This document shows positions 1 through 64,000 of a DNA stretch of 64,000 bases, in pieces. The stretch is from positions 806,001-870,000 of the forward strand of contig NW_025767119.1 of NCBI RefSeq assembly GCF_003918875.1. Direction: 5' to 3'. The notes beneath the pieces are model-generated. The model searched no databases and was not told the origin of the DNA. It was given only the letters and a program-made list of their open reading frames with translations. Position 1 is the first letter of the stretch; each line of letters opens with the position of its first letter. The translations under genes were made by a program, and so were the position numbers. Source of the stretch: Haliotis rubra. Taxonomy: Eukaryota.

Positions 1-790
1 CAGGAATAGTTAACATCATGGAAGAAGTGTTGATATGAAATCCAAGCCATTCTAACGACTGTGATGGACACCAGAGATTTCTCCACCTTAGGAACGAACC
101 CAGAACTGATCAAATCTAACTTTACTGCTGATCCAAACGAACTTGTTTCATGTTTAGAAGATCCCGCAAGAATTCCATCATCTAAAAATGTTACAATTCT
201 CTTACCCTCGTACCTCCATTTCTTTACAAGTTGTCTAGTGACCTTAGTGAAAACGTAAGGAGCAGATGTAAGCCCAAACGGTAAAACAAAAAAATTGTAA
301 TAATGTACAAATTCAGAATTGTCTTTCCATGAAAACCCGAGAAAGCGAGTATGTGGGGGGAAGATATCAATATGATGATAAGCGGAATGAATGTCGAACT
401 TAATCAACCAGTCTCCTTCGTTGATATAATTTAAAGCACATTTCCAATCTTCGTATTTGACGCTTAGTTTATGCACATAAGAGTTAATTCTATGAAGATC
501 CAGAATCAATCTTTTCTTCCTGGAGGATTGTACCGATACCGAGAGTGGACTGACCACATATGGCGGGGTTGCACATTCACAAATAAGTTGCTTCTTCAAT
601 AGATCGTCAATAGCCTGCGTAACAAAATCACTATGTTTTAATGCTGACTGGTTGTTAGATGTTGACATAGGAGGTGGACAATTGACCAATGGAATCTTGT
701 AACCATGTTGTATAAGATCAATGACAAATTGAGAAGCTTTGATATCTCCAAAATTTAACATTGCTTTTTTGAGACGGCCCTTACAACAAT
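1..790 (-). CDS. Reverse transcriptase of DIRS/Ngaro type (partial, open to the window edge, absent from the ORF track)
   Basis: Manual translation: ...HGYKIPL...VVSPLSVSVQSSRKKRLILDLHRIN...KFDIHSAYHHIDI...FLGFSW...VLPFGLTSAPYVFTKV...VTFLDDGI... Confidence 0.9.
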
Positions 791-949
791 TTCAGACGTG
801 CCTTGTTCATATTCATAATAGTCATCAGTGAGCTTTATAGAACATACATCATCATAACCATCATGAGAGAAATACTCAACTGACAAGTCTTGACCAGCAC
901 TACTGGTTTCCCTGGGTGTTGGAAGTTGACGCTCCGGCTGACAAACTCG

Positions 950-1604
950 AATTAAAGGGACACTCTCCTGAAGTGGCCGAAGTCTCCACGTGAAACATGA
1001 TCCAGGCTTCCCGCTTTTCCCGCGAAAAAGATGGCTAGTGCTAGGCTGGTGAAGCACAGGAGTAGTTTGGTGAAGGACACTTTGCATGGGCTGAGACATC
1101 GTTGCCTGTCTCCGGTTTGACCTACTCGGGTATGGAGCACCTCTTCCACGCTTCTGGCGTAATTTACGCAACGCTTTGTTGTCTGCCCTCGTGATTTTCC
1201 GGTCATCATCGGAATCGTCCGCTAAATCGTTTGCCACGTAATTCCGCACTGTCTCCCACCCACCTTCAGACGAGTCAGCTATTTTGATGAGTTTGTTTCT
1301 TTTAAGGATTCTTTCCAACTCTGACGCTACTAACGTTTCACTTTCCTCAAAACGTTTGCCCTGAATGGCGGCCAACACTTCTTTTTAAGCATCCGCAGTT
1401 TCTTCATTAAAATTGAACTGAATCTTATTACCTTCACGTCGCCAAGTGTAATCTTTTTCTGCTTTCAGCCTCTTAATGTCTTTAGATGTTTGAACGAATT
1501 CTTCCCCTCAAAGCCCCAATCCGTTCGTCGAGGGCCGATTCAAACGTGGCTTTATTTCTCTCTAGTTGTGACAAAATGGCGTCCAATTTTTCGTCAGAAT
1601 TCAT
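950..1604 (-). pseudogene. gag-like ORF1 of the DIRS/Ngaro element, disrupted
   Basis: ATG at 1604; motifs GNKIQFNFN and RNKLIKIADSSEGGWETVRNYVANDLADDSDDDRKITRA. The CCHC knuckle is split by a frameshift (SCFT / GDFGHFRR), and there is an in-frame stop and a frameshift near 1385-1510. Confidence 0.75.
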
Positions 1605-1780
1605 GTTAAATGCTGAAAGGCCGGGAGTGCACTAATCGAGAATGCCAAATTCAAATATCTACACCCTTATATACTCCCATAACACGCCACCTACCGGGCA
1701 GATAACCCATGTGAACACTTCATACCGCTAGGAGAAAATAATTTCCCTCTAATTCATACTTCAAACGATAGAAATAATAT

Positions 1781-3178
1781 TGGACAACACAGGGGAGAGT
1801 GATATGCCACGGTAAGAGTTCGGGTCTTTCTTTGATTTATTCCCACCTTTGTACAGAGGCACCAGGATGCTCTCGCGCCAAGCTGTCGGGATATGTCCGG
1901 ATTCAAGAATGATGTTGTAGAGGGTTGCCAAGTGAAACATCAAGGTTCTGCCACCATACTTTAGGTGTTCGTACACGATCTTGTCAGCACCACCAGCTTT
2001 ATTGTTCTTCAGCTTGGCACAGCACTCAGCGACTTCCAACTCTGTGATTTTCATTGGCTGTGGATCAAGTTCTTCCTTGCATTTAACACGGATCTCCTCA
2101 ACTAGGGATTCTATCTGCTCACAGAAGGAAGAGTTGAAATTGTCTCGGTCTTTGGCAGCATATACATCCTGAAAATGATTAGCCCAAGCATCAAATATAG
2201 CCTCTGGATCACTGTGCACAGCTCCTTGATACAATATCGGGGAAAGTGCTGACTTGTGTCCCCCTCTGATTGACCGCACACAATTCCAGAAGGTCCGGAT
2301 ATCAAGGTCATGGGATTGTTCGAGTTCTTGAAAAGTCTGTGAGATTATGGTTATCACTTGCTTGCCTCATGTGCTTCCTGAAGTCAGATTTTGTTGCCTT
2401 GTATTCTCTGTGGGACGTGTTGTGCAGGCCCACGAGGTTTGCAATCAGCAAAGCCAAACACGACGCTTAGCAGTCATGTGATTATGATAATCATTCACAA
2501 CTTTGTGTTCCAGTATGGTTTCAGGAATGACCTGAATGATTTCATTGGTAGTGTCTCCTGCTGGCATGTAAAATAGTACATATTGTTGCTGAATAATATT
2601 CATCAATATCAGTCAATTCCTACATCCTCCGTGGGAGGTTTAATACTCCACAGCAGATGGGGAAACAGCAAGGTTAATCCTTCAACATGTCCTGACTTCG
2701 CGCTTTTCCCATGAGACAATCCCTCGTCCTCTCGCGTGAGGTGTTGGTAGAGGTGATGGCAGAGACAAGGTGCAGATGACCGGGTTGTGGTCAAACACAT
2801 TGAAGGGGGCATCGTCTAAGATACGGGCACATAAAACATCACTCAGGGTCGTCTCAGGCAACAGATATGGTCAATCATAGTGCGTGGTCCATGCTGATAA
2901 GAGCAGAAGGTCCAAGTTGGACCTGAAGAGAGATCCAGAGTGTTCACTGAAGTAAGGCCTGACCTTTGAATTGTCTCGTTCATTCTTCTTGATCGGACAT
3001 CTTCTGTGAATCTGTAATAAGCACATTTGACTTTTGTATTGAGATCCCCCATGATAATTACTTCACCAAGTTCTGAGTAGGCAGCATATATGTCATCGAC
3101 AATGTCAAGGCAAGTAAAGAACAACTCATTTGGTCTAGTCACAGCCGGTAAGTACACATTAAATATGTACAAAGGTCT
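1781..3178 (-). mobile_element. Non-LTR retrotransposon (LINE, RTE-X-like) ORF2 fragment: AP endonuclease plus start of RT
   Basis: ORF 2843-3172 has NVYLP, MGDLN, TMIDHI (endonuclease). ORF 1761-2357 has KAGGADKIVYEHLKYGG and PLYKG..DPNSYRGISL (RT N-terminus). Frameshifted and truncated at both ends. Confidence 0.85.
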
Positions 3179-3179
3179 G

Positions 3180-3471
3180 CATCTATCTCTGTCTCTCTGT
3201 CTATGTCTCTCTCTCTCTCTCTGTCCATCTCTCTCTCTGGCTCACTGTCTCTCTCTGTCTCTTTCTCTCTCTCTTTCTGTTTACCCCTCCTCTCTATCTG
3301 CCCTCTCTATCTGCATGCCACTGCCCTCTCTCTCTGTCTCTCTCTCTGTCTGTCTCTCTGTCTGTCTCTCTGTCTGTCTTTCTGTCACACATCGTGTCTA
3401 TGTCTCTCTATCTCTGTCTCTCTCTCTCTCTCACACACACTCTCCCTCTCTCTCTCTCGCTCTCTCTCTCT
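3180..3471. repeat. (CT)n/(CTGT)n microsatellite
   Basis: Visible directly; a short (GT)n follows at ~3560-3578. Confidence 0.95.
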
Positions 3472-3637
3472 GAGGGCTGAACCGTACACTGGACGAGGTT
3501 TTTGGGTTTAACGTCCAAGTGCAAGTGCTTTCGAGTACACTTTTTAGGAAATGTGCTTAGTGTGTGTGTGTGTGTGTGCGCGTGGGTATTTCAGTGTGTG
3601 CTTGTTTTTTTTTAGTGCGGGGATGGGTATGGGTGTT

Positions 3638-6600
3638 AGCCCTACACCCAGGTCTATATGTCCCATGTAGTCCTAGCCTTCCCCTTGATCTACCAAGGCA
3701 TACAGCCAGGTCTATATGCCCCAACTTCCACTACACCTTCCCCCTGACTGTCCTTACATGTCCAACGTAGTCCTACATCTTCCAGTTGATCGCTCGAGCC
3801 CTACACTCAGATCTATATGTCCCATCTGGTCCTACACCTTCCCCTTGATCGCCCCAACCCTACACCCAGGTCTATATGTCCCATGTAGTCTTACATCTTT
3901 CCCTTGATCTACCCAGCCCTACGGCCTGGTGTATATGTCTCATAGAGTTCTACAACCTTCCTCAAGATCGACCCAGATTTAAACCAAGGTCTATTTGTCC
4001 TATGCATTTCCACACCTTCCCCTTCATCGACCCAGCCCTACACCCAGATCTATATGTCCCATGTAGTCCCACAAGGTCCCCTTTATCTACCCAGTCCTAC
4101 ACCCAGATCTATATATACAATGTAGTCCTACCCCTTCCTCTTGATCTACCCAGCAATACATCCAGTTCTATATGTCACATGTAGTCCTACACCTTCCCCT
4201 TGATCGACCCAGCCCTACACCCAAGTCTATATATCCCATAGAGTCCACTTGACCGACCAAGATATAGACCAATGTTCATATGTCCTATGTATTCCCACAT
4301 CTTCACATTTGATGTACCCAGCCCTACACCCAGGTCTGTATGTCTCACGTAGCCCCACACCTTCCAATTCATCGACCAAGGCCTACACTCAGATCTGTAT
4401 GTGCAGTGTAGTCCTACACCTTCCCCATGTTCGATCCAGCTTTACACCCAGGTCTACATGTCCCATGTAGTCCTACACGTTCCCCTTGATCGACCGAGCC
4501 GTACACCCAGGTCTATATCTTTCATGTAGTGCTACATTCTCCCCTTGTTCGACACAGGGATTCACCAAGCTCTATGAGTCCTATGTAGTCCTACACCTTC
4601 CCCTTGATCTACCCATCCCTACACTCAGGTCTATATGTACCAGGTACTCCCACATCTTCCCCTTGATCGACCCAGCCCTATACCGAGGTCTATATCACCC
4701 ATGTTGTCCTACACCTTCCCCTTGATCGACCCAGCCCTATACCGAGGTCTATATCACTGCCCATGTAGGCCTACACCTTCCCCTTATTGGCCCATTATAT
4801 ATAAATGTAGTCCCTCCCTTCCATTTGATCCATTCCAGCTCTACTGTCCCTTCCCCTCCATTAGTTATTCCTTCCATTCCTTCCACTGTCCGACCCAGCC
4901 CCGTCCTTCCGTGGTCCACCTTCCTTGTCCATTCCATATTTCCTTCATTCCTTCTCCTTGTTCCTTCTTCATTGGTCCCTTCCATCCACATTCCATTCTA
5001 TGGTCCATGGTCCACTGTCATTATCCCTTCCATGCTGTCCTTCCAGTCCTTCCATATTCTACCATGTCCATTCCACCATATTCCTTCCATGATCCACAAG
5101 CCACATTCCATTCCATCTACCTTCCTTCACTCCATTCCATATATCCCCATGTAGTCCACCTTCCCTTGGTCTACCCAGTCCTTCATTCCATGTAGTCCCT
5201 TCCCACTCCAGTCCAGTTTATTTCCTATGGTCCCTACCACTTCCCATTGTGCCACCCAGGTCTATTTGGCCATGTAGTTACATCTTCCCTGGTCGATATT
5301 TCCATGTATTTTCACTTTCCATTGTCCTTGGGCACCCCAGATCCATGCCGGTCCACATCTTCCCCTGGATCGACCCAGCCATACCAAGTCTATATGTCCA
5401 TGTGGTCCTTCCATGTCCATTGGCCGTTCCTGTTCCATGCTGGTCCATTCTCCATGTTCTATGTGTCTGTGTGGTCCTTCCTTGAGTCTTCATCCACCCC
5501 ACGTCTATGTGCTTCTCCATCTTCCTTGGTCCGGCCATGCAGGGTCCTCCATCTTGTCTATTCCATGTTCCTTGTGTCCTTCCGTCGTGGCCATGTTCCA
5601 TTCCATTCCTTCTGTCCCATGTGGTCCACTGGTCCACCTTCCAGTCAGGTCCTGTGTCGTCCACCGTCGTGGTCCTGTCCATGTAGTCCGGCCAGGTCGG
5701 TCCTGTCCATGTGTAGTCCATGCTGGTCCGGCCACTGGTCCACCGGTCGGGTCTGTGTGTGGTCCATGTGGTCAGTCGGTCTGGTTGTCGGTATTTCTGT
5801 GTCTTTTCTCCACACCTGTCATTGTGTCCATTCGGTCTGTCAATGGTCCACCTTGGTGTGGGTCCTTGGTCCGTATGTCCACGATGTGGTCCACGCTGTC
5901 CTTGGTCCTTGGCTGGGTCTGTGTGTCTGGTCTGGTCCGGTCCATGGATTGGGTCCGTTCTCCTTTCCGTTTGGTCCGTATTTGGGTCCTTGTCGGTCGG
6001 GTCCGTTGATCGATGATGGGTCTGTCCATATGGTCCTTTCCTTCATCGGCCTTGGGTCTGTGGCCACATGTGGTTCTTCTCATGTGGTCGGTCCTTCCTG
6101 GGTCTATGGTCCTTTCCTTGTCGGCCCGGCCACTCGTCTATGTCCTGGGTGGGTCCGTGATCTACTTGGTCCACTGGGTCTATGTGTTCCATCGGCCGGC
6201 CGGTCTATGTCCATATGGTCCTTTCCTTCGTCCGGTCGTTCCATGCCGCTGTGATCTATTCCACGGGTCTGTCGATTGGCCCGTTTTCCATGCCGTTGTT
6301 CCACCGTTGTAGTTCCATGTGTCCTTCCGATTGGTCCTTCATATTTCTTCACTGTCCGTATTCCGGGTCGTGTGTTCTCCATTGTGTCCATCCTTCCATA
6401 TTTCATGCTGGTCCTTCCTTGGCTGTGCGTCTGTCCATAGTCCTTCCGTGTCGCTGTTCCGGCTCTTCCGTTATGTGTCCCTTTCCTTCCTTGTTGGTCG
6501 GCCAGCCACCGGTCCTTGTCTTCAATGTGCCTTCATTTGTTCGGCCACCGGGTCCTTCCTTGTCGGCCAGGTCTGTGCGTGTCCATCCGTTATCCATGGT

Positions 6601-9600
6601 CTGTATTTGGTCTATCCATCCGGTATTATTCGTGGGTCCGTATGTCCATCCTTGGTCCAGTCGTCCGTGGGTCTGTCGTGTTGTGGTGTCGCCAGTTCGT
6701 TCCGGGTTATCCGTTTGGTCCATGTCCAGTCGGCCAGGTTTATCCGGCCAGTCGTGCCGGTCGGCCAGCCCGTTTATCCGGCCGTCTTGATTGTACGGGT
6801 TCGTTCGGCTCTTCCTGGGTCATGTCCATCTTCGTCGACCCCGGCCACGTTTATATCTTTATTCTTCACCTTCCACCCCGTTCGACCCGATTTACTACCC
6901 CCAGGTCTACGTATTGGTCCCCTTCCATATTCTTCCCTTTCCTATCCAGATCCATATGTCTATATTCTCCTTCCATTCCATTCCTTCCATCCATTCCTTC
7001 CATTCCTGTCCATGTCCTTCTTCCTTTAGTCCTTTCCTTTGTCAAGTCTCTGTCCATAAGTCCACCCCATCCATCCACTCAGGTCTTTTATGTCCAGTCC
7101 CTACCATCCATTCACTACCCATTATGTGTCCTTGTCCTTCCCATGTCCATTATGTCCATTCCTATGTGGTCACCTTCCTTATTTATTTTGTTACAAGGTC
7201 CTATGTTCCTCTGTGTCCACCTTCCACTGTTCCATTCCCTACCATACCCACCAGGTCTGAATGTCCATGTCAGTCCACCTCTTCCTTGGTCACCAGATTT
7301 TGGGTCTATCCTTATGTCTATGTGTTCTCACCTTCCCGGTCTTTGGGTCTATATGTCCATGTGGTCCACCTTTCCATGGTCGTGTCCTTGGGTTATATGT
7401 TTCTTCATCTTCCTTGTTCCGTTCTGTGGGTCCTGTATGGTCCAGTCTGTATACCTGCTGGGTTATATGTGTGGTCCTTGGTCGGTCCATTGGCTATTCC
7501 TCCGGGTTGTCCTGGGGTCCACTGTGTTCTTGGGTTCGTGTGTCTTCTGTGTGTCCTGTCTTGGTCATTGTCTGTGTTTGTGGGTCCACATGTCCCGTGG
7601 TCCACTTCCATAAGACTATTTTGTGTGTGTGTGTGGTTCTTCCTGATCTGTCCAGGTTGGGTCCTGTGTGTCTGTGTTCTCCATATTTGGTCGTGTGTCC
7701 GGGTCTGGGTCTATGGTCCATGTGGTCGGCCACTCCATCCAAGTCCTGGGTCCACCTCCATGTCCACTCCAGGTCTTTATATGCATCCAGTCCCATCCAC
7801 TGTTCCACCCCAGGTGTGTGTGTCCCTATATGTCCTTGATCGGCCATGTTCAGGTTGGTTGTCCTGTGGTCTGTTCTCTGGTCCATGTGCCACTGGGTCC
7901 TGAATGTCCATGTGGTCCATGCCTCTTCCTTCCTGGGTGTTTGGGTCCTCCATGTGTGTCCATGTGTTTTCCGGTCCTTCCGGTCTGTGTGTGTGGTCCT
8001 TGGTCCTTCCTGGGTCGTTCCTTGGGCCAGCCACGTGTGTAAGACACGTATGGTCCTTTCCTGTGTATCCAGATTCCGGGTCTATATGTCTCCACTGTCC
8101 GGTCTGGGTCCTGGTCCATGTGGTCCTTGGTCGGTCCTGTGTGTGGGGTCGCCTGTCCATCCGGTCCATGGGTTGGGTTGTGGTCTGTGTTCTGTTCCGG
8201 GTCGTTCCTGTTGGTCATGTGTGTCCCAGTCTGTGTCGTGTCGGTGGTCTGGGTCTGTCCATGTGGGCCGGTGTTCGGTCCTCCTTTGGTCGGCCATCCA
8301 TCTTCCTTGTTCCGGCCAGTCGGCCTGGTCGTCCGGCCTCCGGGTTTGTCCGGTGTGTGGTCCGGTCGATGGATTCGTTCGATATGGTTGTCTTCCCTTG
8401 TTCGATTGGCTCTTCCCTTGGGTCTATGTCCTATATGCTCCTACGTCTTCCCCTTGATCGATGACCCTGGGTTTATCATCTTCAATTATTGCTGCTACAC
8501 CTTCCTTGTTCGATTGATTACCCAGGTCTACATGTCCCAAATTGGTCCTACTTCCCCGTTCATAGTTGACCCTACACCCACATTGGACTAGTTCAAGGAA
8601 CCCTTTCCCTGATCTATCCAGTTGCATTGGTCTATAATCCTATGTATTCTCCACACCTTCCCTTTGATCGATGGCTTCGTGGGTCACCCAAACATTGCAC
8701 ACAGGTCTATAGTCCCATGGTCATTTTTAACTTCCCTTTGGTCGACCCTAGCTCGATCAAGTCTATAACCATTCCCCATGGAGTCCCTACCTTCCCCTCA
8801 ATCCAGCCCATCCACTCAAGGTCTTTTATGTACATCGGTCTACACCCTTGAACGTTGGCGCTTGCCGGTCAGCGTGCCAATCTTTCCCCTTGATCGAACC
8901 AGGCCCTGTATGACTTATGTAGTTTCTCACACCTTTGCATTTGATCTATCCTTTATTCATACGTTTCAGGTCTATATGTCCCATGTAGTCCTGCACATTC
9001 CCCTCTTCATCGACCCAGCCCTACACCCAATTTCATGTCCATGAGCATCCAGTCTCCACACATTCCCCTTTGATCGACCCAGATTTATATTCAGGTCAAT
9101 ATGTCCTATGTATTATAACACCTTCCAGATTTCTACATCCAGCATTCACACTCAGGTCTTGTATGTCCCATAGTAGTCCTACACCTTCCCTTTGAGTCCA
9201 TCCAGCCCTATACCAAGTCTATTTCGATTCCCATGTAGTCCCACACCTTCCCCTTGATCGATCCAGCCCTCACACCCAGGTCTATATGTCAATGTAGTGC
9301 TACACCTCTTCGCCTTGATCTGCCATATGTGCATGTAGGGTCTGTCTGCCATGTCCATGTGTAATCACGCAGCTTCCTGATCACCTACCTGCTCCCAGGT
9401 CTATATGACACATATGTATTTCTCACAGCCTTCCCATTTGATCTATCCAACCCTACACCCAGTGTCCATATGTCGCATGTAGTCACATGCATCCTGCCCT
9501 TGATCGACCCAGCCCTATACCCAGGTCTGTAATCTTGACCTATGTAGTCACCACACCTACCCCTTGGATTCACCCTGCCTCACACCCAGGTCTATATGTT

Positions 9601-12600
9601 GCATGTAGTCACAAATGCCCTGCCTGCTTGACTGACCCTCTGCCCTGGAGTCGGGACCCAGCCCTATTCTCAGGTTTATCTGACCTATGTAGTCCTATAC
9701 CTACCTCCCTTGATCGACCCAGCCCTGGCTACACCCAGGTGTGTGTATATAATTCACAGTAGTGCTACATCTTCCCTGCCTCATCCAGCTTCACCCAGGT
9801 CTATGTGTCCTATATACTCCCAAGCATCTTTCCCCTAGATCGACTCCAGCCCCCGCCGCTTGTGTTTATATCTTTCAATGTACTGCTACACCTTCCACTT
9901 GTTCGACCTTATTGATACACCCAGGTCTACATGTCCCAAGTAGTCCTACACTTCCCGTTCATAGACCCAGCCCTACACCCACGTGTAAGACGCATGTAGT
10001 TCGAACCCTTTCCTGGATCTATCCGGGATTTACACCCAGGTCTATAATGTCCTATGTATTCTCACACCTTCCCATTGGATCGACCCAGCCCTACATCCAG
10101 GTCTACCCAAACGTACACACAGGTTCATAGTCCCATCATAGTCGTACAACTTCTCGCTTTGGTCGACCCCTAGCTCTCGACATCCAAGTCCTATGTAATG
10201 TCCCATGAAGTCTCACACCTTCCCCTCAATCAACCCATCCCTACACTCGTGTCTTTATGTCACATCCCAGTCCTACACCATCCCCTTTGATTGACCCAAA
10301 GGCTTCACCCAGGTGTGTATGTGTCCTATGCAATCTTACACCTTCCCCCTTGATCGACCCAGCCGTAAACCAAGGTTGATTTGTCCCATGTAGTGCTACA
10401 CCTTCCCCTTATTCGACCCTGTGTTACACCCCTGGTCTATATGTATCTTTCTCTGTAGTCCCACACCTTCCCTTGTTCGACCTATGCCATACCTGCAGGT
10501 CCCTGAATGTCCCCATGTGAGTCCCACACCTCTTTCCTTTGATCTACGCAGATTTTACACCCAGGTTCATCTATATGCTCCCATGTACCTTCTCACACCT
10601 TCCCACTTGATCTAACCCACCACTACACCCAGGTCTATATGTCCCATGTAGTCTTACCACGGTCCCCTTGGTGACCAACCTACACGGGTCTAAATTTTAA
10701 TGTGGTCTGAAGCCTTCCCGTTGATCGGCTGACCACACCCGGGTCTGTATGGTCCACACCTCTTCCTTGATCTGCATGGTTGCAGGTCTGTCATGTGTCC
10801 TATGTGTTCTCACACCTTCCCGTTTGATCACCACTGCCGGGTCTATGTAATACATGTGGTCCTGCACGCTGGTGTGTCCACCCGGGTATGTATGTTTTGT
10901 GGTGCTACATCTGCCCCCTTGTTTCCCAGGCCCATGACCGGGTCTGTATGTCCTATGCTTGGGTCCTGCACCTGCCTTGGTCGCCCAGCCCTATGCCCGG
11001 GTCTGTGCGTAGTCTGAAACCCTGCCCTTGTTTCGACCCTGCTTGTAGTCGGCCAGCCCTGTTCTCCGGGTTTATCGATACTATGGCAGTCCTATACCCT
11101 GCCTTCGGTCATTGGCCTACACCCGGATTATGTGTATAGTTCATGTGGTGCTACACCTTCCCACTTGTTCGACCCATTTACTGCACCCGGGTCTGCATGT
11201 CCCAAAGTGAATACGCTTCCCGTTCATGAATGACCCACCACTTACATTATTGTGTAAGACGCATGTAGTTCGAACCCTTTCCTGATCTGTCAGATTTTTT
11301 GAGTCTATGTAATACCATTCCTTCCCTTTTGATCGACCCAGCCCTGCATCCCGGGTCTGCAAACGTACACAGTTGCGGGTCCATGTGGTCGTACAACTTC
11401 CGCTTTTGGTCTGACCTAGCTCGACATCAAGGTTATGAGGTCCCATGAGGATCCTGCACCTTCCTCAATCAGCCCATCCTACCTCGGTCTTTATGTCACA
11501 TCAGTCCACCGCGTCCCTTGGTCGGTAGCGCTTCACCAGATTGTGTCTGTAATCTTGCAACTACCTTGATCGACCCGGCCGTAAACTAAGGTTGATTTGT
11601 CTATGTGGTGCCACTTGTATTCCCCTTATTCGACCCTGCGTTGCACCAGGGTCTATATGTTCTCGGTCCTACGCCTTCCCTTGATCTGCCATTACCCGGG
11701 TCTAAATGTCAAATGTGTGGTCACGCCAGTCGATGGTATCTATGTGTCTATGTGGTTCACCTTCCTTTATCGACTGCCATTACAGTCAGGTCCGGCAAAT
11801 TGCACAAGGTCTATTTGTCCCTTGGTCCCTTATGACCCAACTACAGCCAGATTTTATATTGGCGATAGTCCCTGCGCTTTCCCCATGATCGACCAAACTA
11901 CACCTAGATCTGTGTAATGCAGTCCTTCACCTTCCCTTTGTCGATCGGCCTACCGCCAGGTCATATGTTCATGCTTGGTCCACGCCCCTTCAATCTACCA
12001 CTCACCGGGTCTGTATGTCCGTGGTGCTGCACCTTCTGCTTGTATTGATTCTGCATTTCCTTGATCATTACCGCCCACCTCAGGTCTATATGACATATGT
12101 ATTCTCATACCTTCCCGGTGATCTATCCAGCCCACCCAGGTCTATATCGCGTAGTCCACACCTACCGATCGACTAATATACCAGGTTTATCTGACCCTGT
12201 AATTACCACTTGCCAATCACCCTGCCTTCAGGTCGTCGTGATTACAACTTCCTTATTGATCGACCGAGCCTACACCCAGGTCATATAATTCGTAAACAGT
12301 GCACGTATATCAGATCGCCAGCTTTATGATCAACTGATTTAGGTTTATCTATGTCCTATGTATTTCACACCTTCCCATTTTGATCTAACCCACCCACCAC
12401 CCAGGTCTATATGTCCCATGTAGTCCCACCACGCTATATCGACCCATGATCTACACCGGGTATATATGTTTTCTTTATGCTTGGTGCCATCTTCCTTGTT
12501 CGACCCTGCTTCAACCAGGTCTGCCGTAATCCTATGTGGTCATACACCTTGCCAGTCGACCATACACCCAGGTCTATATGTCCCATGTAGTCCTGCACAT

Positions 12601-15600
12601 TCCCCTTCATCGACCCAGCCCTACACCCAATTCTCTATGTCCCATATTGTTCCACACATTCCCCTTGATCGACCCAGATTTATATTCAGGTCAATATGTC
12701 CTATGTATTATAACACCTTCCCATTTCTTACATCCAGCACTACACCCAGGTCTACATGTCCCATGTAGTCCTACACCTTCCCCTTGATCCATCCAGCCCT
12801 ATACCAAGGTCTATTTGCCCCATGTAGTCCCACACCTTCCCCTTGATCGATCCAGCCCTACACCCAGGTCTATATGTCAATGTAGTGCTACACCTTCAAG
12901 TCTATATGTGGTATGTAGTTCTACACATTCCAGTTAATCGACCCTGCCCTACCCTCAGGTCTATATGACATATGTATTCTCACACCTTCCCATTTGATCT
13001 ATCCAACCCTACACCCAGGTCCATATGTCGCATGTAGTCACACATCCTGCCCTTGATCGACCCAGCCCTATACCCAGGTTTATCTGACCTATGTAGTCCT
13101 ACACCTACCCCTTGATCTACCCTGCCCTACACCCAGGTCTATATGTTGCATGTAGTCACAAACCCTGCCCTTGATCGACCCTGCCCTTGATCGACCCAGC
13201 CCTATTCTCAGGTTTATCTGACCTATGTAGTCCTATACCTACCCCTTGATCGACCCAGCCCTACACCCAGGTGTATATAATTCATGTAGTGCTACATCTT
13301 CCCCTTGTTCGACCCAGCTCTTCACCCAGGTCTATGTGTCCTATATACTCCTACATCTTCCCCTAGATCGACCCAGCCCTACACACAGGTTTATATCTTC
13401 AATGTACTGCTACACCTTCCACTTGTTCGACCCATTACTACACCCAGGTCTACATGTCTCCAAGTAGTCCTACACCTCCCTGTTCATAGACTCCAGCTCC
13501 TACACCCACGTGTGTAAAGGACGCATGTAGTTCGAAACCCTTTTCCTTGATCTATCCGGATTTACACCCAGGTCTATATGTCCTATGTATTCTCACACCT
13601 TCTCCCATTGATCGACCCAGCCCCTACATCCAGGTTCACCTTCTAAAACGTACACACAGGTCTATAGTCCCATGTAGTCGTACAACTTCCTTTTGGTCGA
13701 CCTAGCTCTCGACATCCAAGCTCTATGTGTCCCATGAAGTCCTACACCTTCTCAATCAACCCATCCCTACACTCAGGCCTTTATGTCACATCCAGTCCTA
13801 CACCATCCCCTGATTGACCCAGCGCTTCACCCAGGTGTATGTGTCCTATGTAATCTTACACCTTCCCTTGATCGACCCAGCCGTAAACTAAGGTTGATTT
13901 GTCCTATGTAGTGCTACACCTTCCTTTTTATTCGCCTCGACCCTGCGTTACACCAAGGTCTATAGGAGTGTTCTCTGTAGTCCTACACCTTCCCTCTTTG
14001 TTCCTCGACCCCTGCCATGTCCCTGCAGGTCTGAATGTCCCATGTAGTCCTACACCTCTTCCTTTTGATCTACGCAGATTTCTTACACCCAGGTCTATCT
14101 ATATGTCCCATGTATTCTCACACCTTCCCATTTGATCTAACCCACCCCACAACTCAGGTCTATATGTGTCCCATGTAGTCCCACACCTTTTCCTTTGGTC
14201 GACCCATCCTACACCCAGAGCAGAGAGCCATGTAGTGTGTTGACCCTCCTCTGCGCTTCAAACTTTTCAGGTCTATATGTCCCATATGTAGTCCTACACC
14301 TACCCCCTTGATCTACCCAGCCCTATACCCAGGTTCCATCTATATGGTCCTATGTATTCTCACACCTTCCCATTTGATCTAACCCAGCCCTACACCCAGG
14401 CTTTATAAAGTCCCATGTAGTCCCTGGACACCTTTCCCTTTGGTCGAGACCCATCCCTACACCCTGGGTATATATGTTTTATGTAGTGCTACATCTTCCC
14501 TTTGTTCGACCCTGCGCTTCAACCTCAGGTGTCTATATGTCCTATGTAGTCCTACACCTTACCCCTTGATCTACTCCAGCCCTATACCCAGGTCTATATG
14601 CGGTCGCATGTAGTCACAAAACCCTGCCCCTTGATCGACCCTTCTGCCCTTGATCGACCCAGCCCTATTCTCATGTTTATCTGACCTATGTAGTCCTATA
14701 CCTACCCCCCTTGGACGGGCCCAGCCCTACACACCCAGGTGTGTATATAATTCACATGTGTGCTGGCATCTTCCCCTTGTTCGACCCCAGCTCTTTCACC
14801 CAGGTCTATGTGTCCTATATACTCCTACATCTTCTCCTTGATCTAGGACCCCAGCCCCAATACACACAGGTTTTCTATATCTTCAATGTACTGCTACACC
14901 TTTCCACTTGTCTTCGACCTGCATTATTACACCCAGGCTCCACATGTCCCAAGTAGTCCTGCACACTTCCCTGTTCATAGACTCCAGCCCTACACCCACG
15001 TGTGTGTAAGACGGGAAGTGTAGTTCAAAAAACCCTTTCCCTGATCTATCCAGATTTACACCCAGGTCTATATGTCCTATGTATTCTCACACCTTTCCCT
15101 TTGATCGACCCAGCCCTACATCCAGGTGTCTACCCAAAACGTACACACAGGTTCTAGCCGTCCCATGTAGTCGTACAACTTCCCTTTGGTCGACCTAGTT
15201 TCGGGACATCCAAGCCTATGAGTCCCATGAAGTCCTACAATCTTCCTTCAATCAACCTATCCCTTGCACTCAGGTCTTTATGTCACATCCAGTCCTAGCA
15301 CACCATCCCCTTGGTTGACCCAGGCAGCAGTTTCACCCAGGTGTATGTGTCCCATGTAATCTTACACCTTCCCCTTGATTTGACCCAGCCGTAAACCATT
15401 GTTGATTTGTCCTATGTAGTGCTACACCTTCCCCTTATTCGACCCTGCGTGCCACACCAAGGTCTATATAGTTCTCTGTAGTCCTACACCTTCCCTTTTT
15501 GCCCGACTCCTGCGATACCCGGCAGGTCTGAATGTCCCATGTAGTCCAACACCTCTTTCCTGATCTTCATCTACGCAGATTAACACCCAGGTCTATCTAT

Positions 15601-18600
15601 ATGTTCTCACCAAGCTGTCTGTATGTGTCATGTAGTCTTTACACGGTCCTGATCTAACCCTGCCCTTCACCAAGTTGCCTATGTATTTTCTATGCCACAC
15701 GGTCCCATTTGATCTAGTTCTGCCCTACACCAAGGCTCCCAAACTTCCCTTTGATGTTGCAGCCTACACCCAGGTCTAAATTTCAATGTAGTCCCAAACC
15801 CAAACTTCACGTTCATAGACCCAGCCCTACACCCACGTGTGTAGAGACGCATGTAGTTCTTGGAAACCCTTTCCTGTTGATGTATCCAGATTTACCACCA
15901 GGTCTATATGTCCTATGTATTCTCACACCTTCCCTTTGATCGACCCAGCCCTACATCCAGGTCTACAATTTCAAACGTACACACAGGTCTATAGTCCCAT
16001 GTAGTCGTACAACTTCCTTTGGTCGACCTAGCTCGACATCCAAGTCTATGTGTCCCATGAAGTCCTACACCTTCCCCTCAATCAACCCATCCCTACACTC
16101 AGGTCTTTATGTCACATCCAGTCCTACACCATCCCCTTGGTTGACCCAGCGCTTCACCCAGGTGTATGTGTCCTATGTAATCTTACACCTTCCCCTTGAT
16201 CGACCCAGCCGTAAACTAAGGTTGATTTGTTCTATGTAGTGCTACACCTTCCCCTTATTCGACCCTGCGTTACACCAAGGTCTATATGTTCTCTGTAGTC
16301 CTACACCTTCCCCTTGTTCGACCCTGCCATACCCGCAGGTCTGAATGTCCCATGTAGTCCAACACCTCTTCCTACCCGCCCTTCACCCAGGTCTGTGTGT
16401 GCCATGTAGTCTTACACGGTCCCCTTGATCGACCCAGCCTACACCCAGGTCTAAATTTCCAATGTAGTCCCAAACCTTCCTCTAAGTTGATCAACCGAGC
16501 CCTACACCCAGGTCTATATGTCCCATGTAGACCTACACCTCTTCCTTGATCTACGCAGATTTACACCCAGGTCTATCTATATGTCCTATGTATTCTCACA
16601 CCTTCCCATTTGATCTTACCCACCCTACACCCAGGTTTATATGTCCCATGTAGTCCTACACCTTTCCCTTGGTCGACCCATCCCTACACCCGGGTATATA
16701 TGTTTTATGTAGTGCTACATCTTCCCCTTGTTCGACCCTGCCCTTGATCGACCCTGCCCTTGATCGATCCAGCCCTATTCTCAGGTTTATCTGACCTATG
16801 TAGTCCTATACCTACCCCTTGATCGACCCAGCCCTACACCCAGGTGTATATAATTCATGTAGTGCTACATCTTCCCCTTGTTCGACCCAGCTCTTCACCC
16901 AGGTCTATGTGTCCTATATACTCCTACATCTTCCCCTTGATCGACCCAGCCCTACACACAGGTTTATATCTTCAATGTACTGCTACACCTTCCACTTGTT
17001 CGACCCATTACTACACCCAGGTCTACATGTCCCAAGTAGTCCTACACTTCCCGTTCATAGACCCAGCCCTACACCCACGTGTGTAAGACGCATGTAGTTC
17101 GAAACCCTTTCCCTGATCTATCCAGATTTACACCCAGGTCTATATGTCCTATGTATTCTCACACCTTCCCTTTGATCGACCCAGCCCTACATCCAGGTCT
17201 ACCCAAACGTACACACAGGTCTATAGTCCCATGTAGTCGTACAACTTCTCTTTGGTCGACCTAGCTCGACATCCAAGTCTATGTGTCCCATGAAGTCCTA
17301 CACCTTCCCCTCAATCAACCCATCCCTACACTCAGGTCTTTATGTCACATCCAGTCCTACACCATCCCCTTGGTTGACCCAGCGCTTCACCCAGGTGTAT
17401 GTGTCCTATGTAATCTTACACCTTCCCCTTGATCGACCCAGCCGTAAACTGAGGTTGATTTGTCCTATGTAGTGCTACACCTTCCCCTTATTCGACCCTG
17501 CGTTACACCAAGGTCTATATGTTCTCTGTAGTCCTACACCTTCCCCTTGTTCGACCCTGCCATACCCGCAGGTCTGAATGTCCCATGTAGTCCAACACCT
17601 CTTCCTTGATCTACGTAGATTAACACCCAGGTCTATCTATATGTCCTATGTATTTTCACACCTTCCCATTTGATCTAACCCGCCCTTCACCCAGGTCTGT
17701 ATGTGCCATGTAGTCTTACACGGTCCCCTTGATCGACCCAGCCTACACCCAGGTCTAAATTTCCAATGTAGTCCCAAACCTTCCCGTTGATCAACCGAGC
17801 CCTACACCCAGGTCTATATGTCCCATGTAGTCCTACACCTCTTCCTTGATCTACGCAGATTTACACCCAGGTCTATCTATATGTCCTATGTATTCTCACA
17901 CCTTCCCATTTGATCTTACCCACCCTACACCCAGGTCTATATGTCCCATGTAGTCCTACACCTTTCTCTTGGTCGACCCATCCCTACACCCGGGTATATA
18001 TGTTTTATGTAGTGCTACATCTACCCCTTGTTCGACCCTGCGCTTCAACCAGGTCTATATGTCCTATGTAGTCCTACACCTACCCCTTGATCTACCCAGC
18101 CCTATACCCAGGTCTATATGTCGCATGTAGTCACAAACCCTGCCCTTGTTCGACCCTGCCCTTGATCGACCCAGCCCTATTCTCAGGTTTATCTGACCTA
18201 TGTAGTCCTATACCTACCCCTTGATCGACCCAGCCCTACACCCAGGTGTATATAATTCATGTAGTGCTACACCTTCCACTTGTTCGACCCATTACTACAC
18301 CCAGGTCTACATGTCCCAAGTAGTCCTACACTTCCCGTTCATAGACCCAGCCCTACACCCACGTGTGTAAGACGCATGTAGTTCGAAACCCTTTCCCTGA
18401 TCTATCCAGATTTACACCCAGGTCTATATGTCCTATGTATTCTCACACCTTCCCTTTGATCGACCCAGCCCTACATCCAGGTCTACCCAAACGTACACAC
18501 AGGTCTATAGTCCCATGTAGTCGTACAACTTCCCTTTGGTCGACCTAGCTCGACATCCAAGTCTATGTGTCCCATGAAGTCCTACACCTTCCCCCTCAAT

Positions 18601-21524
18601 CAACCCATCCCTACACTCAGGTCTTTATGTCACATCCAGTCCTACACCATCCCCTTGGTTGACCCAGCGCTTCACCCAGGTGTATGTGTCCTATGTAATC
18701 TTACACCTTCCCCTTGATCGACCCAGCCGTAAACTAAGGTTGATTTGTCCTATGTAGTGCTACACCTTCCCCTTATTCGACCCTGCGTTACACCAAGGTC
18801 TATATGTTCTCTGTAGTCCTACACCTTCCCCTTGTTCGACCCTGCCATACCCGCAGGTCTGAATGTCCCATGTAGTCCAACACCTCTTCCTTGATCTACG
18901 CAGATTAACACCCAGGTCTATCTATATGTCCTATGTATTTTCACACCTTCCCATTTGATCTAACCCGCCCTTCACCCAGGTCTGTATGTGCCATGTAGTC
19001 TTACACGGTCCCCTTGATCGACCCAGCCTACACCCAGGTCTAAATTTCCAATGTAGTCCCAAACCTTCCCGTTGATCAACCGAGCCCTACACCAGGTCTA
19101 TATGTCCCATGTAGTCCTACACCTCTTCCTTGATCTACGCAGATTTACACCCAGGTCTATCTATATGTCCTATGTATTCTCACACCTTCCCATTTGATCT
19201 TACCCACCCTACACCCAGGTCTATATGTCCCATGTAGTCCTACACCTTTCTCTTGGTCGACCCATCCCTACACCCGGGTATATATGTTTTATGTAGTGCT
19301 ACATCTACCCCTTGTTCGACCCTGCGCTTCAACCAGGTCTATATGTCCTATGTAGTCCTACACCTACCCCTTGATCTACCCAGCCCTATACCCAGGTCTA
19401 TATGTCGCATGTAGTCACAAACCCTGCCCTTGTTCGACCCTGCCCTTGATCGACCCAGCCCTATTCTCAGGTTTATCTGACCTATGTAGTCCTATACCTA
19501 CCCCTTGATCGACCCAGCCCTACACCCAGGTGTATATAATTCATGTAGTGCTACACCTTCCACTTGTTCGACCCATTACTACACCCAGGTCTACATGTCC
19601 CAAGTAGTCCTACACTTCCCGTTCATAGACCCAGCCCTACACCCACGTGTGTAAGACGCATGTAGTTCGAAACCCTTTCCCTGATCTATCCAGATTTACA
19701 CCCAGGTCTATATGTCCTATGTATTCTCACACCTTCCCTTTGATCGACCCAGCCCTACATCCAGGTCTACCCAAACGTACACACAGGTCTATAGTCCCAT
19801 GTAGTCGTACAACTTCCCTTTGGTCGACCTAGCTCGACATCCAAGTCTATGAGTCCCATGAAGTCCTACACCTTCCCCTCAATCAACCCATCCCTACACT
19901 CAGGTCTTTATGTCACATCCAGTCCTACACCATCCCCTTGGTCGACCCAGCGCTTCACCCAGGTGTATGTGTCCTATGTAATCTTACACCTTCCCCTTGA
20001 TCGACCCAGCCGTAAACTAAGGTTGATTTGTCCTATGTAGTGCTACACCTTCCCCTTATTCGACCCTGCGTTACACCAAGGTCTATATGTTCTCTGTAGT
20101 CCTACACCTTCCCCTTGATCTACCAAGCCCTACACCCAGGTCTAAATGTCAAATGTAGTCCTACATTTTCCCCTTGATCGACCCAGTGCTTCACACAGGT
20201 CTATGTGTCCTATGTAGTTCTACACCTTCCCCTTTATCGACCCAGCCCTACAATCCAGGTCAACATAGAAGTACACCAAGGTCTATTTGTCCCATGTAGT
20301 CCTACACCTTCCCCTTGCTCGACCCAACCCTACAGCCAGGTCTCAATGTCCAATGTAGTCCTACACCTTCCCCATGATCGACCAAGCCCTACACCTAGAT
20401 CTGTATGTCCCATGTAGTCCTTCACCTTCCCCTTTATCGATCCAGCCCTACACCCAGGTCTATATGTTCCATGTAGTCCCACACCTTCCCCTTAATCTAC
20501 CCACTCCTACACCCAGGTCTATATGTCAATGTAGTGCTACACCTTCAAGTCTATATGTGCTATGTAATTCTACACATTCCACTTAATCGACCCTGCCCTA
20601 CCCTCAGGTCTATATGACATATGTATTCTCATACCTTCCCATTTGATCTATCCAGCCCTACACCCAGGTCTATATGTCGCATGTAGTCACACACCCTGCC
20701 CTTGATCGACCTAGCCCTATACCCAGGTTTATCTGACCTATGTAGTCCTACACCTACCCCTTGATCTACCCTGCCCTACACCCAGGTCTAAATGTCAAAT
20801 GTAGTCCTACAACTTCCACTTGATCGACCAAGCCCTACACCCAGGTGTATATAATTCATGTAGTGCTACATGTCCCATGTAGTCATACAGCTTTTCCTTG
20901 ATCAACGCAGATTTACACCCAGGTTTATCTATATGTCCTATGTATTTTCACACCTTCCCATTTGATCTAACCCACCCTACACCCAGGTCTATATGTCCCA
21001 TGTAGTCCTACACCTTCCCCTTAGTCGACCCATCCCTACACCCGGGTATATATGTTTTATGTAGTGCTACATCTTCCCCTTGTTCGACCCTGCGCTTCAA
21101 CCAGGTCTATGTGTCCTATGTAGTCATACACCTTCCCCTTGATCGACCCAGCCCTATACCCAGGTTTATATCTTCCATGTAGTGCTACACCTTCCACTTG
21201 TTCGACCCAGCCCTACACCCAGGCCTATCAAGCCCTACACCCAGATCTATATTTCCCATGTAGTCCTACACCTTCCCCTTGATCGACCCAGCCCTACACC
21301 CATGTTTATATGTCCCTGCTTGTTCTACACCTCCTCCTTGTTCTACCCAGCTGCAAACCCACGTCTATATGTCCTATGTATTCTCACACCAACCCCATGA
21401 TAGACCTAACCCTACACCCAGGTCTACCAGGCCCTACACCTAGGTCTATATGTCCCATGTAGTCCTCCCCATTCCGCTTGATCGACCCAGATTTACACCC
21501 AGGTGTATATGTCCCATGTAGTCA
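3638..21524. repeat. 59-bp tandem satellite, main array (~18 kb)
   Basis: Consensus CCCAGCCCTACACCCAGGTCTATATGTCCCATGTAGTCCTACACCTTCCCCTTGATCGA, repeated head-to-tail. Strongly degenerate at ~4800-8450 and noisy up to ~16000. Confidence 0.95.
15960..20130. repeat. 1284-bp higher-order repeat (~22 monomers) of the 59-bp satellite, best-resolved copies
   Basis: The diagnostic variant CACGTGTGTAAGACGCATGTAGTTCGAAACCC lies at 17076, 18360 and 19644 (exact 1284 spacing). Identical junk ORFs start at 17079, 18363 and 19647. Confidence 0.9.
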
Positions 21525-24500
21525 AGTCAAGTCAAGTATTTTTTATTCCGTATGCAGACCACAGTCCCATATACAACATACATACATTTGTTTACAAATA
21601 TGGATACACTTTAAAGGGTGTACATATCAATAATCACGTGTTATTTGTTCAAATGCATTTCTTGTCAGTATGAATATAATATTTAATATAAACATATATA
21701 CACACTTTGATAAACATGTATATTGGAAAAATGTGTGGTTTAGAGACAATTTATTAGAGTTTTATTGCTCTGATTTTATAATCATGAAAGATATATTTAT
21801 ATACATTTCTTAAAAGTGTTTCTTTATTTGTTGATAACAGGGACTTAAATTTATAGTAGTTTGGTTATTTCTGATATACATATGGTGAGTATTTTAATCT
21901 AAAGGAGTTATATTCAGTACATATAAAAATAAAATGGTCATCATCTTCTACACCCAGCTTACAAAATGGATAATTACGTTCTGCAACCTCAACATTTAAC
22001 CATCGTCCCTCATTATACTTTAACCTTAATAACCCACATCTAAATTTGATCAAAATATTTCGAAACTTTTTGTCCAAGATACATGATAAATATTTGTCTG
22101 GAGTTAACAGACTTTTAAACTCTCGGTAAATACGGTATCGTGAACTGTTATTCAATGTACAATTCCATGATTGAAAAAACATATTTATTGCAACAGTCTT
22201 GAATCTATTTACAAACGAAGCTGCATCACCAACTGACTTAGACATCCAGACGTAACCAAATCCATGTCAAAAAAGTATTTCCCTAATAAACTAGCCACAT
22301 AAAGAAACTGTGCATTGTCAAAATATTATCCCAGTTGATAACAGTACGATAACAATGTCAAAGGTACATATAAACTTTAATGGAGGGATCATGAGACCAT
22401 AACAAGTCGGGAGAATTTCAGTTGAAAAGTCTATCACAATGACGTCACGAGTCCACAAGCGGGACAGGGGTCAAACGACCAATAATGGGTATGAGAACAA
22501 GAAATCCATAGCAACCCTTGACGTATGAGGGCGGGCATTGTCCTGTTGGAATGTTAATCCAGGGCCATGACGTTGCAGAAAAGGAATTGCCACAGGTCGA
22601 AGAATCTGATCCCTGTAGCCCACACCAGTTAAGTTGCCCTGAACAATCACCAAAGCGATTCCTCTCCAAGACACAGGCCTGTGCATAACGTTCTCCCATG
22701 CGTCTATAGGCACGTTGACGTCCATCACTATGGGAAATGTTAAACCTGGACCCATCTGTAAACACAACATTTCTCCACTAAAACAAGGGTCTGCGGACAT
22801 GATTTCGGCACCACATTCGGCGAGCTTGTCGATGACGTTGTGTCAGGATAGGCCGTATGTCGTGACGTCGTGGTCTGATCCCGTGATGACGTAAACGTTG
22901 TCGAACTGTGTTGGGGTGGATACAGCGAAGTCCTGGGATGGTTCGGGCAGTCATCACTGCAGTCTGAAACCCGTGGCGAAGATGGGTCACCCTTATCCAT
23001 CTGTCCTGTCTTGGCGTTGTTACACGTGGACGTCCAGAAAGTGGCCGATCGATGACGTCATTTGTGTTCTGGTAGCGTCTCACCAGTGCAGAAATGGTGT
23101 CCCGGTGGCAGTGAAAATGTGCAGCCACTTGTCGTTGAGACATTCCCCCACAGACCATCCCAGTGGCCTCATGACGTTGTGCAGACGTGACCCTTGGCAT
23201 GCTATGCGTTTCAATAGCCGTTTAATTTTTTGAACGATCGCAAGGTCAGGAGTTGAGCTTCCCAAAGTGTCAGTATTGTGTGCCATTCATTTGCTCTGTT
23301 TTTCTTTCCCGGAATGCACGTGCAAAAATGTATTGCACGTCTCAAGGGCGAACCCACTGACGTCACGGAACGTAGCACGTGCATGCATGTTGGATACATG
23401 TCACTAATCTCTGAGTTTAAATCCTTATGTGTCTACACAGGTTTGATAAATTTCGATTATAAATTTTTGTATGCACAGTATATATGAAGCATATGTCTTA
23501 TATCCACAGTTATCGTTATGCATTTGCATGTTTTACACTTTCAAAGGAGTTCTCTCTTGATGCATATGAATATCCTTTAACCAATATTCTAAAGTTTTAC
23601 ACAAAGGGTTTATAATGAGAGGATATCTTCCACACTCGCCATGTACAATAGCAGTAGGTGTTTGAGGGCTGACATTCAAGAAACATTTGCAAGCTGTTAG
23701 ATGAACCTTTTCTATTTCATACAATTTATGTATTCCCCAGATTTCTGCCCCATACAGTAATATCGGCTGTATCTGCGCATCAAATATCTTAAAATACACA
23801 CTGGGGTCTACTATTCCGATTCCATTTAAATTAGTTATTACTTCCATTAAAGCCCGCTTACCCCTCAGTGCTAAATCATTGATGCAATTTCTCATCTTAA
23901 ATGTTGATAAAATCATTACTCCAAAATATTTATAAGTATTTAATGTTGTTATTGGTAAGGCATTTAGAAACCACTTTTCATTTCTTGCTAAGCGCCCTCC
24001 CCTTCTAAAAACAATAATATTTGTCTTCAGTGTAATTATGTGGAATATTAAGTTCATTCTGTAAGCCTGGAATTGTATCAGACATAAGAACAACATCATC
24101 TGCAAACATAAGTAACATGATTTCTAGTAAGTCTGGAAATAACTGCAATCCATATTTACCATATCTAGATATGTCGTCTGATAATTCACAAATGCAAAAG
24201 GAAAACAATAAAGGACTAAGAACACAACCTTGCTTTAAACCAATTGGACAGTCAAAATACTCAGTATATCCGTTATCACTTCTAACACAAGCTGTTACCG
24301 AGCTGTAAATACTCATGATAGCTGTTAGCATTTTCCCATGTAAACGACATTTGAATAAGCGCGTATATAACTTAGAACGGTCAATTGAATCAAAGGCTTT
24401 TCTAAAATCAATAAAAGCAACATATAACTTTTTCCTTTTCTTAATTAGACATTTTTCTATAACACCATGCAAAGTAAAAATATGATGAATCGTAGAGTAC

Positions 24501-24552
24501 CCTTGTCTAAAGCCTGCTTGTGTTTCGGGAACTTTACTCCATATATTTGCCC
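21522..24552 (-). mobile_element. 5'-truncated LINE (RTE-X-like) inserted in the satellite and interrupted by a Tc1
   Basis: RT motifs FIDFRKAFDSI, GLKQGCVLSPLLF, MFADD, YKYFGV; C-terminal KFRCG..PFCKLGVEDDDHFIFIC. The 3' end reads AATAAA then (ACTTG)n on the minus strand at 21522-21546. Confidence 0.9.
22289..23479 (-). mobile_element. Tc1/mariner transposon (family 1), internally deleted, nested in the LINE
   Basis: HTH region MPRVTSAQRHEA..RPLSGRPRVTT, then FTDGSRF and FQQDNARPH; the segment with the third catalytic residue is deleted. Left TIR (A)ACTAGCCACATAAAGAAACTGTGCAT follows TA; right TIR is truncated. Near-identical to 46977-48473. Confidence 0.9.
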
Positions 24553-25281
24553 AGTCCTAGACCTTCAGCTTCATCGACCCAGCCCTACACCCAGGTCTAC
24601 ATGTCCCATCTAGTCCTACATCTTCCCCTTGATCGTCCCAGCCATACACCATGGTCTATATGTCCCATGTAGTCCTACACCACCCCCTTGATCGACCTAG
24701 CCTTACACCCAGGCCTATATGTCCCATGTATTCCTACACCTTCCCCTTGATCGACACAGCCCTACACCCAGGTCTATATGTCCCATTTAGTGCTACACCT
24801 TCCCCTTGTTCGACCCAGCCCTACACCCACTCTATATGTTCAATGTAGTCCTACACCTTCACCTTCATCCACCCAGCCCTACACCCAGGTCTATATGTCC
24901 CATGTATTGCTACACCTTCCCCTTGTTCGACCCAGCGCTACACCCAGGTCTATATGTTCAATGTAGTCCTACACCTTCGCCTTCATCCACCCAGCCCTAC
25001 ACCCTGTATATATGTCCCATGAAGTCCTGCACCTTCACCTTGATCCACCCAGTGCTACACCCAGGACTATATGTCCTATGTATTCTCACACCTCACCATT
25101 TGATTTACCCAGCCCTACACCCAGGTGTATATGTCTCATGTAGTCCTACCTTCCCATTGATCGGCCCAGCCCTACACCCAGGTCTGTATGTCCCATGCAG
25201 TCCTACACCTTCCCGTTGATCGGCGCAGCTCTACACCCAGGTCTATATGTCCCATGTAGTCCCACACATTCCCACTGGTCC
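24553..25281. repeat. 59-bp satellite block 2
   Basis: About 12 monomers with the same consensus and orientation, resuming in register after the LINE. Confidence 0.95.
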
Positions 25282-26600
25282 GAGATAGGTATAGTGATTA
25301 CCAGTAAATAATATTTTCCCATTCAAAAAACATTTTTCTTTAGAGGAGACAGTTCCACCTCTTCTAAAGATAACTATATTTGTTTTTTTCAAAATTAACA
25401 AATAATTTCCATTCATATGTATAGCGTTCCAAAGTATTCGGTTGGTCTTGTAGACCGAAGATAGTATCTGACACTAAAATTACATCATCGGCAAAAATGA
25501 GAATAAAAAATTCAATCATACCTGGGAACATTTGCACACCGTTATAAAGAAGGAAAAGAATATAGGGCTTAAAATACACCCTTGTCGAACTCCCATGGGA
25601 CAGTCGAAAAAATCAGTGACATCATCACCACAACACACATGATTTAATATTCAAGTACATAGATTTTAAAAAAGAATACATTTTCCCTTGTAAACCAGAC
25701 TTTCGTAAGCAGTGTCATAATTTTACAATTATCCACAGAGTCAAAAGCTTTCTTAAAGACATAAAGTTTGTGTTTATTACGCGATAGACACTTTTGCATT
25801 ATTGCATATAGTGTAAAGATATGGTCAGTAGTTGAATAATCTTTTCCAAAAGCCGCCTAGCACTCAGGAATTAAGTTTCTTAGATTTGACCAGTTTGAGA
25901 TTCTATTGTTTAAAACAGTTGTAAATATTTTCCCAATAACACACATTAAAGATATGCCTCTATAATTATCTGGATTGTCTTGAGCCCCGTTTTTTATGTA
26001 TAGGGACGATAATTGAACGGGACCAGCTTTCTGGAAACGAACCACTTTCAAATATAGTATTAAAACACTTATGGAAGAAGGGCATTAACTCGACTTGAGA
26101 ACATTTAATCATTTCGATCATAATATTATCGGGACCAGCTGTTTTTCCGCTCTTTAAGTTATGTATAGCATTCTTTATCTTATCTACTGAAATTTGTGTT
26201 TCCTAAATCATTTGATCAACAGTGTCATGGTCATTCGAAGAAATAATGTCATCATCGAAGGAACAGCCATCACTTGGAAAAACAAAATCATTAGAAAAAA
26301 ACTGTCTTAAAATGTGTCATCCATTCACATTTTGAAATATTACTTTTAGGATTTGATCTCTTTCTAAATGAACGAATTTGTTTCCAGAACCAAGCAGGAT
26401 TCTGGATAGAATCATTCAATCTGTTCAATCGTTGATTACGCAGGCTAGATTTGAATTTTCTAAATGAAGCTTTGTATTTGTTTCTCATTTTACAAAAATA
26501 ATTTCTGTTTCTCTCCGAGCGTCTACACCGAAAACTTCTAAGTGCTTTGCGCGCGTCTCGTCGTGCAGTTTTACGCTCGTCACATAAGGGTGCTTTATAG
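25282..26600 (-). mobile_element. Second LINE (RTE-X-like), RT part; split by the LTR element
   Basis: NYRGISLMCVIGKIFTTVLNNRI, KAFDS, GVRQGC and IFADD remnants, with stops and frameshifts. Confidence 0.85.
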
Positions 26601-27292
26601 TGTCGTAACTGGGATTTGGGTGTTAGTAAACCCTACCCCAGTTACCTATTAATTATGATCGTTCCACATTGTCAGGCGTGATGTATGCTCAAGTTACACG
26701 CTCGCTTGGTCCATGGGGATGTTAAGTCCAGGAGTGAGAGGTCAGACGACAGTAACTCCTCAATGAACACATTTCATTCATGTGCTGGCACTCTGGCATA
26801 CAATGAATAACTCAACACCAGGTTTTATACTCACATAGATTTACTCGATCCCTCTCTTCATTTGGTCTGGACAGGATGGGGCAAGCTCTTCACCAGATAT
26901 GGATATCGATCGCGATGCGAACGTTCTGCTGACTTTGTAACCCGCACCACTTTCTAGTGCTGACGGTATCTTTTTAAGGTGTTCGAGCCTGCTCCACCCT
27001 TGTCACATGACCCTATACAATCCCTCTGATTTGTTAAAAATTACATCATTCCATGGTCTCATGTCTTGCCTCGTGATCGGAAAATTACTGAAACCTCTCA
27101 TCTATGATTCATTGTTCATTAATACCTAAAATGACTCTCTGTTCTGTCAATAAGATTTATCCTGTTGTTTGATCCCTTACTTTATTACTAAGCCGTAATA
27201 GCATTGCTTTTCTGATGCAATCACCGTAATCCTCACTAACGAATTTGTGATACGTTTCTTGTATCACAGATGCCTATTTTAACCTTATAACA
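26601..27292 (-). repeat. 3' LTR (692 bp)
   Basis: TGTCGTAAC...TTATAACA. Differs from the other LTR by roughly a dozen substitutions and a 10-bp indel (counted by eye). Confidence 0.95.
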
Positions 27293-29194
27293 TCCTCCGC
27301 ATGTGGACAAGAGCTGCCCACAGCTCTGAATAAGTAAACATGAGTACATGGAGGCGATGTGTATAAAGACAACCAAATCTACACGCGAAGCAATACAGGA
27401 CCACAGAACTCGACTTGGATATGAGGAGAATTTTGAGAGAAATCTGGACAAAACGCGAAACTGGCAAACATGTCCAAGGTACACTAACTTACGTTAATGG
27501 GAAGAAAATGGCTCCTATGTTACTTCGTAATACCACAAAGCATGAACACAACAAAACACAATACAATACAATACAATCCTATTCCGTTAAAGTTCATAAA
27601 GGTAATAAAGACGATTAAATGTCACTTCGTATGACCATATCTGGTCTGATCATTCACTAAATTCACTTGTCATCGGTCCCCAAACGAATTCACTGGCACT
27701 GTCTTGGGCAGGAAAAGTTTCAGCATGAGCTCTCCGGGATTTTGTACCGAACTCCACAACGAAATGTCAGATGGAACACACAGCGAAGAGTTAGTGATGT
27801 AGCACACAGCCTGGCAAGATCTCATATGATGATCTTGGGATGGAGCCTCGTGGGAAGTTGAAAAATGTTCGCACCCAAGTAGACTGGTAGACGTCGTTTA
27901 TGTTGCGAACAACCGACCGTGTCGAACGATGGTGTCAGAAGAAGGTGTACAAGGCGATGATAGAAACCCTCTGTCTTATGGCGTGTGGCGTGTGGATCGA
28001 CTGTGCCTGGCGTATAGTGGTTGTCACCACGTGTGGAGTCAGATGATTGATGGTGGAGGGGAACCGACGATAGTGGAGGAAGTGCTTGACTTCCGTCCTA
28101 ACAGAACGTGAGCCGGAGATGGAGTTGCAACACTTGAAAAACAGTGTTAAGCCACAACCAACATATTTGTAACCGGAAGTGAATGGAAAGAGTATAGTGA
28201 AATATGGATATATATATCAACATGGAATACAACGATCTTTTCTGGACAGAAGGCCATGGAGGTAAAAGATCAAACTACAATACGCTTATTAAGACAAACC
28301 ACGATACTGACGTAGCCTACTAATACGAATTGAATTCCAGTAATCCAGTTCCTACTGGTCATATTCATAATATGGAAAAGACATAAAGAGATACAAGATC
28401 GCAGTCATAGAAAGTATGGACGTAATCTATAATCGTCGATATGACTATGAACAATTAAGGTTCAACATTCAAGAAATGCTTTGTGGTGTAAAAGACGACA
28501 ACGAGCAACATAAATAAATATGTGAGGGATTGAGGGAATACATTGAAACACTGATGAAACTTGACTCTATCAAGTAATATTAAGGAGAAGCAACTGGAGA
28601 ATAATGTATAGTATGTAACTACCGGCTACCCATAATATGTGAGATACACAGTCCGAATACAATTAGTATCTCTATGGCAATGTTTATATGTTACAATATT
28701 GTTGTAAGAATGAGTATTACTATATGACTGAATATGCCTCTGATGACTAGGTAGTTAGAATAGAGACAAGAACCAGAATGTATTTCATATGAAAACAGAA
28801 CTTAATATGACTTTAAAACTTGGGGTATTTATCGGATACCATTACCTATGAAATTCTAAACCATTGTATAATCTCAAGTGTTCAATGTACCGTACTGACA
28901 AGTGTTAGTTGCTTGTTGCACTTGATCACAGTATGAAAAATAACGTATAAAAATATTAACTAGGACAAATATAATGTCGCATTTGTCTACATCATACCAG
29001 ATGGCAAAGACTCCGAGGCTAAGGTAGCTTTAATATGATGGACAGGATGCTGTCTGCCATATGGATTATGTCAAAGGTAACGAGAAAGCTGCCCCACACT
29101 GTTAGAGGCCTATCAATTATATTGTCTAGTGGGAAGAAAAGCTTTTAAACCACTGATATAAATCTTTACAAAAATATGTAGACTGTGATGGGTG

Positions 29195-30965
29195 GGAATT
29201 TGCAAAGAAGAAAAATCAAAATGTAAGTATTAAGAATGGAATTCCGGTTGAATATGAAAATCAGTGAGAGGATTTCCGGCTGACAATGTCAAGTCTCGGG
29301 AAATTAGAATAGTGAGACCATCATCTCAATTATGAAACATTATAAGCTCTTTCATACACTGGGAAGTAAGATGCAAATCAGCGTGAAATTTCTTGTCCTT
29401 TTTTGGATGGTCACGTTATTATCAAGTCATAATTGTGTAATTTTTAAAAGCATAATTTTCAAAGGTAAGTTATATTAGTTTTGGAAAGCTTAAAAAAAAT
29501 CCAATATGAGTAAAAAGTTAATTGGTTATAATTTTGAAGTTGTGTTTTCAGACAATTATAAATGCTAATGTCCATATCGAATTCATCAAGTTTCAACGCA
29601 AAATGGCAAGGAATTTTAAATATACAAATCTGACAAGCTGGACGCTTCTCAATACGACAATTGCAAGTTAATATAATAATTTTATGCAATTGAAAATACT
29701 AAGGCCTGGTTCGATTTCAAGAGCCATCGATCGCAGTCCATTCAATCTAAATTTCATATCACACAAGGATTTTATTTCTTGTGTGTTTTGAGTAAACAAA
29801 GCAAGTGCGCATGTAAGAGACGTTTTACGTTTCGGACTGTGGAAAATTGGACAGTGTTTTTCATGTTCACAATAGCACGTTTGAAACTCCTTTGAAGAGA
29901 ATTCAATATACTGGTCTTTCGCTTCCGAAATGGCTAAGAAATCCGGCAAATTCATAACCTGAGTGACATGCGTACTTGATTGATTAATAGGTAAGCCGAA
30001 TGAGCTAATTCGATATACATGTTCATCGATGAGAGTGGAATGAGTTTGAATAGGAACAATATGCGAAATTAAAATTGACTCTCCAGTCCGAGAACAATGA
30101 ACAGCGTTAACTATACATGTAATTATAACTTGGAATTAATGAGCAACGTGAAACAACGGATATTGCACATTAAGACGTTTCTGAATCATGTTAAAGCATT
30201 CTTTACTTCCTTAACTGGGAACAAAGATGGACTCAAATGGTGATGACTTAACTGCTTAATTACCAAATACATTTACATTTCTTGTCGAATAGTTGTTAAG
30301 AATGTAGGGCGATCTAACAAAATTGTCATAGAAATGAACATACTTTCTTCACATCTTGTGTGTGTCCAGCAAATTCCTTAATGTGTCTATAGGAGCTGAT
30401 GAAATACAAGCATTTGTTTTAGACATGTACATGTCTGTCGACATCTGACAAACTTTAAAAAAAACACGAAAAATATTAGTTACATACTACTATAATTGTC
30501 TCATAAACTGCACCAGTCGTTCTGAATATTCGACTCTAGCAGTGCCAAAAGGTGAACGACCAATTGATCCAATAATTGAAAGAATTTCTCGTTTTGTAGG
30601 AGAATCCGTATATAGAACATGAATGTACAGAATTAATATTCCAGTGTCATTAGCTACCACTGTTCAGTAGGCGGGGAACTTTTCTTCCGCCTGTTTTATG
30701 CAACCATCTATTAACATCGACTGAATAACCATTGTAATGAGGTAATGAGGACGTACCAAACGTTTTGGTAATGTGTCCTATCGCGCATTCTGGATAAATC
30801 TGTCATTTTTGTATTGGAATACATGCATTCATTTGTTTTGAAAGATGTCAAAATTGAATAATTTCGTATACACAAAAAATATATTTTATTCTGAATGCAA
30901 ACAATCGCCATACTGATCGAAGGAGACTCCCGAATGCTAAAATATAAAGAATGGGATTATGAACA
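29195..30965 (-). pseudogene. env-like class I fusion glycoprotein (baculovirus F / errantivirus type), decayed
   Basis: Hydrophobic N-terminus near 30960. Cleavage site and fusion-peptide-like SPTKR/EILSIIGSIGRSPFGTA at ~30538-30606. Cys-rich LPDFLAISEAKDQYIEFSSKEFQTC..C..TCALALF..IKSLC (29668-29955) and CQICIFKIPC (29459-29689). TM-like EILSLIFIF..TYILIFLLC at ~29200-29278. Confidence 0.72.
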
Positions 30966-30999
30966 TAAATATAAACTTGAAAATAAGTAATATATATCT

Positions 31000-32650
31000 C
31001 ATCAACATTTCGTACGAAAGGTTTCCATGCATTCTGAAACCGAGCAATGGTGAAAATTCATTCATCTCGAAACGTTTCCTGTAAATAGAAATTGATTGGA
31101 TCTGAAATATATGTTACCAATTGTCACAAGTAGATAATGGTAATCTCACACAAGTAACCGTGCGAATAAGCAGCATACATCAATAGTAGTAAATTCAGAT
31201 CAACCTCTTTCATCAGAAGATTTCTCATCACGGAACATATTTGTATCGGTACGATATAACCATTGAACACTGAATTCTCTTGACTGCCTTTCGAGTCATG
31301 TACTTGTAGTTCATTGCACATCATAGTATCTCATCGAACATCATCGTGTTTGTAAGTATATTGTATCATCACGTGACGCACTATCGTCAGATCTCTTTGG
31401 ATCGTAGTTCATTTCTTTGTCTCGTATATACACGCATAGCGAAACGCTTTGTAATGGTCCGCGAAATATGTACAACGTCCCTTTTGGACAGCGCGACCTG
31501 TAACCTTCCCGTAGAAGTAATAGGAATATATGCAACCTGACCTAAACATTGTGGTCAGTAACTCGGGAATGAATTCATCAAGTAGTAGTATGCAACGTGA
31601 CCCAAACCTTCGCAGCGTTTGGTCACTAACCCGTGTATATGAATGTATTTTTCAATATCAACCAACACATGACTGTATGCAGTCGAAGTATTCTGAATAT
31701 ACACAACTGGACATTTGACAATAAACAATACACATATCAACATCTATGCACGATTCTACATCCTTGTAACCATGTGAAGATTGAATCATGTAACATTGTA
31801 AAGAATGATCTATAGCATGTACCGATATGAGCTGTGCTCCATGCATATAGTATCAACTAGTTCCTGAAATAAAACACATGCAAAAATCAATATTAGAGGG
31901 GCGCTCTCCAACTCGATATTGCAGTGCGTAAACTGAAAAGGAAACTAAGAATAACAATTTGTCTGAAACAATATAATTCTAACGCTATAATTTCTTATTA
32001 AACGACTTCAATATCATGTAATCATAGATCTCCTTCAGGGAATTTGTATTCATGTTCATCTGTAACCTCATATACAGTTCAGGTCTCCAAATGAATCCTG
32101 TAGAATTTCTTTCCACTGAATATTCTACGCGCTCTAATGCATTTTGCTATACAAAACATTCTTGTAAATCCAAGGTAACATGTTATGCCTGTTCGTGGTT
32201 AATCTTTGAGCATTGGGGCTCATCAAATCCGTATCCTTATCATATTTCAGTAGTTTATGAATGTAATTGGACCGACCGACAACTGGAAATGGGTTAGTTG
32301 GCCTATGTTTGTGGCTGACAACCATTTTATGCCGTTTAGCGTGGCCAGGAACTTTCAGTCCTGTACGCTTGTCATAACGTCGTCGTTTGCACGTACGATG
32401 TGTCAATTGCTTGGAGACGTCATATTGCCGTTAAGCTTCGGAGTAATCTCCTGTGGGGACAGAGCTTACTCAAAGTGAGCTATCATCATACAAATCTGAT
32501 GATATATCTGTTGCAATTGGAATCGATATCTTGTCGTAGTTATCCGACTGGGGGAGACCATTGTCTGAATTTGCTGCGCACGGAAAACATGACAGAATAT
32601 CTACTGTATGCAGATGTTTTCCTGGTCGATATTGAACTGTGAAACCTTGG
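31000..32650 (-). pseudogene. Vestigial pol remainder (RNase H C-terminal tail, heavily decayed integrase)
   Basis: FTVQYRPGKHLHTVDILS resembles the end of gypsy RNase H. LSFLFSLRTA at ~31920-31950 and LYIFRGPL at ~31450-31480 resemble the integrase-core end and the GPY/F motif. Confidence 0.5.
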
Positions 32651-32799
32651 CAATGTTCCTTATTTGATAGGGGAGCAATTGTGACATTTTGCCGCGAGCG
32701 AGCAGGAATGTGTTCTGACTTCGTGGGGATTGATTGTTTACCAGCAACAGGTGGTAATAAAGTACCACTCCCCCTCATTGGAACAACTGTTGAACCATT

Positions 32800-33130
32800 T
32801 TGAATAGCCAAAGTATAAGATTGAAAATTCATCACAGCATTTTGACGTATCAAGAAATCTTAGCCTAAAATCACGGGAGACTCAAAATTTGCAACAACTA
32901 GAAAACATTATTCTGTTTGAAAATCACCAATAGTGATGGGAAGTACAACTTGTCCTAATACTGGCATTATATTTTGATTTGTCCCTTGAATAGATGGCAC
33001 ATCTGACTTTTGAATAGGGATTTCTTTCCATAAGCCTGAATCATTGAAAACTTCTAGGCTTAAAACACTAGAACCAGCGCCTGAATCTACAACTGATGAA
33101 ACTTTTCTCTCAAAACAACATGAATTCTTA
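32800..33130 (-). pseudogene. Retropepsin (aspartic protease) of the LTR element
   Basis: VSSVVDSGAGSSVL at ~33060-33103 and VILG*DFL at ~32850-32880. Confidence 0.8.
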
Positions 33131-33279
33131 GCCTTTTGTCACTTTTAGATGTAGATTTAGGCTGGTTGTAACAAGGAGAATTACAAATTTGTGACTTCAA
33201 ATAAGTATGGTCAAAAGATTGTTCAGCACAGTGGGAAAATTTCCTGCGTGGTCTTGACTGTAATTGCTATCTGCCAGTT

Positions 33280-34510
33280 GGGATACTTGACTGATACCTA
33301 GCCCTGCATACTCTTTGTAAATGTCCAATCTTTTGACAGAAATGGCACTGAACATTCCGTGCGGGACACCTATCAGAATGAGAAAAATCATACTCACCTC
33401 CACAGCGATAACACTGGCGTGCCCTTGACATGGTCCTTCCTGGGGTGTAGTCTGGCCTAGTAGACTGGGGTGGACGTCGCTGCTGGTTCTGTTGGTCCGG
33501 ATACGACTGTTGCTGAAACTGAGGTTGTGGCGGCTGCCACGGACGAGCTGTTTGCCTAGAAGTGCGTCAGGGGAATTGAGAACGTTGATTCTGGCGATAC
33601 TGAAAAGTACTGACCGGTAATGTTGGTTGAGTTAGTTTCCTCGCGAGCGAAGCAATTTGCTCTTTCTGAGTATCGATTGCCAGCGTCATAGTCGTACTTT
33701 CTGCAGACTGTGGAATAACTGACCTCGCCAATCGTGCACATGAAACTGCCTCCTTAAGCACCTGTGGCTGTTTCATTAAAACATGTCTCCTAGTATTGTC
33801 ATCTAATCCCCGAACAAAAGCGTCCATTAAATGTGTGTCAGATTTTCCTAACAAACTAGCCGTTTCCGTCAAGTCCGCCAATTAGGTATCTATAGCTTCC
33901 TTAGGGGACTCACAAAAGTTTCCAACGGTCAGTAGGATGGACATACTTGTCCTTGAACAATGTCTCAATCTCATCAAAACGAACAATTTCTTCCTCTGCC
34001 TCTATTAAATCTTTGTACCATAGATACGCTGCGTCCTTTAAAACAAGTGGGAAAACTTCAATTTCTGCGAATTAATTCACCTTTTCAAGTTACTAAAATA
34101 AAGGAAACGGTCAAGCCACTCGGCTCGGCAGCATGAGACGTGTCCCTACCTGTGAAATGTTCTGGCATTAAAGTGGAATCGCCCATATTGAAGTAAGGGG
34201 CAGAATAGGAACTATTGGTAGATGACAAATCTAAAGAGGAAAATGAGAATTCTAAATCTTCCTGAGAAAGAGATAGAGAGAGGTCATAGGGAGCAGATGG
34301 AGGGTGAGCCGTTGACGTGGGTTGTTGTATGATGCCAAGTCGGGTTGGATTAGTAAAAATGTTAGAAGTGATGGGACGAGATTGGACCGGACTGTCATAG
34401 GACGTGGATGAATCTGAATCATTTCCACGAGGCATTACAAAAATTCCAAATATCCGGAGGGAAAACCGCAGATAACATATCCCAGCCGCGAAAAGGGAAC
34501 CTACCGTCAA
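33280..34510 (-). pseudogene. gag of the LTR element, disrupted
   Basis: LMPEHFTG, FVRGLDDNTRRHVLMKQPQVLKEAVSCAR, a Q/P-rich linker, and zinc knuckles CYRCG..H..RC and CHFCQKIGHLQRVC at ~33300-33420. Confidence 0.8.
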
Positions 34511-34594
34511 ACGTCAATGAAGGGAACAAAGGGTAGGAACGACCATAAGGAAAACAACGAAAGGATCATCGTCTTAAACATTTTGTTCAAGAAG

Positions 34595-34612
34595 AACCCG
34601 CAATCTCCACCA
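34595..34612 (-). promoter_or_regulatory. Primer-binding site, tRNA-Ala-like
   Basis: The minus strand reads TGGTGGAGATTGCGGGTT immediately 3' of the 5' LTR. TGGTGGAG is complementary to the ...CTCCACCA end of tRNA-Ala. Confidence 0.7.
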
Positions 34613-35314
34613 TGTCGTAACTGGGATTTGGGTGTTAGTAAACCCTACCCCAGTTACCTATTAATTATGGTCGTTCCACATTGTCAGGCGTGATGTATGC
34701 TCAAGTTACACGCTCGCTTGGTCCATGGGGATGTTAAGTCCAGGAGTGAGAGGTCAGACGACTGTAACTCCTCAATGAACACATTTCATTCATGTGCTGG
34801 CACTCTGGCATACAATGAATAACTCAACACCAGGTTTTATACTCATATAGATTTACTCGATCCCTCTCTTCATTGCAAGGTGCCTGGTCTGGACAGGATG
34901 GGGCAATCTCTTCACCAGATATGGATATCGATCGCGATGCGAACGTTCTGCTGACTTTGTTACCCGCACCACTTTCTAGTGCTGACGGTATCTTTTTAAG
35001 GTGTTCGAGCCTGCTCCACCCTTGTCACATGACCCTATACAATCCCTCTGATTTGTTAAAAATTACATCATTCCATGGTCTCATGTCTTGCCTCGTGATC
35101 GGAAATTACTAAAACCTCTCATCTATGATTCATTGTTCATTAATACCTAAAAGAACTTTCCTGTTCTGTCAATAAGATTTATCCTGTTGTTTGATCCCTT
35201 ACTTTATTACTAAGCCGTAATAGCATTGCTTTTCTGATGCAATCACCGTAATCCTCACTAACGAATTTGTGATACGTTTCTTGTATCACAGATGCCTTTT
35301 TTAACCTTATAACA
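34613..35314 (-). repeat. 5' LTR (702 bp)
   Basis: Direct repeat of 26601-27292, adjacent to the PBS. Confidence 0.95.
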
Positions 35315-35710
35315 ATAGCTTGCTTAAACGGCTTAGTCTTTTTCTTCATACAATCTGCTGAATCTAATATAACATGGACAAACTCATCTAAAGCTCCGTT
35401 TAGATCAGGCTCAAGTTTTGATAAGAGACAGTCATCATAAAATAAAATCTTACTTTCGCAAGAGGCGTCGTTCCAAACAATCTTTTCTTTATAATCATCA
35501 ATATGGATTTTATCACTTGAGTTGTTTATATTTGGAAATTGACAAGTCATTTCTAACGGTCTCGGTCTACCGGTCTCCAATATTCAACAGGTTAACAAAT
35601 TGGAAGAAGTCTGGTGAACCAATAAAATAGTCATTGACACTTGATCCCTGTTGGCCATGAAATGTATATTCGCCTTGCAGGTCTCCATACACTCTACCGT
35701 TCGCTATGAA
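35315..35710 (-). mobile_element. Upstream half of the second LINE (end of endonuclease domain)
   Basis: NGRVYGDLQGEYTFHGQQGSSVNDYFIGS; colinear with 25282-26600 once the LTR element is removed. Confidence 0.8.
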
Positions 35711-36515
35711 CACATTCCCCTTCATGGACCCAGCCCTACATCCAGGTCTATATGTCCTATATATTCCCACACCTTCCCATTTGATCTACCCAGCACTACA
35801 ACCACGTATAAATGTCCCATGTAGACCCACACCTTCCCCTTGATCGACCCATCGCTACACCCATCTCTGTATGTCCAATGTATTACTACACCTTCCTCTT
35901 GATCGACCCAGGCCTACACCCAGGTCTATATGTCCCATATTGTCCTACACCTTCCCCTTGATCGACCCAGATTTACACCCAGGCCTATATGACCCATATA
36001 GTCCCACACCTTCCCCTTGATCGACGCAGCCCTACACCAAGGTGTATATGTCCCATGAAGTCCTGCACCTTCCCCTTGATCGACCTACCCTTACACCAAG
36101 GGGTATACGTCCCATGTAGTCCTACACCTTCCCATTGATCGACCCAGCCCTACAACCAGGTCTATATGTCCCATGTAGTCCTACACCTTCCCCTTGATCG
36201 ACCCAGCCCTACACCCAGGTCTGTATGTCCAATGTAGTCCTGCACCTTCCCCTTGAACGACCCAGCCCTACACCCAGGTCTATATGTCACATGTAGTCCT
36301 ACAACTTCCCCTTAATCGACGCAGCCCTACACCAAGGTGTATATGTCCCATGAAGTCCTGCACCTTCCCCTTGATCGACCCACCCCTACACCTAGGTGTA
36401 TATGTCCCATGCAGTCCTACCCCTTCCCCTTGGTCGACCCACCCCTACACCCAGGTATATATGTCCCATGTAGTCCTACACCTTCCCCTTGATCCACACA
36501 GTCCCTACACCCAGG
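35711..36515. repeat. 59-bp satellite block 3 (two to three further degenerate monomers at 37186-37328)
   Basis: Same consensus; the 59-bp period is readable at 36121/36180. Confidence 0.95.
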
Positions 36516-37042
36516 CCAGTCTATCCCAAGTATTATAGCTAAAATACATGGAATTATCACGAAACGGCCCTCCCATTATCAGACATTTGCGGTCCGCTGC
36601 AAATGATATTGGACCACTCAACCTTAACGACGGGCCACTATCAGTTCTGTTGTCAAGTGACGTCATAGTTCGACATTAATTGGCTTTCGACTGGCAGATA
36701 TTCTGGGTCAAACAAGTCAAAGCAACCCAAATTCCCGCTTTAAATAGCGGTAATATTGGCTTTCTTGTTGGTGCTAACCTTAACAATTGCACTATTAAGA
36801 CTGTTGATGGACCAAAACCGAACACTGCCATAGTTTGACATGTTGCAGGCTATGGTCTTGTCAAAGGACAAGGTCGAATATCGTCACTTTCTGTTGTGAC
36901 GTCACTTTCGAATTGTTCGATGACGCAATTGCATTCGGGCAGTCAATCCTGTCAGAAGTTGATTTGGGTAAACTTACGGTCAAATTCCTTCATTGTTTCC
37001 TTTTCTTTTCAACACAATTCCGTGTATTTAGTTAATATTAAC

Positions 37043-37175
37043 GGTAATGTTATTTTTGAGGGCATTATCATTTGCAGAAGCCCTCGGTCTTTTTCAACTG
37101 CCCTCCTTCGTCCGGGCAGTTAATGGAAAACCTCAGGCTTCTGCAAATGATAATGCCCTCAAAAATAGCATTACC
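37043..37175. repeat. 133-bp near-perfect palindrome
   Basis: 40-bp arms at 37043-37082 and 37136-37175 with one mismatch, plus an inner stem AACTGCCC/GGGCAGTT. Confidence 0.9.
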
Positions 37176-37380
37176 CTTATAGTACTGATCCACACAGTCC
37201 CCATACCAAGGGTAACATGTCCCGTGTAGTACTACACATACCTCTTGATCGGCACAGTCCCTACAGCCAGGTCTACATGTCTCATATTGTTCCTCATATA
37301 CCTTGATCCACCTAGGACCAACACCCATATTATCACCTAACCAATGTTATTACAAATTAAAAAACACACACTCTCGTAAC

Positions 37381-38630
37381 ACCTTTAAGTCTACATAGCC
37401 ATTACAACCTTGTGTAAAACTCAAAAATAGATCAACATAAACCTTTAAATCTGCATAGCCATTACAACCTGGTGTAAAACTCCAACATAGACACACATAA
37501 ACCTTTAAATCTACATAGCCATTACAACCTGGTTTTACGGTTAAATAATTGCCGTGACAAAAGGTTTAAGAATCCCCTTTGAACCAGCAAAATGTAACAC
37601 AGACAAGTCTAAAATAGTCAAAAATATATTGAGCAAACAATGAGCAAACTACAATGAATCACAATACAGATTTCTAATACAATTCAATTGAGTCACAAAT
37701 CTAAAGTTATGGGCCGCATATATAAAATATTAACTCACCAGAGTCTTGGTAATCACAGTGAGATCAGATATTGTAAATGGAGCTTGTTTACAAATGAAAG
37801 CAGTCAGGCACGAAGTGTCAGGGTCAGACGATGATGTGACCAAGGCAAACAACTATGGGCAACTCCAGTAAAAGATCCATGTAATTCCGTATGTTAGTCC
37901 GTGTGTCAGTCTTTTGTGTCGCACCACACAACAGACAGCCTTTACATGTACTGACACAGATTCTCGAACTTTCCAGCAAAGCATGGCTGTATCATTAAAC
38001 ACTTAGATCTTTCTCGAAACATGTTGAACATACGACACGGCGATGTCAACACACAAACATCCGGTCAAGGGAGGTAACTCTGGAGCGCTATCATAAAGGA
38101 GTGGCGCTAAGATATTGTTGCCACTGAACATATACGACTCGAAATGTGACCCACAACCAACACTCAAAACTTTAAACATTGTGCCTCATAATTATTATCA
38201 CCTAACCAATGTTATTACAAATTAAGAAAAAACACTCTCGTAACACTGGTGTAAAACTCAAGTAAAGACCCACATAAACCTTTAAATCTACATAGCCATT
38301 ACAACCTGGTATAAAACGCAAACATAGACCCCGATAAACCTTTAAATCTACTTAGCCCTTACAACCTGGAGTAAAACTCCAACATAGTCCCACATAAACC
38401 TTTAAATCTACATTGCCATTACTACCTGGTGTAAAACTCCAAAATAGACCCACATAAACCTTTAAATCCACATAGACATTACAACCTGGTGTAAAATCCA
38501 ATATAGTCCCACATAAACCTTTAAACCTACATAGCCATTACAACCTGGTGTAAAACTCCAATATAGACCAACATAAACCTTTAAATCTACATAGCCATTA
38601 CAATCTGGTATAAAATTTAGACCCACATGT
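37381..38630. repeat. 60-bp A-rich minisatellite in two blocks (37381-37532, 38247-38630)
   Basis: Unit ACCTTTAAATCTACATAGCCATTACAACCTGGTGTAAAACTCCAACATAGACCCACATAA. Each block is preceded by the same ~55-bp leader (37329, 38192). Confidence 0.9.
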
Positions 38631-40338
38631 ACCTCTTGACAGCCCTTGTAAGACACCCGAACACAGCCATACCCAGTCAAGTTACAGACAATGATGCACT
38701 CACATTATTGATAAAAATCCATTCTTCGAGAATGAATACAGTCATAACATTGATTGCATGCGAGTAAAACCAATTCCTCGGGAATGCAGTTTATACGCTG
38801 CCAGTAGTGTGGTATTGTCGACAAGGTGGTTGTCAGGTATTACCTATTGACGCGACGTAAACAAAAACTGTCAAAACACATCGAGAGGGAATACAGTAAC
38901 TATACATGCAGGTTCACATCACACTCAGGTCATAATGAACTTTAACAAGACATGTAAAGCTCACATGTTATTTTGCGACCGATTTTGCTTAATGCCAATT
39001 TTGGTATATTGCGTGTCAGATTATATACGTAACCAAATTAATAACTTGATATTGTTACATTGAGATCCACAATACAAGTAGTGTGTGCATCACTTAATAG
39101 TAAATTAATTACCCCAATTTAACTAGTCAGGCTCAATTAGATTTTCCTGGACGATGATCATTTGAGATTGTCTCAAAATGCTGGTCAAGCAAATGACCTC
39201 CAAATCAATCGGCCTCACGAACATAACACCCTTGCGATACACTGGCGTGTCTCTCCGGATCCATCGTAAACGCTGAGCACACTCAAGATAGGCCCTATAT
39301 TCCGTCGCAAAGCATGGATACCTGCAGTTCGCAGTGGATGCCCCTTGGTCTGAGTGGACGCTCAACGTATGAGCATCAACTACTAGTAGAATTTGCAGCC
39401 ACAAATCAGTTGTAACCCGATTTGTACGTCATTTTGATGTGACGACACACGCAGCGCCTCGGACCTAGGGCGATCTGCAGCTGAAGCTCACAGGTCCACA
39501 GATTGTAATCTGTCTAACGACTACAATCCAGGGCTGCTGCATTTTCCAGCCTTAAGACTACCCATCACACTCTTCCGTTGCTAATTTGTTGAAAGACGGC
39601 AAACTTGCTTTTTTATTCAGCTGGCAGGACCCATGCAAGTGCAATCCCCAGACACGTGCAATCACAAAAGTAAATAGTAGCTCGCTGCACGTGATTGTTG
39701 TGTTTCACGCTCTTTGCACGATCTGTGACTACATTTTTCACGTCAGTCGCCAAGACCATACTCAATTTCCTGCATGTCATTGTCTCGTGTATGGCACAAG
39801 AACTCAAAAGAATCAACCCTTACAATTATTACAAACAATGTGGGTGTCAGATTTATGTTGAGTTATAAGAATGTCATGTCAGTGTTTACTGAGTGGTACC
39901 TTAAACCTTCTACTGTAGGCAGGTTATCCTGAGGCTTATCCTACCACGGGAATCCCACAGGAATCCCCTTGGTTTAATCAGAATTACGTCACTTTAGAAT
40001 GTCAATTGTCATTGTAGGTGGAATGAAATGAACACTTAAAAATGAGATGAATGACAGTTAAAATATTTTGCACACAGTTACCTGAACTTTTTCACAGACT
40101 GTACAGAGCAGCTTCATTGGTGCCACTTACGTGTGTTGTAATTAGTATAGTTGCGTCAGCCTTACCAGATTAAAATACAAAATGACCAGTTAATTGCTGG
40201 TTCATAACCATCTGCAACAGCAGACGCATCATCATAATGGTTTCATCAAGACTAAGGATGGATATGTATTTCTTTCTCACTGGACTTCTTACAACAATGC
40301 TTGAGGCGAAGCCTGAAGATGTTTTTCTACAAGTAGAA

Positions 40339-40927
40339 GTATTCGATTATGCTAAACCGGTTTAGGTTTCGGGAAAACCATGCACTCGATTATGTCGAAA
40401 CCTAAAACTGGGTTCTGAGACTTCAAAACCATCCCCGAGGCAGGTTTCGAAGTTTCGGTTTCGCATTCTCACACAACAAACAGGGCGGAAACGAAAGCGC
40501 CAAGTTCAGCGGATCTTGGTGGCAAAATAGAGTAGCAGTATTTGGAACCCAATTAATGATAAAAATCAACTGAGAACTAGGAAAATATTATTGAAAACAA
40601 GTCTATTGAACATTTTAAGTAACTTGTATATATATAATTACATGTACGCAAATATTTACCTACAAAAGCATCTCATCTATTCATTATTTGTTAATTCACT
40701 GATAAAATGAAAAGCATGTGCTGTGAACCAATTCGTTCCACATATACAGTAGCTGAGACATTTTTGGGGTATCCATTTTAAAACCGGATGGGGAAACTAT
40801 CCACTCGTTTATAAAACTAGAAGCTAGTTTCACTTTGAAACCATGTATCCTAAACTAGACACTCGTTTATAACAGGAGAAACCAGTTTCAAAAACCAAAA
40901 CCAGTTTCGCAATAATAGAACAGGCCC
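40339..40927. mobile_element. Degenerate MITE-like element (possibly PIF/Harbinger)
   Basis: The ends are loosely complementary (GTATTCGATTATGCTAAACCGGTTTAGGTTTC vs AAAACCAAAACCAGTTTCGCAATAATAGAACAGGCCC), with internal AAACC/GGTTT subrepeats. Confidence 0.4.
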
Positions 40928-42496
40928 TAAGATTGCAATTATATAGATTTCATCGTATGATAGCGATGCAATCTTTGTGTCCAAGCTGGTCCAGACAGAA
41001 GCTGGAAGGCTTTTCTCCCACAAGTTATATACTTTGCTCAATATAATGTTGTGTACATATGTGTAGGTTATGTTTACATAATCAAGTAATTAGATTTGGT
41101 TTTGGCTTGCGGTTCAGGTTTATATAGTTTTTTGGTTGTTTCTACAGACACAAAGAGCAGCCTTCTAGCTTTAAGGTTGCGATCTGCAAATAATCGGGTT
41201 TTGTCTCGACATCAACGTCATGTTGACGTCATGATTATAGATTTACTCAACTGGAATACAATTATATGCAGCAGTCAAATCGATCCCCTCTTACTAAAAG
41301 CATGGGCTGCTATAGCCCAATTCCGACACGGTTCTTTGAGGGTGCATTGATTCATAGTGGTAGTAGTGGTGGTTGTGACTGTGGTATTGGTTTGCAGGGG
41401 TAGTAGCCGTTAATGATGTAGCAGTATCTTGTCCGTGTTGCTGCTGCATAGATCCAGTAGACCCGGTACTTATCATAGCTGTACCAACTTCACACGCACA
41501 AGAGGTGAGGTGAAATTGGGTTTAACGTCGTGCTTGAGAATATTTCGCTCATATGACGATGTGAATGCGTGTGTATGTGTATGTGCGGCTACTTGTACTA
41601 GCCCAGACTTAAGCTGGTTTTATAGTCACACGCACAAGAAGTCCAGAAGGTATACTAGCGCCCAGTTTATTACACTCAAAATGCGATCAATAGCCGAGAT
41701 ATGAGATATTTCCATAAGTTATTACATGGGCTCTCCCGGTCTCGGCATGTGACTATTTATAACCAGATTGTATGTCATACAGTGCTGCATTACAGCTAGA
41801 ACTTTGACAAAGGCAGGGTGTACACACAAAGGGTGAGTTTAGCTGACACCTTTCCTGCTGATGTTCTGTTTCTTCTTTGTACATGATGAAATCTGTGTTT
41901 AACCACTGCATGAGATGTTTTCTATCATGTGAATATATTTTTCAAACAAAACGATTTTTCAAACATAAACATTGTGATCGAACTAACAGAAATGGATGGG
42001 AAAATTATATAATATTTAAAAACCAGTAAAAGCGTGAGTAAGCTACCAGAGTGCCATTTCTATTGTACGCATTGTTGGTTTAAAAGAGTGTGAAGTCTTT
42101 TTATCTTTCTTTGAACCGACCTTCACATTTGCAAATTGCAAATTTATTAATAGATCTTTAAAATCGCAAATTTATTAAGGGCGACTAACATTATCGGACG
42201 TATTTGGTTGATAGCATCGTTTCCATCTGGGTTGTTTGGTTCAAACTCGATTATTTACATATACCCAGAAAAATGCTGATTTTCACATTAAACAACAAGC
42301 AACGGAAACAAATCACGGATACACGTTTTGAAAACACAAAGTAGAAAATACCGGCAGAAAGTATACTAACGGGGAAACAGTAACTGTGAATAACATAACA
42401 GCTATTTATACATTGACCATTCAATGGGAATATGCACACTTGTCTTGATACTACATTCTCTTCATTTCAGACTGATCTAACGGCCCACCTATTGCC

Positions 42497-43988
42497 ATGG
42501 CTGACAAAGGTATTTTCCTATCCAAACATTGGTTGTACAAGAAAGCAGCATTGGATCTGTAAGCCAAATGTCGGGAACCACGTTAAAAATACATTATATG
42601 CCCAACACTTTTGGTTTCTGTACAACATACAAAGTATTTATGAAAATAGTGATGGGTGCAACCCATAGAGCAGATCATGGTTACCTTCTTCGCAAACACC
42701 TGGTGTCATGTTAGATTTTAGGTGATGTTATTCCTGAGTTTTAGCCCAAATCTGTTTTGACGCACATTTGAGACGAATTAGTCTCTGGTTTTCATGGATA
42801 TTTTAAACTGTGCTGATTGATCAGATAGTTAGGACTCGGGTGATTCCTTGTCATTAGCTTAGCATGTAGTCAGAACTGAGCAAAACGAGAACATTACAAT
42901 CATGTCATTAAATCTTTAGGTTATGATCATATTTATGAGCACAATATTTAGTAGCATGAAAATCAACACTTATAAACTAGTATTTGATCTTATCACTCTC
43001 TAATGGCAGATGGTTAAAAGTCAATTATCAGTATAACGTGATATAATTGCTTAGAAGAGTGTGTGAGACTACGATTATTCTCTTCACAGGAAATCATACA
43101 TGTTTTCTGGACAGTGAAATTCGAATGGTACTTGTTGGAAAGACTGGAGTAGGTAAAAGTGCCACAGGGAAAACAATAGCTGGAGCTGGAAAGATGGAAC
43201 AGATATTCAAAGCAATGGCAATGGCGGTGTCTGTTACAAAAACATGTCAACAACATTCCTTCAAACGCTTTGGGTACGACTTGCGACTTGTTGATGTCCC
43301 ATGTTTTTATGACAAAAGGGGTTCACATGAAGACATTAGGCATGAGATCATAAAATGTGTGAGGATGTCTTCTCCTGGAGTACACGCCATTCTTTTCATC
43401 GTTAGACTTGGCAGGATGACTGATGAAGACAAAATTACACTGGAATATTTCCTGCAATGCATTGGAGAAGAATCTAAAAGATTTGTCATTGTTGTATTTA
43501 CTGGAAAAGATGACTTGGAAGAGGCAGGTGACACCATTGACAACTATCTTGGAGTTCTTCCATCGAAACTGAAGCAGTTTCTGTTTGATACAAGTCATCG
43601 TTTTATTGCTGTCAACAACAGAGGGACAGATGAAGAAAAGGAAACCTTTACCAAAGATCTGATAGACATGGTAAAGAATATGGTTGTTGAAAACGGTGGC
43701 GAGTGCTACCGAAATGAGATGTATGAGAGATGTGAAGCTGATCTTCGAGAAGCTGAGAAGGAAAAAATCTACGAGAGGAGGCAGAAGGAATTCGAAGAGA
43801 AACTTAAAAAAGAAGTTGCTGCCTTGGAAAAACAGCTACTGAGTCAGCGTCTAAAAATGCAAGAAATGGAGAAACAACTTGAAAGGGAAAGAGATGAAGA
43901 AGATCGGTTGAATGAACATCTGAAAGCCTTACAACTGGTACTAGAGAAAGAAGATAGAAAGAAACGTCAGCGAGAAGACAAGAAATGA
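42497..43988 (+). CDS. GIMAP: GIMAP/AIG1-family GTPase; join(42497..42509,43090..43988), 303 aa
   Basis: GCCATGG start; a 13-nt coding exon ends at a GT donor (42510); acceptor CTCTTCACAG at 43089 restores frame (MADK-GNHTC...). Motifs RMVLVGKTGVGKSATG, SVTKTC, LVDVPCF, SPGVHAILFIV, VFTGKDDL, VNN; C-terminal coiled coil; AATAAA at 44967. Confidence 0.9.
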
Positions 43989-45427
43989 CGGGCAGAACAG
44001 GTCATTGGTTGGCACTAGCCAAAGAATTACGTAACTTCACGTTGGGAATGGCAGCAGCAACCTAAAAGCTGCATTAGATAGAATGTAGAATTTAGTATCA
44101 CTCATTTTCAGTGACTTATCCACCTAGGAATGACCATATTTTTAAGCCCGATGGAATGTATTTGTACATATACTCCTGACTGACTATGCTCTGGCTTTTA
44201 CCTTTTCAATTTTAACGGAAAATCTGTTTGTATGTCTTATTTATATTCCGCTCCATCCTTCTTTAGTCTTCCATTTCATATTATTCTGGGTACGAGCGAT
44301 TCTTCGGTAGGCTTCAAACTGCGCCCAACAAAAGTTGTTCAGTGAAGAATATGACTTTCAAAGTTTTACACCGAGTTTAGCCTTAGCCAGAAATATCACA
44401 TCGGGGGACCCAAGAAACGGACTTGGTAGAAATAAGGAAGACCTTTGAAGGATCTGTGATAAAATCGATGTGTGCTGCCATTCCTTGTTTTGATTTGGAC
44501 CTGAAATTCCTGACTTAACAGGTGAAATATTGCCTTGCATTGGCTTGTGTTTGTGACAAGTGTCAGCAGTGGGACATGATTTGCTCATTGCTATAATGAA
44601 CACCTTTTTTACTTGCTTGTTTGTTTGTTTGTTTAACTCGGCAATATTGCCAGATGATATTGTAGCCTGTGAATAATCGAGTGTGGACCATACAATTCGG
44701 AGACTGACACCAAAGTATCAATCTACATAAACATACATGAACCATGTCAGCGGCCACCCGATCCACTTAGTCATCCTATAACAAAAATGGGTTGACATTG
44801 ACATCACTGGTGTCTCTCTCTCTCTCACACTTTCTTTCCTTCTTTCTATCATACCAACCAATATCTTTCGTGGCTACTCCTATAGACTACCCTCTTGCAA
44901 TGTACTTTGATAATGAAATATTTGTTCTGAAAGTAAACATCATGGTTTGTAGCTTGGTATGTATACAATAAAGAGCTAAAAAATCGAGATGAACTGTTTT
45001 ACGTGTTCTGGCACTGTTCCAAGGTTCCATTGAATGATATATCTACAGAGGACTAAAAGTACAAGATTGTTTTGAATATATTCTTTTTGGAAAAGAACTC
45101 TCTTCAGCTACAGCTATAGAACCTGAATTTATGTAAATGAATCTGATAAATATATAAGGTCAGTGTTAAATCAAATTCCAAACTAATAATATCTTAGATA
45201 AACCCAATCAAAATGGTGACTTTGCATGCTACAATAATTTATTTAAAGCACCTTAGGGAGTCCGTATTTAACTCTGTGTTTCTCATCGCCTGACTGTTCC
45301 AAGAATGGGGCGGCCGGGCGGGCGAAAAAAAAAATACTATTTAATATTCAAGTATGAACGCATACTCACGGGAATCACGGCAAAGACAATGAAGGCTACC
45401 CCTAAATTCCATACCAGTGTGTATGTT

Positions 45428-46933
45428 CACTGGTAGGGAACTTGGTTACAGCGAGAGTGGAGTCTTTGTGAACAGAAACTTTATGATTTCTGACAGAGTC
45501 TTTGTGATTTGTCACAGAGTCTTTGCAGTGATATGTGTTATAAGATAAAATGGTAATTATAGCTTTAGTTTGTGGTATTAAAGACTATAATTTTCCTTAT
45601 CAACACATAATATCATCTTGCAACTTAATAATTTACTTAAATACATATAGCAATAGCATAGATATCCTTTTTATCATAATTTGCAATGAAAGTCATTTTG
45701 ATGATAAATATGAGTAAAACATCAAGAGTATGGTACATCATGAGTACAAAGTCACATTCACAATGCTTAACTCACATACTCGGTACAAAAAAAAATATTT
45801 TCAGAAGAATACAATTTAGTCAATGTTCATGATGATTTTGATGATGATTGTGATCTACACATTGTTGTAGATAATTGACAATTCTAAATAGGCTTCAAAA
45901 TGTAAAGTGTTGTCTCATGTAACACAATATGTGAATAAACACTACAGACTGTAGTGTTATAGCCCTGTTCAAGCAAGTGGCGATTCATGGCTATTTTAAT
46001 CCCATCGGTGAATTCATTACATTGGTTTTTACTGAACTATATATTTCCGGAATATTGAAGGAAATCTAAGCATGCAGAAAAATATGCCAAAAAGGAAGGA
46101 ATGACAGGTCCGTCTTACAGCAATATTTATGCCAGGAGATTTTCAACCAAAGTGAACAGATTCTGCACAATTCTGTCATAAGTACTTCACGAAATATCCA
46201 TACGCTTCATTGTGGAATTACAAGCATGAGACAAATATCCTTACATTATACTTGACCACTTATGATGTTCTCGTCAGCATTGTCCTGACATGGAACAGTT
46301 GAGCGATGAAATATGAAAGTTTTATATTCAGTTTAAATCACCTCGAATTATAGCTTCAAACATTCAGATGATCTTAAGACACCACAGATACATTAATAGA
46401 AAAGTCAAATTCCTATTCATGAACAAGATTTTAAATATTGTGTCCGGTCTATTCCATTTTTGGGATTGTGAATGTCTGTGACCAAAAATGAATTTTCTGT
46501 TACATCAATTTCATAATCACAAATTTTCTGTCACTATAGAGCTACGAGTATTCCATATGTCTTATTTCGGCTGATTAAACAGTCGGCCAATCAGATAAAC
46601 CCAATCAAAATGGTGACTTTGCATGCTACAATAATTTATTTAATCATTTTTTTCAAATATATCAATTCATTATAGAACAAATATGAAAATCCGAACAATT
46701 TATGTCTTTAGCTGAATATCAAGCGTTTTCACAGTAATATAGCTATATGCGTTCCTGAAGGAACATAGCATTGAGGTAAACGTGGAATTAATTCCCTTAT
46801 AAAGTTGTTTTTGGACGCCTACAGGACATTTATTGTACCTTACCCTCGCCTTGCAGAAGCTATAATTACAAAGAATCTGTCAGAAATCATAAAGAAGACT
46901 CCACTCTCACTGTAACCAAGTATCCTACCAGTG
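45428..46933. mobile_element. Nested non-autonomous TIR element (CACT termini)
   Basis: ~70-80 bp imperfect inverted ends CACTGGTAGGGAACTTGGTTACAGCGAGAGTGGAGTCTT... and ...AAGACTCCACTCTCACTGTAACCAAGTATCCTACCAGTG; AT-rich non-coding interior. Confidence 0.65.
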
Positions 46934-46976
46934 ATACACGATATTGTGAACTCCTAACATTGCCTGATCGTAAATA

Positions 46977-48473
46977 TACTAGGCATATATAGAAACTGTG
47001 CATACAAAAATTTAAAATCTAAATTTATCAATCCTGTATAGACACATGAGGATTTAAACTCAGAGATTAGTGACATGTATCCAACATGCATGCACGTGCC
47101 ACGTTCCGTGACGTCAATGGGTTCGTCCTTGAGACGTGCAATACGTTGTTGCACGTGCATTCCGGGAAAGAGAAACAGAGCAAATGAATGCTACACAATA
47201 CTGTCACTTTGGAAAGCTCAACCTCTGCCCTTGCGATCGATCAAAAAATAATTGAAACGCATAGCATGCCAAGGGTCACGTCTGCACAGCGTCATGAGGC
47301 CATTGGGATGGTCCGTGGGGAAATGTCTCAACGACAAGTGGTTGCACATTTCCACTGCCACCGGAACACCATTTCTGCCCTGGTGAAACGCTACCAGAAC
47401 ACAAATGACGTCATCGATCGGCCACTTTCTGGACGTCCATGTGTAACAACGCCAGGACAGATGGATAAGGGTGACCAATCTTCGCCGTAGGTTTCAGACT
47501 GCAGTGATGACTGCCCGAACCATCCCGGGACTTCGCTGTATCCTGCCTAACACAGTTCGACAACGTTTACGTCATCACGGGATCAGACCACGACGTCCCG
47601 CCATACGGCCTATCCTGACACAACGTCATCGACAAGCTCGCCGAATGTGGTGCCGAAATCATGTCCGCAGACCCTTGTTTTAGTGGAGAAATGTTGTTTT
47701 TACAGATGAGTCCAGGTTTAATATTTCCCATAGTGCTGGACGTCAACGTGCCTATAGACGCGTGGGGAGAACGTTATACACAGGCCTGTGTCTTGGAGAG
47801 GAAACGCTTTGGTGGTGTTCCGTGATGTTTTGGGGTGGAATAACAGCACGCCAAAGAACTCCTTTGGTGATTGTTCAGGGCAACTCACCTGGTGTGGGCT
47901 ACAGGGATCAGATTCTTCGACCTGTGGCAATTCCTTTTCTTCAACGTCATGGCCCTGGGTTAACATTCCAACAGGACAAGTGCCCGCCCTCATACGGCAA
48001 GGGTTGGATTTCTTGCAACACCACAACGTTGGCTTACTGCCTTGGCCTGCAGATTCACCGGATCTCTCTCCCCGATAGAGCATGTTTGGGACGAGATGGA
48101 TCGACGTCTACGCCGTCTGCCTCATCCGCCAGATAATGTCATGGACCTTGCAACAGAACTTTAGAGAATCTGGCGTGACATCCCACAAGCCTTCCTTGCA
48201 CGTTTGATAGGCTCTATGCGTCGTTGATGCACTGCTGTTCTCAATGCCAATGGTGGACATACCCGTTATTGAGCTTGTGACATGGTCGTTTGAACCCTGT
48301 CCCGCTTGTGGACTTGTGACGTCATTGTGATTGACTTTTCAATTGAAATTCTCCCGACTTGTTATGGTCTCGTGATCCCTCCATTAAAGTTTTTATGTAC
48401 TTTTGACATTGTTATCGTACTTATCAACTGGGATAATATTTTGACAATGCACAGTTTCTGTATGTGGCTAGTG
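46977..48473 (+). mobile_element. Tc1/mariner transposon (family 1), full length, transposase pseudogene
   Basis: TA on both flanks; ~27-bp TIRs; MPRVTSAQRHEA, FTDESRF, VMFWGGI, FQQD, WPADSPDLSP, IEHVWD spread across frameshifts and a stop. Confidence 0.93.
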
Positions 48474-49102
48474 TATTAGTGGATGCCAATCCAAAACCGT
48501 AACAGGGAGTAAAGATGAAACAGTTGCTTCCATTTAAATACCTGCTGAAGATTCGTTTTTCGTTTTCGTTTTTCGATGAATTTAATACATTTTAAACTAA
48601 ATTTTATTTTTTTCTTGTGGCGAAACATTTTTGTTTCAATGGGCCGTGTATATTTGAGACTCGTCGGCGCAAAGTTTAGAAATAAAAATATTTTTGTTAT
48701 TGTATGGGCAGTTGGGATTTTTATGGGCGGCGGGAGATGAGAAACACAGAATTAAAGACAGACGCCCTTATGTGTCGGTCACATCTTTTTCAACACACTG
48801 ATCTAAATCGCCAAGATGAAGTGGTGATTCGGAAGTGTTATATGGGACACTCTAATTTATGGCCATTCATTCTTATTCAAGGGAGAGGATCCCCCTCAAT
48901 ATATTCCATGTCACAGTCCTTTAACTGTCAAGCACCTTTTGTTGGAATGTGTTGAATTTCCGCTCATTCGGCTACCGCGTTATACCCTTCAAACTATTGG
49001 AACTTTTCAATACCGTTTCTAAATATGTAATTTTAGAAGAAAAATTAAACTATATGATAAGATGTAGATTTTAAATTCTGAATGTCGGTTTTTACCTTTA
49101 AC

Positions 49103-49267
49103 AGAATGAGTGAGTACGGTTCTACGCCACTTTTAGCAACATTTTAGCAATATCACGGCGGGGGACACCAGAAAGGGGTTTCACTGATTTTACCCATGTG
49201 GGGAATCAAACCCGGTTCTTCAGCGTGAATAGCGAACGCTTTAACCATTAGGCTACCCCACCGTCCC
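49103..49267 (-). mobile_element. tRNA-derived SINE with (ACTC)n tail
   Basis: Minus-strand A/B-box head (GGTAGCCTAATGGTTAAAGCG..GGGTTTGATTCCC); 11-bp TSD TTACCTTTAAC at 49092 and 49268. Confidence 0.85.
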
Positions 49268-49859
49268 TTACCTTTAACTATGATAGTTGACTGAAGTTTT
49301 AGTGATCTTCTTCGTCACTTTTATTCTGTAATCGTTTCTTTATTAAAATAGTTGTTTTCTAGCCGCGAAAAGCTGCAAAATTGCTGATGCAGCTAAACGC
49401 AACATTTACTCACTCACTCACTCTTTCTCAACAGTATCACTAGGTACCACACTGACATCTTGACTGATACTGACATCTGGAGTCCAGAAAATTCCAGATA
49501 TCAGAAAAAGAAACCATCAACATCTCATTAGATTACCTCGAGATATTACTGTTTGATTATACAATTGTAGTTTTAGTTTAAATCTGGAGATGCCTCATGT
49601 GCACGCATTTCTGAAGCAAGTGCATGCTAAGATATTGTCAGCAGAGTCACACGGACCGATCATTTGCAAATCATCTCAACTTCTATGCACATCGCTCTGT
49701 AACTGCAATTGGAACTGTTAAAGGAGACTTCAGAGTCACAGAGATGGATGTTTGACAAAACGATATCACGTGACTCATCAAAACAGTAATTTGTTCATAA
49801 ATTGGATGATGAATTATATCTTTTACTACTACTTGTTATATTACTTGAAAGTATTAGAA

Positions 49860-50230
49860 ATAGCCCTTTGAACGACGACACCCCAAAAATATGTTTTATC
49901 ATGATGTTCCTTAGCACTATGCAAGGTTTTCTGCTTTAATCCAGTGGAACGTCACATGGTGTTGGAATTGGAAATCCCACATTTCTGGTGGCCATCTTGG
50001 ATTTTTCGGAAAATAGGCCAAACAAATCGGGCACATCCCCAAAAATAGGTTTTATCATGATGTTCCTTAGCACTGTGCAAGGTTTTCTGCTATATTCCAG
50101 CGGTGAAAGTCATATAGTGATAGAAAAGGAAATCTTTGATTTTGGGAGGCCATCTTGGATTTTTGGGAAAATGGGCCCAAAAAATCGGGCACACCCCAAA
50201 AATATGTTTTATCATGATATTCCCCAGCAC
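49860..50230. repeat. ~157-bp tandem subrepeats (about 2.3 copies), probably the interior of a non-autonomous Helitron/Helentron-like element
   Basis: CCCCAAAAATA(T/G)GTTTTATCATGAT at ~49881, 50037 and 50194; GGCCATCTTGGATTT motif occurs twice. Confidence 0.55.
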
Positions 50231-50748
50231 TTTATTATTATTATTATTGGATATTTATATAGCGCACATATCCACGCACTAGTGCATGCTCAAGGCGCTG
50301 GTATTTTTCCCTCGATCATTGGATGTCAGTCTCAACGGCACATCGCATTATCAATCTCAACTCCTTGGGGAGTATACAACTCTTGCAGCCACTAGGCGCA
50401 CCGAGTTATTGTAACTTTCTCATCCTAACGAGGTACCCATTCACAGTTGGGTGGACTCGGACACATAGTCACAGTACTTTGTCCAAGTTAACTGCACGTT
50501 GCTGTACCTGCAACTAGGTGTTTGCACGTATTCATGTGGCCACCATCTGGTCATATACCAACGGATTCGTGGGTTCTTTTAAGTGCACAGGGTTGTGTAC
50601 TGTACACTAGGGGTTGTGACAACACTGAAAGAGTCTGCACACAAAGTTGACTCCAAGGTTTTTTACACCCGGTCACAGGTGGACGCGATCGCGACACCTC
50701 AACCTCGCTGGATCACTACCCTGGCGCCTTAGCCAGCTCGCCCACCAC
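50231..50748 (-). mobile_element. tRNA-headed SINE with (TAA)n tail
   Basis: Tail TTATTATTATT and ATTTATATAGCGC at the left end; central AGGTACCCATTCACAGTTGGGTGGAC; tRNA-like A box at ~50725-50748. Confidence 0.65.
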
Positions 50749-51124
50749 TTTGCAAAGTTTCAGGCTTTAGTCAGCCAAGTATCTATTTTCACCCTTGGCC
50801 ACTGCACTATAATATGTACCTGCTTGAATGGCAGAAGGACTGGGGTTAAAACATGATCCAACATGGCAGTTAGTTTTTCGTGGACGACAATCATTTGAAA
50901 TGCTGGAAAATGCCGGCTAAACAAATGCCCTCCAAATCAGTCAACCTCACGAGCACAGACATCCTGCGACAGATCCTGGCGTATCTCCTGATCCAACATC
51001 AACGTTGAGCGCACTAAACTTAGTCAAGATAACTACTATATTGGGTCTCCAAGCTCAGATACCTGTAGTTACCATAATGCGTTCTGACAGTCTACCTCTG
51101 ACAGTCTACCTCTGAACAACAACT

Positions 51125-51838
51125 CGTCGCCTGAACACCAGAGTGTTGTAAGTCCACTTTTGACAAAATTAGAGTTAGTATGCTCAGGGTAGGTTTTAGA
51201 GCGTAATCTATTACTCTAGCAACTTTTTACAGTGCTATCTAGCTGTAAAAGTGGTTTTTCAAACACAAACTTTGTTCTATCTCCATGAAAATCACATGTT
51301 GTTAATTTTCGAGTGTTCTAAGTTGTCAATTGACCAATGGGCAAGCACAATTTGATCACGTGACATCGAGATTTACCAATTTTGAAGTGATTGTCATCAT
51401 GGAGATGGAACATTTTAACTCTGTTCTTATTTCTGCTTTATCTAATTAAATATAGTTCTTATGAAAGAAAAACAGGTTTAAACGACAAAAATACAACCTG
51501 GTAAAAAGGAAATAACAATCAAATATCGATATAATATAATAAAGCTGAGTTTTAGCTGTGTTTTTTGACACTTAGAACACTTTGGTTTTGAGAAAAATCA
51601 CGATTTTCTTTGGTCAAGTGTTCTATCTCCAATCATCTTTCGTGAATTTCTTATTTATTTCAATAGATTGAGCATATAATTTGATATTTTCTGATCCTGT
51701 TTAACATGTCACATGCATGTGCAAAATTTGAAAGAATTCGATTGAAAAGTGAAGAAGATATTGTTGTCCTAAACTTCAAGATCGAATTTCTCGAAAATAG
51801 GTTTTTGTGACTTAAAACACTCTGGTTTTCAGGCGACG
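51125..51838. mobile_element. MITE with 30-bp TIRs and 4-bp TSD AACT (Sola-like)
   Basis: CGTCGCCTGAACACCAGAGTGTTGTAAGTC and GACTTAAAACACTCTGGTTTTCAGGCGACG (2 mismatches); AACT at 51121-51124 and 51839-51842. Confidence 0.8.
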
Positions 51839-53559
51839 AACTGTCTGCTTGTGAAGGATGCAGTCACGAATCTATTCGTTTGTTTGGTGTGACTCACAAG
51901 CGGCACTCCACGTCTTGGGTGATTTCCAACGATGTCAGAAGCTAACCGGTCCATAGATTGTGTGCTGCCTACACTATATGCACAATATTGTGAGCACACT
52001 TTTCACGCCAGACGCCAAGACGATGTTCAAATATCCTACATGCCACTGCTGTGCGCATGGTGTATGGTATCAAGATACTAAAAAGCTAAAGAGAATTAAC
52101 CCTTTCAATTGTTACCAACAATGTCGGTGTCAAGTTTCTAATTTTGTTGAATATAATTATAAAAGTGTCAATGTTTACTGGTGGGTACCTTAGACCTTCT
52201 ACTATTTTCCCGAATCTTCTCCTACCCCAATAGTCCACTGGGGTTTGCGTCACTTTAGAATGTAAACTGTGAATTCATAATGATAGTTGGCATGATATGA
52301 ACACTTATTTACGAGTTTTATTATTTTTTTAGAGTCTTAAAGAACAACGTCACTGGTATCATTATTTACTGATTAGAGTGATCACTGTGTTTTAGTTAAT
52401 ATAGTTATGTCAGGCATATCAAATTAAAACACAAATTAACCAGTTAATTGCTGGCTCACAACCATCTGCACCAACATGTAAAGTCATTATACTGCTTTCA
52501 TACGGCTGGTTATATACTTCTTTCTTACTGTGCTATACACGACAATGATCCAGGCGAAGCATGCAAATTCCTAGTACAGGAAGATAACTAGCAAGCTGAA
52601 TGGCTTTTCCCTCAAAACTTACACTTTGCTTAATTTGATAAATTAGTGTGGACATGGAGGTTGTTTATGTTGAACTTCATATATGCAGGTAATTAAGTTT
52701 GGTTTTGGTTTTCTTTGGTTTTTCCATATGTTTTTGGTTTTTATAGAATCTTTCTTGCTTTTTCTTCTTGTTGTTTACTAAAGCTGCACTCGGGATGATC
52801 TGAGATCTGCAGATACCCGAGTATTGCACGGGCAATAAAGTTATTGACGTCTTGAGTACTGATTTACCCAAATTGGAAAACGAGAACATGCCTTTTCTAG
52901 CCTTATGGAAATTAAATCAACAACAAGTAAGGAAAGTTTTAATAACGTGATTCGTTTTACTTATTGTGTGCACTGACCGACGATCAATCGCCGTTGATGA
53001 AACATTTTGTTCATTTCAGAACCACATTGTATCTTCTAAAAATACCACGCTTTTTGTGTAAAACGTGATGAGCTCATGATGTCAGAAGCCATAGTTTTAC
53101 TCGTTGATTTGCATAACAATGGACTGGTACATCATGTCTGTGTATCGGTGTCTATTACTGAGAACATATAACGGAATATAATGACAAGGATTTCCCAAGT
53201 ATGTATTACTTGTTTTGAAGATAGATATAACTTTGTCTTACTATCACTGAATGCGATCTTAAAATATCACATTATTAAAAAACTTGCAACATATAGTGCC
53301 GATACCTGGTTTCGAACCCGCAACCCTTCGCTTACTACTCCACTAGGCTACGAAGGATCGCCGTGAAGAATGAGATTGTTTGTCGGTATGAACCGTGTTT
53401 TCCTCACAAGACTGGAAGAGCGGGAAGCGCACCTGCAGGACACAGCTAGCACGTGATTATTCTTTGATATACTGCTATCTGAAAATGTTAAACTTCATAT
53501 TTGCCAAAAGTAAAATATTTTCGGTGAGGTAATTCCAATTCTATATGAAACAGACAAAA

Positions 53560-55230
53560 CGTTGAATATGGCTTCCTTGTTCTTGATACTAAATAATTTA
53601 TACTTTTAGACAAGTTTATTGCATGGGTAAACAAAAGACCAAGATATTTATAGTGACTATTAATCTTAAGATGTAGTTTTTTGGGTACCCACTTTTAATT
53701 TATGGATAACGACCCGCCCTCGCCCCTATACTGTTAACATGTTTAGTATTAACCTTTTTCTTCATACAGTCGGACGAAGTTAAAAGTATATGTACACATT
53801 CATCGATAGCGCCATCTAAGTCAAAATCAAGCATTGTAAGTAAACCTTGACTTCAAGACAACATTTTATCAGATAAATTATCGGCAAAGTTTTTACACAG
53901 AGAATCATTCCAAACAAGTTTTCCTTATCATAACACCCATCGGCTAGTTCATTTGATTGTCTGCATATGGAAATTTACAAGTCAACTCCAGTGGGAAATG
54001 GTCTGAGTCAATGCATTCTCCAATGCTAAAAATCTCAATATAATGAACAAAACCCTGTGAACAAATGATATATAGTAAAGTACGACCAAAGCTATTTACA
54101 ACTTTGTCATGAGATTTGCGGTCATCGAGTGGGGTATCCCCTTCTTCACTATATTGTAGATTGTTCATTTCCGATATCATCATTATAACTAACATAATGG
54201 TTATTTTGCTCACCTGTGTGAGCATTCATATCTCCACAGAAAATTGTAAATGAATCACTGATTTATGGAAGGGTTTCTATAAGAAACTGTTTTCGATTTT
54301 TTCAGTGTTACATTCATGTTCTCTGTTAGAATAGTGGGTGGGTTATAAGTACATATTAAGTTGATATCTTTTGCAAATGAAAATAGTTTTATTGGCAGTT
54401 TCAAGAAAATCAAACTGTCAACTGATGGTGACAGTAAAATGGACATATTGCTTATAGAATTGTGGATACAGACAATTACACAACCAGAAAGTCTAACAAA
54501 GCCAGATAGATTTACTGCAGGGCTGTAGAAAACGTCATAACCGTCCACCCAATTCATATTCGACAAATGTCTCAACAAGACATACTATTTTGAATTTCCG
54601 AAGCTAATAAGAATTCACAGTCGTTTATTTTGTCCCTCAACCCGTTAACGTTCCAGCACAAAAGGGATAGAGTGGTGTTTTCAGTCACGAGATCACTCTC
54701 AGAGTCAGTACTTGCAATGTCATTGACAATAGGTTCTTGTGACCAGGCCTCGGCCGCTACCCTATGGCGTGCTGAACGAGAAGGCGTCTTGCGCCTTCCG
54801 ACGTGAAGAGTCGATCGCCGGTTGCCGCTTACGTTGACGTGTTTGAATCTGACTACGTGTGGCGTATTAGAATAACCCGGGCTTGTATCTGTTTCTCAGT
54901 CGTGTCGTCAAACTCCCAAGTCCAAGTTCCAAGTTCTCCTTGAGAACTGGTCTCAATTTCAGAGCTCGGACCTTATCATCCGACAGCGCGAGTTTCACAA
55001 TAATGGGACGTGGTTTAGTTACTTGTTGACGTTTAGCTCCAAGGCGTTGTGCGCGAATCACGTCAGACGATTGCCATGTCTAAAGGTCAAGTATTTATCA
55101 AATGTAGACAACGGAATCTCTTTACACGACAATGACTTCTAACCGTCAGTATCCGGAATAACATGTAGGAGGATGTTGTCACGTCGACCAACATCCTCGT
55201 TAATCTCCAGGGTATACGTTACAATACATC
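53560..55230 (-). mobile_element. LINE 5' fragment: ORF1 plus endonuclease, decayed
   Basis: ORF1 RRDNILLHVIPD and RAQRLG..KPRPIIVKL; ORF2 LLCWNVNGL, ICTYNPP, VNSFGRTLL, SDHFPL. Confidence 0.8.
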
Positions 55231-56063
55231 TCCACTATACCATGGATGCATCTTCGGCTCGGCCCGATGATTATATACTCTCCCAAAAAAGAAACGCATA
55301 TAGGAATTTCAACTGTATTTTATGTTTATTTTGAAACATCTTGTAGGCTTTATGAGTCAATGAAATATAGCGAAATTGCACACTGGGAATGCAGACTTAT
55401 CCCTCTTTGGCACCAACTCGAGGAAAGTCAGTTTGAGTGTCACATGGAGACGTGTGGTGGGGTTCAAGTCAATACCTCGTGTGACCATCGTGGGCATCCA
55501 GAACTGCACGGCATGGCCTCGGCATCGAACGAATAAGTCTCAGAATCTCGTGTTGCCCAATCGCAGCCCGCTCTGCCTGTAGTGCCTGTGCGAGTTGCTG
55601 AAATGTCTAGGGCTGAGGGCTACTGCGTCGCACCCGTATGTCCAGGGCACCCCACAGATGTTCGATCGGGTTTAAGTTCGGTTATCTTGGGGGCCAGGGG
55701 AGCACATTGATGTTGTGGTTCTTGAGGAAGTCTCTAGTGTGACGTGCTGTGTGGGGCCTGGCATTGTCCTGTTGAAACAACTCCCTCTGACGATCAATGA
55801 TTGGAAGAAGGTGTGGGCGTAGGATTTCTTCACAGTACCGTTGAGCTGTCAGGTTGCCCTGGATCATCACCAAATCACTTCTCCTACAGCAGGTGATCGC
55901 TCCAAACATCATAACACTGTCCCGGCCGAATCTGTCCACCTTGGGAACGCAAGCGTCGGCGAAACGTTCACGTCGACATCTGTACACTCGCATTCTTCCA
56001 TCGCGTCGTTCCAATAGAAATCGTGATTCATCACTGAACCAGATTCTACAGCAATTCGGTAGG

Positions 56064-56987
56064 AAAACTGATTTCTATGGATAGTCAACTTCTTTATTGC
56101 AATGAGTGCGACGTTTCGGTGTAGGTACTAACACCGTTATCAAGCAGGTGATACAACAACTGAGGCAAGGAGAATATATATATAGCTGTATAGTAAGATT
56201 ATACAATTAACAAGGTTGATGTAAATTTGGTATTTGATAAGTGATTGTCAATGTGGAGACTTCTATATTGGTGAAACATCCCGCCCGCTCCCACTACGAA
56301 TCAAGGAACATAAAGCCTCAGTCCAGAAAAACGACTCCAAATCCGCCATAGCTGACCACACCCAAGCCAACCCTGACCATGCCATCCTATGGAACAACAT
56401 CGATATCCTAGAAATCAACAGACAAGACTACAAAATCAGGAAACTCCTTGAAGCCATAAACATCCAACGCCACAACCCCACCATGAATCGAGATCAAGGT
56501 TATTTCATCTCGTCAGCCTATCACCACCTAATCAAACACCACCACCAGTAATCCCCCCCTACCTCCTTTGTCCATCGGGCTTCCATGCTCCCTCCTTTGT
56601 GCTTGTAATCACAACTATTGTACCTCAACTCATCAACTGTATAAACTTTATTCTAATCACAACCAATCACTCTGTACATCAACCTCCTATGCTGTAATCA
56701 CTTATCAAATACCCAATGTACATCAACCTTGTTAATTGTATATACTTACTATACAGCTATATATATATTCTCCTTGCCTCAGTTGTTGTATCACCCCGTC
56801 GGCGACATTGGCTCAGCTAAAAGCCGACGTTAAACTCCAAATCATCGCATCGCATGTTGTATCACCTGCTTGATAACGGTGTTAGTACCTACACCGAAAC
56901 GTCGCACTCATTGCAATAAAGAAGTTGACTATCCATAGAAATCAGTTTTCCTTCATCTTCACAACTTCTAAAATGCCTCTCAAAGAA
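56064..56987 (+). mobile_element. 5'-truncated Penelope-like element with an inverted pseudo-LTR
   Basis: GIY-YIG C-terminal ORF 56234-56551 (CQCGDFYIGETSRPL..RIKEH..LEAINI..MNRDQG); ~190-bp inverted repeats at 56061-56247 and 56696-56952; 14-bp TSD AGCAATTCGGTAGG at 56050 and 56988. Confidence 0.9.
56867..56906 (+). ncRNA. Minimal hammerhead ribozyme-like motif (inverted copy at 56107-56146)
   Basis: TGC-TTGATAA-C-GGTG(loop)CACC-GAAAC-GTC-GCA within the Penelope pLTR. Confidence 0.65.
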
Positions 56988-58184
56988 AGCAATTCGGTAG
57001 GTTCCAGGCCTGAACGTCGGTGCACCATTGAACTCGATGTCGACGATGTTGTCGAAGCACAGGGCCAAATTAAGTTTTTTGGCACGTAATCCAGCCTCTC
57101 TCAACCTGTTCCTGACGGTCTGTGCAGAAAACCTCCTCAATCCGGGTATTTGTCGAGCGGTACTGCCATAGCTGTTCGATGACGCAGGTGATGTACCCGG
57201 ATGTAGCGATCCTGCGCCGCAGTGGTCGCTCGAGGTCGCCCACTACGAGGGGCATCTGCTACCGAATTCTGCCGGCGATATCTTTCCCAGAGCCGTGAAA
57301 TGGTGCTTTGGTGAAAATTCATGCGTCGGGCAACTGCACGTTGAGACTGGCCAGCTTCAAGCAAACCAATGGCGATTTGACGGTTGGCTTCACTTAGACG
57401 TGGCATTTTGCGTTTGTCAACAATATTCCAAATACAGTGAATAATCGACAGACAGCGATCAACCTTTTATACCCATCATTGAGACTATCTGATCCCCAAC
57501 TTTCACGTGCATTGAATGTGAATTGTGTATTCTGTGACACTACACGCCGAAATTGAAAATCATGCTGTTAAATACGGGTATGTTACTGATGGTGCGTTTT
57601 GTTGTGATGTTTCAAAACATAAACACCATAGGACTCATAAACAGAGCAAAACCTTTTGTAAAATGAATCACGTTTTAATTCATTGCTACATAAACTTGCA
57701 GTTTTCATGATACGTTTCATTTTTGGGAGAGTATATTAGTATGGCGAATGGCGTATTGACTGAACAGTTTATGACAGAATCTACCTGGAGAACGATAGGG
57801 ACAATATCAAAATATTGGGATTCATAATAAAAATAAAGAAAATAATTAAAGTTCATATTTATATAGCGCCTGTTACAACAAACTGCTCAAAGTAGCTTAG
57901 GGAAACTCAGTGTAAAAAACCTTTGTCTTTAGCATTCGCTTGAACTGGTCAATTTCGAAGAAGGATGTTGTTTGCAAGTTTCAGGCCAGGCGAAACATCG
58001 TACGAACTAGGTCCCCTCGCTCGCTTGCTTGCCTGCTTGCGGGCATTGATATTGTATCAGTAATGTCCAGCCACTGGTACATTCTCACCACCAGTTAACT
58101 GAACCAATTATCTCTCCCCTTACAACTTAGAAGCTGCTGTGGAGGTCTACCATCCTACTCAGACTGAAAAAGTCTTGTGGTATC

Positions 58185-58305
58185 GGGGCGGTGGTGTAGC
58201 CTAGTGGTTAAAGCGTTCGTCACGCCAGGTTCGATACCCAATTTATTGTGTTCCCTGCCGTTATATTGATGAAAAGCGGCGTAAAGTAAACTCACTCAGT
58301 CACTC
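58185..58305 (+). mobile_element. tRNA-derived SINE, internally deleted (same family as 49103)
   Basis: GGGGCGGTGGTGTAGCCTAGTGGTTAAAGCG head and AAAAGCGGCGTAAA..ACTCACTC tail. Further partial copies at 58498-58570(-) and 60666-60757(+). Confidence 0.8.
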
Positions 58306-58317
58306 TTGTGGTTTCAG

Positions 58318-58432
58318 TCCAACACCACCTACACGTACAACATCTTCAACTACAGGCCCAACCTCCTCGACTGGGACATCAGCTCCTGCTACAGTGGTCA
58401 AAAGAAGAGGGTTCTACAGTTTGCTGTACCTG
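58318..58432 (+). CDS. Probable internal coding exon, product uncertain
   Basis: TTTCAG acceptor and GTGAG donor. The frame SNTTYTYNIFNYRPNLLDWDISSCYSGQKKRVLQFAVP has strong third-position C bias. Confidence 0.5.
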
Positions 58433-58939
58433 GTGAGCTATCAACACGAGCTATCAAAGCAGACTTCAACGGGAGATATGGCTATGATAAGATCAGACTG
58501 ACTGACTGAATTAGTTTGGCTTTACGCCGCTTTTAGCAATATCCCAGCAACATCACGGCGGGGGACACCAGGCTAAGATCAGAACGTCGCGTCAGTGAAA
58601 TTGACTTGAAAGCGTTTGTGATGTCATTGATTACCATTACGTCGCCGTCAATCGGATGGTATAATTGCACCGAAATGTTTGCAGTCCATTGTGACGTCAC
58701 TTACCATTGAGTCAGGTTCGCTGACATGTCGGGGCATATCTCAAATGTGTAGATCAATGCTCATGATGTCAGTCGCTGGAGTATGGAGTGCCTGGCTTAG
58801 ATACGATTTGTAATCGAACGCCACATGTACCTGAAATATTGTTGAGTACGGTGTGAAGCAACAAACAAGCACAACCTGAATCTAGACATTAGTTTCACAT
58901 TTTTTGTATTTGTCAAACATATATGATAACCTTCTGCAG

Positions 58940-59751
58940 GCTATTCCTGCTATACCTACATTATTCCGGGACACTACTGAGGAAGTTGAAACCACTTCAA
59001 CATCAGCGACAACATCACCAATAACACGAGATACATCATCAGCAGATACATCATCTACAGCATCATCAACTGCGTCATTCACAACATCAGCGACAACATC
59101 ACCAACACCACTAACATCACCAATAACACGAGATACATCAGCAGCAGATACATCATCGACACCATCATCAACTGCGTCATTCACAACATCTGCGAAATCG
59201 TCAAAATTAGTAAAACCCACGGAAACCGTCGCAACCAGAATCACACAAACAAAACCATGGAGGAAACCCACAGTGACCCCTGCAACTAAAGGTTATGCGC
59301 CGCCCATGTGCCCAAAACGCCATGTGACAACACAGCGCCTGCCCCGGCCATTAAAACCCCATGTGACAACACAACGCCTGCCCCGCCCTTCAAAACCCCA
59401 TGTGACAACACAGCGCCTGCCCCGCCCTTCAAAACCCCATGTGACAACACAGCGCCTGCCCCGACCATCAAAACCCCATGTGACAACACAGCGCCTTGCC
59501 AGGCCCATCAAAACCCCATGTGACAACACAGCACCTGCCCCGACCATCAAAACCCCATGTGACAACACAGCGCCTGCCAGGCCCATCAAAACCCCATGTG
59601 ACAACACAGAGCCTGCCCCGACCATGAAAACCCCATGTGACAACACAGCGCCTGCCAGGCCCATCAAAACCCAGTGTGACAACACAGGGCCTGCCTGGCC
59701 CATCACTGGCTAACATTATGTGTAGCAACAACCAGAGAGGCTACAAAACAG
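58940..59751 (+). CDS. Mucin-like Ser/Thr/Pro-rich exon with a 39-bp tandem repeat; possibly pseudogenised
   Basis: CTTCTGCAG acceptor at 58939 and AG/GTACGG donor at ~59751; a duplicated S/T-rich block; ~10 units of 39 bp (KPHVTTQRLPRPS) at 59315-59705 with a +1 insertion near 59496. Confidence 0.55.
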
Positions 59752-61404
59752 GTACGGTATGAACTGATTGAAGCATGTGTTTGTCCTTTCTCTCTTTATT
59801 CTGGAGTATGTAGGCCATCGGTGTCCTCCCATTACGCAGACAGCCAGTTCGCAGACACCTTAAAACAACAACATTTACGGTTCAGTGAACAGATTATCTA
59901 CTACCTGTTACCTACACATTATTATGGAATAGTCCAATAAAAACACAGGAACAAACTGAAGCTAAATTCTTCAAAGGCATTTAGAAGTTGGTAGAATGAA
60001 GATTGAAATCTTATGGATAACAAAAATCAAGAAGTAGTTATCCATAAGATTTGTCTTGTATTAAAACTGAAGCTATATTATTTATTTTGAAAGATGGACG
60101 AAAAGACAGTAATTTGAATTTGTATTGCTGCAATATGAAAACAGTTTATCACAAGCATTTCAGTTTAACAATAAACACAATCAAACCTCTCAGTGACAAA
60201 CCTGGTTTTATATTCGATAGTAATTGAAGGTAAAAACAATTTTGAGAAGAGAAATCATTTATCATTTAAACACAACAAATTCCTATTTACCTACAATCAA
60301 ACTTCTCAGTAACGAACCTGTTTCAGGCTCACCTGCTCTACTCACTAGACAGTGGACTGTTCCATTATACCCGTAGGTGTTACCCTCATTAACCTTCTAG
60401 TTCAGTGTCTGTCAATTGGGTGTCTGTCAAATGGGAGATAACCAGGCCATCGGCCCGTAGTACAGTTATTTCATACAGCCAACAAATGGCTTGTTCGTAG
60501 CTTATTCGCGTAAAATAGATGCAAAGTTAGATTTCCTAGCACAGTGGAATTGTCTACAGACATCAAAGACATACAGACATTTGTACAATGATGGATAGGT
60601 ATTATAGTTCACAGGAATATATATATATATATACATAATGTACGTAGATGATCATAAGCATAATATGGGTTCGATGTGTGAAGCCCATTTCTGGTGACCC
60701 CGCCGTGACGTAGCTGGAATATTGCTAAAAGCGGCGTCAAACCATACTCACTCACTCAATATGGCTGTCTCCTCAATAACAATAACAGTAATTCTACCAT
60801 GACACAGAAAAATGTGTGATTATAATTGATCATTAATATTAAAATGATGTATCTATTTTCATTAAATATCTCAAAATGGACAGGCATTTCGACGACCACC
60901 ATCACATCACTAAAATTACCATGGGCTGCCGATGCCAGTAGCTCTTTAGTGAGTGAGTGTGGGTGGGTGGGTGAATGAGGTAAAATTGTATAGTCACATC
61001 GGCAGTATTTCATCCACATGGCGACTAAAACAAGTTACTAAATCATGGTAAATAAAGTTGAATTGTAAAAACCTGTCGACCAAAGACAATAAATACAACT
61101 GGAATATCACAGAAACAGAATCGAAAACAAGGATCTATCTCTAAAATGTGATTTCGTTACGAAACAATACAATATACACACGGACTGCAGATCGCCAGGA
61201 ATTTTGTCTGAAGTTGAACTGGCAATGACCCACATTCCTGGGTTACCTTCCTTTTCTATTTCACAAATAGATGGCGCCAATCTCTACAGTCCCGAGCGAA
61301 CTTCCGGTAGTGTATTTGAGCAGCTCCGAATACTTTGTAGTACAAGAAGGAAGTTGTTGCCTGGAAGTAGTGAGATCACGGCATTTTTAGAAGTTGGAGA
61401 ATCA

Positions 61405-61528
61405 GGACAAATTTTATGGATGAACAACTTCTTTATTAGATACGGATTTATTGCGGCCGTCAAGCAGATCTGTGTCGAAACGTCGCATCATCTGAATAAA
61501 GAAGTTGTTCATCCATACAGTTTGTCCT
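61405..61528. mobile_element. Penelope-type pLTR remnant forming a hairpin
   Basis: ~33-bp inverted arms (GGACAAATTTTATGGATGAACAACTTCTTTATT and AATAAAGAAGTTGTTCATCCATACAGTTTGTCC) around GAAACGTCGCA; similar to the pLTR end at 56896-56952. Confidence 0.7.
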
Positions 61529-61620
61529 TATCAGTAATGTGATCGATTATCCAGAAAATCACACTAGTGCATTTACTGGTTTTATTTAAACTGAAACACA
61601 ACTTAGGAATATATAACGTA

Positions 61621-61743
61621 AGTGAGTGAGTATGGTTTTACGCCGCCTTAAGCAATATTCCTGGAATATCACTGCGGAGAACACCAGAAATGGGCTTCAC
61701 ACATTGTACCCATGTGGGGAATCGAACCCGGATCTTCGGCGTT
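61621..61743 (-). mobile_element. tRNA-derived SINE, 5' truncated
   Basis: GTGAGTGAGTATGGTTTTACGCCGC...GGAATCGAACCCGG. Confidence 0.85.
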
Positions 61744-62513
61744 CCTGGGAACTGGGACCGCCATCTTTATGTCCAGAAGAAGGAACTTTGGATTCTGTTG
61801 ATGTGGCTCGACCCACGAACATTGACTGGTCTCCTTACATGTTGCAAATAGCTGTCTATGATCTTTAACGTTCCTCCAATAAATATGAAACTCGAAACGT
61901 TCACCTGGTGCATGTCCCGCTACAACATAGACCTCCATAAAGTGAGATATATCTTTGTTTGAGACCTCGTCTCTTGAAACACAAGTCAGTCCGTGGGGTT
62001 TCCGCCTCATTTAACAATACCAAAGCAATGTAAGGGACACAGCCGTAATCATCTCACGTTGTACCCGTGTGGGGTATTCAACCTCGGCCTTCTGGGTGAC
62101 ACATGAATGCTATAACAATAATAAGAAGAAGGACATTTATGTGGCGCTGAACTCCACACCGCACAAGGAAGGGTATAAGCGCATACAAAAGAAGGGATGA
62201 ACAATTGTCAGTGATTATGAAACAGATGGGTCTTCATGCCAGATTTAAAAGTACTCAAGGAAAAGGCACACCAAGGGTGAGGGGGAACAGAGTCCCATAG
62301 CACAGCAGCAGTAATCAGCTTTTAAAGTGCATACATTTACAGTATTTGTGCTCGGAGCGCTGCTTTATTAATGAATGTATCAGCGAGCACCCAATTTATA
62401 TGCAACACAAGGAACACAGGAGGAACTAAAAGACTCGACATTTTACCATCTTAATGTCAGCATCAGCTGTAGCTTAACTACACAACAGAATGTGCTATGA
62501 AAGGCGATATGTA

Positions 62514-62634
62514 GTGAGTGAGTATGGTTTTACACCGCTTTTAGCAATATTCCAGCAATATCACGGCGGGGAATCGAACCCGGATCTTCGGCGTGACGAG
62601 CGAACGCTTTAACCACTAGGCTACCCAACCGCCC
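62514..62634 (-). mobile_element. tRNA-derived SINE with a central deletion
   Basis: Both ends are intact; the middle is deleted between two G-runs (CACGGCGGGG/AATCGAACC). Confidence 0.85.
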
Positions 62635-62827
62635 ACTTTCAGCTATAATACACTTAAAGCAACAATTAGAGATACATTAGCGTGACGGAAATGACACGAT
62701 GTTTGGACATTAATCAACAGTAATTAACGCTGATCTCAAGAGGTGACTTTACCGGAAACAGCACTCCAATTGTCAAGCCTTCATCACTGTGTCTCATGAT
62801 GCAATCTGCTGGCTGACACAAAACCCA

Positions 62828-62935
62828 GGGCCCCGTTTCACAAAGCTATCGTAGCGCTACGACTGTCGTACCTCCTATACTGTAGCATATACTTACGACA
62901 GTCGAAGCACTAGGATAGCTCTTTGACACGGGATC
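62828..62935. mobile_element. Short palindromic MITE
   Basis: CCCGTTTCACAAAGCTATCGTAGCGCTACGACTGTCGTA and TACGACAGTCGAAGCACTAGGATAGCTCTTTGACACGGG form imperfect inverted arms. Confidence 0.65.
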
Positions 62936-62970
62936 AGGGCTATACCTTTGAGGTAATATCAAAACACATA

Positions 62971-64000
62971 AACTCTCCCAAAAAGAAACACAGAGTTTTT
63001 TTTCACGAATTTAATCTGTTCACTTTAAAGTCGGAAAACACATGTTATTCTGTATCAGTTGCAACCAAATGTCAACTTATGAAAGACCAAATGTCTGTTA
63101 ACACGTATAGCTTATACAAAACCCTATATGTGAAGGCGTCCGTTCCTAGTTTTGCATTTTCTTCAATATCTGTTGTGGCCACCATGTGCCACCAAAACTG
63201 CTCTGCGCCGTCTTGGAATGGACTGAATAAGTCTTTAAATTCGAACTTATGGAATTCTGGCCCATTCCTCTTGCAATGCCCGCAACAGCTGATCTAACGT
63301 GTGCTCGATGGGGTTGAGGTCGGGCATTTTGGAAGTCCATGGAAGCACTGTAATGTTCTCAATCTGAAGATACTGGATAGCGACATACGTTGTGTGTGGC
63401 ATTATATCGCTGAAACAACTCCCTCAATGATCGGAACCATGTGAATCCTTAAGATTTCATCTCTGTACCGAACAGCAGTTAAACTGCCTTGAAATCGCAC
63501 AAAGTTAGATATCAGCATGCAGGATATGGTCCCCCATATCATGACACTATCACCACCATATCGGTCAACCTGGTGGACACACTTCCGGGCAAAACGTTCA
63601 TTTCGACGTCAATAGACACTTACTCCTTCGTCACGGCTCTGAAGCAGAAAGCGTGAATTGTCACTGAAGCTTGCAAGTTGTGTAGATTTCAGAATCGAAC
63701 GTTATTGCACCACTGAACACGTCGACGTCAATATAGTTGTCGCAGCACAGGGCCGAAATAGAGTCTTCTGGCTCGAGGTCCAGTTTCACGTAAACGATTA
63801 CGAACAGTTTGCGCCGACATTATCTCCATACAAGCACTGCACTTCCAGCTGCAACTAGATCCAGCACATGAAGTACCCAGACCTACCTATCCTGGGCTGC
63901 AGTGATAATCCGGCCTCACATAGCAAATGTCCCTGCTCACGGTTCCTCAGAACTGCACGTGCATATTGCGAACTACTTTTTCTCTATGACATTTCCATGC
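62971..64000 (-). mobile_element. Old Tc1/mariner copy related to family 2, running to the window end
   Basis: TIR ACTCTCCCAAAAAGAAAC after TA; remnants SAQTVRNRLRETG, FSDNSRF, VMIWG, DLNPIEH. Confidence 0.8.

Follow-up and report, generated by a model that had tools for sequence, protein, structure and literature searches.

The window analysed here, a stretch of 64,000 nucleotides of the Haliotis rubra genome (contig NW_025767119.1, positions 806,001 to 870,000), contains an LTR element of 8,714 bp that holds the env remnant under study (26601-35314; all features of the element lie on the minus strand). The 5' LTR (34613..35314, 702 bp) and the 3' LTR (26601..27292, 692 bp) both have the form TG...CA and differ by a K2P distance of 0.0146 (about 1.5%). 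The 5' LTR adjoins a primer-binding site of the tRNA-Ala type, TGGTGGAGAT (34598..34612), the first 10 nt of which are complementary to the 3' ends of host tRNA-Ala genes, and a purine-rich tract (27293..27304) lies upstream of the 3' LTR. The element is flanked by the 4-bp target-site duplication CTAT (35315..35318 on the 5' side, 26597..26600 on the 3' side), and 4-bp duplications were also present in all five sibling elements checked. With these marks the element belongs to the Ty3/gypsy group (Metaviridae). It interrupts a LINE-like ORF, within which the 5' duplication lies; this broken ORF2 (23533-26632 and 35315-35583, minus strand) also has a satellite array inserted in it. Arrays of a 59-bp and a 60-bp repeat occupy 20000-21500, 24450-25280, 35720-36610 and 37321-38669, a C-rich skew (about 3000 to 22000) accompanies the 59-bp repeat, and a 53-bp inverted repeat is found at 37039-37179. 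Elsewhere in the genome, dozens of tRNA-Ala-type 3' ends occur in tandem with a spacing that alternates between 345 and 415 bp (G000:C2415:650923-670676, C2622:266-2908).

In order, the LTRs enclose a broken gag, pol reduced to its protease part, what is left of the chromodomain, a spacer of 1.1 kb, and the env remnant. The gag remnant (33267..34513), with a Ty3 capsid and two Cys knuckles, has one frameshift and seven stops. Only residues 1 to 207 of pol are left in the protease region (32662..33266), as the reverse transcriptase (RT), RNase H, and integrase core have been deleted, and the C-terminal chromodomain remnant (32031..32150) corresponds to a domain that matches Chromo with an E value of 6.5e-11 in a sibling pol. 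The spacer (30943..32030) is noncoding; an early reading of 31200-32000 as integrase was dropped. The env remnant (29347..30936), consisting of the signal and an F-type ectodomain, carries stops and 23 indels. Env codons 560 to 710 (approximately), which encode the first transmembrane (TM) helix, a second signal, and the second TM helix, are deleted between 29347 and 29300, and a remnant of the cytosolic C-terminal domain follows (29136..29300, codons ~711-769). The remaining 3' region (27305..29135) lacks the fourth ORF of the siblings. Part of it (28463-28906) gives a 71% match to the C206/C554 subfamily and no match to C2393, which suggests that the window copy is a recombinant.

The initial annotation proposed a hidden F-type env gene here, and much of what it read from the letters holds: downstream of the pol remnants and inside the LTR pair we find the K*MHVFQ motif (30834-30814), the basic site with its fusion-peptide-like stretch, SPTKR/EILSIIGSIGRSPFGTA (30538..30603), and a Cys-rich stretch. 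The P4 arginine of the furin site is indeed missing, with Pro in its place (PTKR). Two other elements of that description did not stand. The supposed TM segment near 29228 comes from reading the cytosolic domain in the wrong frame, both TM helices being deleted, and the supposed hydrophobic leader (30999-30940) lies upstream of a conserved TTTTAG (30942-30937) and corresponds to the pyrimidine-rich end of a predicted intron, at the 3' end of the spacer. The env signal proper is located after 30936 and is broken in the window copy. An open sibling env aligns with the window by tblastn with an E value of 9e-112 over 30885-29347, far above chance. Among 19 distinct copies, the furin site could be read in 11: it is R-x-K/R-R in 8 of them, has Pro in 2 (the window copy and C1806), and is frameshifted in 1. 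One env piece has at least 153 matches in the genome (scores cover 150 of 268 candidates), several of them in long open frames.

The predicted acceptor TTTTAG (30937..30942, phase 1) has a counterpart in gag, where a donor, GGAG/GTGAGT, is predicted in the first zinc knuckle (33392..33401, exon end at 33398, phase 1). In the env family of the window element, a stop lies just upstream of the env frame, no Met precedes the hydrophobic signal, and a pyrimidine tract with TTTAG is found at that place. In a sibling gag, the donor AG/GTGAGT directly after the CxxCG of the first knuckle is the best of 114 GT sites and its phase fits that of the acceptor; the second-best donor, CAG/GTAGGG, lies upstream. 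Donor scores were based on approximate textbook frequencies. We compared env families of this genome that have diverged to about 25-35% env identity. The knuckle donor ranks first among about 60-110 GT sites in several of them, and the best acceptor is in phase 1 in eight. Of 14 representatives, 12 have a phase-1 donor located at the first knuckle or beside it; the offset is 13 or 16 in 10 of them and the score at least 3 in 9, and the two donor-less representatives form a group with a phase-2 acceptor directly before an ATG. In family F3 the acceptor could not be resolved, and in F5 and one F1 copy a Met lies near the acceptor. A score of at least 3 anywhere in the same region was reached by 2 of 15 env-less families versus 9 of 12, a control that is imperfect, as its 15 families lack a homologous first knuckle. 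When codons were shuffled synonymously with the peptide kept, P values ranged from 0.02 to 0.32 per family, with 3 of 12 singly below 0.05, and the combined P value was 2e-4, a figure that overstates independence since the 12 representatives are related in a tree of RTs from this genome; that tree, which holds own-genome RTs only and in which L071 is mislabeled and the label "envless" is wrong for L088, L092, L093, L095, and L101, was used solely for the kinship of env families. The knuckle scan did not pick up knuckles that lack G/N-H or have no protease motif nearby (L062, L108-L111, L118, L135, L144, and others), and L082 and L122, which have partial env matches, were excluded from both the env and the env-less counts. 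L108-L111 and L135, an env-less family that is nested within the env families, were rejected as env-less controls because the end of their pol is that of an env-bearing copy, and they were counted with the env families.

Stored proteins point in the same direction. Of 10 with a leader longer than 100 amino acids, 8 end the leader in CxxC just before the env signal. These eight are automatic NCBI models from H. rubra, H. rufescens, H. asinina, Argopecten irradians, and Lingula anatina, which belong to two phyla, and two of the Gag-env gene models contain Pfam gag domains (in precomputed or our own scans). In each abalone subfamily, the residue at the joint is the one that its DNA would give (G+AA=E, G+CA=A). 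Contigs from three runs guessed to be RNA, compared with both references, gave no predicted donor-acceptor joint among the joints listed, which is no evidence either way, and one such contig is unspliced across the donor and the acceptor, as genomic RNA or DNA would be.

A rival explanation is that we are dealing with an ordinary ancient errantivirus, in which env is made from a short upstream exon or from an internal Met, and that Gly codons and prediction software have produced the knuckle donor and the Gag-Env models as side effects. A short upstream exon is described for most Drosophila subclades in the parts of PMC12992720 available to us, and one abalone group does have an acceptor with its own ATG. 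A phase-1 site is the best donor in 9 of the 15 env-less families too, as the codons for CxxC-Gly alone favor a phase-1 GT, and for 42 of the 67 database env proteins with a readable motif, the first residue is a Met within the signal or close to it. Chance Gly codons and software would not readily explain that models of five species in two phyla have the identical joint, that the amino acid at the joint fits the DNA of each abalone subfamily, that the donor is first among about 60-110 GT sites in several families, or that it is missing in just those cases in which env carries an ATG of its own. We therefore regard this explanation as unlikely, and it is likely, judging from these predictions, that env in the intact relatives is made as a spliced capsid-envelope fusion. 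Other donors further upstream could still give a leader shorter than the one ending at the knuckle. A precedent for such a fusion is the Env-F of the Drosophila Idefix subclade (Senti et al., EMBO J 2025, PMC12992720), where, in the account given there, env exon 1 comprises 1010-1349 of gag (1010-2032), so that Gag is fused to Env ahead of an internal signal. The abalone sequences have the corresponding predicted features, namely, an in-frame donor in gag and an acceptor before the env signal. The two differ in clade and host and in the length of the gag part, which is about 113 codons in Idefix and would be about 330-350 in abalone, running through the capsid into the first zinc knuckle.

The window copy belongs to a lineage that has lost RT. 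The same pol deletion is present in C569, C2024, C206, and C554, and the window env diverges by 8 to 11% from four other RT-less copies versus 26% from the open sibling. At least three of those four share 13 of the 23 env indels, including 8 that shift the frame, and the LTR pairs of all six copies measured (the window copy and five siblings) are 0 to 2% apart. The insertions that share lesions have different target sites, which argues against segmental duplication as the source of the shared lesions. Together with the young LTR pair, this implies that env was already broken while the lineage was being copied. The proposal that the copy is dead is therefore correct for its env gene and not for the element, which was copied after env had decayed. 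In some RT-less copies gag is open (dN/dS about 0.3), in one, C554, env is nearly open, and the RT-less form is found on a 6,259-nt contig from a sequencing run guessed to be RNA. The window copy is thus a member of a nonautonomous LTR family without RT or integrase and with intact cis signals. Complete relatives would supply the enzymes in trans, so that the lineage could keep moving without a working env, and passengers lacking env and pol ride such a family. A further sibling is C2393, in which gag (421 codons) and pol (1395 codons; PR-RT-RH-IN-chromodomain, the Ty3/gypsy order) are open, env is in two frames that split near the anchor, and the fourth ORF is present. The host genome was also searched for an intact gag-pol-env copy, and none of the copies fetched, which are part of the family, has all three genes open. 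It is very improbable that the window copy was inserted long ago and decayed where it stands, or that its frameshifts are assembly errors. Seven of the 23 env indels, 5 of them frameshifting, are private to it, and its gag has seven stops whereas the gag of other RT-less copies is open; an LTR divergence of 1.5% stands against an env divergence of 26% from the open sibling, and the 13 shared indels occur in insertions at other target sites, which largely refutes this reading. L037, L038/L039, L028, and L042 are RT-less with one common pol deletion and, with gag open in some and env nearly open in one, amount to gag-env-only elements; L044 (G000:C2414:49100-56500) has kept gag and the fourth ORF and lost pol and nearly all of env. 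In the family of L108, L111, and L135 versus L050/L051, env is present or, in several copies, absent, and gag-pol is a single frame of 1744 codons.

The F-type identity proposed for the env is supported. In Pfam, no family was matched by three window frames read with X at the stops, nor by the window ORF at 29671-30135, and the 829-aa env ORF did not match Baculo_F as a single sequence. A 602-aa sibling frame did match Baculo_F (E = 6.8e-8, 32 bits, cutoff 24.1), as did 5 of 18 homologues above the cutoff. Word-index searches returned few relatives (2, 8, and 1 proteins), and the nearest named proteins to the sibling ORF are from Haliotis (92% and 80% identity), which makes the host an abalone. 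A PDB search from a single sequence gave noise only, and a profile of 130 homologues found the "fusion protein" 9w4d with an E value of 1.5e-19, the furin site and fusion peptide being in register; RxxR is present in 102 of the 121 homologue rows covered. The single-sequence structure model was unusable (pLDDT 37), and the model from the homologue alignment was confident (pLDDT 81), matching the F proteins of respiratory syncytial virus (RSV) and paramyxoviruses and, among predicted viral structures, glycoproteins of a myriapod virus and of chuviruses, a protein of abalone herpesvirus, and baculovirus F. As in class I fusogens, the ectodomain folds like F, and heptad helices come after the fusion peptide. 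That the env ORF is instead a captured host gene is scarcely credible, for although single sequences often miss Pfam, the top profile and fold matches are class I viral fusion proteins only and the furin site and fusion peptide are conserved.

Behind the ectodomain, the env tail is present in 102 of the 130 aligned homologues, with a second hydrophobic signal in 93 and a second TM helix in 102. In one pair of copies, dN/dS is 0.16 for the ectodomain, 0.20 for the TM region, and 0.13 for the cytosolic domain, which indicates purifying selection on env. A small-x-small motif occurs in 90 of the 102 rows (a count with no control), and an Atlas search with the cytosolic domain gave no usable match.

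Gypsy elements of molluscs that carry an F-type env have already been published. Chary and Hayashi (eLife 2026, PMC13524379) describe "ancient errantiviruses" of Mollusca with an F-type ENV, including a chromodomain-bearing clade of Cnidaria, Mollusca, and Annelida; at least 15 mollusc rows of its table are ENV_F, and H. rubra was screened with the result "No intact copies." Intact in that study means that a single copy has gag, pol, and env without interruption, and the window copy is broken throughout. The abalone element agrees with these elements, as far as the paper's main text describes them, in LTRs, gag-pol-env order, an F ectodomain with furin site and fusion peptide, and a pol chromodomain. 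It is an F-type errantivirus in the wide sense, having a third ORF after pol that is homologous to F, with furin site and fusion peptide in 8 of the 11 readable copies and PTKR in the window copy. Baculovirus F (PF12259; PDB 9w4c/9w4d) and paramyxovirus and pneumovirus F share with the abalone env the ectodomain fold, the Cys pattern, and R-x-K/R-R followed by a G-x5-G-x3-[KR]-x2-FG-like peptide. Those proteins have their own start codon and a single anchor, with no capsid leader or second membrane module in the aligned part, and insect Env-F has one TM helix and a tail (PMC12992720, in the portion available), whereas the env of the abalone family has two TM helices. The analysis in PMC13524379, in its main text, covers only the ectodomain between signal and TM. 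"Splic," "accessory," and "ring" do not occur in that main text, and, figure supplements and sequence repository aside, it does not describe a Gag-Env joint, a second membrane module, a fourth ORF, or nonautonomous copies. The literature searched, with most subscription journals outside its scope, held nothing on the joint, the tail, or the fourth ORF. What may be added to the known kind is thus the predicted capsid-envelope splice over two phyla, the second membrane module, and the accessory ORF.

We consider it probable that the window stretch is the decayed F-type env of a recently inserted, RT-less abalone Ty3/gypsy copy and that the env of the intact relatives is likely a spliced capsid-envelope fusion cut into three membrane-bound pieces. 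In this scheme the donor in the first Gag zinc knuckle would join about 330-350 Gag residues, with the whole capsid region and no complete RNA-binding knuckle, in frame to the internal env signal. Cleavage by signal peptidase would then set F free and keep the capsid piece anchored in the membrane, and furin would cleave F at RxK/RR, just before the fusion peptide. Behind the F anchor, another internal signal would begin a small membrane protein of type I, its Pro/Thr ectodomain about 30 amino acids long and its cytosolic beta-domain about 110. Through this capsid piece and the cytosolic domain, assembling capsids could be tied to the F-bearing membrane, and the particles could bud and enter other (germline) cells. 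The leader of the foamy virus Env, which is long, cytosolic, and encoded by env, binds Gag and so links envelope and capsid. The predicted abalone leader would be comparable in this linking role and would differ in being Gag itself. This scheme bears on how Ty3/gypsy capsids outside Drosophila come to be wrapped in an F-bearing membrane; PMC13524379 calls the transmission mechanism elusive. The conserved splice joint would allow the expression and form of env to be tested with one PCR in farmed animals.

It is conceivable, though rather doubtful, that the mollusc and brachiopod errantivirus envelope is a spliced polyprotein of capsid-signal, F, and a small membrane protein whose end resembles a negative-strand-virus matrix, so that env would bring a membrane-anchored capsid and its own matrix, and that the F-plus-tail unit shared with abalone herpesvirus and chuvirus-type glycoproteins reflects the capture of a complete cassette for fusion and budding and an exchange with a virus infecting the same host. 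The matrix in question is that of Mononegavirales (BDV M), a beta-sandwich that the cytosolic domain may resemble. In a Foldseek search of BFVD, the glycoprotein of Hubei myriapoda virus 8 matched with an E value of 7e-27 over 936 columns, and an uncharacterized 801-aa abalone herpesvirus protein, A0A145VUZ2, was second best (E = 6e-26 over 821 columns, 16% identity). With chuvirus glycoproteins, these top matches have a length like that of the full abalone env ORF, and judging from the predicted models the tail is likely shared with them. A matrix-like second membrane protein in the env frame would bear on the origin of retroelement class I fusogens and on the passage of genes to or from abalone herpesvirus. 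Viro3D (PMC12583693) reports class I fusogens in aquatic herpesviruses, and neither "malaco" nor "haliotid" occurs in the available text of that paper. Several homologues of 900 to 1,013 amino acids (P0124, P0157, P0158, P0073, P0125, P0126, P0149, P0163, and P0164) lie on contigs of 3 to 12 kb with their own start, and the two-TM tail is present in those fully read. They are possibly glycoproteins of free viruses; a viral-contig scan with P0124 gave no match. An early oyster herpesvirus genome paper is said to have noted glycoproteins resembling retrotransposon proteins.

The siblings carry a further ORF after env, of 300 to 410 codons, which is open in several copies, 36 to 71% identical, and has a dN/dS of 0.12 to 0.41. 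It is absent from the window copy, and none was seen beside env in 15 loci of other families. There are 49 genome matches (among them loci L146-L157 and L027:4337-5410). The pattern C-x2-C...PCC-x4-H-x2-C...C-x2-C is invariant in all seven aligned sequences, and the best matches to RING domains are weak (RNF31, E = 0.026; zf-RING_2, E = 0.41), so this may be an accessory ORF with a RING-like motif. Bdelloid rotifer LTR elements combine a paramyxovirus-like F env with acquired accessory ORFs (PMC5408684); in the text available, these encode esterases, exonucleases, and TM proteins, and "ring" does not occur, in contrast to the RING-like ORF of the abalone siblings. One RING-type frame was also seen at L049, on the opposite strand.
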